Part shown: positions 1 through 64,000 of the stretch, one piece after another
How the letters are laid out: each line of letters starts with the position of its first letter
How positions within the stretch are numbered: position 1 is the first letter of the stretch
Assembly: GCA_964581515.1 (NCBI GenBank)
Contig: CAZOOV010000007.1
Span: forward strand, 12,698-76,697
Length of the DNA stretch: 64,000 bases
Direction of reading: 5' to 3'
DNA from: an uncultured Methanosarcinales archaeon
GTDB taxonomy: Archaea > Nanobdellota > Nanobdellia > Woesearchaeales > JACJVV01
The notes under the pieces: generated by a model
Database searches by the model: none
What the model saw: only the letters and a program-made list of their open reading frames with translations
Told to the model about the DNA's origin: nothing
Translations under genes and position numbers: made by a program

Positions 1-1419
1 ATACAGATGCTGGTATACAATGGTCTTGGGAAACCTGTATTGAATATGCAGATCGAGATCCTTGGTTGTGATAATTATGTTGATGGAGCTTCATATGCCT
101 CAGGCAATGCAATTTCACAAATGCAGACTGTAGGAGAAGGCGATACTGCGATGTTCGAGATATATTGCGAGGGTCCTATTGCAAATACTAAATTCACATC
201 TGATATAAAGATAAATTATGATACAAAGACACTGGAAGAGACCTTGAGCCATGAGCAGCAGGGCATGATAAGCTCAGAGGTAGGTGGTGTTCTTCTTGGG
301 ATAGTGAATCCAGGGGAAGGAGGAGGAGATGCAGATTACACAGGTCCAACAACATTTGATTTCAGCACAGGGGGAGATGAATGGGTGACAAATGGCACTC
401 CTTCATTTTATAGCGGTTCTGTCACAGGATGTGGGCTTGATGTTGGTGTCGATTCAATGTGCGCAGACCAGTGCAGTACAACAGGCACATGGAATGATAT
501 AATGTGGGGCCCTTCAATTGCATTGACAGGCATGAGTTCAGCAATGCTTTCTGCAGATGTCTGGAAAGAGGATGAGACACAATATGGTTGGTATTATGAT
601 ATTGGCTATATTGTAATATCTACTGATGGAGGTACTACTTATGATACATTGAGTGCACTAGGCTATTCGTCTGGATGGACCACTGTTGAATATGATATTG
701 ATGCTTATCTTGGAGAGACTATCTCTATAGGGGTGTTGTTTAATACACAAGACGGATGCTGTAGCTTTGAGAGCTTCTGCATAACAAATATAGAAGTGAC
801 TGAAGGAGAGCCTTCATGCGATTGCGCTACAGAAGCAGATGTGTGCTGCCCAATAGCAGATTTCTCATGCACTGCAACAGGATGTGAAGGTTACGATGAT
901 GCTGGACCATTGTTCGGGTTTGCCATGTCTTCAGCCAGCGACTGGAGCTGTGAATGGCAAAGCCCTATATATCAATGGAATTGGTATGAATACTGCTATG
1001 ATGGACAGTGGAATGCATATAACAATTGTGATGGAGGGTATCAATGCAACAACTGTGATGTCACATACAGCAATTGCCAGCAAGTTTATGATCAGAATTG
1101 GAATACTGTATGCAATAACTGCGCATGTCCTGACCAGCCTAGCGAATGCATCATGACATGCACTGCTTCCGGATGTCCTGACACCCAGACTGGCCCTAAT
1201 TTCGGTGGCCCTATCAAGTATGCCTCAGACTGGGGTTGTGAATGGGGAGATTATGGTGTCGACTATGAATATTGCAGCGGTGGTAACTGGTATTTTGAGA
1301 ATGGAGACTTAGGCTATTACTGTGGATCATGCGATGAAGCAGGATCCTATTGCAGTTATGTCTATGAACTTCCTGACTGGAATACGTATTGCAATAATTG
1401 TGCATGTCCAATGATGTAG
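1..1419 (+). CDS. Hyper-cysteine-rich secreted protein, 5'-truncated by the window edge; paralogue of the next gene
   Basis: Frame 1 is open from nt 1. Residues IQMLVYNGLGKP...ILGCDNYVDGASY...GEGDTAMFEIYCEGPI align with residues ~80-190 of the downstream 686-aa protein. C-terminal half has repeated Cys/Trp/Tyr/Asn-rich modules (DWSCEW...YCNNCACP occurs twice). Ends TAG 1417-1419. Confidence 0.6.
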   Translation: MQMLVYNGLGKPVLNMQIEILGCDNYVDGASYASGNAISQMQTVGEGDTAMFEIYCEGPIANTKFTSDIKINYDTKTLEETLSHEQQGMISSEVGGVLLGIVNPGEGGGDADYTGPTTFDFSTGGDEWVTNGTPSFYSGSVTGCGLDVGVDSMCADQCSTTGTWNDIMWGPSIALTGMSSAMLSADVWKEDETQYGWYYDIGYIVISTDGGTTYDTLSALGYSSGWTTVEYDIDAYLGETISIGVLFNTQDGCCSFESFCITNIEVTEGEPSCDCATEADVCCPIADFSCTATGCEGYDDAGPLFGFAMSSASDWSCEWQSPIYQWNWYEYCYDGQWNAYNNCDGGYQCNNCDVTYSNCQQVYDQNWNTVCNNCACPDQPSECIMTCTASGCPDTQTGPNFGGPIKYASDWGCEWGDYGVDYEYCSGGNWYFENGDLGYYCGSCDEAGSYCSYVYELPDWNTYCNNCACPMM

Positions 1420-1594
1420 GTCAGTTTTCTCTTTTTTTTCTTATTCTTTAGTTGTTATTTTATCTCTTTATTTTAACTCAAGTTCTAGAAAAATATATAA
1501 ATGACTTAACTTAAAATGGATCATTAATTAGTGATTTTATTATTATTATTATTATATTAAGATATTAGTCAAATTCAAAAAAAGAGGTAGAAAG

Positions 1595-3655
1595 ATGATA
1601 AAAAAACACTTCCCTAATTTCTCAAAATCTAAAAGAGCACAGGCTGCTATGGAATTCTTAATGACCTATGGTTGGGCATTGATGGTGGTTCTTATTGTAA
1701 TTGGAGCATTGGCATTTTTTGGGCTTTTAAATCCTGATAAATTTTTGCCTGACAAAGTTGAGATGGGAACTGGTTTTATTGTGCGATCTGTTGCTGTAGG
1801 AGAAAATGGTATACAAATACTTGTATTTAATGGTATAGGAAATCCTGCTCGTGGTTTTCAGATAGAAGTTGAAGCATGCGAAAATTATGTTGAGGGAGGA
1901 GCTTATGACACAGGTAATTCAATATCAGATATAACTACAATAGGGGAAGGGGAGACTGAAATGTTCACTATTGAATGTACAGGACCTATTGAAGGTACTA
2001 AATTTAAATCAGATTTAACTATGTATTATTCTACAAAAGTACTTTCTGAGACTATTACACATGAGCAATCAGGACTTCTTAATGTTGAAGTAGGAGGAGA
2101 ATTAGATTTAGTAGGAGGAGAATTAGATTTAGGATGTGGTGCATCAAATTGTGGTTCATGTGGACAAGGTGATTGTTCTTCTGGTTGTTCTTGGGACGGT
2201 GCATCATGTAATTCATGCAATCCTTATTCATGTAGTTCATGTACACAAACTGATTGTGAAGCAGCATCTGGCTGTGCTTGGACAGGATCCCAGTGTATAA
2301 TATTGAATTCATTCTCATGTGAATCAGCATCTGACCAAGGGACCTGTGAACAGGCATCCGGCTGTGGATTTAGTTCAACATTTGGTTGTACAAGCTGTGG
2401 AACTGGAAACTGTGGTTCTTGTGATTCTGAAACATGTGGTAGTTCTAGTGAATGTGCTAATCATTGGAGCGGAGCTTGTATGGATGTTGAAGATATGATG
2501 TGGTGTTGGGATATTAATGATGAGAATGGATGCAATGGAAAAGAAGGATGTAGCTGGAGTGGTGGAGGTTGGTGTGATTATTGTACTGAAGGAGTAGGAT
2601 ATGGATGTAATACAGAGGAAGATTGCGAGGAAAGTGGGAGTTATTGGTTAACTAATTATCCATATTCAGATGATGGAACTTATTGTACTGATAAATGGGG
2701 CTATTGTTATTATGGTTATGATGGGGATCAATCAAATTGTGAAGCAGATTCATTATGTGTATGGTATAGTAATTCATGTAGGCCATGTTCTGATGAATGT
2801 TATGACTGTACTTCAAGCAGCTATTGTAATGTAAATCCTTTATGTACATGGGGTACTACATGTACTCCTATTACTGAGACATGTCCAGACCAATGCGGGG
2901 GTTGCACAGATCAGTCTACTTGTGAATCTGCAGGATGTATTTGGGCATCATCTACAAGTGAATGCTGGCTTGATATGACTGGAACTAGTTGTTGGGATCT
3001 CTGGAATGTGCCGGAAGAAGTTTGTGAAGGATCAGGTTGTTATATGAAAGATGATTATTGTGGTTTTTGCAATTCATATGATTTCTGGTATTGTCCAGAT
3101 CAAACAACTTGTGAGGCTGCTGGTGGAGCATGGATGACTGATTATCCTCATTCTTCTAGTGGTGAACAGTGTGTTTATGAGTCTGATCTTTGTTATTATT
3201 CTTATCAAGGTGATGAAGCAGGTTGTGATGGAGACCCTGATTGTGGATGGTATAGCAGTGGATATTGTTATTATTGCGGTAATGGGAATTGTGGAAACTG
3301 CTGGCAACAAGGGATGTGTGAAACCGTAGAAGGCTGTATGTGGGATGGTTCTAGTTGTACTTCATGTTCAAGTTCAGCGTGCGGTGCATGTTATGATCAG
3401 ACTACTTGTGAGAGTGTAAGCTGTATATGGGATTCTGGTTCATCTAGTTGTCTATCATGTGATAGTCAGCATTGTACTAATTGTCCTGATCAGACCAATT
3501 GTGAATCTAGTGATGGATGTTCATGGGACGGTGCATCATGTAATACTTGCAATGAATATAGTTGTTCTGGATGTACACAGACTGACTGTGGATCAACTAC
3601 GGGCTGTTCATGGTCTGGAAGTGTCTGTGAAGTATGCAATCAGTATACATGTTAA
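1595..3655 (+). CDS. Hyper-cysteine-rich secreted protein with archaeal class III (type IV pilin-like) signal peptide; coding pattern continues past an in-frame TAA to 3718
   Basis: N-terminus KRAQAAMEFLMTYGWALMVVLIVIGALAF matches the archaeal prepilin/DUF361-type signal (K/R-x-Q...E-F/L plus hydrophobic helix). About 100 Cys arranged in repeated ~35-aa modules (SGCSWDGASCNSCNPYSCSSCTQTDCE...). A 21-nt exact intragenic DNA repeat (tgggacggtgcatcatgtaat) occurs at ~2184 and ~3526. Confidence 0.65.
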   Translation: MIKKHFPNFSKSKRAQAAMEFLMTYGWALMVVLIVIGALAFFGLLNPDKFLPDKVEMGTGFIVRSVAVGENGIQILVFNGIGNPARGFQIEVEACENYVEGGAYDTGNSISDITTIGEGETEMFTIECTGPIEGTKFKSDLTMYYSTKVLSETITHEQSGLLNVEVGGELDLVGGELDLGCGASNCGSCGQGDCSSGCSWDGASCNSCNPYSCSSCTQTDCEAASGCAWTGSQCIILNSFSCESASDQGTCEQASGCGFSSTFGCTSCGTGNCGSCDSETCGSSSECANHWSGACMDVEDMMWCWDINDENGCNGKEGCSWSGGGWCDYCTEGVGYGCNTEEDCEESGSYWLTNYPYSDDGTYCTDKWGYCYYGYDGDQSNCEADSLCVWYSNSCRPCSDECYDCTSSSYCNVNPLCTWGTTCTPITETCPDQCGGCTDQSTCESAGCIWASSTSECWLDMTGTSCWDLWNVPEEVCEGSGCYMKDDYCGFCNSYDFWYCPDQTTCEAAGGAWMTDYPHSSSGEQCVYESDLCYYSYQGDEAGCDGDPDCGWYSSGYCYYCGNGNCGNCWQQGMCETVEGCMWDGSSCTSCSSSACGACYDQTTCESVSCIWDSGSSSCLSCDSQHCTNCPDQTNCESSDGCSWDGASCNTCNEYSCSGCTQTDCGSTTGCSWSGSVCEVCNQYTC

Positions 3656-3829
3656 TCTTGCTATACTTCATCTGAATGTTCATCTGCAAGCTGTTCATGG
3701 GACGGCAGTTCTTGTTCATAAACAGGAATTTATTTTTTACTTAATTATTTTTTATTTAATTAAGAATTAGTTTTTATTCTCTTATTATTCTTTATTTATT
3801 ATTATTATATGACTTTTTTATTTCTTTTT

Positions 3830-4204
3830 TTATTTTTTCATTTTTTCTATCTTTTCTTCTATCTTCTTCTTCAATTCTTCTTTATCTCCTTTCATGGGTA
3901 TTCCAATTATCTTAATGTTATCAATTTGTCCTATCTTGTCTTTTAGTTTTAGGAAATAACGAAGATCAAAGTCATGCAGAGAACTGATTCCATCGTCGCT
4001 GAGCTTATTGATGTCTTCAATCAACATAACATCATCTATGCCTTCAACTACATCAAGAATAACAATTCTTCCTTCTTCTAGAAATATTTCATCAGGAGAA
4101 TCACATTTGATGAATTCTACATCATCAATAACAAGTTCATCAGCTATTTCTTTAGCTAAGGAGTCGTTTTCTAAGAATTCATTGCCAAAACAGAATACCT
4201 TCAT
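3830..4204 (-). CDS. [NiFe]-hydrogenase maturation endopeptidase (HycI/FrhD family)
   Basis: 124 aa. N-terminal CFGNEFLENDSLA (GN..L.ND motif) and HDFD motif are typical of hydrogenase C-terminal processing proteases. Confidence 0.55.
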   Translation of the reverse strand: MKVFCFGNEFLENDSLAKEIADELVIDDVEFIKCDSPDEIFLEEGRIVILDVVEGIDDVMLIEDINKLSDDGISSLHDFDLRYFLKLKDKIGQIDNIKIIGIPMKGDKEELKKKIEEKIEKMKK

Positions 4205-4422
4205 TTGAGTGTTTGGTCTGGTGCTAGTGTTTTTGATCTCTTCATAGATTCATGTTTCAATACTGCCATCTTAACCAAGTAAACAAATACTCCTGTAAAT
4301 AGAACTAAACTAAGTAATATGACAACACAGATCCAATCTGATAGCAAATGTCCTTCATGCATTATTATAACACCTCATGATTATTCTTAATTGATGATAT
4401 CTTCATTAAATTTTTATATATC

Positions 4423-6378
<1,956 letters not shown>

Positions 6379-6632
6379 TTAATTTCCCTGAGAAATGCCT
6401 TGAAATTTCCCTTCTTTTATAGTATCATCAAAACGGGTTTATTTATAAAGATTTCGTTCTGCTAAAGGCTGTTTTTCTCGTCGAGAAAAGAGAAAATCAA
6501 GATATGGTCATGATGAGCAATCCGCCTGAAAAATAGGGGATTTCCGGAAGCGTTTTTTCGACTGCAGGATATAGCAAAAATTATATAAACCTTCATCTAT
6601 GGGATTACTCACATAATACTATAACCTGCAAA

Positions 6633-7490
6633 ATGGCTAAAGAACATCTTATCAGTTTCATAGACAAACATCAAAAAAGAGGATACGACAGGAAAACACT
6701 TACTTCTATATTGCTTAAACATAAATATCCTTTGACAGAGATAAATGAAGCTTTTGATTCGTTATCGAATAATACATTATCGAATAATGCAGCTAATGGC
6801 TCTTCTTCAGATAGCCCAGCTAAAGTCGATGAAGTCCACAAACAGAACATTGCTTTGAAACATAAGAGCAAAAAGAACGTATTCAGGATACATCTTTTCA
6901 TACTGCTGTGCTTAATCCTTCTTCTTCTTGTTGTTCTGGGAGGCATAATTGTAAATATCAAAGGGAGAAATATAGATCTTGGAGCGGACCATGGACGGCA
7001 GGAGGAGATTCAAGATAAGAAGATTGCAGATAAGGCTGATGCCAAATCAATAGATAAGACAGCATCAAGATCTGACGAGAAAAATGATGATAATATGGCA
7101 TCTCTTGAGAGGCCAGATGCAAAGCCATCAATAATTTGTACTATGATACGTGTTGAAAGCCTTGCAAATAATTTTATGTCTGAATCAGAAAAACTACCTA
7201 TCAGGTGCTTCTTCAGCAATCTTGAAGGCTGCAATCCTGCATCTGTGACTGTGATAGATGGTGAAAGGATATCAGATGTATCAATCAAAGATGAGAAAAG
7301 AGGATACTGCATTCTGAGCATCAATGAATATACCAGCGTAAAAGGCTATACATGCAAGGTTCCAGATGATTTCTGGACCTTGAACAGTGTTGAAGATGAT
7401 ATCATGGCAGGTGCAGATGTCCTTAGGATGATATTAAGCACTCCTGAGGATGATGAACTTAAAGTATATGGCATAAGCTGTAAAATTTAA
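6633..7490 (+). CDS. Hypothetical single-pass membrane protein (tandem paralogue A)
   Basis: Conserved ~40-aa N-terminal domain (EHLISFIDKHQKRGYDRKTLTSILLKHKYPLTEINEAF), low-complexity linker, one TM helix (LFILLCLILLLLVVLGGIIV), Cys-containing C-terminal domain. Confidence 0.5.
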   Translation: MAKEHLISFIDKHQKRGYDRKTLTSILLKHKYPLTEINEAFDSLSNNTLSNNAANGSSSDSPAKVDEVHKQNIALKHKSKKNVFRIHLFILLCLILLLLVVLGGIIVNIKGRNIDLGADHGRQEEIQDKKIADKADAKSIDKTASRSDEKNDDNMASLERPDAKPSIICTMIRVESLANNFMSESEKLPIRCFFSNLEGCNPASVTVIDGERISDVSIKDEKRGYCILSINEYTSVKGYTCKVPDDFWTLNSVEDDIMAGADVLRMILSTPEDDELKVYGISCKI

Positions 7491-7569
7491 TCACTATTCT
7501 AAAATGATTACCAAAACTTATATAAGAAATTGCAGTTGATAGCATAATATAGCTATATAGAGGGATATA

Positions 7570-8565
7570 ATGGTACAAGAACATTTATTGGAATTTATCA
7601 GGAAGAATCTTAACGAGGGTTATGATAAACCTCGATTGACTGAAGTACTTCTAAAGCATGGATATGACCAAGCTGTAATTGATGAAGCCTTTACACAGGT
7701 TGAAGGAGGCACGCCTGCATCACAAGAACCTCAATCAGTCCCTGCTGATGCACAGCAACCAGCAGCTTCTACTGAACAACCTCAACAACAACCAGAACAA
7801 CAAGCACCTGTAGAAGCACAACAAGCATCTGCGGCACCTATTGCACAAGAGTCTGCTGCTCAAGATACCCAACAAGCTCAACAGAATACTGCTGAAGAAA
7901 AACCTAAGAAGAATATATCCAAGATAATCACTTTTGCACTATTAGGAGTTGTAGTAGTAGCAGTTCTTATACTGCTGGCAATGTGGATGATGCCTTCTGA
8001 AAGTGATCCTGATGAGATCATAACTCCTAAACTACCATTGCAACCTGATTCTGATGAGGAACAGGTTGTCAAAGATGATGATGCTGATACAGAACAGTTA
8101 TTATTATGCCCTTCGCTTGATTTAACTAAAAATATATCCCGGAATTCAGAAGGTTCTATATTGTGCTTCCTGAATGCCATTACGGATTGTAGGACAACAA
8201 ATCACACAATATTGGTCGAGAATAAATTACAGACTGTAATAGTGAATGGTTCAAACACTGGTTCAGGAGAAGAAGGCATTTGTCCTGTTGAAATAGAATC
8301 CAGAGCATGCATAATTGAGAATGTCATCCCTCTGACAGGCAACTCTAAGGCTGATGAGATCAGGCTTGATAATGAGAAGAAGAGGATGATGGCAAGTTGT
8401 GCGGTAAATAAGGCTGATTCCAGCACTATCTGTACAATAACATCATCAGAAGTCCAGGAAAATGGTACAGGGATAAGTCTTGTACAGAAGCATGTGGGAT
8501 TCATAGATGGACTGGCTAACCTGGAGTCAGGCCAATATACAAGCTATTCTATTGATTGTCCCTGA
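7570..8565 (+). CDS. Hypothetical single-pass membrane protein (tandem paralogue B)
   Basis: N-terminus EHLLEFIRKNLNEGYDKPRLTEVLLKHGYDQAVIDEAF aligns with paralogue A. Q/P/A-rich linker, TM helix (ITFALLGVVVVAVLILLAMWMM), Cys-containing ectodomain. Confidence 0.5.
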   Translation: MVQEHLLEFIRKNLNEGYDKPRLTEVLLKHGYDQAVIDEAFTQVEGGTPASQEPQSVPADAQQPAASTEQPQQQPEQQAPVEAQQASAAPIAQESAAQDTQQAQQNTAEEKPKKNISKIITFALLGVVVVAVLILLAMWMMPSESDPDEIITPKLPLQPDSDEEQVVKDDDADTEQLLLCPSLDLTKNISRNSEGSILCFLNAITDCRTTNHTILVENKLQTVIVNGSNTGSGEEGICPVEIESRACIIENVIPLTGNSKADEIRLDNEKKRMMASCAVNKADSSTICTITSSEVQENGTGISLVQKHVGFIDGLANLESGQYTSYSIDCP

Positions 8566-8637
8566 AAAATATGAGTTTATCAGTTAACAGTCAAATATTG
8601 TTATTCTCTTCTTAGATTATTATTTAAATTAAGATAT

Positions 8638-8697
8638 ATTAGAATCTAAATTATTAGAATCTGAGTTATTAGAATCCAATCTATTAGAACTTGAATA
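8638..8697. repeat. 4 x 15-bp direct tandem repeat (TATTAGAAYCYNANT) between convergent gene ends
   Basis: tattagaatctaaat / tattagaatctgagt / tattagaatccaatc / tattagaacttgaat, read directly from the sequence. Confidence 0.6.
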
Positions 8698-8714
8698 TCC
8701 CTGAATGAGGGGTT

Positions 8715-9992
8715 TTAGCACCACTTAACCTTCAGGAAATGTGAACTGCAACTGAAGCAAGGATCATAACTTCTGATAAGACGTTCAATCTCAAATACAA
8801 TAGTATCTTTATCTTTCCCTTGGTCTAAAAGTTGTTGTACATACGCTGCTATATCCTCATTGAGATTCCTTAAGAATTGTGCAGTAGGAGTCACGATATT
8901 TGCATATGTGATTATTCCATCCTTATCTGTCTTATATTCATGCCATAATACTCCTCTAGGAGCTTCATTGGCAGCAATACCATGACCTTCTCCAACATTA
9001 ATCTTGGCAATCTCTTCGTGCTCTATCTTGAAATTATCAAGGAGCTTGATGCATTCTTCCCTGTAATGTATCAATTCAAGTGCTTGTGCCATGACATTAT
9101 GGAATGGGTTGTCGCTGGGGAACTTAATAGGTATTGTCTTCATGAATTCTTGAGTCTCTGGGCTGAGTTTTTCCATATTATTATTGAATCTTGCAAGTGT
9201 ACCTACTGAATATGCTTTACCCTCACGTACTACCATATTGCATGAAGAGTAAGGTTCATGGTATTCTTCTACAAAAGAATGGAATTCTTTTTGTTTGTAT
9301 ATCTTACCATCAATCTTCATATCTCCTTGTGATGTTCCGAACTCATCATCACTAACAATAGACATATATTGGGTAGGGCGTTGGAAATCAGGATATTCCA
9401 ATGAAGCGAACAGTTTATTTGTCTCCATTATATCATCTTTTGCCTTGTTAAGCCTGTCTTTTATCTCATCGAGCTTCTCTTGGGTTGGGAAGTGTGTAAA
9501 TCCTCCAATTGTAGGGGATATAGGATGGATTACACGGCCAGTCAACAATGATACCATATCATTGCCTAGTTTCATAAGCCTTAGTGCTCTTGCAATCTCA
9601 TCTTTGAATTTTGAGGCCATCTCAATTGCTGATTTGTAGCCTACATAATCCGGAAGAGCAAGAACATACAAGTGTGCAGCATGACTTCTTATTCTTTCAC
9701 CAATAGTCTGTAGTTGTCTTAATGCAATTGTTTGTTTTGACGCTTTGACACCAAGACAGTTTTCCATAGCCATTATTGCAGCAACATTATGTGCTGAAGA
9801 ACAGATTCCGCAAATCCTTGTAGAGATCTCTTGAGGTTCATTCCATTTTCTGCCTTTGAGAAGACCTTCAAAATATCTGCTTCCTTCAATTGAGCCTAGT
9901 TCGCATCTTTTGACTTTGCCATTATCTATTTCTAGCTCTAGTTTTGCATGTCCTTCGACTTTGGTTATATGATTTAATGTGATTTTTGTCAT
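8715..9992 (-). CDS. hydA: [NiFe]-hydrogenase large (alpha) subunit, group 3b sulfhydrogenase type
   Basis: N-terminal Ni-binding RICGICSSAH (RxCGxCxxxH) and C-terminal DPCFSCSSH (DPCxxCxxH) with short C-terminal extension. Operon order beta-gamma-delta-alpha. Confidence 0.85.
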   Translation of the reverse strand: MTKITLNHITKVEGHAKLELEIDNGKVKRCELGSIEGSRYFEGLLKGRKWNEPQEISTRICGICSSAHNVAAIMAMENCLGVKASKQTIALRQLQTIGERIRSHAAHLYVLALPDYVGYKSAIEMASKFKDEIARALRLMKLGNDMVSLLTGRVIHPISPTIGGFTHFPTQEKLDEIKDRLNKAKDDIMETNKLFASLEYPDFQRPTQYMSIVSDDEFGTSQGDMKIDGKIYKQKEFHSFVEEYHEPYSSCNMVVREGKAYSVGTLARFNNNMEKLSPETQEFMKTIPIKFPSDNPFHNVMAQALELIHYREECIKLLDNFKIEHEEIAKINVGEGHGIAANEAPRGVLWHEYKTDKDGIITYANIVTPTAQFLRNLNEDIAAYVQQLLDQGKDKDTIVFEIERLIRSYDPCFSCSSHFLKVKWC

Positions 9993-10101
9993 TTTATTCT
10001 TGTTTTCCTTTCTTTATCCTTAATATTTTATGATTTTAATTGTATTTTATTTAATACATTATTATTATTTAATTATAATCTTGTTTGATATCTTACTTTC
10101 A

Positions 10102-10872
10102 TTATATTTGTTCTTTCTTCTTGTTTAATGCTTCATGTATCTCAAGTCCTGCAAATGTATTCATATGTTTCATCGCTTCTTCTTTGTCTATTCCTTTTTC
10201 TTTGAGAAGCTTGAAATATTCATCAAATTGAGCATCATCAGTTATCCCTCTGCAACCATAGCATTCAAAACCATTGTTTGTACACACAGCAGAGCATCCT
10301 CCTCTTGTCAGAGGACCAAGACAGATCTTCTTCTCATCGAGAAGACAACCGTTCTCAAATAATCTGCATTCTCTGCATACTGGATCAGGGTAAGCCCTGA
10401 AATCTTTTCCAAGCAATAGCTCTTTGATGAATTTCTTGATTTCATCCCTGTCAGGAGGGCATCCAGGCAGCGCATATTCGACTTTTATGAACTTTGTAAT
10501 AGGTATTGGTTGGCCGACATCCTGCATCTCAGGGAATTTCTTTTCATATTTTAACCTATCAAGATCTTTTTCGTCAGCGTAATGTCTTAATGAAGGTATG
10601 CAACCATGCATAGCGCAACATCCAAGTGCAATCACTACTTTTGATCTTGCTCTTAATTTCTTGACCATCTCTTCGTCATCTTTATTGACTATTGCTCCTT
10701 CTATAAAGCAGATATCAAGAGGACCATCATATTTTTCTCCCATTATGAACCTGAACTCCTTTATATCGACTGCTGAAACTATGTCAAGCAGTTCGTCTTC
10801 ATTGAAGATTACACTTAGGAGACATCCCTGACATCCTGTTACATCATAAAATCCTACTTTAGGTTTTGCCAT
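10102..10872 (-). CDS. hydD: [NiFe]-hydrogenase small (delta) subunit
   Basis: N-terminal GFYDVTGCQGCLLS (proximal-cluster Cys motif), further Cys clusters (GCPPDRDE, CRECRLFENGC), position in operon. Confidence 0.7.
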   Translation of the reverse strand: MAKPKVGFYDVTGCQGCLLSVIFNEDELLDIVSAVDIKEFRFIMGEKYDGPLDICFIEGAIVNKDDEEMVKKLRARSKVVIALGCCAMHGCIPSLRHYADEKDLDRLKYEKKFPEMQDVGQPIPITKFIKVEYALPGCPPDRDEIKKFIKELLLGKDFRAYPDPVCRECRLFENGCLLDEKKICLGPLTRGGCSAVCTNNGFECYGCRGITDDAQFDEYFKLLKEKGIDKEEAMKHMNTFAGLEIHEALNKKKEQI

Positions 10873-10916
10873 TTTCTTTGTTGTTATTATTTTTTGTTTA
10901 TCTTTCTTTCATTTTT

Positions 10917-10978
10917 ACTGGGGCACGGCGAAGATCATAATCAGCCTTTAGCTGATTATCGCCTCAATGGGCGCCAGT
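10917..10978 (-). other. GC-rich structured intercistronic element inside the hyd operon (hairpin-forming)
   Basis: ACTGGGGCACGGCGAAGATCATAATCAGCCTTTAGCTGATTATCGCCTCAATGGGCGCCAGT. Nested complementarity ACTGG/CCAGT, GGCGA/TCGCC, TAATCAGC/GCTGATTA. Strongly GC-enriched relative to flanks. Confidence 0.3.
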
Positions 10979-11008
10979 AAAAATCTCATTTGATATATCC
11001 TTGATCTT

Positions 11009-11836
11009 TTAATCGTCCTTGTAATCCTTCAATTCATCATATCTGAAGACTGCACCGTCAAGACAGGTATATCTTCCATGGATCATGCATCTTCCGCATT
11101 TACCCATTCCGCAATACATCAATCTTTCTGCGCTGATATAGATGTCTTCTTCTTCAAATCCTTTATTCAACAGTATCTCTGCAGTCTTCTCGATCATAAT
11201 CGGTGGACCACAGATGAAAACAACTGTATCATCATTATCATTTATTATCTCTTGTACTTTTTGTGTTACAAATCCTTCTGTCCCATCATAGCATACAGTT
11301 GATTTACTCTCTACTTTGTCAAATGTGATATGCATATTGAATTTTTCTTTCCATATATCCATCTTTTTCCTGAATAATGTATCTTCTGGAGTCCGAAATC
11401 CGAAGAATAAGTATATATCTTTGAAATCTTCTCTGTGTTTTTCAAGAAATTCTACACTTCCTTTAAGTGGAGCGACTCCGCATCCACCACCAATAATGAC
11501 TATATTCTTGCCTTTGAATCTTGCCATTGGATAAGATGTGCCATATGGTCCTCTTACAAGAAGTTCATCTCCTTCTTTTAGGATACCTAGTTTATTTGTT
11601 ACATTTCCTACTTCTCTAATATTGAGTTCTATTGACTTATCATCATATGAGCAGATGGAGATTGGAGCTTCACCTATGCCTGGAAGTGAGCAAAAAACGA
11701 ATTGTCCTGGTTCGTGTTTTAATTTCCAGTCTAGTTTTATCGTGAATGAATCAGCAGTCTCTCTAACATATTCCTTAATTTTTACAGGAATTGGCTTGTA
11801 GGGTGACTTGCTGATAATTGTTTCTTTTGTTGTCAT
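11009..11836 (-). CDS. hydG: Sulfhydrogenase gamma subunit (FAD/NAD(P)-binding, 2Fe-2S)
   Basis: Ferredoxin-NADP reductase-like fold motifs (GPYG, IIGGGCGVAP) and C-terminal CGMGKCGRC 2Fe-2S motif. Operon position. Confidence 0.65.
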   Translation of the reverse strand: MTTKETIISKSPYKPIPVKIKEYVRETADSFTIKLDWKLKHEPGQFVFCSLPGIGEAPISICSYDDKSIELNIREVGNVTNKLGILKEGDELLVRGPYGTSYPMARFKGKNIVIIGGGCGVAPLKGSVEFLEKHREDFKDIYLFFGFRTPEDTLFRKKMDIWKEKFNMHITFDKVESKSTVCYDGTEGFVTQKVQEIINDNDDTVVFICGPPIMIEKTAEILLNKGFEEEDIYISAERLMYCGMGKCGRCMIHGRYTCLDGAVFRYDELKDYKDD

Positions 11837-11892
11837 TTTGTTGTATTTATTTTGTTTGCTTTATTTGTATATTGGATATTAAATAATTGTTA

Positions 11893-12879
11893 TTACATCT
11901 TATTGATTATGTCATCGACCCAGTCAATCCTTGCAGGGCATCCTTCTATACATCTTCCGCACCCTGTACAGAATACTATATCATGCCTGTCTTTGAAATA
12001 TTGTATCTGATGATATATCCTATGCTTAAATCTTGCAAGTTTATTATCTCTGAATATGTGATCTCCAGCAACCCTTGTAAAATGTTTCAATTGACAACTT
12101 GCAGGTTTTCTTATTCTCTCTCCTGTCTTAAGGTCAAAGTTAATATCATCTTCTATAGTGAAACAATGGCAGTTAGGACATAAGAAATTGCACGCACCGC
12201 ATGCAAGGCACTTGTCTGCACCTTTTTCCCAATCTTTACTATCATATTTATCTTTAATGTCTGTTGTCTTTAGTTTTTTCTTGTTTTTTATAATTTTATC
12301 AGCATCTGTTATTGCATTCTCTGTCTCATCGAAGAATTCTTGGAAGTTGCTAATGAATTTCTGCCCTTTTTCTGAGCCTACTTCAATGCCATAAGTGTTG
12401 TCTTTTTCATAAAACATCAGATCAAAAAAGTCTTTTAGTTCGAATGAATTACAGAAACAATAATCATCACCAGATTTGCAATGATAACCTATTAATATTG
12501 AAGCGTCTCTTCTTGCTTTGTAATAAGGATCAACTTGAGTCTTTTCATCCAGGAAGACTATATCTTGATGATATATGCCATTGAGATCGCATCTTCTAAC
12601 TCCAAAGAAGACTCTTGTCTTAAGTGAAATCTTTGCATCAATAATCTTATTTCCATCAAATTTGAAAAGTACCTCTTTAGGATCAAAAAAGAAGGATTTT
12701 ACTGGGTGATATGTCTTTTTTTTGACAGAAATCTCCTCTGCAGAGTTTATTTTCTTGAAAAAGCTCTTGCTTACCAGTTTTTCTTTTTTAGCCTCGACAG
12801 GAGCTATAACATCATTATTATCCATAACTTTAGATATAAAATCGTTAAATTTGCTCTTTTGGAGTAAATATTGTCTCAT
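11893..12879 (-). CDS. hydB: Sulfhydrogenase beta subunit (4Fe-4S)
   Basis: CLACGACNFLCPNCHC and CTGCGRCIEGCP ferredoxin-type motifs. First gene of the hydBGDA order. Confidence 0.7.
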   Translation of the reverse strand: MRQYLLQKSKFNDFISKVMDNNDVIAPVEAKKEKLVSKSFFKKINSAEEISVKKKTYHPVKSFFFDPKEVLFKFDGNKIIDAKISLKTRVFFGVRRCDLNGIYHQDIVFLDEKTQVDPYYKARRDASILIGYHCKSGDDYCFCNSFELKDFFDLMFYEKDNTYGIEVGSEKGQKFISNFQEFFDETENAITDADKIIKNKKKLKTTDIKDKYDSKDWEKGADKCLACGACNFLCPNCHCFTIEDDINFDLKTGERIRKPASCQLKHFTRVAGDHIFRDNKLARFKHRIYHQIQYFKDRHDIVFCTGCGRCIEGCPARIDWVDDIINKM

Positions 12880-12976
12880 TAAATTTTATGTTGAACAGCT
12901 CGTTTTTAAATATTTCGATAGCTGTGTGTAGCAATGTGTACCAGGATTTTTAAAGTTTAATCGATTCTTGTGATAA

Positions 12977-14056
12977 ATGCATAAGTCAGCAAAACCATTG
13001 ACAAAACTGCAAGAGTGGTGGATTGAGAAAAGACATTCTGATGAACTTGATTTAGTAGTTAAAGGATTAAATCAATCTTTTTTATGGGTAGTCACTACAA
13101 ATGTTTGTCAAGACAGTTGTGGTCATTGTTATGAAGAAACAGTCAAACCAAGTTCAGCAGATGCAAAATATATAGATCCAAATGTTGTTGTAAAGGCGGT
13201 AGAATTATTTCAGCCCCACAAAAGAAAGAATTTTGATTTTGAGCATAATCACGATGTTCAATTGACTGGAGGAGACGCTTTATCTCATCCTGGCATAGTT
13301 GAGATTGTAAGAGGAATAAAGAATATTGATGAAGATATCACCATCCACATAAGAACCAGTGGTTACCCATTGATTGGACATAAGAATGATGCAACAATAA
13401 AGGAATTAAAGGGGTTATTAACTAATACTGGTAATATAGGTGGTTCTGATGCAATCTCTCTACCTGAAAACCAAGATACATACCATGGACTTAGTGTTGA
13501 TTTACGATTAAAGCTGGCAAGAAAACTTAGAAATATAGGATTTAGAGGTTGTTATATCACACCTGATTCTGTATTAGATATCTTTGGCAGCAGTGATAAG
13601 GGATGGAAACCAAAAGCAATCGGAAGAGCAACGCAACTCGCTTCATCAGAAGTCTGTGAGCAAAGCTATGGATGCTGTAAAGTACACAAGATAGGTCAAG
13701 ATATATTAAGACAGGATGCTGTTAAGATTATTGAGGAGGGACTCCCTTTCTACGAGCATATGGGCAAATATCCAATGGCTCCTGCCAGGGAAGTTTGTTT
13801 AAGTTTGGATTATGGTGGTAATTTTAGATATTGCAATTATGCAAAACACAGTAGATTATTGCATTTTGATGATATTTGTGGGATGAATAAAGATGAAGCA
13901 ATACATAAGCTTGCATTGCAATATTTCAGGGTGAAACATCTACCTGATGATATGGGTGCTTTTTTTAAGAAGTATGATCCTAAGAATGAAGTTCCTGGAC
14001 CAGATAATTGTGCAAGATGTGTGCAAATAGTTAATAGTTTATTTTCTTCTAATTAA
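12977..14056 (+). CDS. Radical SAM domain protein, unknown function
   Basis: CQDSCGHC (Cx3Cx2C) plus TGGDALSHP (GGEP-like SAM motif). Divergent from hydB. Confidence 0.55.
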   Translation: MHKSAKPLTKLQEWWIEKRHSDELDLVVKGLNQSFLWVVTTNVCQDSCGHCYEETVKPSSADAKYIDPNVVVKAVELFQPHKRKNFDFEHNHDVQLTGGDALSHPGIVEIVRGIKNIDEDITIHIRTSGYPLIGHKNDATIKELKGLLTNTGNIGGSDAISLPENQDTYHGLSVDLRLKLARKLRNIGFRGCYITPDSVLDIFGSSDKGWKPKAIGRATQLASSEVCEQSYGCCKVHKIGQDILRQDAVKIIEEGLPFYEHMGKYPMAPAREVCLSLDYGGNFRYCNYAKHSRLLHFDDICGMNKDEAIHKLALQYFRVKHLPDDMGAFFKKYDPKNEVPGPDNCARCVQIVNSLFSSN

Positions 14057-14131
14057 ATTTATTTTATAATTAAAACTATATTATATTCTAATTAGATAAA
14101 CTTTATATATTTAATAGGATTTGATGTTTTT

Positions 14132-15064
14132 ATGAAAAACGCAAAAGATTTGAGGAACAAAGGACTTTTACTTGTTTTGATGACTGCACTGATATCAGGC
14201 GTATCTATATTTATCAATAGATTTGGTGTTAAAGGCATTGATTCTACTGTTTTTGTATTTATGAAAAATCTTATAGTATCTATCTTCATATTTGGATTGA
14301 TACTTGGTATAACTCAGCTTAAAAGTTTGAAAGAATTATCTAAAAAGCAGTGGGGGAGCCTCATTGTCGTCGGACTTGTTGGTGGTTCTATCCCTTTTGT
14401 ATTATTTTTTAAGGGTTTGCAGATGAGTAACGGACCTATTGGAAGCCTAATACATAAGACTATGTTCATATTTGTAGCTATTCTTGCAGTATTATTCCTT
14501 AAAGAGAAATTAAGTAAGAAAATATTGATTCCAGCAGTATTGTTGCTTGTTGGAAATTTTTTAATGCTCTATAAAGGAACTCTTGAATTAAGTTTCGGTG
14601 CAGGTATGATCCTTGTCGCTACATTATTCTGGAGTGTTGAGAATGTAATATCAAAGAAACTTCTTGCAACAATAGATGCAAAGATACTAGCATTTGGAAG
14701 ATTATTCTTTGGAAGCATATTCATATCTATATACATGGCATTTACAGGCAAATTTGCACTTATGTCTAGCGTTAGTGTTTCTCAAATAGCATGGATATTG
14801 ATTACAGCAGCATTCTTAGCAGGATATGTATTGACCTGGTACAGCGGACTTAAACATGTAAAAGCGACAACAGCAACTTCAATATTATTGCTGGGAAGCC
14901 CTATAACAACATTACTTGGTTACACTTTCTCAGGAACTGCTGTAAGTGTAGTACAGTTCTTAGGGATGGTTTCTATCTTTGCTGGTGTTGGACTTATGAT
15001 ATATCTTATAGAAAAACAGTCTGAGAAAGTGAATAAGAATCATTTAACAACTTCTATAGCATAG
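14132..15064 (+). CDS. EamA/DMT-family transporter
   Basis: About 10 predicted TM helices in two repeated halves, typical EamA architecture. Confidence 0.55.
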   Translation: MKNAKDLRNKGLLLVLMTALISGVSIFINRFGVKGIDSTVFVFMKNLIVSIFIFGLILGITQLKSLKELSKKQWGSLIVVGLVGGSIPFVLFFKGLQMSNGPIGSLIHKTMFIFVAILAVLFLKEKLSKKILIPAVLLLVGNFLMLYKGTLELSFGAGMILVATLFWSVENVISKKLLATIDAKILAFGRLFFGSIFISIYMAFTGKFALMSSVSVSQIAWILITAAFLAGYVLTWYSGLKHVKATTATSILLLGSPITTLLGYTFSGTAVSVVQFLGMVSIFAGVGLMIYLIEKQSEKVNKNHLTTSIA

Positions 15065-15528
15065 CCATAATGTACTGTTACTTTGTCGCCTACTTTTACA
15101 TCTGGTACAAATTCACTGAATACATTTCTTTTCTTTATGGTTCCATCTTTTTTCTCATATTCTATTGATAGGAATCGATCTTTTTTTCCAGTCACATCAG
15201 CAATATGGACCATGCAGATATCTTTGAATGTAGGCGGAGCAATTGCATATATGCCATGACCATTCTCTATGAATTCATTGTGGTACTTTAGAAAATAATC
15301 CCTCATAAGCTCAGGGTCCCATCGGTCTTTATGGAGTTTTTTTGCAATTATATCAATATTTGGAAATGCTTTTGTAAATACTTTCTCTAATCTTTTACGC
15401 GAAATTGGTTTATTGTGTATTGCAATGTCTTCTAAGTCTTGTAGTTCATCTTCAGTTATCTCTTTTCTTTGCAGTTTTATGTACGTACAAGGAAATGCAT
15501 ATCTTAAAAAATAATTCTCGATTTTCAT
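15040..15528 (-). CDS. HypC-domain protein with ~100-aa N-terminal extension (atypical HypC paralogue)
   Basis: C-terminal ~60 aa (ICMVHIADVTGKK...VPDVKVGDKVTVHYGYAIEVV) aligns with the adjacent bona fide HypC (MCMAIPGKVVDIK...NPDIKVGDYVVVQNKLIL). The otherwise N-terminal Cys is internal here. Confidence 0.4.
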   Translation of the reverse strand: MKIENYFLRYAFPCTYIKLQRKEITEDELQDLEDIAIHNKPISRKRLEKVFTKAFPNIDIIAKKLHKDRWDPELMRDYFLKYHNEFIENGHGIYAIAPPTFKDICMVHIADVTGKKDRFLSIEYEKKDGTIKKRNVFSEFVPDVKVGDKVTVHYGYAIEVVK

Positions 15529-15585
15529 TTTTAATATTTATTCTTATTTTTAATGGTTATTTTTAATCTTCTTCTTAATTTATTT

Positions 15586-15816
15586 TTATTCCTTATTTTC
15601 TATTTCGTGCTTGAATACTTCTTCCCATTGTTTTATTGCTTCTAGTGCTTCTTTTTCAGGAACTGTTTGGAGAATAAGCTTGTTTTGTACAACTACATAA
15701 TCACCCACTTTGATGTCGGGATTCATTATTGTGACTTCTCTTTTTTCACTTCCGTAGTCTACTGTAGCTATACTTTCTTTTATATCTACAACTTTGCCAG
15801 GAATTGCCATGCACAT
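15586..15816 (-). CDS. hypC: Hydrogenase maturation factor HypC
   Basis: 76 aa, N-terminal MCMAIPGKV (MC[LM]AIP signature), small beta-barrel size. Confidence 0.8.
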   Translation of the reverse strand: MCMAIPGKVVDIKESIATVDYGSEKREVTIMNPDIKVGDYVVVQNKLILQTVPEKEALEAIKQWEEVFKHEIENKE

Positions 15817-15847
15817 TTTTTAGAGTGTTTTTTCGTCTCTTGTTGAT

Positions 15848-16171
15848 CTATTCTACATCAACTGATTTCAGGATCACTTTGTCTCCTTCAATTACTGTTG
15901 GAGTGACTCCACATGTTGGACATTGAAAAATTACAACATCATGTTGTCTTTCAACTACTTTTGGTTCTCCTTCATAGCCACATGCGTCGCATTTGACTTT
16001 TGCTGGTGTCTCTGTCATCTCAAAATCAAAGTCAGCTGCATTTTTCATCTGCATCTCTAAATCTTTTTTTGTGATGTTTGCTATCTGTCCTATTTCTATG
16101 TAGGCTTTCTTGACTTTTCCTTGTTCCTTCGCTTTTGATATTATCTCAGCTGCTATATGTATTCCATGCAT
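15848..16171 (-). CDS. hypA: Hydrogenase nickel-incorporation protein HypA
   Basis: 107 aa, N-terminal MHG(I)H Ni site, zinc finger CDACG...CPTCG. Confidence 0.8.
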   Translation of the reverse strand: MHGIHIAAEIISKAKEQGKVKKAYIEIGQIANITKKDLEMQMKNAADFDFEMTETPAKVKCDACGYEGEPKVVERQHDVVIFQCPTCGVTPTVIEGDKVILKSVDVE

Positions 16172-16302
16172 TGTGAATGTAGGAAGAATGAGCTTGTTTT
16201 TATTGTTTTTGATTTTTGATTATTTTGATTGGATTTTATTCTCGAACATTTTAAATAAGATTATTGTAAAAAATAATAAATAATTGCATGAGGTGCATAA
16301 TT

Positions 16303-16479
16303 ATGGCTAAAAAGAAAGACAATGATTATGATAAGAAATTAAGCGGAGTATTAATACCAGGGTGTTTGCTTGTAGGGATAGGCGTGGGCTTCATTACAGG
16401 CCAGATTCCAGCAGGAACATTGATTGGTCTTGGTGTTGGATTCATAGCCATGTATATAGTATCTGTAAAGAAAAAGTAG
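16303..16479 (+). CDS. Small two-TM Gly-rich membrane protein
   Basis: MAKKKDNDYDKK followed by GCLLVGIGVGFITG and LIGLGVGFIAMYIV. Start chosen at second ATG of the ORF. Confidence 0.3.
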   Translation: MAKKKDNDYDKKLSGVLIPGCLLVGIGVGFITGQIPAGTLIGLGVGFIAMYIVSVKKK

Positions 16480-16540
16480 TATATATTAAATAATAATGAT
16501 TAAGTTAGTATTGAGTAGATTATAATAAAAAGAATAACAA

Positions 16541-16999
16541 TTATAATACTTTTACGCCTTTTTTTGCAGAGTAATATAGTCTATATCCATTTTTTCTACA
16601 TAATTTTCTTATTCTTGGTTTTATTAAAGAACATGCAACAATAGTATCTAAATGCCAACCTTGGGCTATATAGTCTGCTCTTTCAAGGAGTTCCCTTGCA
16701 TAACCCTTCCCTTGGTATTTTGGCTCTATTCCAATCCCTAGTAAAGATAATACTGTTTCCATGCGATATTCTGGTTCTCTTATCTTGCCATGAGGAACTA
16801 CTTCTCTGCATCTCATGACATCCATGAAACCTACTTCTCCAGTCATGCAATTAGGTTCAGAACTAGCTGGTGGAGTGAAAATAGTACGCTGTGTTGAAGG
16901 TATTAAGTCACCTAAAGCGACTCTATAGATAAAACTACCTTGGATATTGACATTCAAGTAAAATTCGTTTATCTTTGGCGGCATGGCTGTTAAGAACAA
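16541..16999 (-). CDS. GNAT-family N-acetyltransferase (putative)
   Basis: About 150 aa with Q/R-x-x-G-x-G/A-like motif (YQGKGYARELLE). Confidence 0.45.
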   Translation of the reverse strand: MFLTAMPPKINEFYLNVNIQGSFIYRVALGDLIPSTQRTIFTPPASSEPNCMTGEVGFMDVMRCREVVPHGKIREPEYRMETVLSLLGIGIEPKYQGKGYARELLERADYIAQGWHLDTIVACSLIKPRIRKLCRKNGYRLYYSAKKGVKVL

Positions 17000-17139
17000 G
17001 CTTATTAATATAAATATACTTATTTAACGTTATTTTGTGCTTACTTAGCGATGATAATATCACAAATGTTTATAAAATAAAAAAGAATCTCTTCTATTAT
17101 AGTTTATTATAGATTATAACTTATTAGGGGGACGATAAT

Positions 17140-17442
17140 ATGGGTTTTGGTAAAGAGATGGGATCATTTGCAAGGGAAAATCCTTGGATTACTTATATGA
17201 TAATAGGTGCAGCAGTAGCAGGAGGCGTAGCTATTTTTTCAAAAGATGGTGAATCTTCTGATGATAAAGCAGCAACTCAACCAGTGCCGCTAGTTCAAAG
17301 AGCTGACGTAGGTTTTGGTCCAGGAAAAGAGTCATATGTTGAAGTTGGTGGTATAAAATACTTCTCAGAAGTCAATGGTGTTGAACTGGAAACAAGAAAA
17401 GACCTTGGCGATATGTTGAGACAGACATATGTAAGAGAATAA
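17140..17442 (+). CDS. Small membrane-anchored hypothetical protein
   Basis: N-terminal TM helix (WITYMIIGAAVAGGVAIF), 100 aa. Confidence 0.35.
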   Translation: MGFGKEMGSFARENPWITYMIIGAAVAGGVAIFSKDGESSDDKAATQPVPLVQRADVGFGPGKESYVEVGGIKYFSEVNGVELETRKDLGDMLRQTYVRE

Positions 17443-17631
17443 AGCTTTATTTTTTTATTATTGTTAATTATGTTCTTTTCTTTATTTCTATTGTTTTTCA
17501 TTACCTTACCCATAAGCTTTATAAATGGACCTAGATTTCATGGAGTTGGTATCTAATCATATTGAACAAGCGTAGGACTTGGATATGCTGTTCATCAAAT
17601 CAACTGAATTAAATTCATAGGAGGGTCAATA

Positions 17632-18480
17632 ATGCCACCAAAATCAAAATCAAAATCAGCAGATATGAAGGTAAGAAAGAAAAGATGGGTGAAGATAATC
17701 TCACCAACATTTCGAGATCAAGAACTAGGTGAAACATGTGTTTTTGATTTAAATAATGCACTTGGTAAGCCAATCAAGGCAAACTTAATGAATCTCTTGG
17801 GTGATCCAAGAAAACAAAATATTGATGTTCTATTCGAGACTGATAAACTTAAAGGAGAAACAGCTGTTTTAGCATCCATTAAAGGATATAAAGTACAGCA
17901 ACCTTCATTAAAGAAGCTTGTCAGAAGAGGAAAAACAAAGATTGAGGATTCTTTCAAATGCCATACTGGTGATAAGAAACCAATTATTGTCAAGACATTC
18001 ATAATCACAAGAAATATCGTTAATAAATCAGTAGCAAGCAAGATAAGAGGCTTTGTGAAAAATTTAGCAGTCAATAAGATTGCAAAGATGACTTTTGAAG
18101 ACTTTGTTAAAGGAGTTGTTGAGTCAAGAGTACAAAGAGAAGTAAAATCTGCTGCTGAAAAGATATATCCTATCAGAATTGTTGAATTCAGTACAATAAA
18201 AATCTTTAAAGGAGCTAAAGGTGCTTTTGAAAAACCATCAAAGGTTGAAGAGGCAACAGACAGTAAAAGCAAACCTGCTAAAAGTGATAAAGAAAAAACA
18301 ACAGAAACAACTAAAGACGACAAGAAAGAAGAGAAGAAATCAGAAAAGCAAGAGAAAACAGCAGAACCTGAAGAAGCAGTAGTAGAGGAAAAAGAAGAAA
18401 AAGCTGAAGTTAAACCTGAGACTGAATCTGAAGAAGCTCCTGCTGAGGAAAAAAAGCAAGAAAAAGCTGATAAAGAGTAA
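17632..18480 (+). CDS. rps3ae: 30S ribosomal protein S3Ae (eS1) with long K/E-rich C-terminal tail
   Basis: KKRWVKIISPTFRDQELGETCV matches the eS1/S3Ae N-terminal consensus. About 190-aa conserved core then ~90-aa KEEKK/EEA low-complexity tail. Confidence 0.8.
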   Translation: MPPKSKSKSADMKVRKKRWVKIISPTFRDQELGETCVFDLNNALGKPIKANLMNLLGDPRKQNIDVLFETDKLKGETAVLASIKGYKVQQPSLKKLVRRGKTKIEDSFKCHTGDKKPIIVKTFIITRNIVNKSVASKIRGFVKNLAVNKIAKMTFEDFVKGVVESRVQREVKSAAEKIYPIRIVEFSTIKIFKGAKGAFEKPSKVEEATDSKSKPAKSDKEKTTETTKDDKKEEKKSEKQEKTAEPEEAVVEEKEEKAEVKPETESEEAPAEEKKQEKADKE

Positions 18481-18662
18481 TTATCCTTTTTTATTTATCT
18501 TTCTTTAATATTTTCTTATTATTTTATACAGTTCTTATTTTTATATTATTTCTTCATAATCTAAATTCTTTTTATAGTATATTTAATTATATCTTCTTAG
18601 CTAAATTGTTTATCATGTGCAGAATGACAAGATTTAAATATAACTTCTCTTGATTTTTTATT

Positions 18663-19313
18663 ATGACAAGATTAAAGAAAAATATTCATCTCTTGAATAA
18701 GAAATGGACTGAAACAAAAGTTGATGATGAGATTACAAGAGGACTTGATCTTCTAAATAAGGTTGATTGTAAGATTGTAACAATACTAGGTTCTCATATT
18801 AGTGGGCCAAAGACTAAAGAATACAAGCATTGTGTTGATCTATGTAGTAAATTATCAAAGAAAGGATATGCTATCGTGACTGGGGGTGGTCCCGGTATAA
18901 TGGAAGCTGCAAACAAGGCAGCAGCAATGTCCGGAGGTCCTTCTGTTGGTATTAGAGCTGGTTTAATTAAGAATGAAAAAGTTGAGGGGTCCCCTTATAC
19001 TCATCTAGAATCATTTGACTTTCTGTTTGTCAGAAGATTCATATTATCAGTCAAGAGTGATGCATTAATATTTTATCCTGGTGCTTATGGTACATTTAAT
19101 GAGCTTTTTGAATATGTTGTCCTTGTGGCTACTGGTCTTGTAGATAAAGTACCATTAATATGTGTTGGAAAAACTTTTTGGCAAGGGCTATTTGATTGGA
19201 TGAAGAAACAGCCTGTGAAAAAAGGGATGTTTCCACATGGTGCAAAAGATCTTAAGATGATTCATGTAGTAGATAATGTTACTGAGATAGTTAAGATTAT
19301 AGAAGGAAAGTGA
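18663..19313 (+). CDS. LOG-family (TIGR00730) nucleotide phosphoribohydrolase-like protein
   Basis: TGGGPGIMEAANKAA and PGAYGTFNELFE motifs (PGGxGTxxE). Confidence 0.7.
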   Translation: MTRLKKNIHLLNKKWTETKVDDEITRGLDLLNKVDCKIVTILGSHISGPKTKEYKHCVDLCSKLSKKGYAIVTGGGPGIMEAANKAAAMSGGPSVGIRAGLIKNEKVEGSPYTHLESFDFLFVRRFILSVKSDALIFYPGAYGTFNELFEYVVLVATGLVDKVPLICVGKTFWQGLFDWMKKQPVKKGMFPHGAKDLKMIHVVDNVTEIVKIIEGK

Positions 19314-19345
19314 TTGTTTATTCTTGAGAAGCAAGTAATTAAAAA

Positions 19346-20185
19346 TTAATTATTTATTCTTTTAAGCAAATCTAATACATATTCTAAAGATGCATCGCCC
19401 ATCAATACGACATCATAAGCATTTGTATATTGTTCTATCATCAAAGGATCATCGTGATTTAAGAATCCAATCTTTATTATGCAATCATGTTCCATACCAT
19501 CTGCCATATTTAGGTCACCCATAGAATCTCCTAGAAGAATAACGTTCTTACGATTTTTGATCTCATCATGATATGGTGTTCCTTTTATGCTAATCTCATT
19601 CTTATTGAAAACATGTATTGCTCTTGATTTATATCCTATTACACTGCCTTCTTCATTGAAATTATAAAAGTTAGAGATTATATGGACATTCTTTGTTAGT
19701 TTACCTAGTGTCCTAAGATATTCATCTATAACATCACCTAGTCCTGCTGAGAAGATAAGGAAAGGCAGTTCATTATCCTTTATGAAGTCAATCATCTCAA
19801 ATAGAGAGTCTCTAGGATGAAAATCACCTTTGCGTGCAATTTCCATCAGAATGTCCTTGCTTAATTTGACCTCAACCATTAGTTCCATATGCTTATTCCA
19901 CCATTCTTCCATCTTCTTAATCTTTTCTTTAATAGGAATCGTAGGGTCTTTTTCAATAGGATAATATATGTCAAATAATTCATATGCTTTCTTTTTGTAC
20001 TCATCAGTGAGATATCCTCCATCTCTAATCTGAGCGAATGAAGAAACAGTCTTTCTGTCTTCTGTGTAAGCTTTTGTCAGAGTTTGATCGAAGTCCGCAA
20101 TAATATGAAGATTTCTTAGTCCGTCCTCTTTAAGCTTAGAAATTTTCTTCTTGAACTCTTCCTCATCTCTTATTTTTATCTCCAT
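19346..20185 (-). CDS. HAD-superfamily 5'-nucleotidase (cytosolic pyrimidine 5'-nucleotidase-like)
   Basis: IIADFDQTLTK (DFDxT motif I), later GDSMGD motif. Confidence 0.5.
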   Translation of the reverse strand: MEIKIRDEEEFKKKISKLKEDGLRNLHIIADFDQTLTKAYTEDRKTVSSFAQIRDGGYLTDEYKKKAYELFDIYYPIEKDPTIPIKEKIKKMEEWWNKHMELMVEVKLSKDILMEIARKGDFHPRDSLFEMIDFIKDNELPFLIFSAGLGDVIDEYLRTLGKLTKNVHIISNFYNFNEEGSVIGYKSRAIHVFNKNEISIKGTPYHDEIKNRKNVILLGDSMGDLNMADGMEHDCIIKIGFLNHDDPLMIEQYTNAYDVVLMGDASLEYVLDLLKRINN

Positions 20186-20199
20186 ATGCTCTGTGAGAA

Positions 20200-20775
20200 T
20201 TGATTTATTTAAAAAGTTTTACTGAAGGTAAGCATATGTGCTATGCAAAAGAAATACTTTTAAATGGGCAGGAAAAAGATAATGTTAACAATGAAAATAA
20301 CATTCATAACCACCGTGGAACAATAGATAAGGCTTACGCCAAACATAAGGGTACATATAACTTTGATATTATGGATCCTTCTGTGGCTTTTGTTATGAAG
20401 AACATCAGGCCTAATTTTGAATATGAAATCATTTCTGTACTAAAAAAAGATAGCTTAGATATGGATGAAAAAGATAGGAAACTTGTATTTGATGCATGTA
20501 ATGATGTGAGTAATGATAAAATAATTGTAACGCATGGTACAGATACGATGATTGATACAGCTAAAGAATTAAGCAAGATAAAAGATAAAATAATAATTTT
20601 AGTTGGTGCGTCTCAACCAGAACGGTTCAAGGAAACAGATGCTGATTTTAATATAGGCATGGCAGTTGCAGCAGTAAATATATTATCAGAAGGTGTATTT
20701 GTTGCAATGAACGGTAGAGTTTATCCCTGGGATAAATGTGAAAAAGAAGATTCTGGGCATTTTGTTGAGAAGTGA
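20200..20775 (+). CDS. Asparaginase/glutaminase N-terminal-domain-like protein
   Basis: HGTDTM motif and HRGTID region. Only ~190 aa, so a single domain. Start may be the ATG at 20236. Confidence 0.35.
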   Translation: MIYLKSFTEGKHMCYAKEILLNGQEKDNVNNENNIHNHRGTIDKAYAKHKGTYNFDIMDPSVAFVMKNIRPNFEYEIISVLKKDSLDMDEKDRKLVFDACNDVSNDKIIVTHGTDTMIDTAKELSKIKDKIIILVGASQPERFKETDADFNIGMAVAAVNILSEGVFVAMNGRVYPWDKCEKEDSGHFVEK

Positions 20776-20789
20776 ATTATTTAGAAATA

Positions 20790-20939
20790 AACTCATTCAA
20801 GCCATTTCTTTCTCTCTTTTGTCTTCTTCTCAGTTACAGGTATGTCAGAATCCTCGTCGACATCTGCTATGTCCTTGAGTTTTTCAAGTGAATCTCTTAA
20901 AAGATCCTTTTTCTTGTTCTCCTTTTCTGGGTCTAGCAT
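20790..20939 (-). CDS. Possible small highly charged protein (49 aa), unannotated in ORF track
   Basis: Hand-translated MLDPEKENKKKDLLRDSLEKLKDIADVDEDSDIPVTEKKTKERKKWLE*, occupying an otherwise gene-free 210-bp gap. Confidence 0.2.
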
Positions 20940-20987
20940 ATTAATTACCTTTACTTTTGTTCCTTAATATTTTTTATTCAAATACTA

Positions 20988-22634
20988 TCATTCAAACACC
21001 AATTTTACCATCTCAATGAACATGGCGAGAGCTGTAGCGTGGCAAAGATTGTTCTTTTTTGGAGATTTTTCTGGAATACCACCCATTATGCCTTTGGTTA
21101 AAGCTTCATTGCAACATGCTTTTACAATTGCTTCTATATGCTTTGTATATTTAACTTTATTTATCTTGTAAAGACAGATTGCGCTCATACAATTGATGTA
21201 GAAATAAGATTCTATATTGTCTTTATTTGAGCTGATTTTTATGAGTCCATCTTTGTCCCATAATGATTTTAATGCGTTATCAAAAGCATATTCCCATTCT
21301 TTTTTTGAAAGAAGTTTCGGATAAATATAATATGCCATAAATACACTAGGTGTAATCTCTTTTTCTTGCTTTAAATCAGTAGTTAGTGAGTCAATAAGCA
21401 TACTTTTTTTGAAGAAATTCTTAACTATACCTTTTCTTATTCTTGTTTCTTCAACATAATATTTCTTGTCTCCTGATAAATTTAGCAATACATTGAGCAC
21501 TCTCAGATGCAATACTTGCATCTCTATACAAAATCCTTTTCTTTCTTGTCCATTCCAGGTGTCTTTTACATCAGAAAATATCAATCCATCTTTATCATGA
21601 TACCTGTTGATGAAGAAAAGCAATCTTTCAAAGAATGATGAGATATTCTTTAATTCTTTTGTCGTATATATTTTTGAGAATCTTCTAGTTTTTTCTAATG
21701 CTTCAATGAACTCTAAAAACCTATATGCCAGCCAACCTGTACTATCTGCACTTTTCATCCCATTCTCCGGGAAAGTTGCAGGGAATCTGCCACAATATGA
21801 CATATGACTGAAATATTTGGAGAAGAGATGTTTTACTTTCTTGAATTCTTTTCTCTCAATTAGATATCTGATGCTTATTAGCTCATCCCTGGTCTTTATT
21901 ATTGGAGGGATAGGATACCCTTTGTATATGCCCTTATCATTTATTAATCTATTAAGACAGCTATTTGCATGTTTGTATGCAACATTCACTTCTTCTGGAG
22001 CAAATACAGTCTCAACTTTTGTTGAATGTCTTGGATCTTTCTTTTGTATTTGGTGATAATTCATATATAATCTTGTTGCGTTTTTTATTGCCTTAAACTT
22101 GGAATCAGACATCGAGAGAGTAAAAAAAGATGTAAAAAGTTTTGCTGCTGTGTAAACATATCTTTTAGATTCTTCACCATGGGAGTATTCCACTTTTGTG
22201 AATTCTTCAATCTCATCATAATTTGTGTTCTTTGATTTTATTGCAACATAATATTTGTAGAGTTCATTATTTCTTTCTCCTTTTTTTATGAATTTTATAA
22301 TGATGCATCCTGCCTGTTTATATATCTCATATTTTCTTGCCCATTCACCATGGTCCTTTCTTTTTCTTACATCAAACCTAAGGGTCACATCAATACCTTG
22401 TGAATAACTATAAGCAATAGCATTAGTATCTTTTTGCATATATATGGATTCTAGAAGTTCTTTTCTTTGATTAAGTATACCTACATTTGCATCATTTGTT
22501 GCCTTTAGTTTTGATTTTAAATCTATTCTTTCTATACATTTTATTAATTCATCATTGATTGAAAAGAATAGACCACAATTGCGTGAGAATGGCTTTTCTG
22601 TCCAGAAGTAATATGAACCTAAATCATTGCTCAA
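20988..22634 (-). CDS. Hypothetical protein, 548 aa (possibly an alpha/alpha-toroid glycosidase-like fold; tentative)
   Basis: Long uninterrupted ORF in AT-rich DNA. No motif recognised with certainty. Confidence 0.45.
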   Translation of the reverse strand: MSNDLGSYYFWTEKPFSRNCGLFFSINDELIKCIERIDLKSKLKATNDANVGILNQRKELLESIYMQKDTNAIAYSYSQGIDVTLRFDVRKRKDHGEWARKYEIYKQAGCIIIKFIKKGERNNELYKYYVAIKSKNTNYDEIEEFTKVEYSHGEESKRYVYTAAKLFTSFFTLSMSDSKFKAIKNATRLYMNYHQIQKKDPRHSTKVETVFAPEEVNVAYKHANSCLNRLINDKGIYKGYPIPPIIKTRDELISIRYLIERKEFKKVKHLFSKYFSHMSYCGRFPATFPENGMKSADSTGWLAYRFLEFIEALEKTRRFSKIYTTKELKNISSFFERLLFFINRYHDKDGLIFSDVKDTWNGQERKGFCIEMQVLHLRVLNVLLNLSGDKKYYVEETRIRKGIVKNFFKKSMLIDSLTTDLKQEKEITPSVFMAYYIYPKLLSKKEWEYAFDNALKSLWDKDGLIKISSNKDNIESYFYINCMSAICLYKINKVKYTKHIEAIVKACCNEALTKGIMGGIPEKSPKKNNLCHATALAMFIEMVKLVFE

Positions 22635-22757
22635 TACATAACTAACTGGAACTCTTTTAGCTTTGATGCTTACACCCCTTTATATGGTGTTTTTCCTTTT
22701 CATTCTATATAAATGTTTTGTGTAAAGGGTAAAAAGAAGGGAATTAAGAGATAGTAA

Positions 22758-23000
22758 TTATGCTATAGTTTTCTTGATGTCTTTAGAATTGCATTTAGGA
22801 CATTTATCGAAATGATCTACATTCTCATTTGCATCCATTAATTCACTTAAGTAAAGGTTGCCGTAAGGATTACCACAGATTCCATCATCACAGATAAGAT
22901 CACCCATATTTGCTTTCTCTTTGAGCATCTTTTCTTGATTCTGGCTGTATGTCCATCTATTTTTACATTTATTACATACACACCTTATTTCCTTGTCCAT
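22758..23000 (-). CDS. Small zinc-ribbon protein
   Basis: CVCNKCKNRW...CDDGICGNPYG...CPKCNSKD, 80 aa. Confidence 0.45.
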   Translation of the reverse strand: MDKEIRCVCNKCKNRWTYSQNQEKMLKEKANMGDLICDDGICGNPYGNLYLSELMDANENVDHFDKCPKCNSKDIKKTIA

Positions 23001-23103
23001 AGACGGAGGGTAAGTGAACAGACTATATAAAAATTGTTACAAATAGAGTGGATAAAAGGGATAGAAGAAATAATCGGGATTACACTTGCATTGATTGCTG
23101 TAA

Positions 23104-23775
23104 TCATACTTTCTGTTTAGTTGCTTTTACTACAAACATATTTATGTCATTGACTTTTGATTTTATTGGCTTTTCTGTCAATTGTGTGAATGAATAACCA
23201 TTCTCTGTGAATCTTTTTTCACAACCATCTAATGTAACCCAGTCTCCACAGTAATATCTTGAACCTTGTATCAATACAATATTCTCACTTATATTGCATA
23301 ATGCGTCAATTGCGCTTACATCTGCATCATAATGGGTTGTATTAAGTGCGTATCTTCCTACAATAACATCATGTTGTTGTGTATATTCTAATACATCAGC
23401 ACGCATAAAATTCCCAGGATCTATGCCAACAAGTCCTGCTCTTACTTTTGCTTTTTCAATCCCAAAAGGATTTATATCAACACCCGCATAATCACTGTCA
23501 GTATTTGCTGCAATATAGCATCCTAATAATCCTGATTGGCAATATGGTTCAAATATATCATTAAAATCTTTAACTTCGTTTAATACAATATCAAATAACG
23601 CTTTGTTCATTTCAAAATCTACACCATCTAAGAATTCATCAAGACCTGTTTTGAAATAAAATTTGTAAAAGCGACTATCAGGAGTTAATGCACTTACTCT
23701 CCTATGTACTTCTGTTGCATGCTCTGTTCTTTTAGGAGATATACCTATTGTTCTGAAATATTCATCTATATTCAT
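23104..23775 (-). CDS. Class I SAM-dependent methyltransferase (putative)
   Basis: EPYCQSGLLG (DPFxGSG-like motif I), VGVDINP (motif II). Confidence 0.5.
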   Translation of the reverse strand: MNIDEYFRTIGISPKRTEHATEVHRRVSALTPDSRFYKFYFKTGLDEFLDGVDFEMNKALFDIVLNEVKDFNDIFEPYCQSGLLGCYIAANTDSDYAGVDINPFGIEKAKVRAGLVGIDPGNFMRADVLEYTQQHDVIVGRYALNTTHYDADVSAIDALCNISENIVLIQGSRYYCGDWVTLDGCEKRFTENGYSFTQLTEKPIKSKVNDINMFVVKATKQKV

Positions 23776-23776
23776 T

Positions 23777-25372
23777 TTAGTCTGATCTTGTCTGTTGGTG
23801 TTTTTCTTTTAAAGTTTTATATTTAGCGATAACTTCTCTGCATAAATCATTGTAAATTCTTCTGCTGGGTTGTTCTTGTTTGCTGATAAAAGGTTTCATG
23901 GATCTGGCAGCATCATAAAGAACTTGGAATTGTACTCTGCAATAATCTTCATCGTGGATATCCATATATGCTCTCATGCCTGTATCGAGGTTGAATGATG
24001 CATCAAACATCTTGTTGGAATCCATGCATGAGAAGACTGCATTCAGTGATTGCATATATTCTTGCTTTGCTTCTTTTTCTTTATTTATATCTCTTTTATG
24101 TCCTTTCAAATCATATCCTGATACTTCAGCTCTTGTAAGAAGTATGTCTAAGTAAGTATTATCGCCTTCACGCTCTACTCCTTTCTTTTTTTGTTCTTCA
24201 AGTGATGTGTTAATATATGAAAGTAATGTATCTAATTGTCCTACTTTGTATGTTGCATCATCATCTCTTCTCATATCTCTAAGGTGGCTGTATGCATCAT
24301 CTATGCTGTCGAGTGCATCTGAAGCAAGTGATAGATTTATGCTGTCAGGATGATCCACTTCAGGTATATCAATAATATGGGATAAGACTAATGCTTTTGT
24401 GTAGTGCATATCATATGCATTTTCTTTACTAGGATTTCTTTGATGATTGCTTGCTCTTTTTAGATAATCTACTCCTTTCAAAGCTATTTGTGCTCTCTTT
24501 GTAGCTGTGACTGTATCTGTATTTGTAGATATCTCCCGTTCTAATATTTTTGCACATCTTAAATAAGTCTCAGAGAGTTTTGCTCCAAGTCTTGTCTGGA
24601 CTGTTGTTTTTTGTGTCTTATCTAATGGTTCTATTAGAGCTTTATACTCTAATGCTATATCATCCATAGTATCAGAATCTTTTATGTAAACAAAGTCTCC
24701 TGCATTCAAATGCACATCTTCCTCTAAGAAGAATGATAATTTTGCTTCAATCCTGGAAATATGATCTTCTAATGAAGGTTCTAATTGAGAAATAGTTTGA
24801 GTAGTCTGAGTAGCTTGAGCTGTCTGAGTAATTTTAGCTGTTTGATTAGTAAGTGTTGTGTGGATTGATTGAACTGTGTCTGATTTCTCGGGTTCTAATG
24901 CAAGTTTATCCTCAATTCCTGCAGGGATCGGTTCTGATCCATCAAGTTGCGCAACCAGATATTTATCATCGAGATTACCTGGATTTGATCTGTTAGGACT
25001 TAACTGCGCATAACCCATCATTTTTGCGCCAGTTGCAGCAAGTAATAATGAAGCAGTTGTAATACCAATTAAACTGTTTCTTAACATATTTCTTTTTGAT
25101 CTTGGCAAACTTGGCATTGTGAAATTACCATAAGGATTGTTTTTACGAGCTCTTCTTAATGTTGCTTTTGCAGCTCTTCTTTTGCCTTTTGCTAATTGAA
25201 CTCTAGCAAGTTTAGAATAAGCAAGAGGATTTCTATGGTTAGTGGCAATTGCTGAATTGAAATTGCTTATAGCACCATCTATATTGCCTTCATCAAATGC
25301 TTTTTGTCCTTCTTCAACCAATGATGCATACTTTTGATCAAAAGGAAGGTTATTACTTGTTAATGGTAACAT
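23777..25372 (-). CDS. TPR-repeat membrane-anchored protein
   Basis: N-terminal TPR-like helices, basic stretch, TM helix (LIGITTASLLLAATGA), Thr/Gln-rich linker. Abuts the upstream gene by 1 nt. Confidence 0.5.
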   Translation of the reverse strand: MLPLTSNNLPFDQKYASLVEEGQKAFDEGNIDGAISNFNSAIATNHRNPLAYSKLARVQLAKGKRRAAKATLRRARKNNPYGNFTMPSLPRSKRNMLRNSLIGITTASLLLAATGAKMMGYAQLSPNRSNPGNLDDKYLVAQLDGSEPIPAGIEDKLALEPEKSDTVQSIHTTLTNQTAKITQTAQATQTTQTISQLEPSLEDHISRIEAKLSFFLEEDVHLNAGDFVYIKDSDTMDDIALEYKALIEPLDKTQKTTVQTRLGAKLSETYLRCAKILEREISTNTDTVTATKRAQIALKGVDYLKRASNHQRNPSKENAYDMHYTKALVLSHIIDIPEVDHPDSINLSLASDALDSIDDAYSHLRDMRRDDDATYKVGQLDTLLSYINTSLEEQKKKGVEREGDNTYLDILLTRAEVSGYDLKGHKRDINKEKEAKQEYMQSLNAVFSCMDSNKMFDASFNLDTGMRAYMDIHDEDYCRVQFQVLYDAARSMKPFISKQEQPSRRIYNDLCREVIAKYKTLKEKHQQTRSD

Positions 25373-25468
25373 ATCTCTTAGAAAGATAGTTTGCCATTTA
25401 TAAAGCTTATGATGGTTTTATAGGCCTAGAATATTGTGTATTCTACATACACAATCTTTAAATAAGCC

Positions 25469-26149
25469 GTGAATATCACGATTACTATGGGTGGAGAAGA
25501 AAAATTAGTCATAAATGAATCTGATTTGAGGGGTGTGCCTAGACTTAAAGTAAGGAAGCCTCAACAGCCAGAAAAATCAACATTATCTAGTTCTGCACAA
25601 CAGAATAAAGTGCCTTTGAAAAAACCAATTGTTTTAAGCAGACCTGATGGTTCAAAACCACTTGCAGCTAAACCTGCACAACCATTAGAAGAGAAGGTTG
25701 CCGAGGTTACTCTTCCTGGAATACCTGTGGGTTCTGATGCTTATACTGAAGGTATGAAATATGTAAGGGATTGTCTTGATTATGTTACTCAATCTATGGA
25801 ACTTAGGGAAAAAGGAAATACCACTAAAGCTGACGGCCGATATAAGATTGCAGAAGAGAAATCTCAGAAAGCAGATGCATTACTTCGAAAAGCAGAATTT
25901 GATAAACCTAAAGATTATCATCCTATGAATGAATTAGGGGTACTTTATTTTAAGATGGGTAAATTCACTGATGCAAAAGAAGCTCTTGATAGGGCTTATG
26001 CAAAAGAGAAAGGCAGTACTGCTCTTCTGAATAATTTAGGGATGGTCTGTTTACAGTTAGATGATAAGGCTGGTGCAAAGAAATATTTTGAGAAGTCATA
26101 TGAAATCAATGCTACGCCACAGTTGAAGAAGATCTTAGAAAGATTATGA
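25469..26149 (+). CDS. TPR-repeat protein
   Basis: C-terminal TPR motifs (LGVLYFKMGKFTDAKEALDRAYA..., NNLGMVCLQLDDKAGAKKYFEKSYEI). Confidence 0.5.
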   Translation: MNITITMGGEEKLVINESDLRGVPRLKVRKPQQPEKSTLSSSAQQNKVPLKKPIVLSRPDGSKPLAAKPAQPLEEKVAEVTLPGIPVGSDAYTEGMKYVRDCLDYVTQSMELREKGNTTKADGRYKIAEEKSQKADALLRKAEFDKPKDYHPMNELGVLYFKMGKFTDAKEALDRAYAKEKGSTALLNNLGMVCLQLDDKAGAKKYFEKSYEINATPQLKKILERL

Positions 26150-26198
26150 TTCTTTTTAATGTTAATTATTTTGTTATTTTATGATTTTATTTTATTGA

Positions 26199-26729
26199 TT
26201 ATTGTTGCAATCTATCTTTTAATCTTTCATTATCTTTTCTTAAGTCCATCCTTTCAAGGACAAGATTAATCATGTTCTGTCTAAGTCCATAAAAATGTTC
26301 TCTTAATGAATCATATTTTTCCCATAATTCATGATCTATATTACCTTGCGCATATATCTCTTCTGGTGTCTCATCAAGTTCTAATTCATCAATTAAGTCT
26401 CCTGATGAAATCTGTCTTATTACAAGTTTTACAAGACCTTCATTCTCTGATTCCACTAATGCAAGTTTCTTTTTTAACTCATCCAGTTGACCGAGATATT
26501 TAGTGCTTAATACATCTGATCTAAGATACATTGGTTCTGGATCATCTGAACTGTCGGGATTGTCAAGATTATATGGATTAATATCTCTATCGTCGAGAAT
26601 TGCTTTCGTTTCTTCAATAGTCCTGTATCCAAAAATAACTCTTGCTTGTTCAAGACTGCAGGTCTTTATATTAACAGGAGAATTATGTTCATTACTCTTT
26701 GTTTCTTTTTCTGCCATTCTGTATCTCAT
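26199..26729 (-). CDS. Hypothetical acidic coiled-coil protein
   Basis: ORF only, 176 aa. Confidence 0.4.
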   Translation of the reverse strand: MRYRMAEKETKSNEHNSPVNIKTCSLEQARVIFGYRTIEETKAILDDRDINPYNLDNPDSSDDPEPMYLRSDVLSTKYLGQLDELKKKLALVESENEGLVKLVIRQISSGDLIDELELDETPEEIYAQGNIDHELWEKYDSLREHFYGLRQNMINLVLERMDLRKDNERLKDRLQQ

Positions 26730-26838
26730 AGTTTTAATTTGTTTTATAAATTTATCTTTTGTTTAGGATAATTGTTAAGTTGACTTTCTAATCGAAACAT
26801 CCATTAAATATTTAAATGAGATATATTTTGCACCTATC

Positions 26839-27162
26839 ATGGCAACATACAAGCAAAAATGTTACAAATGTAAGAAGAATTACGTGATAGTGGGCTATCG
26901 AAACAGATTCCCTGTTTGTTATGAATGCCAAAAGGAAGGTCTTAGTAAGGAAATTAAAGACCCAAAGATGAAAAAGTTTTTTAACATTCCAGAAGAGCTT
27001 TACAAAGATAGTTCATTCTTAAGAAGCATCAAGTTAAATTATCTTGAATATGAAAATCTGAGCGAAAGGCAGATTGAAGCGTTTAAGGAGACTGTCAAGA
27101 AGCTTAAGGCAAAGAAAAAAGAGCCAAAAGAAATTCCAATGCCTGACGAAACTGCTTATTGA
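26839..27162 (+). CDS. Small zinc-ribbon protein
   Basis: CYKCKKNY...CYECQKEG then K/E-rich tail. Confidence 0.45.
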   Translation: MATYKQKCYKCKKNYVIVGYRNRFPVCYECQKEGLSKEIKDPKMKKFFNIPEELYKDSSFLRSIKLNYLEYENLSERQIEAFKETVKKLKAKKKEPKEIPMPDETAY

Positions 27163-27252
27163 TTTCTATTAATCTTGTTATATTTAGATGTTTAGGATAT
27201 TAAATCTTATCTAGAGATAAATAATATTGCTGAAAGATAAATATTAATGATA

Positions 27253-27813
27253 TTACTCTGCTGGTTTTAACATGCGTTTTGAGGGGTTTTCTAGAACTCT
27301 TTGCATAAAATCAAGATATCCGAAATATATTGTGTGATTTGTGTTTAGAATAAATAAAGGACTTTTGATATCATATCTTATCTCGCCTTTTTCCTTATCT
27401 AAGAATGATAAGAATTCTGACTTGCAAGCTGATGAATATGTTGTTGTCCGCATTGACATATATGGTATTTTTATAGGATCAACACCTGGTGCACCTATTA
27501 TGATTGGAAGGTCAGTCTCCCTTACATGGGGTGCAATTGGACCATGGTCTCTTATATCATCTGTTTGAGAGCAGGTCATGTAATGCTTTCTTTCTTTTTC
27601 ACTAAGAACATATGTGCAATCATCATTGACAGCTATTCTTGCAACAAGAAGCTCTGGTCTTTCTGATTCTACTTGGATCTCAAGTTCAGAACATAATCTT
27701 ACATGTTTTCCTTTTGCAGAATTCAGTTGTGCCCATGCAACTGCCCTATCAAATTCACCATCTCTTCTTCTTTGTTCTTTTCTTGCTTTATATCTTTCGA
27801 ACATAATAATCAC
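27253..27813 (-). CDS. Hypothetical protein
   Basis: ORF only. Likely start MFERYK at 27804. Confidence 0.4.
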   Translation of the reverse strand: MIIMFERYKARKEQRRRDGEFDRAVAWAQLNSAKGKHVRLCSELEIQVESERPELLVARIAVNDDCTYVLSEKERKHYMTCSQTDDIRDHGPIAPHVRETDLPIIIGAPGVDPIKIPYMSMRTTTYSSACKSEFLSFLDKEKGEIRYDIKSPLFILNTNHTIYFGYLDFMQRVLENPSKRMLKPAE

Positions 27814-27831
27814 TCGTTAATCATCTGTTAA

Positions 27832-28413
27832 TTATTCATCTAAAATAGGAGCTGGAGCTTTTTGATTGTCTTCTTGATATAATGAGGAAGTAGGTACTTC
27901 ATAGGGCTCATCCATGATTCTGCCAGAAATCTTGTCAATTGAGAATACTTTCGTTTCTTTGTCATATTCACCAAATACTCGCAGATCCATCAGGCCCCTA
28001 ACTTTTGATTGCTCCAATAGCAATGGGGTTTTTGCCTCATCATCACTGTATAAATCTCTTGACATGAAGAAATCAAAAAGCATATCAATACGAGATTTGT
28101 CTGACATCGTCCCCGCATAGCTATGTGTTGTAAGCATATATTCATTTATCTGTACCTTGACTGAAGCTGGTTTTTCTGAATCAAATGCCTGTTGGAGAGT
28201 CATAAGTTCATAATCATATTCATTAACAACAAGATTATCAGGTTCATCTTCTTCTAAAAGTTTGTCGACTTTTGTTTCAAGAGCAGAAAGTCTTGAAGAA
28301 ATATCTACATCTTGTTTTGACGCTTTACCTTTCTTGCGACCATATATGTAAGCACAGCCTACAAATACACCAGTAATAAGCCCAGATACAAAATTTACCA
28401 TTAAGTCACTCAT
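27832..28413 (-). CDS. Hypothetical N-terminally membrane-anchored protein
   Basis: TM helix FVSGLITGVFVGCAYIYG then soluble domain. Confidence 0.4.
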   Translation of the reverse strand: MSDLMVNFVSGLITGVFVGCAYIYGRKKGKASKQDVDISSRLSALETKVDKLLEEDEPDNLVVNEYDYELMTLQQAFDSEKPASVKVQINEYMLTTHSYAGTMSDKSRIDMLFDFFMSRDLYSDDEAKTPLLLEQSKVRGLMDLRVFGEYDKETKVFSIDKISGRIMDEPYEVPTSSLYQEDNQKAPAPILDE

Positions 28414-28492
28414 ATTAATATGTAGTTGAATATGGCTTTTTAAATGTTGGTGTTCAGAATTAGTTGTTTTATTACTGTGGGCAATTGTTTTA

Positions 28493-29491
28493 CTATTGAA
28501 GCTTTTTGAGGAGTTCTTGATGTATGAATTCAGGATAGCTTCTGTTTACATGCTCTTGGAATATCATCAAGAGCTCAAAAGAATTAAGCTTTTCTCCAAG
28601 CTTGTTCCTTAGTTCAAGAAGAGTTTTATGAAAATCTTTTGCATCTTCTGCTACAATCTCAAGAAGAATATTCCATTTCCCTATATTCTTGTCAGCGAAC
28701 CATACTTTCTTATTCATTGAGAATAATGTTGTTAAAGTGCTTTCAAATTTCTTATCTATTGGTTTTAATGATAAAAGAAGAGTATACCACGAATAATTTA
28801 ACTTGAATATATCGACCTGACATGAATAACCTTTGATTATACCTTTTGTTTCTAGTCTTTTTATCCTATATTTTATCGCTTCAGGCGTTAATTTTATCTT
28901 TTTTGATAGTTCAATCAATGAGATCCTACAATCCACACTTATCTCTTTTAATATTTCAAGGTCTTTATCTGTTGTTGTGACATTGTTGACATCAATATTG
29001 TCTGTTATCTTTTGATTCTTTTGATTTGCATAAAATAATTCAAAAGGATTTACTGATTTTAGTTTATTTGTTGACATTGTTACTTCATATGACTTTAAGT
29101 TGCTACCAAGTTTTTCTGTAATCTCATTGAAGATTAAATTGAACTGATCTCTATCTTTTGCATTTATCCTGATTGCAAGATCATATTTCCCAAAACAAGT
29201 AGATAACCATCTTATTGCAGAATTAGATCTGAGGAATGCGATTATTTCTTTTTGATTTGTCTCGTTAAAATTTTGCATGAGCAAGAATACATTATAAGGC
29301 CTGTATCCAAATCTTTCTACATCAATTACTGTAGTGAACTTTCTTATTATGCCTTGCTTGACAAGACGTTTAATCCTATATTCTACAACTTCTCTTGATA
29401 ATGCTACTTTTTTTGCTATTGTTGTTGATGGGAGTCTTCCATTCTTGCATAGTTCAGATAATATTTTCTTATCTTTAATATCTAGCTTCAT
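28493..29491 (-). CDS. Tandem (duplicated) Lrp/AsnC-family transcriptional regulator
   Basis: Two HTH_AsnC-like N-terminal segments (KDKKILSELCKNGRLPSTTIAKKVALSREVVEYRIKRLVKQGII and DLEILKEISVDCRISLIELSKKIKLTPEAIKYRIKRLETKGII), each followed by a RAM-like domain. Confidence 0.7.
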   Translation of the reverse strand: MKLDIKDKKILSELCKNGRLPSTTIAKKVALSREVVEYRIKRLVKQGIIRKFTTVIDVERFGYRPYNVFLLMQNFNETNQKEIIAFLRSNSAIRWLSTCFGKYDLAIRINAKDRDQFNLIFNEITEKLGSNLKSYEVTMSTNKLKSVNPFELFYANQKNQKITDNIDVNNVTTTDKDLEILKEISVDCRISLIELSKKIKLTPEAIKYRIKRLETKGIIKGYSCQVDIFKLNYSWYTLLLSLKPIDKKFESTLTTLFSMNKKVWFADKNIGKWNILLEIVAEDAKDFHKTLLELRNKLGEKLNSFELLMIFQEHVNRSYPEFIHQELLKKLQ

Positions 29492-29576
29492 ATTTACATA
29501 AAAGAGATATTTACTATAAATATTTTTCGTTTATGTAAAAGTATCTTAAAGATATTTTATATAACTCTAAGTCAAT

Positions 29577-30770
29577 ATGATATGTACAATGAAACCCTCA
29601 AAAAATGATTTAATTGAGAGAAGCGAAAGAGATGGAAGAAATAAAATAGTTGGAAGAGATGAAAGGAATGAAATTGATGAAATAAATGAAAGGGATGAAA
29701 AGAAACTTATCGCTGGTTGGTCTTTGACAAATATGTGCAATCTTAAATGCATGCACTGCTATAATGACTCAGGAAAAAGAAAAGACGATGAGCTGAGCAC
29801 AGAGGAAGCATTGCAAGTTGTTGATAAGCTTGCAGAAGCAAATGTTACTGCTGTTAATTTTGGTGGGGGCGAATGCGCTCTAAGGCCTGATTTTCTTGAT
29901 ATATGCAGAGCATTAGTTGAGAAAGGCATTGATATATCTTACACTACAAATGGAACTACTTTAGACAGAATTGAGAATGATTTAGATTTATTTCATGATG
30001 TAGGAGTAAGTATTGATTTTGCAGATTCTGGAAAGCATGATCTTTTCAGAGGGTGTGAAGGTACTTATGAGCAGGCAATTGAAGCTATTGATAAACTTGT
30101 TGCAAATGGAGTGAGCAATGAAATCGTAACATGCTTGACAAAACTAAATTCTAATGAAGAGGAGCTTTCTGGATTATATGATATTGTAAAAGAGCATAAC
30201 GTAGACTCATGGAGGCTTAATAGATATAGAGCAACAGGAAGGGCATTATATAATGATTCTTTTCTTGGTATGAACTCAAATCAATTAAAGCGTGCTTTTG
30301 ATTTTCTTGATTCGTTAAGAGATGATAAGACTTCAACTATCTCAGAGCCTTTGTTCAGAGCAATATATGGTGGTTCATATCAGATTGGAGGAGACCCCTC
30401 AGGACTTTATTCATTCAGGATACAGACCAATGGAGAGGTGACACCATCTGTCTTTTTGTCAAAGTCAGGGGGAAATATACGTGATAAATCTATTGATGAG
30501 ATAATGCAATCTGATGTCTTCAAAGACATAAGAGAGAGAGAAGCAGTTGGAAAATGTGTTGGATGTAATGAATACTACCATTGCCAAGGAGGAGACGCAG
30601 GTATCTCGCTGTTGATGAATGGACATTATAATGGGCCTGATCCTATGTGCTTCAAAGACACATCACTGCCTAAAAATAAGGATGTTATTAGACGAGTAAG
30701 TGAAGATCCAAATGTACATGAGCTATACTTATGTACACTCTATATTGCAGGAGGCAATCAACATGGCTGA
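29577..30770 (+). CDS. Radical SAM enzyme with C-terminal SPASM/twitch-like Cys cluster
   Basis: NMCNLKCMHC (Cx3Cx2C), FGGGECALRPD (GGEP-like), C-terminal CVGCNEYYHCQGG...C. N-terminal 45 aa R/E-rich repetitive. Confidence 0.75.
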   Translation: MICTMKPSKNDLIERSERDGRNKIVGRDERNEIDEINERDEKKLIAGWSLTNMCNLKCMHCYNDSGKRKDDELSTEEALQVVDKLAEANVTAVNFGGGECALRPDFLDICRALVEKGIDISYTTNGTTLDRIENDLDLFHDVGVSIDFADSGKHDLFRGCEGTYEQAIEAIDKLVANGVSNEIVTCLTKLNSNEEELSGLYDIVKEHNVDSWRLNRYRATGRALYNDSFLGMNSNQLKRAFDFLDSLRDDKTSTISEPLFRAIYGGSYQIGGDPSGLYSFRIQTNGEVTPSVFLSKSGGNIRDKSIDEIMQSDVFKDIREREAVGKCVGCNEYYHCQGGDAGISLLMNGHYNGPDPMCFKDTSLPKNKDVIRRVSEDPNVHELYLCTLYIAGGNQHG

Positions 30771-31848
30771 TGATAATAAGACGGTAGACAATAAGAAGAC
30801 AGCAGGCTTAGAAGATGTTACGAGAGGAGGGACAAAAGATAATGACAAAGGAAGGAAAGCACTTCCTAAACTAGACCTAAATATAACAAACAACTGCAAT
30901 TATAGGTGTGTGCATTGTGCTTTTGATTCTGGGCAGTGGGCTCTTCCTGAGCTTTCTCTTGAAGAACTCCGGAAGATACTTACCGATACAAGAGAATTAG
31001 GGGGAGAAAGGTTTGACATCACCGGTGGAGAGCCTCTTGTAAGAAAAGACGTAGGAGAAATAATAAGCATTGGAAAAGAATTAGGATACAAGATTGAACT
31101 TGTTACAAATGGTTCACTCCTGACTCTTGAGAAAATTGTTGATTTTAAGGCAAGAGGGCTTGATTCAATTGCAATGAGCATCGATGGTCCTGATTATGAG
31201 ACCTACAGTAGGATAAGGCTTGTTGATGAAGCAACTTATCAAAAGGTTATGAAGGCAGTTGATGATGTGCTTGATAATGATATTGCACTCAAGATAAATA
31301 CTGTTGCTTTTCAGTCAAACTACAAATCCATTCCTGAAATAACGAAATGGTGCATCGATAAAGGTGTTGCAGAACATGGCCTATATTATTATACTGCAAT
31401 TGGTAGAGGAGAAAGAAATAATGAACTTAGTGTGGATCCTAATGGATGGATTGATTTTGTAAGAAATGAATTGTATCCCTTGAGCGACAGGATGAAGATA
31501 TCATGTGAATTCCCTTTCATAGGTGATGATAAATTGCAGGACAAGGAAACAAGATGTCTTGCTGATGCTGAACAATACCACCTCCAGATACTTCCTGATG
31601 GAAATGTGTATCCCTGCGCAATAATGGCTTCATATCAATTGCCTATTGCAAATCTCCATGAAATTTCTGTTAAGGATATATGGAAAAATAAAGATATGTG
31701 GGATAATTATTGGACAAAAGCAAATGGAATATTTTGTGAGAATAAAGGATGCTGTGTTGATTTTAGTGATTCTTTTGACGTCGCAAAATATGATGATTGT
31801 AAGTTTGTCTGTCCACTTAGGAAATTCTATCCAGGTGATATAGTATGA
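30763..31848 (+). CDS. Radical SAM enzyme with C-terminal SPASM-like Cys cluster (paralogue)
   Basis: NNCNYRCVHC, TGGEPLVRKD, C-terminal CENKGCCVDF...CKFVCP. ATG overlaps upstream stop (ATGGCTGA, 8-nt overlap). Confidence 0.75.
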   Translation: MADDNKTVDNKKTAGLEDVTRGGTKDNDKGRKALPKLDLNITNNCNYRCVHCAFDSGQWALPELSLEELRKILTDTRELGGERFDITGGEPLVRKDVGEIISIGKELGYKIELVTNGSLLTLEKIVDFKARGLDSIAMSIDGPDYETYSRIRLVDEATYQKVMKAVDDVLDNDIALKINTVAFQSNYKSIPEITKWCIDKGVAEHGLYYYTAIGRGERNNELSVDPNGWIDFVRNELYPLSDRMKISCEFPFIGDDKLQDKETRCLADAEQYHLQILPDGNVYPCAIMASYQLPIANLHEISVKDIWKNKDMWDNYWTKANGIFCENKGCCVDFSDSFDVAKYDDCKFVCPLRKFYPGDIV

Positions 31849-32546
31849 ATTATCCTGGTAATAAGCAAGGCAGGCATCCTTTGATTGTATTCGAAGGGCT
31901 TGATTGTACTGGCAAGACTAGCATTGCTACAAGAGTAGCTGAGATGTTAAGTGATGATAAGGATAATAAAAATGATGAGAGTGATAAAAGAGAAGTAATG
32001 TATAATAAAACAAGACAAAGAATATCGAAGAAATTTCCAGTAGGTTTAGCATATCTAACAGATGAGTTAATCAATGATTATCTTGTTATGAGGCCTAATT
32101 TGAATCATAGATCTGTTATTCAAGATAGATCTTTTTTCTCTACACTCACATATAATGCAGCAATAACAGGTAGTAAGGTGTTAAGAGCTTCAAAATATTT
32201 GTTTACAAAACCAAATCTTGTTGTTTATCTTACAGCGAGTGATGAAGTTAGAGCTGATAGAAGTGTAGAGAGAGGAAGACAAGGGTTTACTAGGATATTT
32301 GATGACCTTGAGCTTGCACATAGGGTAGAAGAGGAGTATAAAGAGATGTTAAGTGATTATAATCATATTATTGTTGATACTAGTAAATTGAGATTAGATG
32401 AAAGTATTGAAATTGTACAGGAGAAAGTAGAGGATTATTTGAGCAATTATCAAAGCAATCGATTAAAATTTTTTACTCTTAATTTTAACTCTTTTTCAGT
32501 AGATACGCATACGAATTTTTATAAATTACAGGAGGATTTGATCTAA
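31845..32546 (+). CDS. P-loop kinase, thymidylate/deoxynucleoside kinase-like
   Basis: Walker A FEGLDCTGKTS, LTASDEVRADRSVERGRQG lid-like region. 4-nt overlap with upstream gene. Confidence 0.55.
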   Translation: MNYPGNKQGRHPLIVFEGLDCTGKTSIATRVAEMLSDDKDNKNDESDKREVMYNKTRQRISKKFPVGLAYLTDELINDYLVMRPNLNHRSVIQDRSFFSTLTYNAAITGSKVLRASKYLFTKPNLVVYLTASDEVRADRSVERGRQGFTRIFDDLELAHRVEEEYKEMLSDYNHIIVDTSKLRLDESIEIVQEKVEDYLSNYQSNRLKFFTLNFNSFSVDTHTNFYKLQEDLI

Positions 32547-32547
32547 G

Positions 32548-34308
32548 ATGACAAAAGAATTAATAGTGGGTTTTCCAGTAAATGAGTTTTCATTATGTGA
32601 TAAATTATTTGGCAAGCCGTATTTCTTCAATCAAAATGGTGGGCTTGAAGAATGGGCAAAATCTATGGAAGGAGGATTTCTTGAACAGCATTTCCAGACA
32701 GTCAGTGAGATAAACAGAATACTTGATTCACCTGAAAGATTATCTGAATTCAAGGCAAAGATTGACGAATATAGGGAGAATGCACTCGAAGTCACTATGC
32801 ACGCACCTTTTCTTAAGGCACATTCAGATGATCCTGATAAACAGAGTTTTCTTGGTTTTGATTTTGAATGGTTAGTTGCGCCTGTAGAGTATAAGGATAA
32901 ACCCATTAAAGATTTTTATGTAGGAGAGAACAGCCATAAGAAACATATCCAGATAGGTTGTCTCGAAGCAAAGATAGAAGATATGAAAAGAACAATTGAT
33001 CTTGCTTCTGTTGCTGGCATAGAGATGCTTACAGTGCATGTTGCTGTTCCAGGAATATTTCTCAATGATAATGATTTTCAGAGGTATACTGATAAGATAT
33101 GCGAGCTTGCTGATTATATCCGGGATGGTGATAAAAATGTCCAGCTTGCTGTAGAGACAGGTGGTGTTAGAGTTAGTCAGATGCGTAAGCTTTACAAGGA
33201 TACAAAAGAAAGAACAGGTTATGAAATTGCATATAATTTAGACACTGCACACATGCTACTAGATACTATGGAATCTGCCAAGATACGGTTAAAAGAAACT
33301 ATGAGTCCAGAAGATGGGCAAAAAAAAGTAGAAGCTATGATTCCGCGTATCAATAAGTTTGTCAATGCATTTTATGAACGAGAAAAGGATAAGATTGAAG
33401 TTGTCCATTTGACTCAGACTGGTCTTTGGGCTGACCTTCATATGGGGATAGAAGATGATCTTGGAATATTGACATGTAATGAAGGAGTCATAAAGGCTGC
33501 TAATGAAGAATTTGTAGAGAAAGGAGTTAAGAGATATCTTATGATTGAGTCTCAACCATCAAATGAAGGAGTACTACATTTCATTAAAGCAAAAGCAGGA
33601 GAGATTAGTGATGCTCGAAGGCAAGGAAATGATTATACTTTATCTGTATTCATGGGCAGACCATGCAACGGCAAATCACAAGCTCTTGACATCTTAAGGG
33701 ATAATGGGTATTTTACAGAAGATGCAAGCATCATAAGATCAGATGTACTTAGGGAGAAATATGCAGTAGAGGCATTCTCTGTCAATGAATGGGTTCCAAG
33801 AGAGAGAAGACAAATTGTCTATAATGAAGGTTTTAGAAGAGCTGGTCTTAGCATGATGCTCAAAAGAGGAACAGTGTTTGATGCTACTTTTGATATGAGA
33901 GACAATAGAGAGAAACTTTATGGTCTTGCAGTTGAGAATGGAATCAAAGATGTGTACATGCTTGATTTTTATTGTGAACCTGGAGAAGCTATTGAAAGAA
34001 TAAAAAGTAGAGATCAAACTCTACTACTGGAAGAAGCAAATGGAAATAATCCTGAAGGACATTTATGTATGAGAAATCCACAAAAGTATGGGCGCTTTGA
34101 GATGGAATTTGAAGATATGGATCATGAAGCAGAAGCACAATCATTACAAGGTGTTGAGCTCCACACCATATGTATAGATACTTCAAGCAATGCTAGAAAA
34201 ATAACAATATCCAATCCAGACCAAAGGTCAATGATGATGGCAAAGATTCTTGCTGGTGAATATAAGAAAATGTATAAAGCAGATTATTCTGTTGAGCAAG
34301 TCATGTAA
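32548..34308 (+). CDS. Fusion protein: N-terminal ~330-aa domain (tentatively sugar-phosphate isomerase/epimerase-like TIM barrel) plus C-terminal P-loop kinase (AAA_33/zeta-like)
   Basis: C-terminal Walker A GRPCNGKSQ. N-terminal NLDTAH/HAPF-type motifs. Starts 1 nt after upstream stop. Confidence 0.5.
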   Translation: MTKELIVGFPVNEFSLCDKLFGKPYFFNQNGGLEEWAKSMEGGFLEQHFQTVSEINRILDSPERLSEFKAKIDEYRENALEVTMHAPFLKAHSDDPDKQSFLGFDFEWLVAPVEYKDKPIKDFYVGENSHKKHIQIGCLEAKIEDMKRTIDLASVAGIEMLTVHVAVPGIFLNDNDFQRYTDKICELADYIRDGDKNVQLAVETGGVRVSQMRKLYKDTKERTGYEIAYNLDTAHMLLDTMESAKIRLKETMSPEDGQKKVEAMIPRINKFVNAFYEREKDKIEVVHLTQTGLWADLHMGIEDDLGILTCNEGVIKAANEEFVEKGVKRYLMIESQPSNEGVLHFIKAKAGEISDARRQGNDYTLSVFMGRPCNGKSQALDILRDNGYFTEDASIIRSDVLREKYAVEAFSVNEWVPRERRQIVYNEGFRRAGLSMMLKRGTVFDATFDMRDNREKLYGLAVENGIKDVYMLDFYCEPGEAIERIKSRDQTLLLEEANGNNPEGHLCMRNPQKYGRFEMEFEDMDHEAEAQSLQGVELHTICIDTSSNARKITISNPDQRSMMMAKILAGEYKKMYKADYSVEQVM

Positions 34309-34381
34309 CAATATAATAAACACCATCCATGTAGTTATAATAAGCAAAAAATACATAAATGGTACGACTTGTTTCTTTTTT

Positions 34382-35395
34382 ATGAATAAAGTATTAATTG
34401 CAGAACAGATCGATAAAATACTGGAGAACATAGACATTAACAGGCTGGGCAATAATGTCGGCATAAAGGTGCATTTTGGAGAGAAAGGATGCAACACTTA
34501 CATTGACCCTGCTCTTGTTAAGGCAGCATATGATAAGGTTGTTTCTTTAGGTAAGAAATGCACACTGATTGAGACAAATGTCCTGTATAGAGGGAGCAGG
34601 ACAAATACTACTGATCATCTAAAGACAGCAAAGTCTCATGGATTTGATTTTGCACCTATTGATATTCTTGATGGAGAGATGGGGGATGAGTTTATAGAAG
34701 TCAAACTAGATAAAGGACTCGCTAATCCTGTTAAGATTGCGAAAGGAGTAGAGAAATATGATTCTATGATTGTACTGACACATTTCAAAGGTCACATTGC
34801 AGCAGGTTATGGTGGTGCTTTCAAAAATATAGGTATGGGTATGGGTTCACGTGCAGGAAAACTGCACATGCATTCTAATGTAAGTCCTGTAATTAACAAA
34901 GAACCTTGTACTGGTTGTGGTATTTGTGTGAAAAATTGTGATTTTGATGCAATTACTATCATTGATGGAAAAGCAGAAATCAATCCTGATAAATGTGTAG
35001 GGTGCGCTATGTGCATAGCAGTATGTCCTGTTCAGGCACCTCAAGTTCCTTGGATGGGCTCTACACATGAAGAATTACAAAAGAAAATTGTCGATTATGC
35101 ACGAGGAGTTATTGAGACTATTGGGAAAGATAAAATAGTTTATATTAATGTTATGAAAACAATAACACCTGAATGTGATTGCATGGGTATTGAGCAAGAA
35201 CCTATGATGGATGATGTAGGAGTTCTTATGGGTGATGACCCTGTTGCTATTGATAAAGCATGTCTTGATCTGGCTGAAGAAAAATCTGCAGGTAAATTTG
35301 ATAAGGTTAATTCTATTGATAAGAGTGTGCAGGTTGAATATGCATGCGAGAAAGGATTGGGTTCTAAGGAATATGAATTGGTTAAGTTAGATTAG
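34382..35395 (+). CDS. DUF362-like protein with embedded 2x[4Fe-4S] ferredoxin domain
   Basis: CTGCGICVKNCDFDA...CVGCAMCIAVCP. Start at MNKVLIAEQ chosen to avoid overlap with upstream gene. Confidence 0.55.
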   Translation: MNKVLIAEQIDKILENIDINRLGNNVGIKVHFGEKGCNTYIDPALVKAAYDKVVSLGKKCTLIETNVLYRGSRTNTTDHLKTAKSHGFDFAPIDILDGEMGDEFIEVKLDKGLANPVKIAKGVEKYDSMIVLTHFKGHIAAGYGGAFKNIGMGMGSRAGKLHMHSNVSPVINKEPCTGCGICVKNCDFDAITIIDGKAEINPDKCVGCAMCIAVCPVQAPQVPWMGSTHEELQKKIVDYARGVIETIGKDKIVYINVMKTITPECDCMGIEQEPMMDDVGVLMGDDPVAIDKACLDLAEEKSAGKFDKVNSIDKSVQVEYACEKGLGSKEYELVKLD

Positions 35396-35409
35396 TTGGA
35401 TTAGAAATA

Positions 35410-36450
35410 TTAGTTTGTGTTGGTTCTGGTTGCTATTATATTATGGCTTGGACAATTGTAAAAACCAGGTCCATTCATATAGAGGTTCTCGAAAATTCTT
35501 GCTTGAAATCCATTCTTTTCAAGATGGTCCTTTTGTGCTAGTGCAAATAAAAGTTTTAGTGTGTTTGCAAAATATCTTTCTGAAGGTTTTTGAGTATCAT
35601 ATTTCTGATTCATGAGGTCTGCTACACTACTATCTGGATCATAGATGAGATCAATTACTTTTGATGTTTCTGCCTCAGACATATGTGATGAAAGAAAGTT
35701 TCTCATGAGTCCATATGCTCGAGAATCAGGTTTTATCATTTCTAATGCTGAATTGTTGAAGTAAACTTTTTCTGCTTCTAGTTCAATTGCTAATTGTGCA
35801 GTTATATTACCAAGTCCAATAGGATTTCTCATACCCATCATAAATACTCTTTTTCCTTGTGTATCTATTGGTAGGGTGTAAGAATCGAGAGATAATTTAC
35901 TGTGAACATATCTTACATTATGATATCCATTTACTTGTAATAGTTTATTGAAAGTTGCCTGTGCATCATCTGTTATTGGAACTTTCACTTTGAATTCTTC
36001 GCCGGCAATATCATTTCTAGGAAATACTTTGTAGAGCTCTGCTTTTTCAAGCTCAGCTCTGCCATATTTATCCACCATTACAACCTGTAAGTTTGGTTTT
36101 GCTCTAGCTAAAGGTCTTGTAAGCCTTCTACCCATCCCAGAACCAATATCAATCAGCATACAATCTTCACTGTCTGGTATATCTTTTAATGGAGTCTTCT
36201 CAAAATCCTTATTGAACATATCAGGCAATTCAATATGATTATAATCATTCTCATAAACTTCTTCACCAAGTAGTTCTGGTTGGAAATGATTAGGGTCAGC
36301 CCTATACCAAGGGTAAGATTGAGCTAGAGGAGTCATAAAACCAGCTTGATCTTCTGCTCTGAAATCAGGAGCTTTTCCTGGTTCATCAAGATGACCATAT
36401 TTCTTTAGGAATCTTACTGCTCGTTCTGTCAATTGAGTTAAGTTTAACAT
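35410..36450 (-). CDS. Class I SAM-dependent methyltransferase-like protein
   Basis: IDIGSGMGRRL (GxGxG) and VVMVDKY motifs. Confidence 0.5.
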   Translation of the reverse strand: MLNLTQLTERAVRFLKKYGHLDEPGKAPDFRAEDQAGFMTPLAQSYPWYRADPNHFQPELLGEEVYENDYNHIELPDMFNKDFEKTPLKDIPDSEDCMLIDIGSGMGRRLTRPLARAKPNLQVVMVDKYGRAELEKAELYKVFPRNDIAGEEFKVKVPITDDAQATFNKLLQVNGYHNVRYVHSKLSLDSYTLPIDTQGKRVFMMGMRNPIGLGNITAQLAIELEAEKVYFNNSALEMIKPDSRAYGLMRNFLSSHMSEAETSKVIDLIYDPDSSVADLMNQKYDTQKPSERYFANTLKLLFALAQKDHLEKNGFQARIFENLYMNGPGFYNCPSHNIIATRTNTN

Positions 36451-36561
36451 AATTATGAGGTTGTAAAACGCCTTATAAATCTAATGGTTAATATTAGAAA
36501 TAAGGGATAATTCGAGATTAGGAATCATTAGAAATATGGGATTGCATATATCAGAATTTGT

Positions 36562-37011
36562 TCATTCTTCGAATTTGATATCAGGTACTGCATATCTAAG
36601 GATAATATTTACACCAATTCTTTTGATATATTTAGCTTTAATAGTATAAGATTTACCTAAAGAATGCTTTTTTACTATTATCGCTATGAGTTTATTATCT
36701 GGATATTCTTCTACATCTGACACAATCCCTACACTCTTGCCGTGTTTATCAAATACTTCCATGCCTTTTAATTTAGGGTGTGGTGATTGATTCAGAAAGA
36801 CAGAGTCAATACCAAAATTGCTGATTAAGTCAAGACCAATGAAGAGATCTGCTTTCATAAAGCCTTGATCAACAAGTATACCAAGAATTCTTTTTGTCTT
36901 CTTGTCTATCTTCAACTGCTGGACAATCCCTATCCTATCCCCATCAATATCGACGACGTCTTTTCCAAGTATATCATCAGAAGTTATAACTTCTTTTTCT
37001 TTGCTTATCAT
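36562..37011 (-). CDS. PRC-barrel domain protein (tandem)
   Basis: Two G[KR]x[VI]xxxxGxxIGxV-like segments (LGKDVVDIDGDRIGIV, VFDKHGKSVGIV). Confidence 0.4.
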   Translation of the reverse strand: MISKEKEVITSDDILGKDVVDIDGDRIGIVQQLKIDKKTKRILGILVDQGFMKADLFIGLDLISNFGIDSVFLNQSPHPKLKGMEVFDKHGKSVGIVSDVEEYPDNKLIAIIVKKHSLGKSYTIKAKYIKRIGVNIILRYAVPDIKFEE

Positions 37012-37451
37012 TTTTGAATTACTTTGTTAAGAATTATATTCTTTCCAATAATTCCAATATCTGACTTTGGAATTGTCCTTGAAGGTGTAAAAAGATTTTT
37101 CTTGACAAGAAGACTCTCAAAGTCATTAAGATGTGTGTTTCTTGTTATTCTTTTGACTTTTCCAAGTTTCTTTCCATCCTTATCAAAAACATCTCTTCTT
37201 AATAATGTAGTGATTGGATTTATCTTAAGGATGATTGAATCAGAATTGAACTCATCTATGTAAGAACGATCTATCAACATTTTTTTAGTCTTAAAGATAC
37301 CCCATACATATATACCCATTATGTTATTTGCATCAAAAGCTATGTCTTTTACTCTACCTATTATCTCTCCATTCTCGCAGATTACTTTCTTGCCAATTAT
37401 TGCTTTAAGGCTGAAGTCTGTCTTCAGTTGTCTTGCGCTTATTACTTCCAT
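37008..37451 (-). CDS. PRC-barrel domain protein (tandem)
   Basis: IGKKVICENGEIIGRV and VFDKDGKKLGKV. 4-nt overlap with downstream paralogue. Confidence 0.4.
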   Translation of the reverse strand: MEVISARQLKTDFSLKAIIGKKVICENGEIIGRVKDIAFDANNIMGIYVWGIFKTKKMLIDRSYIDEFNSDSIILKINPITTLLRRDVFDKDGKKLGKVKRITRNTHLNDFESLLVKKNLFTPSRTIPKSDIGIIGKNIILNKVIQK

Positions 37452-37533
37452 ATTAATGACCTCTTATGATTGCATATATAAATCTTATATATAAAAAGTT
37501 TACTTTAATTTATTCTAGTCTCATATCTTTGAT

Positions 37534-38157
37534 TTATTTTAAGATCGTGCTGAACACTGCTAATAATGCCATATATTTGAGCATCTGCCCAAGCATAGTG
37601 AATATCAATAATCTTAATTTATTGTATTTGAAGACTCCAAGTATGAAAGTTACTTGTTGTGATGGAAGGAATGGAATTATGTTTGCAACAAGTATTGCAA
37701 GCTTGCCATGCCTATTGATTATTGATTTAATCTTATAGAACTTTCTTGGAGAGACAAGACGTTTTGCAATTTTTGATAATTTAAGCCCAATAAGATAATC
37801 TATTGAATAGGATACAAGTATTCCAATAATAAATATGGTGAATAAAACTAGTCCGTTATTATTTTGTAATGCTGGAACGAAATAACCTTCCATTGGAACG
37901 AATATGAAGAACATACCACCAAAAAATGCCACATAAAGTGAACCAAGCATAGTCCAGTTAGTTATATGAAATTTTACATGAGTAAAAAAGTCTGCAAGAA
38001 ATGAATTCTGAAGCAAAGCCATATCTCTTAGAAAAACAATGTATGTCAGAATAATTAAGACTGCAACTGCAGAGAATATTATTAAAGCCAAGCCTTCTAA
38101 TTTCTTTTTTTTTGAATTCAGCTCTAAAACAAGATTTTTTGCTAGTTCTATTGCCAT
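37534..38157 (-). CDS. Polytopic membrane protein (DedA/VTT-like?)
   Basis: 5-6 hydrophobic helices. Confidence 0.4.
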   Translation of the reverse strand: MAIELAKNLVLELNSKKKKLEGLALIIFSAVAVLIILTYIVFLRDMALLQNSFLADFFTHVKFHITNWTMLGSLYVAFFGGMFFIFVPMEGYFVPALQNNNGLVLFTIFIIGILVSYSIDYLIGLKLSKIAKRLVSPRKFYKIKSIINRHGKLAILVANIIPFLPSQQVTFILGVFKYNKLRLLIFTMLGQMLKYMALLAVFSTILK

Positions 38158-38233
38158 GTCAACAGCTGAAGTTATTGATTTTATATGTGTTTCTGAGAAA
38201 TAGCATAATCAGTGGAATTATAAGATTGATACA

Positions 38234-38632
38234 TCATTTATCAAGGTCTAGAATATTCTCAAGTGATGCTCTTTGAGATATTATATATTCTCCTGCTTCG
38301 TTTATTGCATCTCTCAATAACCACCCTCCATATATCACAAATCCTGCAATGATTATTGCAGTTGCATAACCTAATCCTCTCTTCAATCTGCTTGTTGTCT
38401 CAAGCGTACATGAAAATTCCAAAGATCTAGAACCTCTAAATGAACGATGGTTTGCAGTCGTAATCATAGAACAATTCCTTTCATCATATTCATATCCTGG
38501 AACGCGTGCAGAGTATCTTGTCAATTGAGCTAAAGTTTTTTGTTTCCATCTTTTTGATCGTACCATGTCAGGCATCAATGCTGCTCTTTCATCTACACGT
38601 GCCTTTATCTGATCCATATACCGTCGTCCCAT
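38234..38632 (-). CDS. Hypothetical membrane protein
   Basis: ORF only, one C-terminal TM helix. Confidence 0.35.
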   Translation of the reverse strand: MGRRYMDQIKARVDERAALMPDMVRSKRWKQKTLAQLTRYSARVPGYEYDERNCSMITTANHRSFRGSRSLEFSCTLETTSRLKRGLGYATAIIIAGFVIYGGWLLRDAINEAGEYIISQRASLENILDLDK

Positions 38633-38784
38633 CCTGCTATAATATACTTTCTTCTCAAAATAGAACGGTTCATGGGAATGATCTATCAGATTGTCTAAAT
38701 GCTCATGTGTAAGCTGAGGTCTGTATGGATCATCATAAGGATTATTCTTTGCAACATCATTTTTTGATCTAGCAACAGGGATTT

Positions 38785-40497
38785 TCAGCCGCCTCCTATC
38801 TGAGATTCAATCATCTCATTTGTCTTCTGTATCAATAAAGATCGGTAGTCCCTAAAATAGCTTGGAGGAAGTTCTCTCATTATCTCTCCAGGAGAAGTCA
38901 TCTGGTCAAATAATAGATATAATGCATTTAGTGCAAAAGGTTTTTGCTCTCCTCTTTTGAATATTTCTTTCATCTTTATTCTTCCCATTGGATCCTTATT
39001 GCATATATCAGCTATTGCAAGTGCATGTTCTTCATCATCCTGCTGATGGATATATAATTCAATGATCGGTTTTCGGCCGTAAAATCCTGTGCCTTCGCAA
39101 GTAGGACAAAGATTACCATTCATCTTCCCTGTGCTTTCTGCAACTTCAGGAATCATCTTCCTTGCCATGAATTCCTCATATTCTTTATCTTTCTCACCTT
39201 CTTTTGGAGGTTGGAAGAAATATTTAACTTCATCATCGCTCATCTGTCTGGTTGTAAGGCAATCAGGACAATTCTTTCTTATCAATATTTGAGAGATTAC
39301 ACCTAAAAGTGAATCATTCATTATTGCACCGTCGACGCCAAGGGCAGCCAGTCTTGTCATGGCACTGACTGCACCTTTTGCATGCATCGTAGACACCATT
39401 AAGTGTCCTGTTTGGGAGGTATCGAAGAGGTATTTGGCAGTATTACTGTCTCTTGCCTCTCCTATCATTATGACATCTGGAGCTTGCCTTAAACAATTCT
39501 TAAGGGCAGTATAATAAGATAATAGATTCTCCCCTAGATCCTCTTGTTCTTTTGCAACTACTTGGAATGGTAGTGCACCTCTAAGTCTGTATTCTACAGG
39601 ATCCTCAAATGTTATCTGTTTCTCTTCATAATTTGTCATCTCTGCCATCTCATTAAGAAGACTGCCAACAGTCGTACTTTTTCCTGTGCCTGTCTTTCCT
39701 GTAACAAGAATGACTCCGCTCTTCTCTTTAATTAGGTCTTTTACATTTGTTTCATCTTCTTTATTGAATCCTAAATCACCTAATGTGAACTCTATATCCT
39801 CTGTTTTTAGTATCCTTATGACAACGCTATCTAATTTCTTTCTGGATGTGCCTTGTGCTGCACCTGAATTTGTCTGCATCGCTGATACCCTATAGAATGT
39901 CTCAGAATTCTCTCCATTATAGAAACTTCCTTCTGTTGCAACTTTGCTTTGCTTCCTGCTTTCTTTTTCTACAATCTTTTCTTCAAGATGCGTTGTAAGC
40001 TTTTCCAACTGGTCAAGTGTGAGACTGGCAATATCTCTTAGCCTGCCATCAATCTTCATCTGTACTACGCCTGTACTGCATCTGGTTCTAGGATTGGGAC
40101 ATATATATACATCAGAACACCTCATTTCCTCTCCTACCTTGAGAAGTTCGCTGGCATATTCTTCTGTTTTTGAAGGATCACCAATACCATATCCAAGATC
40201 CTTTTTGCCTAATGCATCTTCAAGGTTCAATACCTCTCTCAGGAATGCAGATGCTGTAACCTGTTCTGCATCGACTTGTTCTACTTTTACGCCCTTCTCT
40301 TGAAGTATGAACATCAGCTTGTCCTGGAGCTCAATATCATCGGGATTGCCTTTGTATGTTATCAGATGTAATCTCTTGCCTGTTGTTCCGTCTTCGATCT
40401 TCTTTAGTAAGAAATCCTTAAGCTGTTGGTTGCTATCAGTTGCACCTAAATATGCATTATGTAGTTCTACTTCATCATCAATTGCCATATATAACAC
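38785..40497 (-). CDS. Type II/IV secretion-system ATPase, GspE/PilB family (with C-terminal tetracysteine)
   Basis: Walker A VTGKTGTGKST, Asp/Walker B VIMIGEARD, His box HLMVSTMHAKGA, CPDC...CPTC tetracysteine. Confidence 0.75.
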   Translation of the reverse strand: MLYMAIDDEVELHNAYLGATDSNQQLKDFLLKKIEDGTTGKRLHLITYKGNPDDIELQDKLMFILQEKGVKVEQVDAEQVTASAFLREVLNLEDALGKKDLGYGIGDPSKTEEYASELLKVGEEMRCSDVYICPNPRTRCSTGVVQMKIDGRLRDIASLTLDQLEKLTTHLEEKIVEKESRKQSKVATEGSFYNGENSETFYRVSAMQTNSGAAQGTSRKKLDSVVIRILKTEDIEFTLGDLGFNKEDETNVKDLIKEKSGVILVTGKTGTGKSTTVGSLLNEMAEMTNYEEKQITFEDPVEYRLRGALPFQVVAKEQEDLGENLLSYYTALKNCLRQAPDVIMIGEARDSNTAKYLFDTSQTGHLMVSTMHAKGAVSAMTRLAALGVDGAIMNDSLLGVISQILIRKNCPDCLTTRQMSDDEVKYFFQPPKEGEKDKEYEEFMARKMIPEVAESTGKMNGNLCPTCEGTGFYGRKPIIELYIHQQDDEEHALAIADICNKDPMGRIKMKEIFKRGEQKPFALNALYLLFDQMTSPGEIMRELPPSYFRDYRSLLIQKTNEMIESQIGGG

Positions 40498-40655
40498 CTA
40501 TTTTACTTTTTTTAATGTTTACTTAGGAAATATATGCAGACAATTAATTTCTATTGCGGACAAAGTACACAGTGTACACAAAAAAGTTTCAAAAGGAATT
40601 AATAATTAAATTATTGATGAAACCTTATTAAAAATTTATAAAGCACAGGAGCATC

Positions 40656-41306
40656 TTGATATTTATGAGGGGCTTAGAAGATTATCAAAGACTCATTAGG
40701 AAATTAGAAATAGAAGCATTTCCTGAATTAGCAGAAGATGATTTCTCAATGAACCATATTGATGATGGTAAGAATGTATTTTTTACACCGAATGCCCATT
40801 TCTCTCCTAAACATCCATTATTGACTGAAGAGATAATCACGGATTTAAGAGAGAATAATAAAAACCTGTTAAGTGTTGGTTCTGGTCCTGCTTATCTAGA
40901 ATTATTATTAGTAAAAAAACTAGGCATTAATTTAGAACAGTTAACTTTAACTGATATTTCTAATGAATATTTACCATCTGGTTTTGAGTCACATTTATTT
41001 GATATGTATGAAGAGTGGCCTAGTTTTGGAAAACTTTTTGATTATGTGATATTTCCAGAGTCTGTTTTAATAAATACAAGATTTAAAACATCCTCTGAGC
41101 GTAGACAAGGATTATATCATATTATTTCAAATTCCTTAGATGTAATGAAAGAACAAGGTGAGATAAGGATTAATGGCCATTGTCAATTATCTGATAATGT
41201 ATGTAAAGTAGCGGATAGATTAGTGCATAAATATCCTTGTGTGAAAGTAACTTATTATGATTCTGAATTATTAACAGTTACTAAAACAAGAGTAGAATCA
41301 ATATAA
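40656..41306 (+). CDS. Putative SAM-dependent methyltransferase-like protein
   Basis: LLSVGSGPAYLELLL (GxGxxxxxE/L) motif. Weak. Confidence 0.4.
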   Translation: MIFMRGLEDYQRLIRKLEIEAFPELAEDDFSMNHIDDGKNVFFTPNAHFSPKHPLLTEEIITDLRENNKNLLSVGSGPAYLELLLVKKLGINLEQLTLTDISNEYLPSGFESHLFDMYEEWPSFGKLFDYVIFPESVLINTRFKTSSERRQGLYHIISNSLDVMKEQGEIRINGHCQLSDNVCKVADRLVHKYPCVKVTYYDSELLTVTKTRVESI

Positions 41307-41378
41307 TAATAACTAATAATAATCGAAGATTATTAAGCATTGAAATTAAAATTTCAATATAATAATAATAATAATTTA
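41307..41378. repeat. Intergenic ~70-bp repeat element, copy A (contains palindrome ATTGAAATTAAAATTTCAAT and a (TAA)6 tract)
   Basis: aataactaataataatcgaagattattaagcattgaaattaaaatttcaatataataataataataa. Reverse complement recurs at 52731-52822 with 2 mismatches. Confidence 0.6.
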
Positions 41379-41792
41379 ATAGTATGGTTTAGGCTTAGAC
41401 ATCAAATAATATGTCAGTGAGAAATACTGCATCCAGGGCTTGTATGACTTGTAGATAAAGATGTATTGTACAGCGTCGCTGAGCCAATGAAGCAGGAAGC
41501 CAATAGCTACAAGGAAAAGATAATAATGTATGAAGGATGCAAGTATGATGAAAATAATTATGGGTTCTATTGTGTGGAAAATAAACATATGTGGTCTGTG
41601 GAGCTTGAGTTCTCTTTTGCTCCATTTGATTATCTTTTTTGGGCTAAGTAGTTTTTCTTTGAATAAGATATGGATTACATGATCTATATCTATGAGAATT
41701 CCACTAAGCCCTACTATCATGAGTTCTGTATTGTTCCTCTTGAAAGGATAAAAGAGGAGCATGTTCAGGAAAAAATGGACAAATATATTCAT
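41376..41792 (-). CDS. Membrane protein, possibly DUF457-type membrane-bound metal-dependent hydrolase
   Basis: IDIDHVIH and LLHWLSD motifs in TM context. Confidence 0.4.
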   Translation of the reverse strand: MNIFVHFFLNMLLFYPFKRNNTELMIVGLSGILIDIDHVIHILFKEKLLSPKKIIKWSKRELKLHRPHMFIFHTIEPIIIFIILASFIHYYLFLVAIGFLLHWLSDAVQYIFIYKSYKPWMQYFSLTYYLMSKPKPYY

Positions 41793-41836
41793 AGAAATGT
41801 TTTGATATTAAGAATTTAAAAGATTTATTCAAAAAT

Positions 41837-42706
41837 TCAGTCTTTCTCTAATGGTTGAGTTCTAAGGTATAGATTACATACAGCTTCAGGTCCATAGACA
41901 TAATTTTTTGCCTCTTCTGGCATACCTTTTAGTCTTGCCTTGTCTGCTGCACGGGCCAAGCTGCCGTAAGTAGCATGAGTTACAAGAGGAGCAACAGCAA
42001 AGCTTGCCATTGCACATCCAACGAAACAAGTTGCAGCACCTGCTGAAAGTCCTATTGTTTTAACAAATTCAGGCATTTCAGATATGAACGGCGTCTCTTT
42101 TGTGAATTTTACAGTATGATAGACCAAACCTTTATACTGGTCAAATCCTGGATTAGTAGTTGCAACAGTAGCACATAAATCAAATATCCCATATCCTATC
42201 ATCCCGAATATTGCAAATACTGGGGAAGTCTGTGCAAATTCAGCAGCTGAATAACTGTTGATCCATTTAGGAACCATCCCTCTCTTTTCTCCCATGATAT
42301 TATCTGATAAAATATGCGATAAGGATCTTACATTATCCATATCTTGCGTAGTTCCATTGAATAAGGTCTGGATGCCATCAGCTGTTGCATATGCAGAAGT
42401 GAATTCAATGCCTTCATCTGTTGGTGAAGACCAGATGCTCCATGCTCCTTTCTTTGTCCTTATATCCTCTCTTAGACTTGAATAGAATTCTTCTGCAGCT
42501 TTTGCAATGTCATCAGTATTGTTCCATCTTCTTGCCTTATCTAAATGTCCAGCAGGATATCTTTCTTTAATGTCTTCAGTTGTCACTTCACGTCCTAATC
42601 TGCTTTTCTCAAGATCTATCCATGCTGCTGAGAATTCATCAAGATAAATCACTGAAGTACCTTTCCTTGCCAGATAAGCTATTCGTGGCTTGCTTTGTTC
42701 TCTCAT
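41837..42706 (-). CDS. Hypothetical protein
   Basis: ORF only, 289 aa. Confidence 0.45.
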   Translation of the reverse strand: MREQSKPRIAYLARKGTSVIYLDEFSAAWIDLEKSRLGREVTTEDIKERYPAGHLDKARRWNNTDDIAKAAEEFYSSLREDIRTKKGAWSIWSSPTDEGIEFTSAYATADGIQTLFNGTTQDMDNVRSLSHILSDNIMGEKRGMVPKWINSYSAAEFAQTSPVFAIFGMIGYGIFDLCATVATTNPGFDQYKGLVYHTVKFTKETPFISEMPEFVKTIGLSAGAATCFVGCAMASFAVAPLVTHATYGSLARAADKARLKGMPEEAKNYVYGPEAVCNLYLRTQPLEKD

Positions 42707-42771
42707 ACTGATATAATGAAGTTGTTTCTGACTTTTTAAACTTATATATCCTCAAATATCGACAACAGCAT

Positions 42772-44538
42772 ATGAAAACTTATAAAATACAGATAATATT
42801 TCTGTTTTATATGGGTTATGATGATGAAGAACAAGAAGATCTGGAAGAACGAACCAGTTCGAGCAGTTCAAGTAGTTCCAGTGGTTCGGGGAATTCTATA
42901 AATCCTATCTTGCCATTTCTGCCTATGTGGGCTGCTATTATGATGATGTTCACAGTAACATCAATTAATTCTAATAGGAGCAGCTATAGAAGCAGTTATG
43001 ACGATGATGAAGATAAGGTCCATGTCCATCCTACTTTCTCACAAGAGATTGATGAGAGCAATATGACCCATGCTGAGAAATTGAAGAAGATAAGCTTAAG
43101 CCAGAATTATGCTTCTGCCAGAGATGATGATTTTTATATCCATGTTGAACCAAGAGTTGCAGGACAGACAGCAGAGATAACTGTTTGGCAACAAGGCGGA
43201 CTTAAAGGGCTTGTCGAGAAGATCAGGCTTTACGAAGATGGTAAAGAGATTGCAACATCCAAGCATGGGATGTTGACGCATACTGTAACACATACAAATG
43301 CTGGAGAACATTCTTATAATGCATATATCACAACAGACAGGGATTCTGCTGCTACTTACAGGATTGAAGTTGATTTCTCAGGAGAAAGAATAGATTTCAA
43401 GCCATATTTCCAGTCTTGGAGCACATCTGGAGAGAAAGCTGGAAAGGCTGCAACTGTTCACGTGCAAGGTAAGGATATAGGAGATGATAATGGCATTGAG
43501 AGGATCGTGCTGTTTGAAGACGGAAAGCAGATAGCTGAATTCACAGATGAGACCTGGCACCATCATACTGTCAAGGCAGATTCTCCTCAATCGCACACAT
43601 ATCATGCTGAAGCTTATGACAAGACAGGAAACAAGATCGTTTCAGGCAAAGAGAGGATAGACTTCTTAGGTGATGCGCTTCCACCAGAGATATCATGGTT
43701 CAGCACTTCAGGCAAGGAGGCAGGGAAAACGGCAATATTCAGCATCAGTGCAGATGATGATGACAACCATGATGAGAATGCAGGAATAGAATCAATAGCT
43801 CTTTACGAAGATGGAAATGTCATACACAGAAGAGTTGGAGAAAGCCTTACACACACTGTTGTTCATGATAATGCAGGAGATCATACTTATCATGCTGTTG
43901 CAAGGAATAAAAATGGCAAGACTGCAAAAAGCGATAGCGAGACAATACATTTCATAGGAGAAGCAATGCCGCCTGAGATAAACTGGTTCAGCGGACCTTA
44001 CAGCAAAAAGGCAGGAAGGACTGCTGCATTCTCAGTAAGCGCTGATGATGATAACAATTATGGCGACAATACAGGTGTTGCCATGATAAGATTATATGAA
44101 GACGGAAAAGTGATTGCCTCAAAAGAAGATGACTGGACAACATTTGTTGTTGAGCATACTGATTCTGGAAAGCATACCTATCAGGCAGAGATAATCAATA
44201 CTGCTGGCAAGAGCACATTCAGCGAGAAGACCAGCGTAAGATTCAGCGGAGAGCATATTGCACCAGATGTAGGCTGGTGGAGCGCACATTATTATGATGA
44301 TGAGAAGATAGCAAGGTTCAGTGTTGATGGAAAAGATACATACAACCATGGAGATTCTGCTGGGATTGCAAGGATGGTGCTATTTGAGAATGGAGTGCCT
44401 ATAAAGACTGAAGAAGATGACGATTCGCTTGTTGCTGTGCTTGAAAGGGCTCCTGGGAGATATAAGTATCATGTTGAGATAACCAACAAAGGCGGGAAGA
44501 CCACAAAGACAGAGACAAAGACTATTGCTTATAAGTAA
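42772..44538 (+). CDS. Secreted/membrane-anchored protein with Ser-rich segment and about five ~100-aa Ig-like tandem repeats
   Basis: Repeated modules GERIDF...WFSTSGKEAGKTA...DDDNH.ENAGIE.I.L(Y/F)EDGK.I...HT..HAV. N-terminal S9 run and hydrophobic helix PFLPMWAAIMMMFTV. Confidence 0.55.
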   Translation: MKTYKIQIIFLFYMGYDDEEQEDLEERTSSSSSSSSSGSGNSINPILPFLPMWAAIMMMFTVTSINSNRSSYRSSYDDDEDKVHVHPTFSQEIDESNMTHAEKLKKISLSQNYASARDDDFYIHVEPRVAGQTAEITVWQQGGLKGLVEKIRLYEDGKEIATSKHGMLTHTVTHTNAGEHSYNAYITTDRDSAATYRIEVDFSGERIDFKPYFQSWSTSGEKAGKAATVHVQGKDIGDDNGIERIVLFEDGKQIAEFTDETWHHHTVKADSPQSHTYHAEAYDKTGNKIVSGKERIDFLGDALPPEISWFSTSGKEAGKTAIFSISADDDDNHDENAGIESIALYEDGNVIHRRVGESLTHTVVHDNAGDHTYHAVARNKNGKTAKSDSETIHFIGEAMPPEINWFSGPYSKKAGRTAAFSVSADDDNNYGDNTGVAMIRLYEDGKVIASKEDDWTTFVVEHTDSGKHTYQAEIINTAGKSTFSEKTSVRFSGEHIAPDVGWWSAHYYDDEKIARFSVDGKDTYNHGDSAGIARMVLFENGVPIKTEEDDDSLVAVLERAPGRYKYHVEITNKGGKTTKTETKTIAYK

Positions 44539-44585
44539 AATAGCTCAATTCTTAGTTAATTTTGTCACATTTAAGTAGTAACAGA

Positions 44586-44601
44586 CCGAAACATTTATAA
44601 A
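44586..44601 (+). promoter_or_regulatory. Archaeal BRE/TATA promoter (CGAAACATTTATAAA), leaderless start at ATG 44630
   Basis: Same 15-mer recurs at 47178-47192. ATG at 44630 lies ~26 nt downstream of TATA centre. Confidence 0.4.
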
Positions 44602-44629
44602 TCGATTTATGATTAGAACATATACTAAA

Positions 44630-45463
44630 ATGCATGTCTCAACTGAAATAAAAAATCAAGTCAGAAGCATTGAGAGCGAGATAAGTAAAAGAAAAGAAAG
44701 TGCTTCTGTATTGAGAAGAAAAAAAGAAAGATCTGAGAATAGACTCGAAGATATGACTAAAGATTTTGGTCTAAGGGAACACTTATTTTGCGGTCGTTTT
44801 GGTGGAGACAGGAGAGGAGTTGCAAAAGCTAGAATTCTAAAAGGATATATTTCAGATTATGATTCTAAAATAAGAGGTGCAAATAGGCTTGTTGCTGAGT
44901 TTGAAAAGAATATCGATACTGCAATTGCACAATACCTTTCAACAGGTGATGATGCTTATAGAAGACTTGACAGAGCATATAAAAAAGCAAGTTATATCAG
45001 AGAACAGACTTCTTATTTCATAGGTAGGATTGATGATGCGTTATCTGAGATAAGCGATGCAGAAATGATGGAAACTGTTGACCTTTTTACAAAAAATAAA
45101 GGGATATCACTTCTTTCAACACTAGAGAATTCCGAAGCAGAAGACGCTGCAAATGATGTTAAAGACGCAATCCCTGCTTACCAAGCAAAATTAAACGAAT
45201 ACGATGCATGGCTTGATAAAAAACCATTGCAAGGTCTTGCAGAGATTGATATTGGAGATGGTATTGATTTAATATTTGATCTTGCTTTTGATGGATTTGA
45301 TTTCATGAGTATATTCACATTATCTAGTTTAAGTGATGCTGAAGACCAGCTTAATGAATTAAGAGATAAAGTTGTCGATATAAAAAGAGAGTTAGATAAG
45401 CATTACAAGCAAGCTGATGATAATAGACAAAGATATATCGATAATGTAAGGAGAGAATGCTAA
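44630..45463 (+). CDS. Hypothetical helical protein, tandem paralogue 1 of 3
   Basis: Shares motif with paralogues 2 and 3 (YLSTGDDAYRRLDRAYKKASYIREQT). Charged coiled-coil-like N-terminus. Confidence 0.5.
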   Translation: MHVSTEIKNQVRSIESEISKRKESASVLRRKKERSENRLEDMTKDFGLREHLFCGRFGGDRRGVAKARILKGYISDYDSKIRGANRLVAEFEKNIDTAIAQYLSTGDDAYRRLDRAYKKASYIREQTSYFIGRIDDALSEISDAEMMETVDLFTKNKGISLLSTLENSEAEDAANDVKDAIPAYQAKLNEYDAWLDKKPLQGLAEIDIGDGIDLIFDLAFDGFDFMSIFTLSSLSDAEDQLNELRDKVVDIKRELDKHYKQADDNRQRYIDNVRREC

Positions 45464-46191
45464 TGGCACTTGCTGAAACTGAAGCACGAATCTGTACTCT
45501 TGAAGCATTAATACAATCTACTAAAGATTATGTTAGTGCATTAAGTATACAGATTGCTGTCACAAGAGATCTGCTTGTGCAATCAGAAGCAGTAAAAAAT
45601 AATAAAGATTCTAGTTTTAAGAAAGCATTAGGGATCGGTTCTGATTTTATATCTTACAGAAGAAGTGAAGCTAGCGGTTATGAAAAAGAAGTTTCAAAAG
45701 CTAATAAATTAATTCCAGGATATGAAGAAGAATTACAAAGACATCTGCAAGAGTATGTATCAAGCAATGATTCTGAATATCAAGCACTAGAAAGGATTGC
45801 AGAAGAGATTATGTTGATGCGTAGAGAAACAAATAAGATTATATCACTAGCAGATTCTGCATTAAATTATGGTAGTACAGAAAAAGACAATTACAGGATG
45901 ACTGAATTAAAAAGTGCAAAAATAAAATATGATGATTATCATTCTCGGTTTAATCAATTCATAAGAAAGTTAGGTTCTGCATATGAAGAAATTAGTGAAA
46001 TAGGCAGAGACTTAAGTCTAAATTATAGATTTGAGAACTCATATTCTAATGAGATAGAAGTTCGTGATTATAGAGATGCACTTATAGAATTAAAAGATAC
46101 ACTTGAAAGACAAACAAACGCATGCCAAGATAGAATGGCTGGAAGAATACAAAATGCAAGAGAACAGTTCGCAGCAAAGAGACAGCAGTAG
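45457..46191 (+). CDS. Hypothetical helical protein, tandem paralogue 2 of 3
   Basis: YVSSNDSEYQALERIAEEIMLMRRET. ATG overlaps upstream stop by 7 nt. Confidence 0.5.
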   Translation: MLMALAETEARICTLEALIQSTKDYVSALSIQIAVTRDLLVQSEAVKNNKDSSFKKALGIGSDFISYRRSEASGYEKEVSKANKLIPGYEEELQRHLQEYVSSNDSEYQALERIAEEIMLMRRETNKIISLADSALNYGSTEKDNYRMTELKSAKIKYDDYHSRFNQFIRKLGSAYEEISEIGRDLSLNYRFENSYSNEIEVRDYRDALIELKDTLERQTNACQDRMAGRIQNAREQFAAKRQQ

Positions 46192-46192
46192 A

Positions 46193-46948
46193 ATGCTTAT
46201 CCCCGATAAGGTTAAAGCAGAGATAGCTACTTTGGACACTCTTATTGCTGATACAAGGGGTGCTAATTGTGCAATGGAGACTCAAAGAGAGGTTACACAG
46301 ACACTTGTAAACCAGATGGAATCTGGAGTCAGTGCAAGAGAAATGTACTTTGGTCTAATATTCAGAAAGAATAAAGAGACAGTCAGAGCGATTAAGGCAC
46401 TTAAGCATGAGATGTATGTGCTTGATACTGCTGTAAAGGCAAATAGAGAAAGACTTCCTAAATATGAACAAGCAATCAATGAATCTGTTGTAATGTACTT
46501 ATCTACTAGCGACGAGAGATATCAAGGATTGCAAAGAACTGCTGATGAAATATCAAAACTTTTAGCTGTTGGTAAAGTACTAAAAGATAAGACTCTAAGA
46601 GCAATAAAAAAAGATAATTATGCTTCTGGAAGCAATACATGGATAAAAGATGTAAATAGATATAAAATAAAATTTGCAGCTATGGTCGATATATGTAATG
46701 ATTATATGGGTCAACAAGCAGGACTTCCTTTTGAAAAAAGAAGAGTAATTAGTGGTGATGAACTTCGGAACAGATACCCTATTGATTCATCATTCAACTA
46801 TGAAAAAGGAGTAAGAGGGCTTGATGGGTTCATGTCTGATGTAAACAAAGTCATGGAATTTCAATTGAGCCAGATACAAACACAGATGAATGCATATGCA
46901 AAACAAGCAATTACAGAGTGTAGAGCTGACCCTGTAGAAGTAAGATAG
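46193..46948 (+). CDS. Hypothetical helical protein, tandem paralogue 3 of 3
   Basis: YLSTSDERYQGLQRTADEISKLL. N-terminus MLIPDKVKAEIATLDTLIADTRG aligns with paralogue 2 N-terminus. ATG 1 nt after upstream TAG. Confidence 0.5.
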   Translation: MLIPDKVKAEIATLDTLIADTRGANCAMETQREVTQTLVNQMESGVSAREMYFGLIFRKNKETVRAIKALKHEMYVLDTAVKANRERLPKYEQAINESVVMYLSTSDERYQGLQRTADEISKLLAVGKVLKDKTLRAIKKDNYASGSNTWIKDVNRYKIKFAAMVDICNDYMGQQAGLPFEKRRVISGDELRNRYPIDSSFNYEKGVRGLDGFMSDVNKVMEFQLSQIQTQMNAYAKQAITECRADPVEVR

Positions 46949-47008
46949 ACTGATTCTTATTATATCTTAATTATTAGATTATTAGATTATTAAATTAATT
47001 TTTTTAAG

Positions 47009-47175
47009 TTAAGGTTGTTGACCTTAGCTCATGTGAAATTAAGAAATTTTTCTAACTTAAACTCATTGAGTTTAAATCACGTGAAATTAAGAAATTTCTC
47101 TAATTTAAAGTCGTTGACTTTAAATCACGTGAAATTAAGAAATTTCTCTAATTTAAAGTTGTTGACTTTAAATCA
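47009..47175. repeat. 3.5 x 48-bp tandem repeat; each unit is a variable-sequence palindrome (8-9 bp arms) plus a conserved 28-29 nt core (ATCACGTGAAATTAAGAAATTTCTCTAAT) that itself contains GAAATT-N4-AATTTC
   Basis: Arms read as AAGGTtgtTGACCTT; TTAAACTCAtTGAGTTTAA; TTAAAGTCgtTGACTTTAA; TTAAAGTtgtTGACTTTAA. Substitutions in one arm are mirrored in the other (compensatory). Confidence 0.7.
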
Positions 47176-47177
47176 AC

Positions 47178-47193
47178 GCGAAACATTTATAAA
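47178..47193 (+). promoter_or_regulatory. Archaeal BRE/TATA promoter (CGAAACATTTATAAAA), leaderless start at ATG 47216
   Basis: TATA centre ~26 nt upstream of ATG 47216. Identical core to the 44586 promoter. Confidence 0.45.
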
Positions 47194-47215
47194 ATAGCTC
47201 GGTTTTGGCTTAATT

Positions 47216-47620
47216 ATGTTTACATATAAGAAAATCACAATCATACAATCAAGAAGACCACCTAAGCAGAATATCAACGATAAGTTGCAAGCGCTTGCTA
47301 ATTCTCTTGGTCTTTTTAACCTTCGAGATAAAGATAATAGCTGTTTTAGGATATTTATAGAGCTGATTAAGGCTGCAAAGACAGAACAACAGCTTACAAG
47401 TGATGAACTTGCATATAAACTTGGCCTTTCCAGAGGTACAATAGTGCATCATCTGAACAAGCTGATTGAGTCAGGACTCATAATAGTGAAGAAAAATAGA
47501 TATTTCTTAAGAGTAAACAATTTAAAACAGCTCATTTCAGAAGTTGAAAGAGACCTTGATAATACGATGAGAGATCTTAAAGCTCTTGCTGGAGAACTCG
47601 ATGACCAGTTAGGTCTTTGA
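47216..47620 (+). CDS. Winged-helix (ArsR/MarR-like) transcriptional regulator
   Basis: LAYKLGLSRGTIVHHLNKLIESGLIIVKKNRYF: HTH recognition helix plus wing. 134 aa. Confidence 0.55.
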   Translation: MFTYKKITIIQSRRPPKQNINDKLQALANSLGLFNLRDKDNSCFRIFIELIKAAKTEQQLTSDELAYKLGLSRGTIVHHLNKLIESGLIIVKKNRYFLRVNNLKQLISEVERDLDNTMRDLKALAGELDDQLGL

Positions 47621-47742
47621 TTAAATTAGTTGAAATTAGACAATAATATCAAATAATTGATTTTGGTTATTAAAAATCTTGATTATAAGATTACTTAAGT
47701 GTAATAAATGCAATAAATATAATAGATAAAGAGGATGAGAAA

Positions 47743-50700
47743 ATGGCAAAAAAGTTCAAATCAGTTGATGGAAATACAGCTGCAGCAAATGTAGCATATG
47801 CATATAGTGAAGTAGCTGCGATATACCCGATAACACCTTCTTCTCCTATGGGAGAGTCTGCTGACTCATGGTCAGCTGCAGGAAAGAAGAATATATTCAA
47901 TCAAATTGTTCATGTACAAGAGATGCAATCAGAAGGAGGAGCTGCAGGAGCAATACATGGTTCACTTACTGCTGGAGCACTTACTACAACATTTACAGCG
48001 TCACAAGGACTCATGCTGATGCTTCCAAATATGTTCAAGATTGCAGGCGAACTTCTGCCTTGCGTATTTCACGTATCTGCAAGATCACTGGCATATCAAT
48101 CATTATCTATCTTTGGCGATCATTCAGATGTCATGACTGCAAGAAGCACAGGTTTTAGCATGCTTGCTTCAGGCAGCGTACAAGAAGCACAGGATATGGC
48201 TGCAATAGCTCATCTTTCTTCAATTGAAGCAAGACTTCCTTTCTTACATTTCTTTGACGGATTTAGGACAAGTCATGAAGTACAAAAGATAGAGACTATC
48301 GATAATGAAACATTGAAATCAATGTTTAACATGAAAGCACTTAAGGATTTTAGAAAAAATGCACTTAATCCTGAACATCCAAGTTGTAAGGTAGGTGCAG
48401 AAAATCCCGATGTATATTTCCAAGGAAGAGAAAGAGCAAATAAATATCATGCAAGGATACCTGGTATTGTAAGGAAATATATGGATCTTTACGCAAAAAA
48501 GACTGGAAGAAAATATGGGTTGTTTGATTACTGTGGAAGCAAAGATGCTGAAAAAGTAATAATCATGATGGGAAGCGGTGCTGATACTGCAGAGGAAGCT
48601 GTTAATTATCTTTCTGAGAATGGAGAAAAAATAGGAGTACTTAAAGTAAGATTATACAGGCCATTTTCTGTTGAGAGTTTTATAGGTGCACTACCTGATT
48701 CTGTAAAAAAAATTGCTGTTCTTGATAGAACAAAAGAATCTGGAAGCGTAGGTGAACCATTATATCTTGATGTAGTAGGTGCGCTGAAAGGAAAAGATAT
48801 TACTATTATTGGTGGAAGATATGGTCTTTCAAGCAAAGAGTTTACACCAAGCATGGTTAAGGCAGTATTTGCTCATCTCGACGGAAAATGCACACATGAT
48901 TTCACAGTAGGGATTGATGATGACCTTAGTAAAACTTCAATTGAAGTAAAAGAAGAGATAGATACAGAACAGAAAGGTGTTGTAAGATGTAAATTCTGGG
49001 GATATGGAAGCGATGGTACAGTATCTGCTAACAAGAACTCAATAAAAATAATCGGGGATAACACAGATAAGTATGTACAGGCATATTTCTCATATGATTC
49101 AAAGAAGTCTGGAGGAATCACCGTATCACATTTGAGATTCAGCGATAAGCCTATACAGTCAGGATATCTTCTTAACAATGCAGATTTTATTGCACTTCAT
49201 AAGCCCTCATACATAGGTAGATATGATATACTTGCTGGCATTGCAGATGGTGGAACATTTCTCTTAAATACTCCTTTCAAAGGTAAAGAAATATTTGAAA
49301 GTTTAACTGAAGATATGCAAAAGACAATAATTGACAAGAAGATTAGTTTCTATGCAATTGATGCAACAAAGATATCTAAACAAGTTGGTCTTGGAAATAG
49401 GATCAATACAGTGATGCAGGCAGCATTCTTCAAAATATCAGGAATTATCCCTGAAAAAGATGCTATAAAACTTATCAAGGACGCTATTGAAAAACAATTT
49501 AGCAAAAAAGGAGAAGAAATTGTCAAGATGAATTGGGAATGTGTTGATAATACTGTTGCTGCACTAGAAAAAGTAGAAATACCTGCAACAGTTGGTAAAT
49601 CTGTTCCAATGCTTAAATTGCTTCCTGATGATGCAAGTGATTTTGCAAAAGAAATCATAGAACCTACAATGAGGCTTAAAGGAGATGAGATCCCAGTCTC
49701 AAAGATGCCTTTAGATGGTTCAGTTCCAACAGCGACGACAAAACTTGAGAAAAGAGGAGTTGCTGATATGGTTCCTGAATGGATACCTGAGAAATGTATA
49801 CAGTGTGGGAGATGTTCACTAGTATGCCCGCACGCTTCAATAAGAATTAAACAAATGGAAGCAGGTGATTTGAAAGGCGCACCAGATACATTTACAACAC
49901 TTAAAGCAATGGGAAAACAAGAAAAAGATATGAAATTCAAGGTGCAAGTTTATGCAGAAGACTGCCAGGGATGTACTTTGTGCGTTAATGATTGTCCTGT
50001 AAAAGATAAAGCACTAAAAATGGTCCCTATTGAACAAGCAAGAGAGAAAGGAGAAAATGAGAATGAAAAGTTCTTTGACGCACTACCAGATAATGTACTT
50101 GACGGTGCACCTGAAGGAACTGTAAAATGGACTCAACTCCAACAACCTTTGTTTGAATTCTCTGGTGCTTGTGCTGGTTGTGGTGAAACACCTTATGTAA
50201 AACTAGTGACGCAATTATTTGGCAGAAGGATGATTATCGCTAATGCAACAGGATGCAGTTCAATCTATGGTGGAACATTTCCAACAATACCTTATTGTCA
50301 AACAAAAGATGGCAAAGGACCTTGTTGGGCAAACTCGCTTTTTGAAGACAATGCAGAATATGGCTATGGTATGAGGCTTGCACTTAATTCAAACAGAGAT
50401 ATGCTACATAATCTTATATCTGAACTTATCGCGGATAAAGGGTCAGATAAGAAGATTAAAGTTGCATTTGAAAAGATAATCAGCATGTGGAATGATAAAA
50501 CATTAGAGGCTGAGAAAGCAGCTGATGAGATTATAGGATTACTTCCTGATGCAATAAAGAACTCTGATAATGATAATAAAGAGAAATTACAGAGGATATA
50601 TGAATCAAGAGATTTCCTTGTCGACAAAAGCGTATGGATCGTTGGAGGAGACGGCTGGGCTTATGATATAGGCTACGGCGGACTTGACCATGTACTTGCT

Positions 50701-51261
50701 CAGGGAAAAAATGTAAATGTCCTTGTACTTGATACAGAAGTATATTCCAATACAGGTGGACAAGCTTCAAAAGCAACACCTCTTGGTGCAACTGCAAAAT
50801 TCGCTTCTGCTGGAAAACGTTCAGGGAAGAAGAATATGGGCCTGATGATGATGACATATGGTAATGTCTATGTTGCATCAGTTGCAATGGGTGCTAATCA
50901 AAACCAGGTCGTAAAAGCACTTAGGGAGGCTGAAAGCTATGATGGACCTTCTATTGTATTTGCATACTCACCATGCATTGCACATGGTATTGATATGACT
51001 AAGACACAAGAAGAAGAGAAAAAAGCAGTCGATGCAGGATACTGGCCATTATATAGGTATAATCCTGAAAGTGAAAAACCCTTAACATGGGACTGCGGTG
51101 ATGCAAAAGTTTCTTTTAAGGAATTCTTGCTTGGTGAGAACAGGTATAGGATACTCCAAAGAGAGCATCCTGATGATGCAGAAAGATTATTTAAGTTAGC
51201 AGAAGAAGATGCAAAAAGACGTGCTGATGACATAAAAACATTAATTGGGGGTGAAAAGTGA
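47743..51261 (+). CDS. por: Pyruvate:ferredoxin oxidoreductase, single-polypeptide (NifJ/PorA-type)
   Basis: 1172 aa. N-terminal [31 protein letters not shown], internal ferredoxin [12 protein letters not shown] and [12 protein letters not shown], TPP domain [16 protein letters not shown]. Confidence 0.9.
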   Translation: [1172 protein letters not shown]

Positions 51262-51764
51262 TGGAAGTTAATGATCATTTAACAGAAGTGTTTGAATTCG
51301 CAAAAAAGATGGAGCTTGATGGTAAAGCTAAATATGAAGAAGAGCTTGCTAAAACAGAAGATCCAGGACTTAAAAGCATACTAAAAATGCTCATAGATGC
51401 AGAAGTTAACCATTATGAGGTATTTGATGCTATGCAACAGAAACACTCAAAAGAAGTAATCCATACATCACTAAAGGATGTAAAGAACATCTTTCAGGAG
51501 ATTAAAGAGAAAGGAGAAAAGATAATCACTTCTGAAGAACATGCTGATTTCTATCTGAAAGCAAAAGAGATTGAGGAAAAAGCTGAAGAGACATATAGGA
51601 AGGAAGCACAAGCATGCGAAGATGAGGAAGTCAAGAAGATACTCATTGAGATTGCAGATGAAGAGCATAGGCATGTTATTTTGATGCAAAGTCTTCATGA
51701 AATGGTCCTTAACCCTAACCAATGGGTAGAGAATGCAGAATTCAATGAAATAAATGATTTCTGA
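51258..51764 (+). CDS. Ferritin-like/rubrerythrin-like di-iron protein
   Basis: Paired ExxH motifs (EVNHYE, EEHRHV) in a 168-aa helical protein. ATG overlaps por stop (GTGATGG). Confidence 0.5.
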   Translation: MMEVNDHLTEVFEFAKKMELDGKAKYEEELAKTEDPGLKSILKMLIDAEVNHYEVFDAMQQKHSKEVIHTSLKDVKNIFQEIKEKGEKIITSEEHADFYLKAKEIEEKAEETYRKEAQACEDEEVKKILIEIADEEHRHVILMQSLHEMVLNPNQWVENAEFNEINDF

Positions 51765-51955
51765 TTTAAATAAATAATTCTTAATTTTATTTCTTTTTTT
51801 TCTTTATTAATTTCAATTGTTTTTGTTCTTTATTAGTTTCTGTTGTTCTTTTGCTCTTTATTGTTATCTATTGTTCTTGTTCTTTTTTACTCTTCATTGT
51901 TTTTTATTTCTTTTAGGAGATAAAGTTTATAAACTGAAGGATTAATTCTTTTAGT

Positions 51956-52711
51956 ATGGATTATCTACAAGCAATAGTACTTGCAATTGTGCAGGGGATA
52001 ACAGAATGGCTGCCTGTGAGCAGTAGTGCGCATCTTGCTATTGCTTCAAGAATTTTCCAGATTGAGACAAATCTTTTCTATTTTGTAATACTTCATCTTG
52101 CAACACTTGTGAGTTTAGGAATCTATTTTAGAAAAAGAATATTTAGTTTCTTTTTTGACATTAAAGGAGGGAAAATCCTTACGAAGAAAGGATGGTATGT
52201 TGTTTATGCATCTATCCCTATATTCTTAGCAGGATTTTTCTTGCATGATTTGATTGAAAGCATGTTTGTTGATTTCAGATTGATTGGTATGGCTCTTATT
52301 GCAAATGGTTTAATATTACTTAGCACAAAATTATTTAATGGTGAAAAAGAAATAACACTTCATAAGGCAATAGGTATTGGTATTGTTCAGATGTTTGCTC
52401 TTATACCTGGTATTTCTAGATCAGGTGTAACTGTATCTTCTGGTTTTTTTGCGAAAATGAAGAAAGATGAAGTCATAATGTTTTCTATGATGCTTTCAAT
52501 CCCTGCAATACTCGGTGCATTTTTATATGAGCTTTTTACAGTCCCCTATGATCCTTCTTTATCTATATTATCCATTATAGGTGGATTTATAGTCGCTGTT
52601 GGTTGCGGTTATTTTGCATTAAGGCTTTTAATTAAAAGGATAAGACAAGGAAGATTCAATGAATTCTGGAGTTATTGTATTGTTGTTGGGATTATTATGT
52701 TGTTTAATTGA
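51956..52711 (+). CDS. uppP: Undecaprenyl-diphosphate phosphatase
   Basis: QGITEWLPVSSSAHL signature, PGISRSG motif, 8 TM helices. Confidence 0.75.
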   Translation: MDYLQAIVLAIVQGITEWLPVSSSAHLAIASRIFQIETNLFYFVILHLATLVSLGIYFRKRIFSFFFDIKGGKILTKKGWYVVYASIPIFLAGFFLHDLIESMFVDFRLIGMALIANGLILLSTKLFNGEKEITLHKAIGIGIVQMFALIPGISRSGVTVSSGFFAKMKKDEVIMFSMMLSIPAILGAFLYELFTVPYDPSLSILSIIGGFIVAVGCGYFALRLLIKRIRQGRFNEFWSYCIVVGIIMLFN

Positions 52712-52729
52712 TTTTTATGATTCTTTTTC

Positions 52730-52822
<93 letters not shown>

Positions 52823-52867
52823 TTCGTGATTATCATGTTCTATAACTGAATACTTTAAAAAGGAACT

Positions 52868-54139
52868 ATGGATTTGGATTCTATCATGGCAGGACCTTCA
52901 ACATTAATAGCAGAGTGGCAACCTTTTATTGAGGGGCATCTTAGTACTTTAGAGGGTATGATACAGCCAAATGGAGCAATATCAGCAGCACCTCATGATG
53001 GTTATAGCGCATTTTGGGTAAGAGATGGACTATACGCTCTGAAAGGATTTGAATATGTAGGTATGCATTCACAGGTCAAGAAGATGATGCGCGTACCTTT
53101 TACTATTTTTCATGAACATGACATGAAAATATGCGAGGGAATTAGACATAAGCCAAATTCAAGATATGAATTCTTGCATGCAAGATATCACCCGACAAAC
53201 CTTACAGAACTTAAAGATGACTGGGGTCATAATCAATTGGATATGCTTGGATTGTTCTTGTTTGAGACTGCTGATCTTTTGAAGAAGAACATACCTATAC
53301 TGCCTCATGAAGGAAGAAGAGAAGATATTTATCTGATAAATAAAGTCACCAGATATCTAGAGACTCTAGAATGGTGGAAATGCCCTGATTTTGGTGTATG
53401 GGAAGAAGGACCAGACTTACATTCATCTTCAATAGGTGCAGTGCTTGGGGGCATGCAAAGGATCGCTGATCTTGATAACCCTCAGGTATTCTTCAATGAA
53501 AAGCAATTAGTACACGGAAGAAAAGCATTGGATAAATTATTACCACTAGAGTCTTCTGGAACAAAAAGTGTTGCTGGCAGAGAATATGATCTTGCACAAC
53601 TTAGTCTTCTGTGGCCTTTTAGAGTATGTACATATGAACAAGCAAGTACAATTATGAAAAATATAGAAGAGAATCTTGTTAGGGATAAAGGAGTCGTAAG
53701 ATATCCTAAAGACCCATATTATAATGCTGCAGATGACAGGATGAAGAAAGAAGAAGTAAATCTTCCAGGCATAGTTCTTGCACATTATGACGAAGCAGAT
53801 AAGAATTATTTTCCTTGCGCTAATGAAGGAACAGAAGCACAGTGGCCATTAGGATTTGCATGGTTAAGCATAGTGCATTCTAAATGGGCAAAAAGCGATT
53901 TTGAAAAAGGAAGGGAAAGCTATAAACTAAATCAGGAAAAAGCAAAACATTATCTTGAGAAACTTAAAGAGGTTACATTACCAGTCGATGGTTCATCTGT
54001 AGGTTATATTCCTGAACTCTATGTTGGTGACGTGCCAAATATCAATACACCTTTGGCTTGGTCAACTTCTTTTGCAGTCGCTGCAGCAGAAGCGTATAAG
54101 CAGATAGAAGATCCAAATACTGTTTCTTTTGTTAAATAA
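52868..54139 (+). CDS. Glycoside hydrolase family 15 (glucoamylase/trehalase-like)
   Basis: SAFWVRDGLYAL (GH15 WxRD motif) and FGVWEEGP (catalytic W-EE). Confidence 0.7.
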   Translation: MDLDSIMAGPSTLIAEWQPFIEGHLSTLEGMIQPNGAISAAPHDGYSAFWVRDGLYALKGFEYVGMHSQVKKMMRVPFTIFHEHDMKICEGIRHKPNSRYEFLHARYHPTNLTELKDDWGHNQLDMLGLFLFETADLLKKNIPILPHEGRREDIYLINKVTRYLETLEWWKCPDFGVWEEGPDLHSSSIGAVLGGMQRIADLDNPQVFFNEKQLVHGRKALDKLLPLESSGTKSVAGREYDLAQLSLLWPFRVCTYEQASTIMKNIEENLVRDKGVVRYPKDPYYNAADDRMKKEEVNLPGIVLAHYDEADKNYFPCANEGTEAQWPLGFAWLSIVHSKWAKSDFEKGRESYKLNQEKAKHYLEKLKEVTLPVDGSSVGYIPELYVGDVPNINTPLAWSTSFAVAAAEAYKQIEDPNTVSFVK

Positions 54140-54236
54140 ATCTTGTTAAGTATAAAAAATAGGACGATAAAATAAACAGGATAGACTGAGAAATAAATAA
54201 AATATAATGATAATATAAATAGAATAAATAAAATTC

Positions 54237-54863
54237 TTAATGTCTTCTGAAAGGATTTAATCTAGATAAATTATGTCTATCTAAATAAGATTGCGGTAAT
54301 GGCGGAGGTGTAGCTGGAGTTGCAGCAGGCGTAGGTGTCTGAGCAGGCGCTGGTCCTGGTAAAGGATCTATAATATTTTCAGCTCTCCATCTGAATTGTC
54401 TGTACAATTCTGCTGGCATCATTATCAATAACGCCATGTTCTGCTCGTCATTAAGATGAGGAATTGTACACTTAGCAATATTTTGTCTTGTGACCTTATT
54501 ATAGACTACAAAATCCATGTCCTGCAAGTATCTCTTGTCAGGTTCGTAATCAGTCGGATGTCTTATGCCTCTATGAGCCATTGTTCTTTTAGGCCGAGTG
54601 ATGTCTTTTACAAGATCAGCAATATCGCCTGCTTCATCTTTTGTAAGACCACCTATATATATCACTGGTTGATTAGCTATCTCTACATAAGTAATTGCCC
54701 TCTGGGTTGGGTTGACTGAGAAAAGGTCTTGTGTCTGTACAAGATCAATATTTGGTTCGAGTTCAGTATCTATCGTATGCGGTTGATTTGCATGATACTC
54801 TTCTGCTGGCTCAGACTTCCATAATCTTGCTACAAGATCTCTGAATACTTTTTCGTTTGCCAT
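54237..54863 (-). CDS. Hypothetical protein with Pro/Ala/Thr-rich C-terminus
   Basis: ORF. Start set at MANEKV to abut upstream gene. Confidence 0.4.
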   Translation of the reverse strand: MANEKVFRDLVARLWKSEPAEEYHANQPHTIDTELEPNIDLVQTQDLFSVNPTQRAITYVEIANQPVIYIGGLTKDEAGDIADLVKDITRPKRTMAHRGIRHPTDYEPDKRYLQDMDFVVYNKVTRQNIAKCTIPHLNDEQNMALLIMMPAELYRQFRWRAENIIDPLPGPAPAQTPTPAATPATPPPLPQSYLDRHNLSRLNPFRRH

Positions 54864-54864
54864 T

Positions 54865-55293
54865 TTATCGTTTAGTTGTAGGTTCAAACACTTTAAGGAA
54901 GACCTGCACTTGTGAATCATAAAGACAGATTCTATAGCGTTCCTGGTCTGCTGGTATTGTTCCCCTCAATGGAAGATCAATATCATCCTGGACAACGCAT
55001 TCCATATGTCTTATCAGCCTGCCTCTCATGTCTTCATATGTACCTTGAGCAGCTGTTGCTTCATAATTGAGCATCATTATTCCGCCTGCAGGATAGTTGT
55101 AGCCTGTTAAACTCAGTCCTTCAAGATCAGGCATAGTTTCAAACCTTTTCAGAGCAGGCATTTGCTGTATGAGTTTATTTCTGACTAGACCCTCATTAAG
55201 AGCTCTTCTGTTTATTGTTTCTAAGTCTAGCTCTTCTCTTTTTGGAGCTGTTGATTGCCCCATTGTTGGTTCTGTTGTACCGCCACCTACCAT
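54865..55293 (-). CDS. Hypothetical protein
   Basis: ORF only. Confidence 0.4.
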   Translation of the reverse strand: MVGGGTTEPTMGQSTAPKREELDLETINRRALNEGLVRNKLIQQMPALKRFETMPDLEGLSLTGYNYPAGGIMMLNYEATAAQGTYEDMRGRLIRHMECVVQDDIDLPLRGTIPADQERYRICLYDSQVQVFLKVFEPTTKR

Positions 55294-55419
55294 TTTGTAG
55301 GATATAAGCAGAACCTATATATAAATGTTTCGTTTTGTTACCACTAATAAGTGACTATCTTTAGAAAGATATAAATACTAGTAGTTTCAACCAACACCTA
55401 AACTAAAGGTAATGATAAA

Positions 55420-55968
55420 ATGTCAAAAAAATTACAAGTAGTAAATGAAGGTCCAGTTCCAGCTCAAGAAGGATTTTTTGGAGCAATAACACCAGCAATG
55501 GCTTATCATTTTCTGAGAGATAATGCAGATTTATCAGATGCAGGATTTGAATACGCAGTTCCAGTAGCACTGCCAGGATCAGAGACCTTGTTTGATGATT
55601 TCTTCAATGCAAAAATGGCTAATGGTTATTTTGTTAAGACATTCAGTCCAGATGTTGAAGATAGAGTGGATGCAGGAGTGATAGTCTCAAACGCTTGTAG
55701 TCCAGATGTTTATGTTGTTACAGCATACTCTCATTTTGGTGAACATTCAAAGCACCCATTTACATCAGAAGGTGGTGCTGGAAGACGATCAATCCATAAT
55801 AAACAGTTAGGAGTTAAACTTGATGTTACTATTGAAGATATATTGCAGTTTGGATGCACATGGACACCAGAACAAAGAGAAGAAGTCCTATCAACTGCAG
55901 TAAAACAGCATTATGAAGATATGTTTCCTGCAAGAGAAGTAAAAGCTTTGCCAGCGGAATATAGATAG
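55420..55968 (+). CDS. Hypothetical protein
   Basis: ORF only, 182 aa. Confidence 0.45.
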   Translation: MSKKLQVVNEGPVPAQEGFFGAITPAMAYHFLRDNADLSDAGFEYAVPVALPGSETLFDDFFNAKMANGYFVKTFSPDVEDRVDAGVIVSNACSPDVYVVTAYSHFGEHSKHPFTSEGGAGRRSIHNKQLGVKLDVTIEDILQFGCTWTPEQREEVLSTAVKQHYEDMFPAREVKALPAEYR

Positions 55969-56382
55969 TTAATTTATTTCATTCTCAGAATAAGAATTAT
56001 CATTTAACTTATTGCAAGCTCTATTTACACCATAAGAAAGCAGAGCCATACCATAATAACACGCGCAGTCTTGCCAATCAAATTCTATTTTTGGATGTGC
56101 TGCAATTACTATTTCTAAAGCAGACATAAGAGTAGGAATCATCATTGTTGTCTTGAATTTTTTCTCAGGGACTGCACATAAAGCTGCTACTGTTGCTAAT
56201 GCTCCTGCATAACCTATATCAGTCAAATGACCTGTAATCCAATCATGAGGACGTTTTCCAGCAAGTGCGTCCATCTGTATCCATTCGCCGTAACCAACCA
56301 TTGCTCCGTAGACTGTAAGCTCTAATGTATGTATAGCCTTATAGGCCTTAGAAACATTTCTTTTGAATCCTACTATTGTCAT
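55969..56382 (-). CDS. Hypothetical membrane protein
   Basis: ORF with TM segments. Start trimmed to give 4-nt overlap with upstream gene. Confidence 0.35.
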   Translation of the reverse strand: MTIVGFKRNVSKAYKAIHTLELTVYGAMVGYGEWIQMDALAGKRPHDWITGHLTDIGYAGALATVAALCAVPEKKFKTTMMIPTLMSALEIVIAAHPKIEFDWQDCACYYGMALLSYGVNRACNKLNDNSYSENEIN

Positions 56383-57149
56383 TCTAAAACCGGCAGATAA
56401 CAAGGACTCATAACTATCAAAAAATTCTTCTTGTCATGATGCTTTCGTAGTGCATCATAAAGCCTTGTCTTTGAGATCTCAATCTCTGCTTCAAGAGAAG
56501 CTTGTCCTATCTCTCTATAGACACCTGCTCTATCTGCATCATTAAACCTGTAATCATTAAGAAGCTTATCAAGTGCTGCCTGATCAAGTTCGCTCTCTTC
56601 TACTGCCCTTTCTACTGCAAACTCATGTGCATCCGCTTCCTTGCTAAATTGTTTTGAGATAAGAAATGCTATGCTCATCAATCTCTTATGGATATCATTG
56701 TGATTGTAGCCTTGTTCTTTCAATCTGTCAATGACTTCCTCATCATAATCTCCAGCTATGAAATCAGTAACACCTACACCATACCTATCTGATAGTGCCA
56801 TAGTATACCTTCCTTCAGGAGTGTTCCTTTCAGGAGCTGCCTCAAGGAAAAAGTGCCAATCATCAGGATTCTTCTCAACTCCAGGAGTGACTTCAATGCC
56901 CATCTTTATTGCAGCGGATGTAGAGAACGACTTGCATGTAAGGACGTAAAGCCATTGGTCTGTCCTGGACATCTTCTTCTCAAAATGAGCTTCACCCAGC
57001 CTACCTACACTTGTACATTCTTTCAGAATATCATCTAAAGGTGCTGCTCTGTAATATCCAGAAAGAATACTTTGCCTGACATTTCCTGAAACAAATGGAA
57101 ATGAGATCTTATGCAATGCCTTCAATCCTGCTGCTTTTATATTTGCCAT
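56379..57149 (-). CDS. Hypothetical protein
   Basis: ORF only, 256 aa. Confidence 0.45.
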   Translation of the reverse strand: MANIKAAGLKALHKISFPFVSGNVRQSILSGYYRAAPLDDILKECTSVGRLGEAHFEKKMSRTDQWLYVLTCKSFSTSAAIKMGIEVTPGVEKNPDDWHFFLEAAPERNTPEGRYTMALSDRYGVGVTDFIAGDYDEEVIDRLKEQGYNHNDIHKRLMSIAFLISKQFSKEADAHEFAVERAVEESELDQAALDKLLNDYRFNDADRAGVYREIGQASLEAEIEISKTRLYDALRKHHDKKNFLIVMSPCYLPVLE

Positions 57150-57266
57150 TATATCACTTATTTATACTAGGAGAATTGGTTCTGGCCTTATAAATATTTC
57201 TGTCACTACTAATTAATAGTAAATAAACGAAAACTTTATAAATGAAGAACTTTTAATGCAACCAAT

Positions 57267-58070
57267 ATGGTTTACTCAATATTGGGGCTTGATAATGAGG
57301 TAATTGGACATACCAATAGTATTGATCCTAAAATCCTTAATCATTTCTATGGTCAGATTAGGCTTAAGCATCCTGGAAGGCTTAAGAATGAATTCTTTGA
57401 GATCCTTACACCTGAAGGTGATAAGACAGGAAAGCTGAAGTTGAGGGATCTTATCCATAAAGATGGCGACTGGCATGGTGCTTTCCAGTTCCACGTATAT
57501 ACTATTGCATCAGATGGAATCATCAGTCTTCTACTGCAGAAAAGAGCTTCTGATAAAGACCTTTGCCCTGATAAACTTGATACATTAGTTGGGGGTCATT
57601 TTGCTCCTGGTGAAGAAGTTGAAGAGGGAGTAAGGGAAATTAAAGAAGAAGTAGGACTTGATGTTGATTTCTCAGATCTGACTTATCTTGGAAAAAGAAT
57701 CCAGTTATATCAAGATGATGCACTTGGAATCAATAATCGAGAAGTTCAGGATGTAACTGTATATAGATGCGATCAACCTCTTGACGCTTATACATTACAA
57801 GAAGAAGAAGTTGCTGCAATCATGAAAGTTAGGATTGATGACTTCATTGATTTGATGATGGACAGGCTGCCAGAGATGGAAGTTGAAGATGGAATAATAC
57901 TTGCGAAAGGAAATGTGGAGAAATATATCCCAAGGATAACAGCTGATGACATGTGGCCTTCACCTCATGACGATTACGCTTTGAAGACTGCACTGATTGT
58001 CAGGAACATTGCAAATGGATTTAAGGTTCCTGAGAAACCATACATGAAGGATGTCACTGAATTATTTTAG
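57267..58070 (+). CDS. NUDIX hydrolase
   Basis: Nudix box GGHFAPGEEVEEGVREIKEEVGL (Gx5Ex7REUxEExGU). Confidence 0.7.
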   Translation: MVYSILGLDNEVIGHTNSIDPKILNHFYGQIRLKHPGRLKNEFFEILTPEGDKTGKLKLRDLIHKDGDWHGAFQFHVYTIASDGIISLLLQKRASDKDLCPDKLDTLVGGHFAPGEEVEEGVREIKEEVGLDVDFSDLTYLGKRIQLYQDDALGINNREVQDVTVYRCDQPLDAYTLQEEEVAAIMKVRIDDFIDLMMDRLPEMEVEDGIILAKGNVEKYIPRITADDMWPSPHDDYALKTALIVRNIANGFKVPEKPYMKDVTELF

Positions 58071-58141
58071 AAGACAATTTTAGAAGTCAATCATAGGAGA
58101 CAATCATAGGAAACAATCATAGAAGATAATATTAAAAGATC

Positions 58142-58927
58142 ATGAAGATGAGCAAACCAACACAAGATTTGGATTTTGAATTGATTTCAGTACTTTTTGG
58201 CAGAGAGTTTTATGGAAATCTGCAAAAGCTTGATGTTCCTGTTGAATTCCCTTATCTCTCAGACACTACAGAATATATGCCTTCAGGAAGAGCTCTTGAA
58301 GTAGCAGGCATTGAACTTCCAGAAAATCCACCTAACTTTCTTACAACAACAGCTGTGCATAATCTTGTGGGACTTCCAAAGAAAGGAAACATCCAAGTAA
58401 TAGGTGGCGCAGCAGGACTTAATCTTGACGGTGTTCCTACTATTAATGACCTTATCTCAGGGATGATTGATAATAAAGACCTTCCGGATGCTTATTATTT
58501 TGCACTTGACATCTATCGTGCCGCAAATAATCTTGAGTCAAATATTATTACTGGTGGAACGCAGTCTGGAGTAATGGCTTTGCTTTCTTCAATTTGGTTG
58601 ACTGATCAAATACTTAATGAATATATATGCAGAGCCGCTATAAAAAAATCAGACTTCTTAGGTATGCCTATTGAAAGAATTGTCAATACAAATACTCCTT
58701 CATTATTACATGTAGTACCTAAAAGAACAACCATCTATCCTGGGAATGATGAAGTCAAAATGGATGAATGGCCATGTCCTCTTGCACCATGTACTGGATT
58801 TATCGTCGTTGGAGGAGGAGATGGTTGGGGACAGCAAGGTGAAGCACTTGAGAAAAGCAGTTATGTAACAAGCTTTATTCCAGCAGCAGACCATGCAATA
58901 TCATCATTACCAAGAATAAAAAATTAA
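58142..58927 (+). CDS. Hypothetical protein; same-frame coding continues past the TAA stop to 59293
   Basis: 262-codon ORF. The 122 codons immediately after TAA are stop-free in frame and lack any early in-frame ATG/GTG/TTG. Confidence 0.5.
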   Translation: MKMSKPTQDLDFELISVLFGREFYGNLQKLDVPVEFPYLSDTTEYMPSGRALEVAGIELPENPPNFLTTTAVHNLVGLPKKGNIQVIGGAAGLNLDGVPTINDLISGMIDNKDLPDAYYFALDIYRAANNLESNIITGGTQSGVMALLSSIWLTDQILNEYICRAAIKKSDFLGMPIERIVNTNTPSLLHVVPKRTTIYPGNDEVKMDEWPCPLAPCTGFIVVGGGDGWGQQGEALEKSSYVTSFIPAADHAISSLPRIKN

Positions 58928-59305
58928 TATTCTTCACGTGTCGCAATCGTCCTTAATGGAGGATATCTTTCACTTATTGAGACAAAAAGAGCAGTAGAAG
59001 CAAGAGATCCTGCAAAAATAATTGCACTCAAAGGGAGCGGAAGATTTGCTGATCTTCTTGCTGCAACCATTGAGAATGATTATAAGTTACCTACCGATGA
59101 TCATGAAGTATGGAAATCTGAAAGATTAAGAGATGATTATAGCAATCCTAGTTATACTAAAGCATTCAGTGAGTTAATTACAAGCTTAAAATTCTACGAG
59201 AAAGCAAAGATGGATAGAGCATATATCTTTCAAGCAGGCAATGAAGGGCTTACTGCAAAGATAGAATCTGTAATGAATGGTACAAGGATGTAGAGGTTAT
59301 GCAAG

Positions 59306-60619
59306 ATGCCTCCTAAGAAAATGCTTTATGATAAAAGATTACAAAAGATTGAAAACTTAGTTTCTTCAGGCATTATTCAAAGAGACTCCTGGCATGACTC
59401 TTTAGTATGGGCTGTTAACGAGGGAAGGCTTTCTTTTGCGCAAATCACTGAAATAGAACAACTGGGAAGAGAAGCGCGTTCTATGCTACTTAATCTAAGT
59501 TATGATGATAGGGCTAAAGCTGTTTCTGATGTAAAAAGCAGATGGCAAAGCCTCTTAGATAGAGATAGCATCAAATTCAGATCAGATTTTGAAAAGAAGT
59601 TTTATTCTGCTTTGTATAATGGGGTTTCACGCACTGTAAGCGAGCCTTCTTTTGCGACAAATGTACTTCCTTTTGCTGTTAGCGGACTTGGAGAAAAAGT
59701 AAAATCACATGGTGATGACATTTTAGACGCACTATATCTTGCAGGTTTTCCAGAGCAAGTATTAGAATCAAATGCAGGAGTCACATCAATACTTACCTCG
59801 GCAAAAACGAATGATGTTGTATCAAGGCATCCTACATTCACTGCAAAAGACAAGCAAGGTAGAGAGTGGCATATCAAAGTCAGTGATGATGAGAAGGGAA
59901 GCGAAAGAGAAGCTTCAGCAGGCTATTATCTTGCTCCAGAGATGGGATTTCTTATCCCTAGTAAATTTCCTATTGCTATTGATACTAATGGTATGTATAT
60001 GACATTTCATAAAAAAGTAGTGGACGATAATGTAAAAGGGATTGATTACTGGATAAAATCATTAGCAGCACTCCATGCAAATGCACAGTGGGTTTTGAAA
60101 AAGAATAATGTAGAAATTGAAGGTTATAAATTAAGAGAAGAAAGCAGTATTGCTGATATGGTTGACTCAATCAAGGGAATTTGTGGGATTAATGTAGCTG
60201 TAAATTATGATGCTATATTAATGGATGATGCTATCAGATATTTGAATGAAATAGGACCAAAGTGCTTTATACATGGTGATTTAAAGGGAGATAATCTTCT
60301 TGGAAAATACATGGTTGACCTTGAAGGAAGTGGCATAGGCCATCCTGCTCTTGATCTTGCTATGGTGCTCATGGGACATAAAGTGCCTGTTGAAGAATGG
60401 GATATGAAACTTGTAGACTATCTTAGCATCAAGGGGACTGAGAATTCTTTTGATAATGAATTTAGACATCTTAAAGAAGGAGTACAATACGCTGCAATTT
60501 ATACTGCAACAAAAGAAATACTAGGGAGTTCTATGAGAGAACTTAGGGCAGATACAATACTTAATAATCAACTTCTTGCAACTTATCTAGTCGCTAATGC
60601 TAAGCAATCTAGACGATAG
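59306..60619 (+). CDS. Aminoglycoside-phosphotransferase/choline-kinase-like (protein-kinase-fold) phosphotransferase
   Basis: CFIHGDLKGDNLL (Brenner HGDxxxxN) and MVDLEGSGIGHPALDLA (D-x-E/D). Confidence 0.6.
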   Translation: MPPKKMLYDKRLQKIENLVSSGIIQRDSWHDSLVWAVNEGRLSFAQITEIEQLGREARSMLLNLSYDDRAKAVSDVKSRWQSLLDRDSIKFRSDFEKKFYSALYNGVSRTVSEPSFATNVLPFAVSGLGEKVKSHGDDILDALYLAGFPEQVLESNAGVTSILTSAKTNDVVSRHPTFTAKDKQGREWHIKVSDDEKGSEREASAGYYLAPEMGFLIPSKFPIAIDTNGMYMTFHKKVVDDNVKGIDYWIKSLAALHANAQWVLKKNNVEIEGYKLREESSIADMVDSIKGICGINVAVNYDAILMDDAIRYLNEIGPKCFIHGDLKGDNLLGKYMVDLEGSGIGHPALDLAMVLMGHKVPVEEWDMKLVDYLSIKGTENSFDNEFRHLKEGVQYAAIYTATKEILGSSMRELRADTILNNQLLATYLVANAKQSRR

Positions 60620-61486
60620 ATGCCTATAGAGCCATAGAATCAGATTATAATGGACAACAAGTCCCGTGTCAGTTTTTCTCACCATATCTTTTAATCCATT
60701 TGGAGAAATCTTTTCGTCTTTTTCTTTGCCTATCTCAAGCCATAGACTTCTGCACACCTTAAACTCTTTTTTTAGATAACTTTTGTAGATTAGTTCAGTC
60801 ATATCAGTAAGTTTAGTCATAAACTTTGAATAAGAGGGTTTTTTAGATGAGATATACTGTGCAGTTGTAAGAAGTTCAGCAGAAATTTTCTCAAGTATAG
60901 TTACAAGATCATAATAATCATAAGATTTGTCTCCTCCATACCTTGTTGCATGGATTGATCTTAAACAATGATCGCGCATCTTACGCATGTTTATGTTGAC
61001 AAGAGCATCCATATCTGCAAGATTTGCCTTGTCCCAATTATCATCTATATCAGTTACAATCAAATTAATTGTCTGAAGCATTTTTATTATAAGATTCTCT
61101 ATCTCTTTTTGATCTGTTTGAAGAAATGATTTTATTCTTACTATATTTTCTGAATGATTCACAACTTCTAATCCTGTAAAAGTATTTACAATAGAATTCA
61201 TTGCACTTAAGGAAGGCATTGTTTCAAAATGAAGCATTATATCACTATAGCCTGCCTTGTATGCTGAAGAGATGATACTCCTGATATAATCAAGAGTTTC
61301 TACTTTCTTCAGTTTTATCTCTTTTGTCTTTTCAAATGCCTTTTGCGTGCCTGATATGACTAAATTATTATCTTTTAGAGTTATATCTATCTCATCTCCT
61401 GGCTTAATATGGTTCTCTTTGATCCATTTAGCAGGCAAAAATACTGTTGATCCTCCTACTCCTTGCTTGATTATCTTTCGTCTCAT
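60587..61486 (-). CDS. AbrB/SpoVT-domain plus PhoU-like regulator
   Basis: N-terminal swapped-hairpin motif IKQGVGGSTVFLPAKWIKENHIKPGDEIDI. Remaining ~230 aa helical. Confidence 0.5.
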   Translation of the reverse strand: MRRKIIKQGVGGSTVFLPAKWIKENHIKPGDEIDITLKDNNLVISGTQKAFEKTKEIKLKKVETLDYIRSIISSAYKAGYSDIMLHFETMPSLSAMNSIVNTFTGLEVVNHSENIVRIKSFLQTDQKEIENLIIKMLQTINLIVTDIDDNWDKANLADMDALVNINMRKMRDHCLRSIHATRYGGDKSYDYYDLVTILEKISAELLTTAQYISSKKPSYSKFMTKLTDMTELIYKSYLKKEFKVCRSLWLEIGKEKDEKISPNGLKDMVRKTDTGLVVHYNLILWLYRHLSSRLLSISD

Positions 61487-61608
61487 GATGTGTTCAAGTA
61501 GTGATTTCTTTTGTCATTTATATACTTTTTTATTTTAATATTATTAATATTAATAATATCAGTTTAATATTAAATTGACTTTGATTTTATCACTCCATAA
61601 TAATCAAT

Positions 61609-62193
61609 TTGGAGGACGATAAAATGAGTGAATCAATGATATATAAAGCTTTGAAAGGTGCTTTAGCAGAACTTGAAGCTGAAGATCTTGAAGTAAGAGT
61701 ACAAGAAGGTACATTAGCTTCAGATTTGCATACATTCTACAACAATGTAGGGCTTAGTGAAGGGTGGTTAAAGCCAGAATATGCAACACCATTATCTGAA
61801 CAAGACGCAGTTAATCAAGTAAAGAATATTGATGCTGCAAAAGATGTAATCAAATATTGGGTAGGTGCAATTGAGACAGGAGAACTTAGTGGAGACGCTG
61901 TTCTTGAAGCAATGAGCACTGCTGTTGCATATGAAGATAACAGAGGATATTCACATCTTGAAGCTGCTGCAGATTCACAGCATGAAGCTTGGAAATCTTT
62001 CGTTGGTGCAAATCAAGCAGAAAGAGTTACACCAGGACATGAAAAGTTCAGGCAAGACAACTATGACCAGTTCACTAAAGGCTATGGTGATTTGAGCCCT
62101 AAGGAAATGGATCAAGACAGATTAGTTGTTGCAGTTATCACTGACAGAGTCCTAGAAAAAGCAGAAATCAGCTATGTTCGACAGATCGAATAA
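61609..62193 (+). CDS. Hypothetical protein
   Basis: ORF only. Start possibly MSESMIYK at 61624. Confidence 0.45.
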   Translation: MEDDKMSESMIYKALKGALAELEAEDLEVRVQEGTLASDLHTFYNNVGLSEGWLKPEYATPLSEQDAVNQVKNIDAAKDVIKYWVGAIETGELSGDAVLEAMSTAVAYEDNRGYSHLEAAADSQHEAWKSFVGANQAERVTPGHEKFRQDNYDQFTKGYGDLSPKEMDQDRLVVAVITDRVLEKAEISYVRQIE

Positions 62194-62282
62194 GCTTTTT
62201 TTATTTTTTTCTTTTTAATATTATTCTAATTTCTTTAAATCTGGTTTTTATGTCCTATAAATTTAAATATCTATAATCATTC

Positions 62283-62795
62283 TTGTTTATTATGACAAAT
62301 ACATCAGATGTCAAAAAAGAAACAAAAGAAGAAAGGGTTGCTGGAGTAGGTGTATTAGTAGCAAACTCAGATAAGGTAATGTTCTATTTACAAAGAAAAG
62401 ATAATGAATATCCTATTCAGGAGTATAGAGGTAAGTTCTCTTTCTGGGGTGGAGGAGTAAGACCTGATGAGAGCGTACTTCAAGCGCAAAAAAGAGAATT
62501 ATGGGAAGAACTTCGACCTTACGCTGCTAAGACAATCAGCGATTGCATGGTCAAAGTGGGCGATTATGATATGCAACCAGAAGGTACATTCACATTATAT
62601 GAAGCAGTGCTTAGTGATGATAATTTTAGAATGATTTCACAGTTATCAGTGAATGAAGGTATAGGACTTGTTGTACCAAGACATGATATACTGAAAATGG
62701 AATTTGTCTATGGACTTGAAGAGGTCATGAGACAATATATTGAAGCTGAAGACAAGGCAATCAGGCAAAGAGAGCCTGGAATGAGCATATTGTGA
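62283..62795 (+). CDS. NUDIX-like hydrolase (degenerate Nudix box)
   Basis: WGGGVRPDESVLQAQKRELWEELR. Confidence 0.45.
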   Translation: MFIMTNTSDVKKETKEERVAGVGVLVANSDKVMFYLQRKDNEYPIQEYRGKFSFWGGGVRPDESVLQAQKRELWEELRPYAAKTISDCMVKVGDYDMQPEGTFTLYEAVLSDDNFRMISQLSVNEGIGLVVPRHDILKMEFVYGLEEVMRQYIEAEDKAIRQREPGMSIL

Positions 62796-62914
62796 GATAA
62801 TTCTAATATATTGGATTTTATGTGGATTCTAGGAAGATTATAGGTGGATTTTATATTCACATTGTTACTACTTATGCATAAATATTTATAAAGGCAGTTC
62901 TGATTTGGTTTAAT

Positions 62915-64000
62915 ATGGCAACTAAGAATAGTAGTAAGAAGACAACAAAGAAAACAACTAAAAAAAAGACAGCTAAGAAAAAGCCAACTACACCAAAAGT
63001 TGCTGATTCTCTTGATGATACAATAAGCATATGTGAATTTACTGCTGCTGAAGATGTTGCAGGTTCTAAATTACTCCTTAAAACAGGAGGATTATTTGAT
63101 CTTATTGATGTAGGTTATGATTATGAAAGCAGACATGATGATGATCCACTACCTATACCAAAAGAAGTATTATCTCAATTGGATAATATTGTATTTACAC
63201 ATGCACATGCAGACCACATAGGTGACATTCTAAAATTGTATAAAGAGTTAACACAAGAACAAAGAGGAGATGTCCAAATATATTCTACTTATCAAACTGC
63301 AGCAATCGCTAAACTACAGATAAATCAGTCTGCAACTTCACATATGATCCATAATAGGATGGTCAAAGGGAAAAAATACAAAGCAGGACCAAATAAAGGC
63401 AAATGGATCCCTTTCAAGAAAGGAAAATATACATATAAAGATTTTAAGGCTGTCATGAGAATGTTTGATACAGATGTTACGCCAAAAGTAGGCTTTCCTT
63501 ATGAACAAACAATACCTTTAAATGACAAGATAGATATAACATTCTATGAAGCAGGACATATACCTGGAAGTTCACAGATCCTTTTTGAGATAAAAAGAGA
63601 AGGCAAAGAACCGTTAGTACTGCTTACTTCTTATGACCTTGGAAGAACAGACTACAAGATACTTGGACATCCTATCTCAGATATACCTATTGTAAAATAT
63701 CCTGCAACAAAGATGAAAGCAAAACCGACTGTAATAGTCGTTGAAGCCACATATGGTGATAAAGTGCACGGAAGTCTTGAAGATTCTATTGCAATACTTG
63801 AGGACGCTGCAAAATGGGTGGCAAAAAGAGAAGGGAAATTAATCATACCAGCATTCAGTGTCATGAGAACACATATGCTTTGGAATTTCTTATATCGGCT
63901 TGACAAAGAAGATAGATTACCAAAAGACATGACTTTCTATTCAAGCAGTCCTACAGCAAACAAAGTAGGAAGAATAATAATGCGAAACATGCAAGATTTA
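62915..64000 (+). CDS. Metallo-beta-lactamase-fold hydrolase, beta-CASP-like, 3'-truncated by window end
   Basis: Hand-translated from ATG 62915: K/T-rich N-terminus then FTHAHADHIGD (HxHxDH). ORF open to window end. Confidence 0.55.
   Translation, partial: MATKNSSKKTTKKTTKKKTAKKKPTTPKVADSLDDTISICEFTAAEDVAGSKLLLKTGGLFDLIDVGYDYESRHDDDPLPIPKEVLSQLDNIVFTHAHADHIGDILKLYKELTQEQRGDVQIYSTYQTAAIAKLQINQSATSHMIHNRMVKGKKYKAGPNKGKWIPFKKGKYTYKDFKAVMRMFDTDVTPKVGFPYEQTIPLNDKIDITFYEAGHIPGSSQILFEIKREGKEPLVLLTSYDLGRTDYKILGHPISDIPIVKYPATKMKAKPTVIVVEATYGDKVHGSLEDSIAILEDAAKWVAKREGKLIIPAFSVMRTHMLWNFLYRLDKEDRLPKDMTFYSSSPTANKVGRIIMRNMQDL

Follow-up and report, generated by a model that had tools for sequence, protein, structure and literature searches.

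Three tandem genes share one N-terminal module

The left end of the window (the whole 64,000-nt stretch of DNA analysed here) raises the question of what kind of protein begins with a prepilin-type signal and continues as a long cysteine-rich array. An earlier note had described two adjacent paralogues there. Two co-oriented ORFs, p1 and p2, are indeed found, but they belong to a trio of tandem modular pilin genes in the order gene A (the third paralogue), p1, p2. The window holds the final 472 codons and the stop of the 542-codon p1 (1..1419, plus strand, frame 1), which is truncated by the left edge; the beginning of the gene, with the class III signal and the helix, occupies the 210 nt left of the window, DNA that is present in L001, and the full-length protein (P0038, 542 aa) is uninterrupted in a 318-kb assembly. 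The modular pilin gene p2 follows (1595..3655, plus strand; 686 codons, TAA stop included), and a protein identical to its product (P0001) is encoded on four contigs from independent assemblies. Gene A (440 aa; L001 6833-8155) lies just left of the window.

The module common to p1 and p2 is N-terminal and measures ~170 aa rather than the ~190 aa proposed previously: the alignment of p2 with full-length p1 covers 169 aa (64% identity; 54% over the 98 aa inside the window), and nothing is shared beyond it. The part of the p1 pilin head that remains in the window (1..294, plus strand) represents aa 71-168 of the full protein and matches p2 aa 73-170. In p2, where all features lie on the plus strand, the module comprises the leader peptide MIKKHFPNFSKSKRA (1595..1639), with a predicted class III cut after Ala15 (nt 1639/1640); the mature N-terminus QAAMEFLMTYGWALMVVLIVIGALAFFGLL (1640..1729), with Gln+1, Glu+5 and the hydrophobic alpha-1 helix; and the pilin head (1730..2104), which has 7-8 strands in a predicted beta-sandwich and holds the conserved Cys pair C95/C128. 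An AF2 model of the module (mean pLDDT 87.3) places the helix at residues 12-41 and the strands between residues 54 and 166.

The p2 cleavage motif reads ...SKSKRA/Q, the slash marking the cut, with Glu+5 and then a hydrophobic stretch of ~30 residues; aa 13-41 of the protein read KRAQAAMEFLMTYGWALMVVLIVIGALAF. QAAME is present in p2, p1 (P0038) and gene A alike, and residues Q16, A17, A18, E20, F21, L22, T24, Y25, G26 and W27 are invariant in alignment A1, as is C128. Across 115 family genes from 80 genomes, position -1 is G, A or S without exception (115/115), position -2 is K or R in 110 and position -3 is K or R in 104. EppA-processed pilins of M. maripaludis have a leader with a small last residue, Gln+1 and Glu+5 (PMC3875500). 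We read the p2 signal as class III because its motif fits this EppA rule and is invariant in the family, and because relatives of the module lie in type IV pilus operons. On the prepilin-type signal the earlier note was therefore right, but what it took for a signal peptide is an entire pilin module with thousands of stand-alone pilins among its homologues.

The earlier note had also proposed an HMM search with DUF361, which was run and gave no match. Neither PF04021 (Class_IIIsignal) nor the NCBIfam pilin models matched the 60-aa N-terminus at E <= 10; the same pilin and class III models found nothing in the module at E <= 10 (Pfam) or E <= 0.1 (NCBIfam), nor in the whole p2 protein at E <= 1. 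The only matches, TcpD_dom and DUF4064, were hydrophobic and below threshold. The shortness of the PF04021 model, together with the HMMER filters, may explain the missing match. As the DUF361 model does not match, the assignment of the signal rests on motif, structure and gene context. Foldseek placed a Pyrobaculum pilus (8fk7) at rank 3 for the module with a weak E of 2.8e-3, among generic Ig-like folds, and a PDB sequence profile search gave a weak match to the filament subunit 8q30 (E 0.14). Judged by sequence and predicted fold together, the N-terminal module of p2 has all the parts of an archaeal type IV pilin.

Some stand-alone relatives lie beside pilus machinery

A profile search with the pilin module returned at least 7,939 proteins, for the most part stand-alone and of 145-170 aa; among the best 120 of these, most are 141-170 aa long. 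Many family proteins carry the JGI label 'UPF0333 family', and their NCBI names are Nanoarchaeota, Woesearchaeota and Nanoarchaeia. A genome scan for the module gave at least 586 matches, from which 80 loci were kept; all 80 come from archaeal MAGs, most of which bear the label Woesearchaeota, Nanoarchaeota or Nanoarchaeia, and the median length of their mature pilins is 145 aa. The stand-alone pilins have four conserved Cys and are 33-49% identical to the p2 module. A secretion-ATPase homologue lies within the 6-kb flanks at 30 of the 80 loci, mostly 2.3-3.5 kb upstream of the pilin, and at one of them (L036) the order is T2SSE, T2SSF, T2SSF, followed by tandem pilins of 152, 159 and 152 aa. 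Two platform genes are the reported signature of the archaeal TFF 'system 1' in methanogens and DPANN.

The trio itself stands outside any pilus operon. The ~80 kb of contig inspected held no prepilin peptidase, T2SSF platform gene or archaeal-type ATPase, and no Peptidase_A24 family match was found among the called genes of that stretch; the sole related gene in it encodes a bacterial-type GspE/PilB-like ATPase, 35 kb from the trio. This solitary position far from pilus machinery, which the modular relatives P0004 and P0006 share, favours a reading in which p1, p2 and gene A encode membrane-anchored surface proteins that bear a class III signal and never enter a filament, their C-terminal parts (hereafter passengers) lying in the cell coat; a variant would place them in a short pseudopilus or a bindosome-like raft. 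Class III signals also serve archaeal proteins other than pilins, for example the sugar-binding proteins of Sulfolobus (bindosome), and the passengers here are 3-4 times the size of the pilin module. However, the whole pilin head has been kept, is 33-49% identical to that of stand-alone pilins and is homologous to pilins encoded in operons. Furthermore, bacterial modular pilins of like build polymerise (PMC8179133), and archaea normally have lone pilin genes at a distance from the machinery (PMC4858521). We regard this surface-protein reading, in either form, as unlikely.

The host is best explained as a tiny Woesearchaeota-like (DPANN) archaeon. That p2 is a surface or adhesion protein of such a DPANN-like archaeon, as suggested previously, is probable, its class III signal having a Cys-rich array attached. 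The host genome has a GC content of 37%, and the organism is apparently an anaerobic fermenter (NiFe hydrogenase, PFOR).

The p2 passenger is an array of cysteine-rich units

The Cys-rich array of p2 (2135..3652, plus strand) consists of 16 units (aa 181-680) and the onset of a 17th (CNQYTC). The protein has 86 Cys in all (12.5%), 84 of which fall within the 506 aa from 181 to 686 (16.6%). The repeat modules noticed earlier are real: the 16 units, of 26-41 aa, can be aligned to the consensus C-x4-C-x2-C-x4-C-x5-C-x-W-x4-C, and each contains four or six Cys, always an even number. The array also contains 19 C-x2-C motifs and a super-repeat of ~100 aa (2480-2785 and 2966-3274). His makes up 0.7%, Trp 3.5% and Tyr 5.1% of p2, and Trp and Gly are conserved. 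An AF2 model of units 13-16 (3266-3652; pLDDT 89.8) predicts short helices and a beta-hairpin in each unit. No Pfam or NCBIfam model matched the Cys-rich unit, and a search of 1.84 billion representative proteins turned up only seven remote relatives of the array, which bears out the claim that it does not belong to a described family. The description of both paralogues as hyper-cysteine-rich holds for the p2 array but not for p1, which has 7.2% Cys and a different C-terminal architecture.

The p2 units are presumably disulfide-stabilised mini-domains with 2-3 disulfides each, a reading that follows from their even Cys counts, the near-absence of His, the conserved aromatic residues and the confident alpha/beta model. 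The earlier note had considered a metal-binding fibre plausible, and an array of metallothionein- or zinc-ribbon-like character, in place of a disulfide stalk, would account for the 16.6% Cys and the C-x2-C motifs; since the host looks anaerobic, as judged by its hydrogenase and PFOR, thiolates could persist outside the cell. The same even Cys counts in every unit, scarce His, conserved aromatics and a confident model obtained with no metal leave this idea unsupported, however. Conserved Trp and Gly and abundant Trp and Tyr, as seen in p2, are atypical of metallothioneins; the bacterial relatives of the array keep only a 4-Cys core lacking C-x2-C; the weak best matches of the units are disulfide-bonded extracellular domains (VSG C-terminal domains and PSI-containing chains); and the stand-alone pilins of the family carry their own four conserved Cys. 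A metal-binding fibre thus seems to us quite improbable. An intracellular metallothionein-like protein was likewise rejected: p2 matched no metallothionein-like family, and it has an export/anchor signal, 3.5% Trp, 5.1% Tyr and units that are predicted to be ordered alpha/beta structures.

Repeats in the DNA and the end of p2

The exact 21-nt repeat reported earlier, TGGGACGGTGCATCATGTAAT, is present in p2, at 2192..2212 and 3524..3544 (both on the plus strand), where it encodes WDGASCN of units 1 and 15; its chance expectation in 3.7 kb is ~1e-6. The inference of ongoing duplication or gene conversion fares less well, because the units have diverged in their DNA (67% identity for units 1 and 15, the most similar pair; median 49%). 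One recent event has occurred, in the linker at the junction of pilin module and array (2089..2130, plus strand), where an exact 21-nt tandem duplication encodes VGGELDL twice; this is the only event that is clearly recent.

Placing the gene end at 3718, as was done previously, passes over an in-frame stop, the TAA at 3653-3655. From 3653 to 3721 (plus strand), this stop is followed by 21 codons (SCYTSSECSSASCSWDGSSCS), which complete an intact 17th unit, and by a second TAA at 3719-3721; a T-rich, terminator-like tract begins only past 3721. Most likely the gene originally ended at 3719-3721, and a nonsense mutation at 3653 has since shortened it. The TAA ahead of the last unit, and in one assembly a TAA with an adjacent substitution in the part of p1 just outside the left edge of the window, could be taken as signs that the trio are decaying pseudogenes or remnants of an adhesin island. 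We hold this to be highly improbable: all three ORFs (686, 542 and 440 codons) remain intact at 37% GC and show at least 99% identity between independent assemblies, p1 is unbroken in the 318-kb assembly, truncation has cost only one of 17 units, and every Cys, Trp and motif position is preserved.

Passengers differ between genes and are swapped at a conserved site

In p1, a probable MAM-like domain, likely a beta-jelly-roll, follows the pilin module at approximately 337..804 (plus strand), of which the Pfam match spans 586-801 only. The assignment draws on weak sequence matches: PF20773 (InhA-like_MAM) matches p1 below the Pfam threshold (E 4e-4), and also gene A (E 1.7e-3) and the relative P0006 (E 2e-5), always over the identical profile region, and a PDB profile search links the p1 domain to InhA (4yu5) at E 0.12. 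Two Cys/Tyr/Trp-rich modules of ~95 aa come next (~808-1131 and ~1132-1416, plus strand), each with a CNNCACP end; modules of this type, one of which occurs in gene A and two in P0006, form a family separate from that of the p2 units.

The homology of p2 to its paralogues and to stand-alone pilins ends at ~aa 170. All 25 other matches to full-length p2 cover only about its N-terminal quarter, and the C-termini of these 25 relatives are LamG, beta-helix, GLUG, MAM, TSP3 or Gly-rich. A related genome keeps the genes that flank the trio (RimK, 74% identity; GyrB, 82%; NYN, 82%), and at the same site it has three modular pilins whose module is 37-44% identical and whose passengers are unrelated. 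We thereby show the swapping of passengers at a conserved chromosomal site. The overall range of identity of the flanking genes in that genome is 66-82%. In bacteria, pilins onto which adhesive modules have been grafted are an established kind, and PF13385 lectin modules are common among them (PMC8179133).

Modular carrier pilins as the preferred reading

We think it fairly likely that p1, p2 and gene A encode modular 'carrier' pilins with swappable surface passengers on filaments. Each protein would open with a carrier, made up of the leader, the KRA/QAAMEF site, a helix of ~30 residues and a beta-sandwich head that contains a disulfide, and a short Gly-rich linker would join this carrier to an unrelated C-terminal passenger. 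The p2 passenger would be a rod in which 16 mini-domains (17 in the ancestor) stand in tandem, and those of p1 and gene A would consist of a MAM-like jelly-roll with Cys/Tyr-rich modules behind it. The leader would be taken off by a prepilin (class III signal) peptidase, and the helix would be taken up by the ATPase/two-platform machine ('system 1', Epd-like) used by the stand-alone pilins of the family. The passenger could then sit at the filament tip or sparsely along the filament, as a spacer or as an adhesin to a partner cell or surface. What the analysis shows is the motif, the fold, the sequence family of the module, the operon setting of its relatives, the anatomy of the units and the swapping of passengers; leader cleavage, filament incorporation, disulfide bonding and an adhesive role we infer. 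Modular pilins would probably be the cell's way of showing binding or spacer domains on pili. Against the carrier reading count the lack of a match to any Pfam or NCBIfam pilin or class III model, the weak structural matches to archaeal pilins, the position of the genes outside a pilus operon with no prepilin peptidase, platform gene or archaeal-type ATPase in the ~80 kb inspected, the in-frame TAA codons, which leave decay a small chance, and the assumption that disulfides form outside the cell of an apparent anaerobe.

Comparison with known systems

The Epd pilins of M. maripaludis (EppA, DUF361/UPF0333) are similar to the p2 family in their basic leader, small last residue, Gln+1, Glu+5 and helix, and the archaeal TFF 'system 1' is similar in that an ATPase and two platform genes precede relatives of the module. 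Unlike the Epd pilins, p2 has no PF04021 match, and the motif of its family, QAAMEFLMTYGWA, is a nearly invariant variant specific to the lineage. The p2 family also has a larger head domain than the major pilin of M. maripaludis, which is 60-75 aa long, and p1, p2 and gene A have a passenger of 270-510 aa attached.

The modular-pilin architecture is known from bacteria, whereas the p2 Cys array has no database family. In S. sanguinis PilB (vWA) and PilC (ConA-like lectin), a short linker attaches an unrelated graft to a full pilin module (PMC8179133), and a PF13385 lectin-like passenger recurs among the archaeal relatives of p2. Bacterial modular pilins carry the IPR012902 N-methylation motif, whereas the p2 carrier is, on its sequence, a pilin of archaeal kind whose class III signal is likewise archaeal, and its Q+1 type points to a different carrier lineage; the bacterial prepilin-type models of Pfam and NCBIfam, libraries that do not hold IPR012902 itself, did not match p2. 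The p2 passenger also differs from the bacterial grafts in having no domain signature. The modular-pilin survey of Raynaud et al. (2021) did not extend to archaea, a word that occurs 0 times in it (PMC8179133).

The p2 units resemble trypanosome VSG C-terminal domains and the PSI domains of plexins and semaphorins, which are small, extracellular and Cys-rich, with a helix and a beta-hairpin; T. brucei VSG C-terminal domains align with the p2 spacing C-x8-C-x4-GC-x-W-x4-C. All eight PDB sequence matches of the unit are VSGs (E 0.2-8, none significant), and Foldseek gave eight weak matches (E 2.6-10), topped by a VSG C-terminal domain and including plexin/semaphorin complex chains. Pfam PSI and VSG-C models did not match the unit at E <= 10, and the p2 units differ from both in often having two extra Cys and in forming a tandem array of 16-17 units. 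Membership of either family was rejected, as neither the sequence nor the fold matches are significant, and the resemblance probably reflects convergence or is too distant for a call.

The sole detectable sequence relatives of the p2 array are the unannotated proteins P0027-P0033, from Oligoflexales (one of the seven) and related uncultured bacteria. They are 25-35% identical to it and likewise form long tandem arrays, built on a 4-Cys core (C-x8-C-x4-GCxW-x5-C) with four Cys per unit against six in p2, and their N-termini, judged by eye, appear to be of bacterial lipoprotein or Sec type where p2 has its pilin module.

Three adjacent genes share an N-terminal module and differ in their C-terminal parts

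The left end of the window had been described as a tandem pair of hyper-cysteine-rich paralogues with a common N-terminal domain of about 190 amino acids. Two adjacent genes with the same orientation do lie within window positions 1-3721, namely p1, of which 472 codons are visible from the window edge (1-1419, plus strand, frame 1), and p2, which encodes 686 amino acids (1595-3655, plus strand) and begins with MIKKHFPNFSKSKRAQAAMEFLMTYGWALMVVLIVIGALAFFGLL. However, a third paralogue, gene A, is found upstream of the window on L001, a 128-kb JGI contig whose position 8407 corresponds to window position 1; gene A encodes 440 amino acids (L001 6833-8155) and ends 41 nt 5' of p1, which itself starts 210 nt to the left of the window and carries a signal of the p2 type (...DSKRAQAAMEFLMTYGWALLVVLIVIGALAF). 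Alignment of full-length p1 with p2 covers 169 amino acids at 64% identity and stops there, and the shared module therefore extends over about 170 rather than 190 residues, with unrelated C-terminal parts, here called passengers. The extreme cysteine content claimed for these parts holds for p2 (86 cysteines, 12.5% of the protein, with 84 of them in residues 181-686, or 16.6% there), but the passengers of p1 and gene A are of another kind. Following the pilin module common to all three genes, p1 and gene A probably have a MAM-like jelly-roll first, as PF20773 matches p1, gene A and a further protein, P0006, over an identical profile region (E = 4e-4, 1.7e-3 and 2e-5, respectively) and the MAM-like part matches InhA (4yu5) at E = 0.12. 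After it come Cys/Tyr/Trp-rich modules of about 95 amino acids that end in CNNCACP, two in p1 and one in gene A.

The coordinate 3718 proposed earlier as the end of this region is that of a read-through frame, since p2 stops at a TAA at 3653-3655. This codon interrupts what would be a 17th unit of the C-terminal repeat, the frame reading ...CNQYTC, stop, SCYTSSECSSASCSWDGSSCS, stop over 3653-3721, and the 21 codons after the p2 stop form a perfect unit in which all four cysteines, the tryptophan and the spacing are kept. A second TAA follows at 3719-3721, a T-rich terminator-like tract starts only 3' of it, and P0034, a near-identical p2 variant from another assembly, also stops at residue 686. 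The simplest reading of the TAA at 3653-3655 is a recent nonsense mutation, for example TCA or TAY to TAA; either this or stop-codon read-through might explain such a frame. In p1, the JGI assembly has an in-frame TAA with an adjacent substitution (G-stop-DVIQ vs GEDGIQ; L001 8398-8406, 7-9 nt left of the window), which reflects either polymorphism between strains or a mistake in assembly. We consider it extremely unlikely that p1, p2 and gene A are decaying genes, a reading that would draw on these interruptions and has to be set beside an uninterrupted p1 of 542 amino acids in a 318-kb assembly (P0038). We note that the adjacent paralogues p1 and p2 have two in-frame TAAs between them, the one in p1 being that of the JGI assembly.

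The shared module belongs to a large family of archaeal pilins

All 25 database matches to full-length p2, p2 itself aside, align only to approximately its N-terminal quarter, and the C-termini of these relatives are diverse (Laminin_G_3, beta-helix, GLUG, MAM, TSP3 or Gly-rich). In an alignment of 21 modules (A1), Q16, A17, A18, E20, F21, L22, T24, Y25, G26 and W27 are invariant, together with one cysteine in the head. With A1 as the profile, a search at E <= 1e-5 identified no fewer than 7,939 proteins, many with the JGI label 'UPF0333 family' and with NCBI names of Nanoarchaeota, Woesearchaeota or Nanoarchaeia; the best 120 of these at least 7,939 matches are mostly 141-170 amino acids long, corresponding to the module on its own. 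Scanning the GTDB species representatives with the module yielded at least 586 matches, from which 80 loci were kept, and full-length p2 found no relative among the same representatives. All 80 loci come from archaeal MAGs, labelled mostly as Woesearchaeota, Nanoarchaeota or Nanoarchaeia and in about 12 cases as uncultured Methanosarcinales. They contain 115 motif-bearing genes with a median mature length of 145 amino acids, and 105 of the 114 complete genes encode 200 amino acids or fewer, none exceeding 400.

Positions -3 to -1 relative to the invariant glutamine played no part in selecting the 115 genes, and they hold K/R at -3 in 104, K/R at -2 in 110 and G, A or S at -1 in all 115; the leaders mostly have 4-8 residues. 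Together with Gln+1 and Glu+5, these leaders match the rule for EppA-processed pilins of Methanococcus maripaludis, which have a short leader with a small last residue and conserved Gln+1 and Glu+5 (PMC3875500). The prepilin-type (class III) signal suggested earlier for the complete copy, a KRA/Q-type leader followed by the same two residues, is thereby upheld. A Sec-type signal in p2 was ruled out by its hydrophobic stretch of about 30 residues and the conserved Q+1 and E+5. A regular-expression search for other class III signals returned p2 alone in the window and the three paralogues alone on the wider contig.

AF2 applied to A1 predicted a helix spanning residues 12-41 and, after it, a beta-sandwich of 7-8 strands (pLDDT 87.3). 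Foldseek comparison of this model with the PDB gave weak, generic Ig-like matches, among which 8fk7, an archaeal type IV pilus from Pyrobaculum, ranked third (E = 2.8e-3), and a sequence-profile search of the PDB with the module gave a weak match to the filament subunit 8q30 (E = 0.14). A match to archaeal pilin N-terminal models, to which the earlier note had looked, was not obtained: no Pfam/NCBIfam pilin model matched the whole proteins, the 60-residue N-terminus or the module, and no family reached threshold in these scans or in that of the Cys array, where only a weak MAM match and sub-threshold, hydrophobic matches to TcpD_dom and DUF4064 appeared. With the structure matches weak and no pilin model matching, the case for membership is made by the motif, the fold class and the gene context, and on these grounds the N-terminal module is taken as a complete pilin.

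Pilus machinery accompanies related modules

By tblastn, 30 of the 80 loci with related pilins have a secretion ATPase homologue in their 6-kb flanks, mostly 2.3-3.5 kb upstream of the pilin and on the same strand. A 599-kb Woesearchaeota contig (L036) carries a complete-looking type IV pilus locus at 1893-9739, which opens with a T2SSE ATPase gene (E = 1.5e-34) and two T2SSF platform genes (E = 2.6e-14 and 1.1e-15). Next come three tandem pilins of 152, 159 and 152 amino acids, with four cysteines each and the signals KRS/QAAMEF, KRG/QAAMEF and KRG/QIAQEF, and finally a repetitive protein of 896 residues, possibly an adhesin, whose N-terminus is hydrophobic and signal-like and which has no Pfam match. 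The combination of an ATPase with two platform genes characterises the archaeal type IV filament 'system 1', to which the Epd pilus belongs and which has been reported from methanogens, Thermococcales and DPANN (bioRxiv 10.64898/2026.04.22.720090). The homologues of the module shared by p1, p2 and gene A thus include bona fide pilins encoded in ATPase/platform/pilin operons.

p1, p2 and gene A, for their part, lie outside any pilus operon, and the search for a prepilin peptidase elsewhere found none nearby: about 80 kb of the contig (the window with 8.4 kb upstream and 7.5 kb downstream) contain no T2SSF, Peptidase_A24 or archaeal-type ATPase gene, and no pilus genes are present in the ~7.5 kb past the right end of the window. 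Pilin genes standing alone are common in archaea (PMC4858521). The sole related ATPase gene in the ~80 kb inspected encodes a GspE/PilB/ComGA-like secretion ATPase (38785-40497, minus strand) of the bacterial type, with a C-terminal CPDC...CPTC motif, uncharacterised neighbours and no platform gene beside it; its identity to the archaeal-type ATPases adjoining related pilins is only about 30%, around the Walker region. The three genes probably encode modular type IV pilins, in which the carrier, the shared N-terminal part, is a Woesearchaeota/Nanoarchaeota system-1 pilin. Alternatively, they could be surface proteins that are anchored through the class III signal and do not polymerise, which would suit their isolated position and sit less easily with the homology to operon-encoded pilins, and which we regard as unlikely. 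As modular pilins, we infer, these proteins would undergo class III cleavage, polymerise, form disulfide bonds and function in adhesion.

Passengers are exchanged at a conserved site

Among the better p2 matches are P0007 and P0008, with module identities of 43-44% and 37%, both encoded on L084, a contig from another metagenome that is syntenic with the p2 locus (SepF, NYN, Pyr_redox, ..., RimB-like, RimK, pilin, ..., GyrB). The RimK-GyrB interval (L084 6373-13952; L001 6833-12061) holds three modular pilins in each of these two Woesearchaeota genomes. Flanking proteins are 74% (RimK), 82% (GyrB), 82% (NYN) and 66% (RimB) identical between the two, with the exception of the Pyr_redox homologue at 39%, and the pilins at the site share 37-44% identity confined to their N-terminal 150-175 amino acids. 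The L084 passengers (Gly_rich_2, Laminin_G_3 and an unassigned third) are unrelated to those at the p2 locus. The comparison provides direct evidence that passengers are exchanged and diverge fast while the backbone stays conserved, a pattern that is expected of surface recognition proteins.

The p2 passenger is an old array of cysteine-rich units

Residues 181-686 of p2 comprise 16 units of 26-41 amino acids that align well, with the consensus C-x4-C-x2-C-x-[DQ]Q[TG]x-C-E-x3-G-C-x-W-[DS]-G-x2-C and a higher-order repeat of about 100 residues (units 4-7 and 9-12). Ten of the 16 units have six cysteines, six have four and none has an odd number. At the DNA level, the most similar units are 67% (1/15), 63% (7/12) and 61% (2/16) identical, with a median of 49%; these modest values indicate that the array is old, and they rule out recent unit duplication. 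The 21-nt repeat, which had been taken as a sign of ongoing duplication or gene conversion, is indeed exact (2192-2212 and 3524-3544), but it falls in the most similar pair of diverged units (1/15) and speaks, at best weakly, for a short conversion tract. Only one event is clearly recent: in the linker at the junction of the pilin module and the array (2089-2130), the 21-nt sequence AGTAGGAGGAGAATTAGATTT is exactly duplicated in tandem and encodes VGGELDL twice.

When the array was searched exhaustively with HMMER against 1.84 billion representative proteins, only seven relatives emerged (E = 7e-26 to 1e-4), all long and with N-termini that, judged by eye, resemble bacterial signal or lipoprotein sequences; a source name is present for one of them, an Oligoflexales bacterium. 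Their repeat consists of tandem four-cysteine units, C-x8-C-x4-GCxW-x5-C. No Pfam model covers the repeats of p2 or of these bacterial relatives, in line with the earlier view that the array belongs to no described family. A four-unit alignment profile returned nothing from 5.8 billion proteins, probably because of composition filters; this alignment lacks any conserved run of 7-10 columns.

Run on A2, an alignment of p2 with segments of the bacterial relatives, AF2 predicted units 13-16 with a pLDDT of 89.8 and a pTM of 0.72, each unit having short helices and then a beta-hairpin. Foldseek detected nothing significant for this model in the PDB or BFVD; the weak PDB matches were the C-terminal domain of a trypanosome VSG (5m4t, 31 residues at 2.1 Å, E = 2.6), chains of plexin/semaphorin complexes (29-46 aligned columns, plausibly PSI domains, E = 5-10) and three chains of a reovirus sigma1 structure (E = 5.5-8.1). 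Independently, a sequence profile from A2 gave eight PDB matches, all eight of them trypanosome VSGs (E = 0.2-8) aligning on the Cys/Trp spacing within the C-terminal domain. We take this as a likeness in build between the p2 units and this domain, as small, presumably disulfide-locked extracellular spacer domains, and not as a sign of family membership. Metal binding by the array, for which its wealth of cysteines might speak, appears very unlikely beside such a build and the even number of cysteines in every unit. A multihaem cytochrome or Fe-S reading was ruled out by the scarcity of histidine (0.7%) and the predicted extracellular location.

Other genes in the window

The sequence comes from an archaeon; ribosomal protein S3Ae, a NiFe hydrogenase and PFOR are encoded in the window, and tRNA and Rfam scans of it gave no matches. 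A four-gene NiFe hydrogenase cluster (large, small, NAD-binding and Fe-S subunits) occupies 8715-12879 (minus strand), with HypA/HypC genes at 15040-16000 (minus), a gene with weak likeness to hydrogenase maturation proteases immediately 3' of p2 at 3830-4204 (minus) and PFOR at 47743-51261. The hydrogenase cluster, maturation genes and PFOR point to an anaerobic fermentative lifestyle. A block of strong positive GC skew at 29577-35395 (plus) contains two radical-SAM/SPASM genes, a thymidylate-kinase-like gene, an AAA_33 and AP-endonuclease-2 fusion and a DUF362/4Fe-4S gene, which might together serve to modify nucleotides or cofactors. The region 42772-46948 (plus), adjoining the secretion ATPase gene, encodes a 588-residue protein, whose N-terminus is acidic and rich in serine and which has about five Ig-like repeats of ~95 amino acids (faint Big_7), and then three apparently coiled-coil-like paralogues of about 245-285 amino acids without a family match.

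Discussion

Overall, the observation with which this analysis began is partly confirmed, and the interpretation attached to it was right in its core. To our knowledge, it has yet to be explained how DPANN archaea recognise their partners and become attached to them, and we know of no Woesearchaeota in culture. Only tentatively, we propose that Woesearchaeota-type DPANN keep an island of carrier pilins between RimK and GyrB, with passengers exchanged between lineages much faster than the flanks evolve, and that these may serve as changeable recognition modules on Epd-like pili to find or hold partner cells. As part of the same tentative proposal, the p2 array of 16-17 helix-hairpin units with four or six cysteines would be an undescribed extracellular domain family, shared with no more than a few bacterial proteins (one from Oligoflexales) and built like the VSG C-terminal domain. 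The locus thus offers testable candidates for DPANN surface recognition, at a conserved site where modules swap while neighbouring housekeeping genes keep 66-82% identity, and useful leads for annotation, structural work and the choice of targets in enrichment cultures or metaproteomes.

Compared with known systems, the locus is not a new type of system or machine. What is new here is a passenger repeat outside any described family, which defines a compact Cys-rich repeat beyond current domain databases, and a pilin carrier family missed by current domain libraries, so that a very large unannotated family (at least 7,900 proteins) doubles as the carrier for many surface modules. Also new is a probable archaeal counterpart of modular pilins, by which the 'modular pilin' principle would be carried over from bacteria to archaea.

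Follow-up and report, generated by a model that had tools for sequence, protein, structure and literature searches.

What is made or modified by a compact run of genes for two radical SAM (rSAM) enzymes, two P-loop kinases and a DUF362-ferredoxin protein, and do all five genes belong together? A sequence-only reading of the window (the whole 64,000-nt stretch of DNA analysed here) took them for one undescribed biosynthetic or modification operon under a dedicated Lrp-type regulator. We found all five open reading frames on the plus strand where that reading had placed them (Table 1), and Pfam searches showed that the domain content claimed for them is real.

Table 1 Features of the rSAM operon region in the window
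Feature	Position	Strand	Basis or location
LrpT, 332-aa tandem Lrp/AsnC-type regulator (two HTH + RAM modules)	28493..29491	-	Pfam, profile comparison
Divergent promoter/operator region	29492..29588	.	Direct sequence reading
Inverted repeat, left arm TTTACATAAA	29493-29502		Within divergent promoter region
Inverted repeat, right arm TTTATGTAAA	29530-29539		Within divergent promoter region
TATA-like TTATATAA	29557-29564		Within divergent promoter region
rSAM1, radical SAM (CNLKCMHC), SPASM-derived C-terminal domain (likely start)	29589..30770	+	Pfam
rSAM2, rSAM1 paralogue (CNYRCVHC)	30763..31848	+	Pfam, locus survey
Thymidylate-kinase-family (TMPK) P-loop kinase, altered acceptor site	31845..32546	+	Pfam, PDB, hhalign
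FUS, endonuclease-IV-like trinuclear-metal TIM barrel + P-loop kinase, 586 aa	32548..34308	+	Pfam
DUF362 protein with inserted 2x[4Fe-4S] ferredoxin (most likely start)	34382..35395	+	Pfam

The window holds a rearranged copy of an operon conserved in DPANN archaea

The first three genes of the block, together with the divergently transcribed LrpT, make up one DPANN archaeon's version of an operon that is conserved at 57 non-redundant loci. Its canonical order is LrpT, then in the opposite direction an HD phosphodiesterase, rSAM1, an optional homologue of cyclodipeptide synthase (CDPS), rSAM2 and the TMPK-family kinase. At assessable loci, rSAM2 follows rSAM1 in 36 of 37, a kinase homologue comes after rSAM2 in 32 of 37, the HD gene lies upstream in 30 of 38 and an LrpT homologue is divergent upstream in 25 of 29. 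The gene set is widespread among these tiny symbiotic archaea, and the window is one rearranged copy from which the usual head of the operon, the HD gene, is missing. Variants include a metallo-beta-lactamase-type gene (MBL) in place of HD (L122/L123), a bacterial operon whose HD and rSAM1 are one fused protein (L010), and a locus with the fusion gene FUS in which both HD and the TMPK-like gene are absent (L005). In the literature that could be searched we saw no account of the operon, and as a gene set it is apparently unstudied so far.

The sequence-only reading had staked itself on conservation of the gene linkage in other genomes, and it survives here, since the Lrp gene, rSAM1, rSAM2 and kinase are linked in dozens of loci. 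The last two genes do not share this linkage: FUS is present at 3 of 25 assessable loci, the window included, and the DUF362-ferredoxin gene at 1 of 57, the window only. The tight junctions span genes 1-4. The rSAM1 stop (TGA, 30768-30770) and the rSAM2 ATG (30763) overlap by 8 nt, the rSAM2 stop (31846-31848) and the kinase ATG (31845) share a 4-nt ATGA, and 1 nt separates the kinase stop (32544-32546) from the FUS ATG (32548); a GGAGG or GGTGAT motif precedes each of the rSAM2, kinase and FUS starts. The rSAM1 frame opens at 29577, and we place its start at 29589 because this gives the 393-aa length of an identical database protein (P0008). A 40-aa low-complexity N-terminal extension of rSAM1 is found in the window copy alone.

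The DUF362 protein is as first described (Pfam DUF362, 149 bits, with two inserted Fer4 motifs), and its start was chosen because homologues of 330-340 aa fit it. A 73-nt A/T-rich gap with a TATA-like sequence separates it from FUS, so it is not translationally coupled. It could in principle complete a five-gene operon as dedicated electron donor to the rSAM enzymes, which require a low-potential reductant; it has the same orientation, follows at only 73 nt and carries two [4Fe-4S] motifs. This is improbable, however, given that the gene is missing at 56 of 56 other operon loci, that its family is ubiquitous in DPANN/CPR, with more than 3254 homologues, and that its closest homologue (69% identity) stands alone in an unrelated context. 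The DUF362 gene is thus probably an independent transcription unit, a neighbour rather than a member of the operon.

LrpT is a conserved regulator with a candidate operator

In LrpT, the Pfam HTH_24 and HTH_AsnC-type models each match twice and AsnC_trans_reg matches weakly. Against the LrpT family profile, FL11/PH1519 (78 bits) and LrpA (77 bits), both archaeal regulators, scored higher than the siroheme decarboxylase NirDL (24.6 bits). The claim of a dedicated Lrp-type regulator is upheld by its conservation as a partner gene and by a palindrome conserved within the promoter region that the divergent genes share. Near-identical intergenic sequence with this inverted repeat recurs at L005 and at L001, where it lies upstream of MBL-fusion genes, and we infer that the repeat may serve as the LrpT operator. 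Amino acids are the usual signals for Lrp-type regulators.

The rSAM enzymes and the kinase are divergent from characterized families

Both predicted cluster motifs are present in the sequence, and both rSAM enzymes match Pfam Radical_SAM (89.4 bits for rSAM2) and SPASM (29.2 bits for rSAM1 and 33.4 for rSAM2; cut-off 21.5). The proposed C-terminal auxiliary-cluster cysteine arrays are there in degenerate form: five extra cysteines are conserved in the rSAM1 family, while in the rSAM2 family alignment only C265, C285, C331 and C350 are conserved beyond CX3CX2C, which would suffice for a single auxiliary cluster. The SPASM motif of seven cysteines is not complete. The best PDB sequence match of rSAM1 is the peptide maturase SkfB (96.7 bits; all others 45 or less), and the nearest solved sequences to rSAM2 are BlsE (51 bits), PqqE (50) and MoaA (41). 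The best curated NCBIfam models are peptide-modifying (GeoRSP and MftC for rSAM1, PqqE for rSAM2), but none of the Ahb/NirJ, MftC, PqqE, viperin or MoaA models reaches its cut-off. Every equivalog match is far under threshold, in agreement with the first impression that the gene combination fits no recognized pathway; a clear AhbC/AhbD assignment, the other outcome that would have counted against the sequence-only reading, is lacking. The domain search gave no B12-binding domain for either enzyme, and structure comparison did not separate peptide-using from nucleoside-using relatives.

The third gene had been called dTMP/deoxynucleoside-kinase-like, and its match to Pfam Thymidylate_kin (54.6 bits; cut-off 27) agrees. 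It scores 58.8 bits on TIGR00041, under the cut-off of 83.25; its PDB matches are thymidylate kinases only, and its family profile aligns to E. coli Tmk with an hhalign probability of 98.5%. The kinase retains the P-loop, DR motif and lid. However, counterparts of the E. coli Tmk TREPGGT loop, Arg78 and Gln109, the dTMP-binding residues of true TMPKs, are lacking.

Unrelated folds occupy a proposed phosphoesterase slot

FUS consists of a barrel (aa ~1-350; Pfam AP_endonuc_2, 37.3 bits) and an AAA_33/6PF2K/PNK-like kinase (aa ~360-586; AAA_33, 38.0 bits). The kinase assignment, originally zeta/AAA_33-like, held, and its best fold match is 6-phosphofructo-2-kinase. The barrel had been tentatively read as a sugar-phosphate isomerase/epimerase; instead, all nine endonuclease-IV-type metal ligands are present, which points to a phosphoesterase. 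FUS is rare, with 41 relatives in a set of 1.84 billion cluster representatives, and its neighbours elsewhere include an adenosine-deaminase-family gene and a nucleotidyltransferase.

The HD protein carries a class-I phosphodiesterase signature (YHNxxHAxDV...HD...D), and its solved relatives are cyclic-nucleotide phosphodiesterases (PDEs) and HD hydrolases, including 5dqv, which we take to be the NTP pyrophosphohydrolase YpgQ. MBLs match RNase Z, PhnP and cyclic-nucleotide PDE models. HD is absent in the window and in L005, which carry FUS, and MBL occupies the HD slot in L122/L123, which suggests that the slot is conserved in function and variable in fold; FUS in the window reads as a non-orthologous replacement of the missing phosphoesterase.

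The operon may tailor a phosphorylated, nucleotide-type small molecule

Our best explanation, to which we give somewhat less than even odds, is that the operon modifies a small metabolite of non-ribosomal origin that bears phosphate, most likely a nucleotide or nucleotide-linked compound. The TMPK-family kinase would set the phosphorylation state of substrate or product, helped by the FUS kinase where present. rSAM1 and then rSAM2 would act in sequence, each with a SAM-cleaving [4Fe-4S] cluster and apparently one auxiliary cluster, and each taking a hydrogen atom by way of the 5'-deoxyadenosyl radical. The phosphoesterase, whether HD (most loci), MBL (some) or Endo-IV-like domain (window), may hydrolyse a phosphodiester or a phosphoanhydride bond; this step could make the substrate ready, or it could set free or activate the product. 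LrpT would sense a pathway metabolite and control both divergent promoters through the palindrome. The reductant would be a general ferredoxin with no dedicated partner; a pyruvate:ferredoxin oxidoreductase gene lies within the window.

A nucleotide theme runs through the TMPK-family kinase, the HD and MBL relatives, the nine Endo IV ligands and the other neighbours of FUS, and BlsE, which acts on a nucleoside, is among the closest rSAM structures; PADLOC also gives weak matches to pVip and VakA. There is precedent in prokaryotic viperin with its associated nucleotide kinase, and in OxsA (HD) and OxsB (rSAM), which act on deoxyadenosine phosphates. No small or precursor ORF is conserved across the operon loci, as the sequence-only reading had observed for the window. 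Its preference for a nucleotide- or sugar-phosphate-derived product over a RiPP is only partly sustained: a nucleotide-type substrate is plausible, but related operons embed a CDPS homologue, which brings an amino-acid-derived, non-ribosomal substrate back into play. Against a nucleotide, furthermore, no operon enzyme is specific to a particular one, the kinase lacks the dTMP-binding residues, SkfB and peptide-modifying models lead the rSAM matches, Lrp-type regulators usually respond to amino acids, and the structure comparison does not discriminate.

A cyclodipeptide-derived substrate is a close rival

In the ancestral operon, the embedded CDPS homologue might instead supply the starting compound, a cyclodipeptide or some other dipeptide unit derived from aminoacyl-tRNA; we regard this close rival as possible though rather unlikely. 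rSAM1 and rSAM2 would then be anaerobic tailoring enzymes (C-C or C-S cross-linking, or dehydrogenation), standing where P450s or oxidases stand in aerobic CDPS clusters, and the kinase and phosphoesterase would add and remove a phosphate handle for activation or self-protection. CDPS-free genomes, the window's included, would obtain the scaffold from outside.

The CDPS homologue is genuine. All five inserted proteins tested (262-289 aa) match Pfam CDPS, at 16.6-26.6 bits (cut-off 27), and the top eight PDB matches of their profile are all cyclodipeptide synthases (E 5e-7 to 0.05), with the Ser nucleophile and one Tyr invariant. The gene always lies between rSAM1 and rSAM2, which argues for an aminoacyl-tRNA-derived scaffold. 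It occurs in 7 of 57 loci. These are scattered over at least five separate positions on the rSAM1 tree, one of them sister to the clade of the window, and the copies are only 24-35% identical to each other, which suggests that the gene is ancient and has been lost repeatedly. The peptide cross-linkers among the best rSAM matches (SkfB, GeoRSP, MftC, PqqE), the Lrp-type regulator and the MFS or TctA transporters that flank several loci also fit, and a 2014 review lists rSAM enzymes among putative CDPS-cluster tailoring genes (PMC4159871). However, the homologue is absent from 50 of 57 loci and from the entire 64-kb window, and some loci have only fusion, LrpT and MBL, without either rSAM. Nor do we know of a TMPK-family kinase or PDE-type HD protein that acts on diketopiperazines.

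RNA end-healing, viperin-like and haem or RiPP readings fare worse

It is improbable that the operon is a nucleic-acid (tRNA/RNA) end-healing or modification module, in which the HD, RNase-Z-like MBL or Endo-IV-like domain would remove 2',3'-cyclic or 3'-phosphate ends, the kinase would phosphorylate 5'-OH ends and the rSAM enzymes would add a protective or functional modification. The Endo-IV-type ligands in FUS, the RNase Z matches of the MBLs, a CDPS homologue that would bind aminoacyl-tRNA and the queA gene adjoining FUS in L005 are in keeping with it. However, the canonical kinase belongs to the TMPKs, which are small-molecule NMP kinases, the FUS kinase is closest in fold to 6-phosphofructo-2-kinase, the QueA adjacency is a single occurrence, and the recurrent neighbours include no conserved ligase, RNA-binding or methyltransferase partner.

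A viperin-like antiviral system, in which the rSAM enzymes would turn a kinase-supplied NTP into a chain-terminating analogue, is very improbable. PADLOC pVip scores 83.6 and 93.1 bits on the rSAM enzymes and VakA 39 bits on the kinase, and the NCBIfam prokaryotic viperin model gives 67.8 and 82 bits. These rSAM matches nonetheless fall far under the 180-bit cut-off and span the generic core only (profile positions 2-174 of 262), and both enzymes have SPASM-type C-terminal domains, which to our knowledge viperins lack. The regulator is of the metabolic, Lrp type, the operon was not found on viral contigs, and in L009 it sits amid housekeeping genes (EF-2, EF-1alpha, S10).

Least credible is an alternative haem/haem d1 pathway (LrpT as fused AhbAB/NirDL, the rSAM enzymes as AhbC/AhbD or NirJ-like) or a classical RiPP system. 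The tandem Lrp-fold protein with two SPASM rSAMs mimics ahbAB-ahbC-ahbD, NirJ2, AhbD, NirJ and AhbC are among the NCBIfam matches, the next-nearest genomic relatives, found in methanogens, Bathyarchaeota and Campylobacterota, share ~30% identity, and JGI auto-named one homologue 'Fe-coproporphyrin III synthase'; yet the reading is largely refuted, as the Ahb/NirJ equivalogs score 3-6 times under their cut-offs (AhbD 125.8 versus 500, AhbA 34.8 versus 140, AhbB 30.5 versus 125), LrpT resembles true regulators and not NirDL, a bacterial version carries a TrmB-type regulator instead of LrpT, the distant relatives lack the kinase and HD partner genes, for which we know of no role in haem pathways, and a RiPP system would lack a conserved precursor, a PqqD/RRE gene in the recurrent neighbour families and an N-terminal recognition domain, for which the cluster motif, ~15 residues from the N-terminus in typical family members, leaves no space.

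Comparison with known systems

CDPS clusters resemble the 7 related loci in which a CDPS-family enzyme lies amid oxidative tailoring enzymes; a known example is mycocyclosin (Rv2275 with CYP121). In the operon, however, tailoring would fall to radical SAM enzymes in place of P450s or flavin oxidases, the CDPS is very divergent and missing in most loci, and the kinase and phosphodiesterase have no counterpart in known clusters. PqqE, MftC and SkfB match the rSAM enzymes over their full length, SPASM region included, but at scores 2-3 times under the equivalog cut-offs; the seven-Cys motif is not complete, and the operon has neither a PqqA/MftA-type precursor nor a PqqD/MftB partner. AhbA/B-AhbC-AhbD and NirDL-NirJ share a superficially similar arrangement of genes, and their rSAM enzymes belong to the same broad subgroup, but the operon fails every membership test run.

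The pVips also place an rSAM with a recognizably similar core beside a TMPK/CMPK-type P-loop kinase. The operon differs in having two rSAM enzymes, each with a SPASM-derived auxiliary-cluster domain and without the viperin C-terminal nucleotide-binding extension, in its added phosphodiesterase and Lrp regulator, and in its housekeeping genomic context. OxsA/OxsB likewise pairs an HD phosphohydrolase with an rSAM, as in the L010 fusion; OxsB is B12-dependent, whereas neither rSAM of the operon matched a B12-binding domain, and the operon also has a class-I-PDE/YpgQ-like HD signature, an additional kinase and a second rSAM. Finally, FUS has marginal sequence similarity to endonuclease IV (Nfo; hhalign probability 42%) and carries two large insertions (aa ~95-135 and ~240-283), its phosphoesterase fold differs from that of the phosphatases of Pnkp, an end-healing enzyme that combines kinase and phosphatase, and its genetic linkage is with rSAM genes and a metabolic regulator, not with genes for repair.

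A conserved operon surrounds the radical SAM pair

The five plus-strand genes proposed as one operon in the sequence-only reading encode two paralogous radical SAM enzymes (rSAM1 and rSAM2), a thymidylate kinase family (TMPK) protein, a 586-aa fusion of an endonuclease-IV-like TIM barrel with a P-loop kinase (FUS), and a DUF362 protein; a 332-aa tandem Lrp/AsnC regulator (LrpT) is encoded divergently from them. Direct reading of the sequence gave exactly the junctions claimed there (overlaps of 8 nt and, at an ATGA, of 4 nt, then a gap of 1 nt), Pfam bore out all of the domains named, and a GGAGG or GGTGAT motif lies 7-12 nt 5' of the start of each coupled gene. The tight coupling claimed for the DUF362 gene did not hold, because its ATG lies 73 nt past the FUS stop, behind an A/T-rich gap with a TATA-like sequence.

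We assembled 57 non-redundant loci by a specific metagenome scan, contig look-ups, tblastn and ORF clustering, and counted each feature only over loci where it was assessable. A profile scan of genome contigs with the full rSAM1 alignment was swamped by generic radical SAM motifs (four true orthologues among the matches listed), and the C-terminal rSAM1 alignment (A3) as query yielded 56 specific metagenome loci. rSAM2 follows rSAM1 in 36 of 37 loci, a TMPK-like gene comes after rSAM2 in 32 of 37, LrpT lies divergent and upstream in 25 of 29, and a gene for a ~190-aa HD-domain phosphodiesterase (HD) stands directly 5' of rSAM1, often overlapping it, in 30 of 38. These counts define a canonical operon in which LrpT diverges from HD, rSAM1, rSAM2 and the kinase, and of which the window carries a derived variant; we consider this anatomy very probably correct. 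The originally proposed five-gene set thus stands in its rSAM1-rSAM2-kinase linkage, but not in its last two members, as FUS is present in 3/25 loci (the window, L005 and L007) and DUF362 in 1/57 (the window only).

In Pfam, the DUF362 match (149 bits) spans residues 26-296, and the Fer4 motifs lie at ~169-220. This DUF362-ferredoxin family has >3254 homologues across DPANN and CPR, and the closest relative (69% identity) is alone in an unrelated neighbourhood. We treat its place next to the operon as a probable coincidence or, at most, local recruitment.

rSAM1 is common (>120 clusters at 49-74% identity), and nearly all clusters with a source name are DPANN-labelled. Scans of viral contigs returned no rSAM1 and no FUS match. 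One 'bacterium' locus with rSAM1 at 38% identity (L014) was ruled out as an operon copy because it is a separate four-rSAM cluster. In a complete-looking 1.56-Mb Woesearchaeota contig (L009), the operon sits among EF-2, EF-1alpha, S10 and NDK genes, with two tandem-Lrp paralogues nearby. Membrane transporters repeatedly flank the operon, by LrpT in L005, L142 and L144 and also in L001, L109/L117, L136 and the contig of database protein P0012; three loci have an MFS transporter gene convergent with LrpT, and in four or five a TctA-like protein is encoded close to the operon.

Pyruvate:ferredoxin oxidoreductase and a subunit of a NiFe hydrogenase are also encoded in the window, as is ribosomal protein S3Ae, and rSAM1, FUS and DUF362 have their nearest homologues under Woese-, Pace- or Nanoarchaeota labels; the host is an anaerobic DPANN-type archaeon. 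Scans of the window for tRNAs and Rfam families gave no match, and a sigma-70/terminator scan was uninformative, its models being bacterial and the host archaeal. Further nucleotide-salvage genes lie some 10 kb 5' of the operon, for a LOG/SLOG-family protein (Lysine_decarbox, 79.5 bits) and, adjacent to it on the opposite strand, a pyrimidine 5'-nucleotidase UMPH-1 (a strong eukaryote-type match, 262.7 bits). A 346-aa protein gene convergent with DUF362 had no match in Pfam, NCBIfam or PADLOC, and a 107-aa protein with paired CxxC motifs matched no Pfam family.

Features of the window and of related loci
Feature	Sequence	Positions	Strand	Remark
LrpT	window	within 28493-35395	-	sole minus-strand gene there
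rSAM1	window	29577/29589-30770	+	first of five
rSAM1 N-terminal extension	window	29577-29700
rSAM2	window	30763-31848	+	second of five
TMPK-family protein	window	31845-32546	+	third of five
FUS	window	32548-34308	+	fourth of five
DUF362 protein	window	34382-35395	+	fifth of five; two inserted 4Fe-4S motifs
Divergent intergenic region with inverted repeat	window	29492-29588
Divergent intergenic region with inverted repeat	L005	2542-2635
Divergent intergenic region with inverted repeat	L001	8852-8941
Tandem-Lrp paralogues	L009	2689-3663; 6884-7894
HD-rSAM1 fusion	L010	4360-6012
HD-rSAM1 fusion	L011	647-2299
QueA	L005	6502-7479
Further radical SAM gene	window	12977-14056		359 aa, unrelated to operon
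LOG/SLOG and UMPH-1 genes	window	18663-20185
107-aa protein	window	26839-27162	+
346-aa protein	window	35410-36450	-
Double PRC-barrel proteins	window	36562-37451	-	two overlapping paralogues, 149 + 147 aa

A nucleotide-type kinase is accompanied by apparently interchangeable phosphoesterases

The kinase belongs to the thymidylate kinase family (PF02223, 54.6 bits vs 27). EGxDxxGKT, QDR and RxxR are conserved across 32 homologues, TMPKs are the only PDB matches, and hhalign against E. coli Tmk gave 98.5%. A dTMP kinase proper was ruled out because TIGR00041 scored 58.8 vs 83.25 and the dTMP-binding positions are not conserved. Positions aligned with the TREPGGT loop of Tmk read Y-x-K-G, and Arg78 and Gln109 lack a counterpart; we take this loop and these two residues to be the dTMP-binding residues of the E. 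coli enzyme.

The HD protein bears the class-I phosphodiesterase signature YHNxxHAxDV...HD...D. Relatives with solved structures are cyclic-nucleotide phosphodiesterases and small HD hydrolases, among the latter 5dqv, which is YpgQ, an NTP pyrophosphohydrolase. A bacterial version of the operon has HD-rSAM1 fusions and a TrmB-type regulator; these 550-aa fusions have EF-P, DnaN, HU and FtsH genes as neighbours, with the divergent TrmB regulator and a metallo-beta-lactamase (MBL) gene nearby. In L122/L123 an RNase-Z/PhnP-like MBL occupies the HD position, and the window and L005 have FUS but no HD, L005 lacking the TMPK-like gene as well.

FUS carries, on a xylose-isomerase-like TIM barrel, all nine residues (H, H, E, D, H, H, D, H and E) that serve as ligands in an endonuclease IV (Nfo)-type trinuclear metal site. 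Its full alignment with Nfo (local hhalign, low MAC threshold) reached a probability of 42%, its Pfam matches to AP_endonuc_2 are superfamily-level only (37.3 vs cut-off 31.1), and no NCBIfam model matched the Endo-IV-like domain. The C-domain is a P-loop kinase whose closest matches are 6-phosphofructo-2-kinase and kinases of the PNK/PSTK type. In our reading, FUS is a putative non-orthologous substitute for the HD phosphoesterase and brings its own kinase in addition. FUS is rare, with 7 homologues in a word-indexed search of 5.8 billion proteins and 41 matches (~20 full length) in an exhaustive search of 1.84 billion cluster representatives, and is also found without the radical SAM genes, beside LrpT, MBL, an adenosine-deaminase-family gene or a nucleotidyltransferase. 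Directly 3' of FUS in L005, on a DPANN-like contig, lies a bona fide QueA gene (412.7 bits, cut-off 324); QueA is, to our knowledge, not expected in archaea.

The LrpT-proximal intergenic region, nearly identical in the window, L005 and L001, contains the inverted repeat TTTACATAAA/TTTATGTAAA, TATA-like boxes and, on the LrpT side, a BRE-like CGAAA. In L001 it stands before MBL-FUS, not the radical SAM genes. This common sequence suggests that one regulator type may control either the rSAM module or the MBL-FUS module.

The radical SAM enzymes have incomplete SPASM motifs

Both enzymes are Radical SAM proteins (PF04055, 85.7 and 89.4 bits vs a threshold of 29.5), with the motifs CNLKCMHC (rSAM1) and CNYRCVHC (rSAM2) and an invariant GGE-type SAM motif. 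PF13186 matched above the Pfam threshold and a SPASM/twitch fold follows the radical SAM core, placing both in the SPASM/twitch subgroup. Neither is SPASM proper, in that the seven-Cys motif CX9-15GX4C...CX2CX5CX3C...C is not conserved: the C-terminal Cys arrays reported earlier persist as five conserved Cys in the rSAM1 family and only four in the rSAM2 family, but the full motif is lost. GCxCG, seen in divergent members of the rSAM1 family, is GDPSG in most of the family, which also has Asp340 at the fourth Cys of CX2CX5CX3C. This incomplete motif leads us to infer that each enzyme likely holds one auxiliary cluster.

In typical family members the cluster motif begins ~15 residues from the N-terminus, which leaves no peptide-recognition domain. 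Unlike its homologues, the window's rSAM1 is extended at the N-terminus by 40 low-complexity residues, among which R, E, D and N abound (residues 1-36, pLDDT <50 in AF2). No conserved small ORF was found in or around the operon across the loci, in agreement with the earlier statement that no precursor-peptide ORF is evident. Without a recognition domain or such an ORF, a classical RiPP system is unlikely.

Some loci encode a divergent cyclodipeptide synthase homologue

A gene of 262-289 aa lies between rSAM1 and rSAM2 in 7/57 loci (L096, L099, L100, L107/L130, L141, L146 and L148) and is absent from the window and the other loci. Its product resembles cyclodipeptide synthases (CDPS): Pfam CDPS scored 16.6-26.6 bits, just under the cut-off of 27, in 5/5 copies tested, and the top 8 PDB matches of the family profile are all cyclodipeptide synthases. 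Ser48 (the nucleophile position) and one Tyr are invariant, and an Asp aligns with Glu182 of AlbC. On the rSAM1 tree the loci with this gene occupy separate places, the sister of the window's clade among them, and the homologues are mutually only 24-35% identical, a pattern that suggests an old operon member lost repeatedly. As of 2014, according to a review, no CDPS was known from archaea (PMC4159871).

The operon probably directs a small-molecule pathway

We class the operon as one for the radical-SAM tailoring of a small molecule, equipped with a nucleotide-type kinase, and a small-molecule pathway that makes neither a RiPP nor a tetrapyrrole is probable. Its substrate is quite possibly, though tentatively, a nucleotide or nucleotide-linked compound, because a TMPK-family kinase, a PDE/YpgQ-like HD protein and an RNase-Z/PhnP-like MBL occur across the operon loci, and because FUS has an Endo-IV-type site and nucleotide-metabolism neighbours. 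Viperin with its kinase and OxsA/OxsB are precedents. A cyclodipeptide-derived substrate is possible but more doubtful; the CDPS homologue, the Lrp-type sensor and the best radical SAM matches, which are peptide cross-linkers (SkfB, 96.7 bits), speak for it. Speculatively, a hybrid aminoacyl-nucleotide product would reconcile both sets of evidence. The CDPS homologue would then supply an aminoacyl-tRNA-derived unit and the kinase and phosphodiesterase a nucleotide handle; the two would be combined, and the radical SAM enzymes would rework them into a new aminoacyl- or cyclodipeptide-nucleotide metabolite (a cofactor, signal or host-directed effector). An undescribed anaerobic pathway of this kind, common to DPANN archaea and some ultra-small bacteria, is unlikely; if it were true, FUS would be a new single-chain phosphodiesterase-kinase for small molecules, not DNA. 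A role in RNA end-healing or modification is quite unlikely.

Because DPANN/CPR genomes are minimal and this operon, with a dedicated regulator and two iron-sulfur enzymes sensitive to oxygen, is kept in dozens of lineages, it is likely important for a symbiotic, scavenging life. Once characterised, it would provide a new radical SAM reaction pair, probably a novel metabolite that uncultivated symbionts derive from a nucleotide or dipeptide, documentation of apparently undescribed CDPS homologues of DPANN archaea, and a natural case of three unrelated phosphoesterase folds (HD, MBL and Endo-IV-like TIM barrel) interchanged in one pathway slot.

Comparison with known systems

An antiviral, viperin-like function is very unlikely: prokaryotic viperin was ruled out at 67.8 and 82 bits vs a cut-off of 180, the PADLOC viperin match covers only the generic radical SAM core (profile positions 2-174 of 262), and the operon genes show only generic pVip/VakA similarity in PADLOC.

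A haem-type or RiPP product is barely credible. In NCBIfam both radical SAM enzymes match dozens of SPASM-type equivalogs (GeoRSP, MftC, NirJ2, AhbD, PqqE, MoaA and viperin), all at scores 2-6x below the curated cut-offs, which upholds the earlier view that no recognised pathway fits. A tandem Lrp-fold protein with two radical SAM enzymes resembles the AhbAB + AhbC + AhbD pattern, an obvious trap. rSAM1 scored 125.8 vs 500 on AhbD, 101.8 vs 650 on AhbC, 126.8 vs 515 on NirJ and 145.8 vs 500 on NirJ2, ruling out all four, and rSAM2 scored lower still on the AhbC/AhbD/NirJ models; assignment of the pair to AhbC/AhbD, named beforehand as an alternative, fails with these cut-offs unreached. LrpT was ruled out as AhbA (34.8 vs 140), AhbB (30.5 vs 125) and the siroheme decarboxylase NirDL (4ch7, 24.6 bits with the family profile in PDB), and scored ~78 bits on the regulator models LysM and LrpA (NCBIfam); its family profile scored 77.8 and 76.9 bits against the archaeal regulators FL11 and LrpA in PDB. 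The MftC, PqqE and GeoRSP maturases were likewise ruled out (155.9 vs 265, 123.5 vs 381 and 170.6 vs 400), and the recurrent neighbour clusters of the operon loci include no PqqD-like gene. Among the matches listed, radical SAM relatives at ~30% identity (methanogens, Bathyarchaeota and Campylobacterota) had no partner genes.

We found no description of the operon in the full-text literature searched, and no name or curated model for it; the automatic names 'Fe-coproporphyrin III synthase', 'mycofactocin maturase' and 'dTMP kinase' are misleading and are corrected here. The enzyme superfamilies are all familiar; what appears to be new is the way the genes are combined, the exchange of one phosphoesterase for another, the joining of an Endo-IV-like domain to a kinase, and the occurrence of CDPS homologues in DPANN archaea.

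Follow-up and report, generated by a model that had tools for sequence, protein, structure and literature searches.

The 48-bp tandem array at positions 46997–47183 of the window (the whole 64-kb stretch of DNA analysed here) is, in the explanation that we favor with moderate confidence, an array of operators through which a putative stress (chaperone) regulator, the wHTH protein encoded just downstream, would control its own gene. It would constitute the tandem control region of the wHTH gene and, probably, of the entire wHTH–PFOR–rubrerythrin operon. An intact copy of a 17-bp palindrome, which recurs upstream of wHTH orthologues throughout Woesearchaeota, lies in the last unit of the array next to the promoter of the regulator gene, and degenerate copies of the same palindrome lie in the other units.

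According to Tandem Repeats Finder, the array consists of 3.9 copies with 86% matches and zero indels (score 253), being by far the top-scoring tandem array of the 64-kb window. The units start in register at 46997, 47045, and 47093, with a partial last copy from 47141, and the repeat proper ends at approximately 47177–47183; the interval given in the initial annotation, 47009–47215, covers the repeat and includes the promoter too. Each unit contains a variable palindrome, P1, with 9-nt arms, whose sequences are as listed in that annotation, and a GTT or ATT loop. The right arm of P1 corresponds to positions 4–12 of the operator, hence the hairpin and the operator overlap. The inner units U1–U3 contain a degenerate operator GTTGA-N7-TCAC, in which the left half-site is kept and the right half is one base shorter, followed by GTGAAAT and a second palindrome, P2 (GAAATT-AAGA-AATTTC), where the final unit has the BRE/TATA. 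The features of the locus are as follows.

46999..47005, plus strand: T7 tract just upstream of the first unit, read from the sequence
46997..47044, no strand assigned: unit 1, the most diverged of the window's units
47008-47028: P1 of unit 1, GTTAAGGTT-GTT-GACCTTAGC
47017-47033: degenerate operator of unit 1, GTTGACCTTAGCTCATG
47035-47050: P2 of unit 1
47045..47092, no strand assigned: unit 2
47056-47076: P1 of unit 2, CTTAAACTC-ATT-GAGTTTAAA
Within unit 2: degenerate operator, ATTGAGTTTAAATCACG
47083-47098: P2 of unit 2
47093..47140, no strand assigned: unit 3
47104-47124: P1 of unit 3, TTTAAAGTC-GTT-GACTTTAAA, 9/9 pairs, DNA hairpin of -6.6 kcal/mol
47113-47129: degenerate operator of unit 3, GTTGACTTTAAATCACG
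47131-47146: P2 of unit 3
47141..47178, no strand assigned: unit 4, promoter-proximal
47152-47172: P1 of unit 4, arms TTTAAAGTT/GACTTTAAA
47161-47177: intact 17-bp operator of unit 4, GTTGACTTTAAATCAAC
47179..47193, plus strand: BRE/TATA of the wHTH gene, CGAAAC ATTTATAAA, as a whole CGAAACATTTATAAA
47216..47620, plus strand: wHTH regulator gene, 134 aa, ArsR/MarR-type fold, distantly Lrs14/Sta1-like
47743-51261, plus strand: PFOR (Pfam)
51258-51764, plus strand: rubrerythrin-like gene (Pfam)

The 28-nt block ATCACGTGAAATTAAGAAATTTCTCTAA is found exactly at 47076 and 47124, and with three mismatches at 47028. The proposed search for this core yielded no further copy in the 64-kb window (0 expected by chance); arrays of the same architecture are present in five related genomes. 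The 60-aa open reading frame running through the array (47015–47197) exists because 48 = 16 × 3; its frame is broken in the related loci L083, L086, L001, and L002, and thus we rejected a coding repeat.

The palindrome GTTGAC-TTTAA-GTCAAC was identified upstream of the wHTH orthologues, at positions −91 to −190, in 73 of the 80 Woesearchaeota genome loci encoding them that formed the comparison set, the variants fitting the consensus GTTGAYYTWAARTCAAC. It repeats in 10 out of 17 independent metagenome loci (the metagenome scan for nearer relatives returned loci of at most 62% identity alone), and the core of the 17-mer has just two further occurrences in ~560 kb of the 80 loci. The only intact 17-mer in the 64-kb window, that at 47161–47177, has zero mismatches to the consensus. 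We presume this dyad to be the operator of the wHTH family across Woesearchaeota, which the wHTH protein would bind, the pairing of the two being drawn from their conserved adjacency.

The two halves of the 17-mer do not vary in a compensatory manner: each can have GAC or GAT regardless of the other, and in one sublineage both are GTCAAC; thus, the 17-mer behaves as a protein operator and not as a hairpin. Moreover, the only sequence blocks invariant across the genomes with arrays are GTTGA and TCA(A)C, the half-sites of the 17-mer, plus the TAA of the linker. This speaks against regarding P1 as the functional core of the repeat, as the initial annotation did in arguing against a protein-binding site, since the invariant blocks belong to a non-compensatorily varying 17-mer that overlaps the right arm of P1.

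The genomic context of the palindrome points to chaperones. Among 67 loci whose divergent neighbor gene was scanned with Pfam, this gene encodes GrpE in 51 cases, HSP20 in eight, and Cpn10 (GroES) in one, the order in the single GroES-linked locus being groES and then GroEL. The end of the palindrome is separated from TATATAAA on the minus strand by 23 nt in 45 loci and by 25–27 nt in 19; on that strand, TATATAAA reads as a BRE/TATA (CCGAAAAG TTTATATA), which places the inferred start on the palindrome, and a second, back-to-back BRE/TATA serves the wHTH gene at these chaperone-linked loci. Hence, in most lineages the 17-mer sits at the inferred start site of the divergent grpE, hsp20, or groES. 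As this is the geometry of a repressor, the wHTH protein, judged from sequence, is most likely a stress or chaperone-gene repressor; when bound to the start-site dyad, it would block recruitment of RNA polymerase at grpE, hsp20, or groES. In three loci (L045, L060, and L069), a second 17-mer site is located downstream of the wHTH TATA, providing independent evidence of self-regulation in some lineages.

The wHTH protein matches Pfam families HTH_20 and HTH_5 and has ~2000 homologues at an identity of at least 56%, nearly all named ones being labelled Candidatus Woesearchaeota, which assigns the window to a DPANN archaeon. The family is strongly conserved, and all its members share the recognition helix SRGTxxHHLNKL. 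The AlphaFold model (pLDDT 79) features a wHTH followed by a 30-residue C-terminal helix, Foldseek matches to the model include MarR, OhrR, ArsR, ST1889, and CadC, and, in sequence comparisons, ST1889 (2d1h) is the nearest protein of solved structure.

The 14 closest lineages, with proteins 71–100% identical, group into a single clade, and all 14 members have the operator shifted flush against the TATA. In this subclade, the wHTH gene would have moved beside PFOR. In the window, the intact operator at 47161–47177 abuts the BRE/TATA at 47179–47193. When the 64-kb window was scored with a matrix derived from 69 Woesearchaeota chaperone promoters, the latter ranked first among BRE/TATA matches (16.3), and its position is kept in L081, L083, and L086. 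The initial annotation placed the end of the array 5 nt before the BRE/TATA, which holds for P1 and overlooks the 17-mer filling this gap. The BRE begins 37 nt upstream of the ATG (47216), the same spacing as at many other genes of the window, and thus the transcript probably starts at or near the ATG, yielding a leaderless mRNA. Since the intact operator adjoins the regulator's own BRE/TATA, a dimer bound at 47161–47177 would act on that promoter by interfering with or modulating TFB/TBP, i.e., autoregulation. An operator array for the adjacent wHTH gene was among the options originally offered, and it is the one that the comparative evidence favors. An operator upstream of the BRE is also typical of archaeal activators, and therefore the sign of regulation is not fixed by this arrangement.

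The downstream genes seem to share this control. No promoter-like site was found upstream of PFOR (matrix score −8.2), and the gene order wHTH–PFOR–rubrerythrin is kept in L081, L083, L086, and L114, with gaps of 11–122 nt; hence, the control region probably serves the operon. The arrangement of the genes suggests that PFOR and the rubrerythrin-like gene are probably co-transcribed with the wHTH gene and thus would be under control of the array.

Arrays are present in six of the 14 lineages of the subclade; the other eight have a single site, and that these related lineages do without further units counts against an operator array. The arrays and the arms of their P2 palindromes are listed below.

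Window: 4 units, period 48 bp, P2 arms GAAATT/AATTTC
L081: 3 units, period ~45 bp, P2 arms AAAG/CTTT
L083: 2 units, period ~56 bp, P2 arms AAAATAAT/ATTATTTT
L086: 2 units, period ~57 bp, P2 arms GAAATTAT/ATAATTTC
L001: 3 units, period 43 bp, P2 arms GAAC/GTTC
L002: 2 units, P2 arms AAC/GTT

The signature of the inner units, GTTGA-N7-TCAC[GA], is common to all six genomes and, in 795 kb searched, is confined to the upstream side of the wHTH gene; P1-type hairpins are confined to the arrays. All inner units of the six genomes, which fall in two separate clades of the protein tree, have the TCAC form with one nucleotide deleted. Individual units can be matched between genomes: by position, U1 of the window is orthologous to the first unit of both L081 and L083, with GACCTTAGCTCAC common to them, U3 is 87% identical to U2 of L081, and U2 is 82% identical to U1 of L086. 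Overall, inner units are 75–87% identical between genomes, compared with 47–62% at synonymous third positions of the adjacent gene, the two values not being strictly comparable, as one is gapped and the other ungapped. This higher conservation of the inner units points to purifying selection.

We infer that the three inner units, each with one good half-site and TCAC, are auxiliary sites of lower affinity, which would raise local occupancy or allow higher-order binding. The spacing of units is 43, 45, 48, 56, or 57 bp depending on the genome; thus, the units are not helically phased, which speaks against strict cooperative stacking.

The initial annotation had also observed that the stem sequence varies between units with complementarity preserved. 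This effect is real, has strong statistical backing, and is seen in five other genomes as well. In the window, compensatory changes in P1 between units include C-G to G-C (U2 vs. U3) and G-C to A-T (U1 vs. U3). In the alignment of P1 from 13 distinct units of the six genomes, 91.5% of cells are in standard pairs, and five out of nine pairs have changed on both sides (19 cells); none of 500 shuffles reached the observed values, and sliding the partner by one column decreased the pairing to 47–58%. Similarly, the left arm forms 7.8 out of nine Watson–Crick pairs with its own right arm, compared with 6.0 when matched to those of other units, a result that was not equalled in 100,000 permutations. 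The sequence of P2 is wholly different from one genome to another and yet always palindromic.

The varying positions of P1 are positions 6, 7, 11, and 12 of the operator. They are free of the dyad and yet tied to the left arm of P1, and hence two separate constraints act on the same bases. Complementarity of P1 and P2, maintained independently of sequence, is a constraint separate from protein recognition. A plain operator array does not predict this covariation, which counts against it as a full explanation; candidate causes are DNA structure, read-through RNA, and template-switch correction, and covariation by itself does not tell RNA from DNA-level causes. We also considered the left arm of P1 as a direct copy of the right half of the operator, and rejected this, as it tracks position 6 by complementarity and does not track position 12 by identity.

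Template switching would require no selection on the hairpins. If the last unit alone is functional, the inner units may be a neutral minisatellite that originated from duplication of the operator region, the compensatory changes resulting from intrastrand switching (quasi-palindrome correction). Consistent with this, the eight single-operator lineages have neither P1 nor P2, P1 is weakest in the first units, P1 mismatches are mostly single transitions, as expected of changes awaiting correction, P2 of L083 and L086 has been enlarged by symmetric insertions, as is typical when a hairpin templates synthesis, wobble pairs have no strand bias, and the unit length differs among genomes. However, unit-specific identity is kept across genomes above the level of synonymous sites, the TCAC form is common to inner units of both protein-tree clades, and in all six genomes P1 is best kept in the functional unit, next to the promoter. 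The conservation of units thus argues against pure neutrality of the hairpins, and we consider such an origin unlikely.

If, on the other hand, the array is transcribed and works as RNA, P1 and P2 would be hairpins joined by conserved single-stranded linkers (AUCACGUG, UCUCUAA), possibly serving as a protein-binding or decoy RNA, a 3′-UTR/terminator module of the upstream gene, or a long structured leader. Covariation of P1 and the persistence of palindromic P2 despite its wholly different sequences fit this scheme, as do the T-rich TTTCTCTAA or TTTTTCTAA after each P2, the folding of the array, and its surroundings. The entire array folds better than shuffled controls on both strands (z = −4.8 and −6.4); such an excess on both strands is expected of any array of palindromes and therefore says nothing on which strand acts. 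In five of the six genomes, the array has no divergent ORF beside it, and the four with gene calls (the window, L081, L083, and L086) all have an annotated upstream gene that runs in the same direction.

Against the RNA, the array of L001 lies between divergent genes, the only recognizable promoter is located downstream of the array, and scanning the arrays of the six genomes and the DNA preceding them with the BRE/TATA matrix yielded no conserved site. Inside the window's array, no BRE/TATA scores above 0 on the plus strand, and the best one on the minus strand, 5.6 at 47150, is not conserved in the relatives. Oligo-T is a termination signal in archaea, and the T7 tract at 46999..47005 is likely the terminator of the upstream co-directional gene, whose stop codon ends at 46948; this terminator-like tract thus precedes the array of the window. 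The hairpins are weak as single strands (from −4.5 to −6.6 kcal/mol for P1 and from −1.7 to −3.3 kcal/mol for P2, DNA parameters). There are no Rfam matches at gathering score in the window, and the region 46900–47300 has chance-level scores alone (at most 26 bits vs. thresholds of 65–130). Besides, the operator half-sites are the only invariant blocks. An attempt to identify the RNA strand from wobble asymmetry failed: on the plus strand, the slight excess of G·T pairs over A–C mismatches (seven vs. five in P1, approximately ten vs. five with hand-counted P2) is not significant. The promoter data and the context of L001 thus argue against an RNA role of the hairpins, which we consider quite unlikely; in particular, the suggestion that the array is a source of small hairpin RNAs finds neither a conserved unit-internal BRE/TATA in the six genomes nor an Rfam match.

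The constraint could also operate on DNA. P1 as a cruciform or hairpin would compete with the repressor, extrusion burying operator positions 4–12, including the left half-site, so that supercoiling or temperature would tune access. The right arm of P1 being just these positions, unconstrained by the dyad and constrained to pair with the left arm, agrees with such a switch, and so do the presence of P1 in every promoter-proximal unit, the AT-rich stems of 8–10 bp with loops of 3–5 nt, the lack of strand bias, which fits a constraint at the duplex level, and the link of the regulator family to heat-shock genes. On the contrary, the stems are short for spontaneous extrusion, relatives with a single site have no P1, and P2 overlaps no recognizable site; we consider the competing structure very unlikely. 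Equally speculative is a broader proposal, in our opinion a distinctly improbable one, that the wHTH protein and the 17-mer form an undescribed master repressor system for the chaperones of Woesearchaeota (grpE–dnaK, hsp20, groES), and that in one subclade the operator gained a P1 DNA-structure switch (cruciform or hairpin) over its left half-site, access being set by supercoiling or temperature and not by a ligand, with tandem units multiplying the effect.

The tandem, iteron-like units beside the gene of a DNA-binding protein could suggest a replication origin, a partition site, a mobile element, or a CRISPR-like repeat. The distribution of the motif already contradicts this: each locus has it a single time, and the gene beside it is invariably the conserved chromosomal gene of the wHTH protein, so that the replication/partition element considered in the initial annotation finds no support either. 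No Orc1/Cdc6, Rep, ParA/B, or transposase family was found among the Pfam-scanned ORFs (38785–57149), and the 64-kb window has no copy elsewhere. The annotation was right that this is not CRISPR: spacers are absent, the variable parts being ~19 nt long, mutually related, and palindromic; among the same ORFs, the rubrerythrin-like protein provides the only match to cas families, one to Cas_Csa5 that stays below threshold (20.3 bits vs. the cut-off of 23) and that we regard as accidental. Explanations of this kind are almost certainly wrong.

The preferred interpretation, autoregulation via an operator array, has a precedent in archaea, the closest one being Ss-LrpB, also a regulator with similar dyad boxes in its own control region. 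Upstream of its own promoter, Ss-LrpB from Sulfolobus solfataricus has three degenerate, semi-palindromic boxes of 15 bp at regular intervals, which it binds, wrapping ~100 bp (PMC1802622). In both systems, half-sites flank a 5-bp A+T-only center (TTGCAA-AAT-TTGCAA vs. GTTGAC-TTTAA-GTCAAC), and the boxes are degenerate with one strong, spanning ~100–190 bp. Unlike Ss-LrpB, a member of Lrp/AsnC, the window regulator is a small ArsR/MarR-type wHTH protein. The boxes of Ss-LrpB are helically phased and the DNA is wrapped, whereas the spacing here varies from 43 to 57 bp between genomes; the units described here are true tandem repeats (86% identical), unlike the Ss-LrpB boxes, and have covarying hairpins between the boxes, which are not described for Ss-LrpB.

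Known controls of the archaeal heat shock are Phr/HSR1, HSR1 being the Archaeoglobus homologue of Phr and a heat-shock repressor, and the TFB-based control of haloarchaea. The Woesearchaeota system resembles the former: Phr from Pyrococcus furiosus is a wHTH protein that recognizes a palindrome and represses heat-inducible chaperone genes (PMC10746257). Likewise, the 17-mer is situated at chaperone start sites, a position blocking RNA polymerase, in the relatives and not in the window (neighbors are GrpE, HSP20, or Cpn10 in 60 out of 67 loci). Homology with Phr found no support, as the profile comparison with 2p4w gave E = 0.68 over 32 HTH residues only; nor do the 50 best Foldseek matches of the wHTH model include Phr. 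The operators differ in sequence, the Woesearchaeota targets include the bacterial-type grpE (dnaK) system, and the site in the window, unlike that of Phr, controls, in our interpretation, the regulator's own PFOR-linked operon rather than a chaperone gene.

In bacteria, HrcA acts at CIRCE (TTAGCACTC-N9-GAGTGCTAA), a dyad operator preceding grpE–dnaK and groES–groEL, with the repressor gene beside grpE. Similarly, the Woesearchaeota dyad fronts chaperone genes and the regulator gene adjoins grpE. However, the operator GTTGAC-N5-GTCAAC is unrelated to the CIRCE sequence, and the promoter context is an archaeal BRE/TATA; no HrcA domain was found in the wHTH protein among the best 25 of 33 Pfam families matched, all of them generic HTH. 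The best named relatives by sequence are Lrs14/Sta1, with a similar size and a wHTH plus a long C-terminal helix, and Lrs14 of Sulfolobales is autoregulated. By curated thresholds the wHTH protein is not a member of this family, as it scores ~32 bits at cut-offs of 80–90 (NCBIfam NF053606, 32.6 bits, cut-off 80; NF040939, 32.1 bits, cut-off 90). We know of no tandem hairpin array in the Lrs14/Sta1 family.

In the literature searched, we found no description of the wHTH/17-mer chaperone system, and the array appears to be an autoregulatory operator array attached to an apparently undescribed, clade-wide chaperone regulator of Woesearchaeota. If so, archaea would have a third kind of heat-shock control, one governing the DnaK/GrpE system, which archaea acquired from bacteria. 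To our knowledge, almost nothing is known about regulation of transcription in the uncultivated DPANN archaea, and the locus offers a regulator–operator pair that can be tested in vitro. The array is also a rare natural case in which constraints from protein recognition and from base pairing can be separated position by position in one element, which is useful for asking whether secondary structure of DNA or RNA modulates an archaeal operator.

An ancestral module with a conserved minus-strand TATA in the left arm of P1, 23 nt from the operator, was considered and rejected, because the G/C-containing arms in L081, L083, and L086 would destroy the TATA; the left arm of U4 of the window fits a minus-strand TATA loosely. 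Regarding variation in copy number between strains, suggested as a check, contigs encoding the same protein have an identical four-unit array in L108 and L110 and break inside the array in L111–L113; in L109, a single unit runs into GC-rich DNA of foreign appearance, probably because this assembly is chimeric.

Among 67 Woesearchaeota loci, the gene divergent from the gene of the winged helix-turn-helix (wHTH) regulator is grpE in 51, hsp20 in eight, and groES–groEL in one. At the loci of relatives with this arrangement (L004–L080, e.g., L014:3880-4000, and L089–L103), 23 nt separate the TATA box of the chaperone gene from the 17-bp palindrome, the candidate operator. Taken together, the wHTH gene, the palindrome, and the chaperone genes look like a heat-shock regulon not yet described for DPANN archaea. 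An unannotated family of ~165 aa (MNYEK..AKTIADIFEIVKEIVREYLGLEQAGL), which has no match in Pfam or NCBIfam, may be a new member of this stress regulon; it is encoded behind the palindrome in about six to seven genomes:

L019:3294-3788, minus strand, gene of the ~165-aa family (also in L039, L050, L053, L066, and L080)

The candidate operator itself varies. In one sublineage (L003, L064, L097, L121–L125), the site that precedes the wHTH gene has GTCAAC rather than GTTGAC as its left half, yielding the direct repeat GTCAAC-N5-GTCAAC; the recognition helix of the protein is unchanged there, and the half-site GTYRAC is quasi-palindromic in itself. Besides the site on the grpE side, L045, L060, and L069 have a second operator-like site, GTTTAYNTTAAAATCAAC, which lies downstream of the TATA box of the wHTH gene, at about −48 or −97 relative to the start of that gene; this second site is a putative independent route to autoregulation. 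Five loci (L007, L008, L020, L047, and L055) lack the palindrome and share another conserved upstream block, TTTAAAAATATGACGGTG, with TTTCTATATAGAAA; the regulator may be wired differently in them. The neighbor in all of these except L047 is a long ORF starting with MAxFNPLxYEE..FYFLDGPPYTSG, which looks like a putative class-I aminoacyl-tRNA synthetase.

The order wHTH–PFOR–rubrerythrin is retained in the subclade of the window. No promoter-like BRE/TATA precedes PFOR itself (score −8.2), and the stop codon of PFOR is overlapped by the rubrerythrin-like gene (window 47743-51764); hence, the regulator, in whose family Cys43 is nearly invariant, may control both an enzyme sensitive to oxygen and a protein that detoxifies peroxide. 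For many genes throughout the window, the top BRE/TATA match begins 37–39 nt upstream of the start codon, and thus the mRNAs of this genome seem to be leaderless as a rule. Examples are the following genes:

57267
11893, minus strand
28493, minus strand
14132

Short-read assemblies evidently break or are mis-joined at the 48-bp tandem array that precedes the wHTH gene, since contigs L111–L113 end in the interior of the array, and in L109 (780-870), whose wHTH gene is identical to that of the window, a single repeat unit is joined to GC-rich DNA that does not resemble the remainder of the genome. Further upstream, the following genes may form a surface-structure cluster:

38785-40497, minus strand, type IV pilus or archaellum-type ATPase (T2SSE)
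42772-46948, protein with Ig repeats (Big_7) and a poly-Ser N-terminus, then three overlapping ORFs

The three ORFs (244–284 aa) have no significant match in Pfam, and their sequences look charged and coiled-coil-like.
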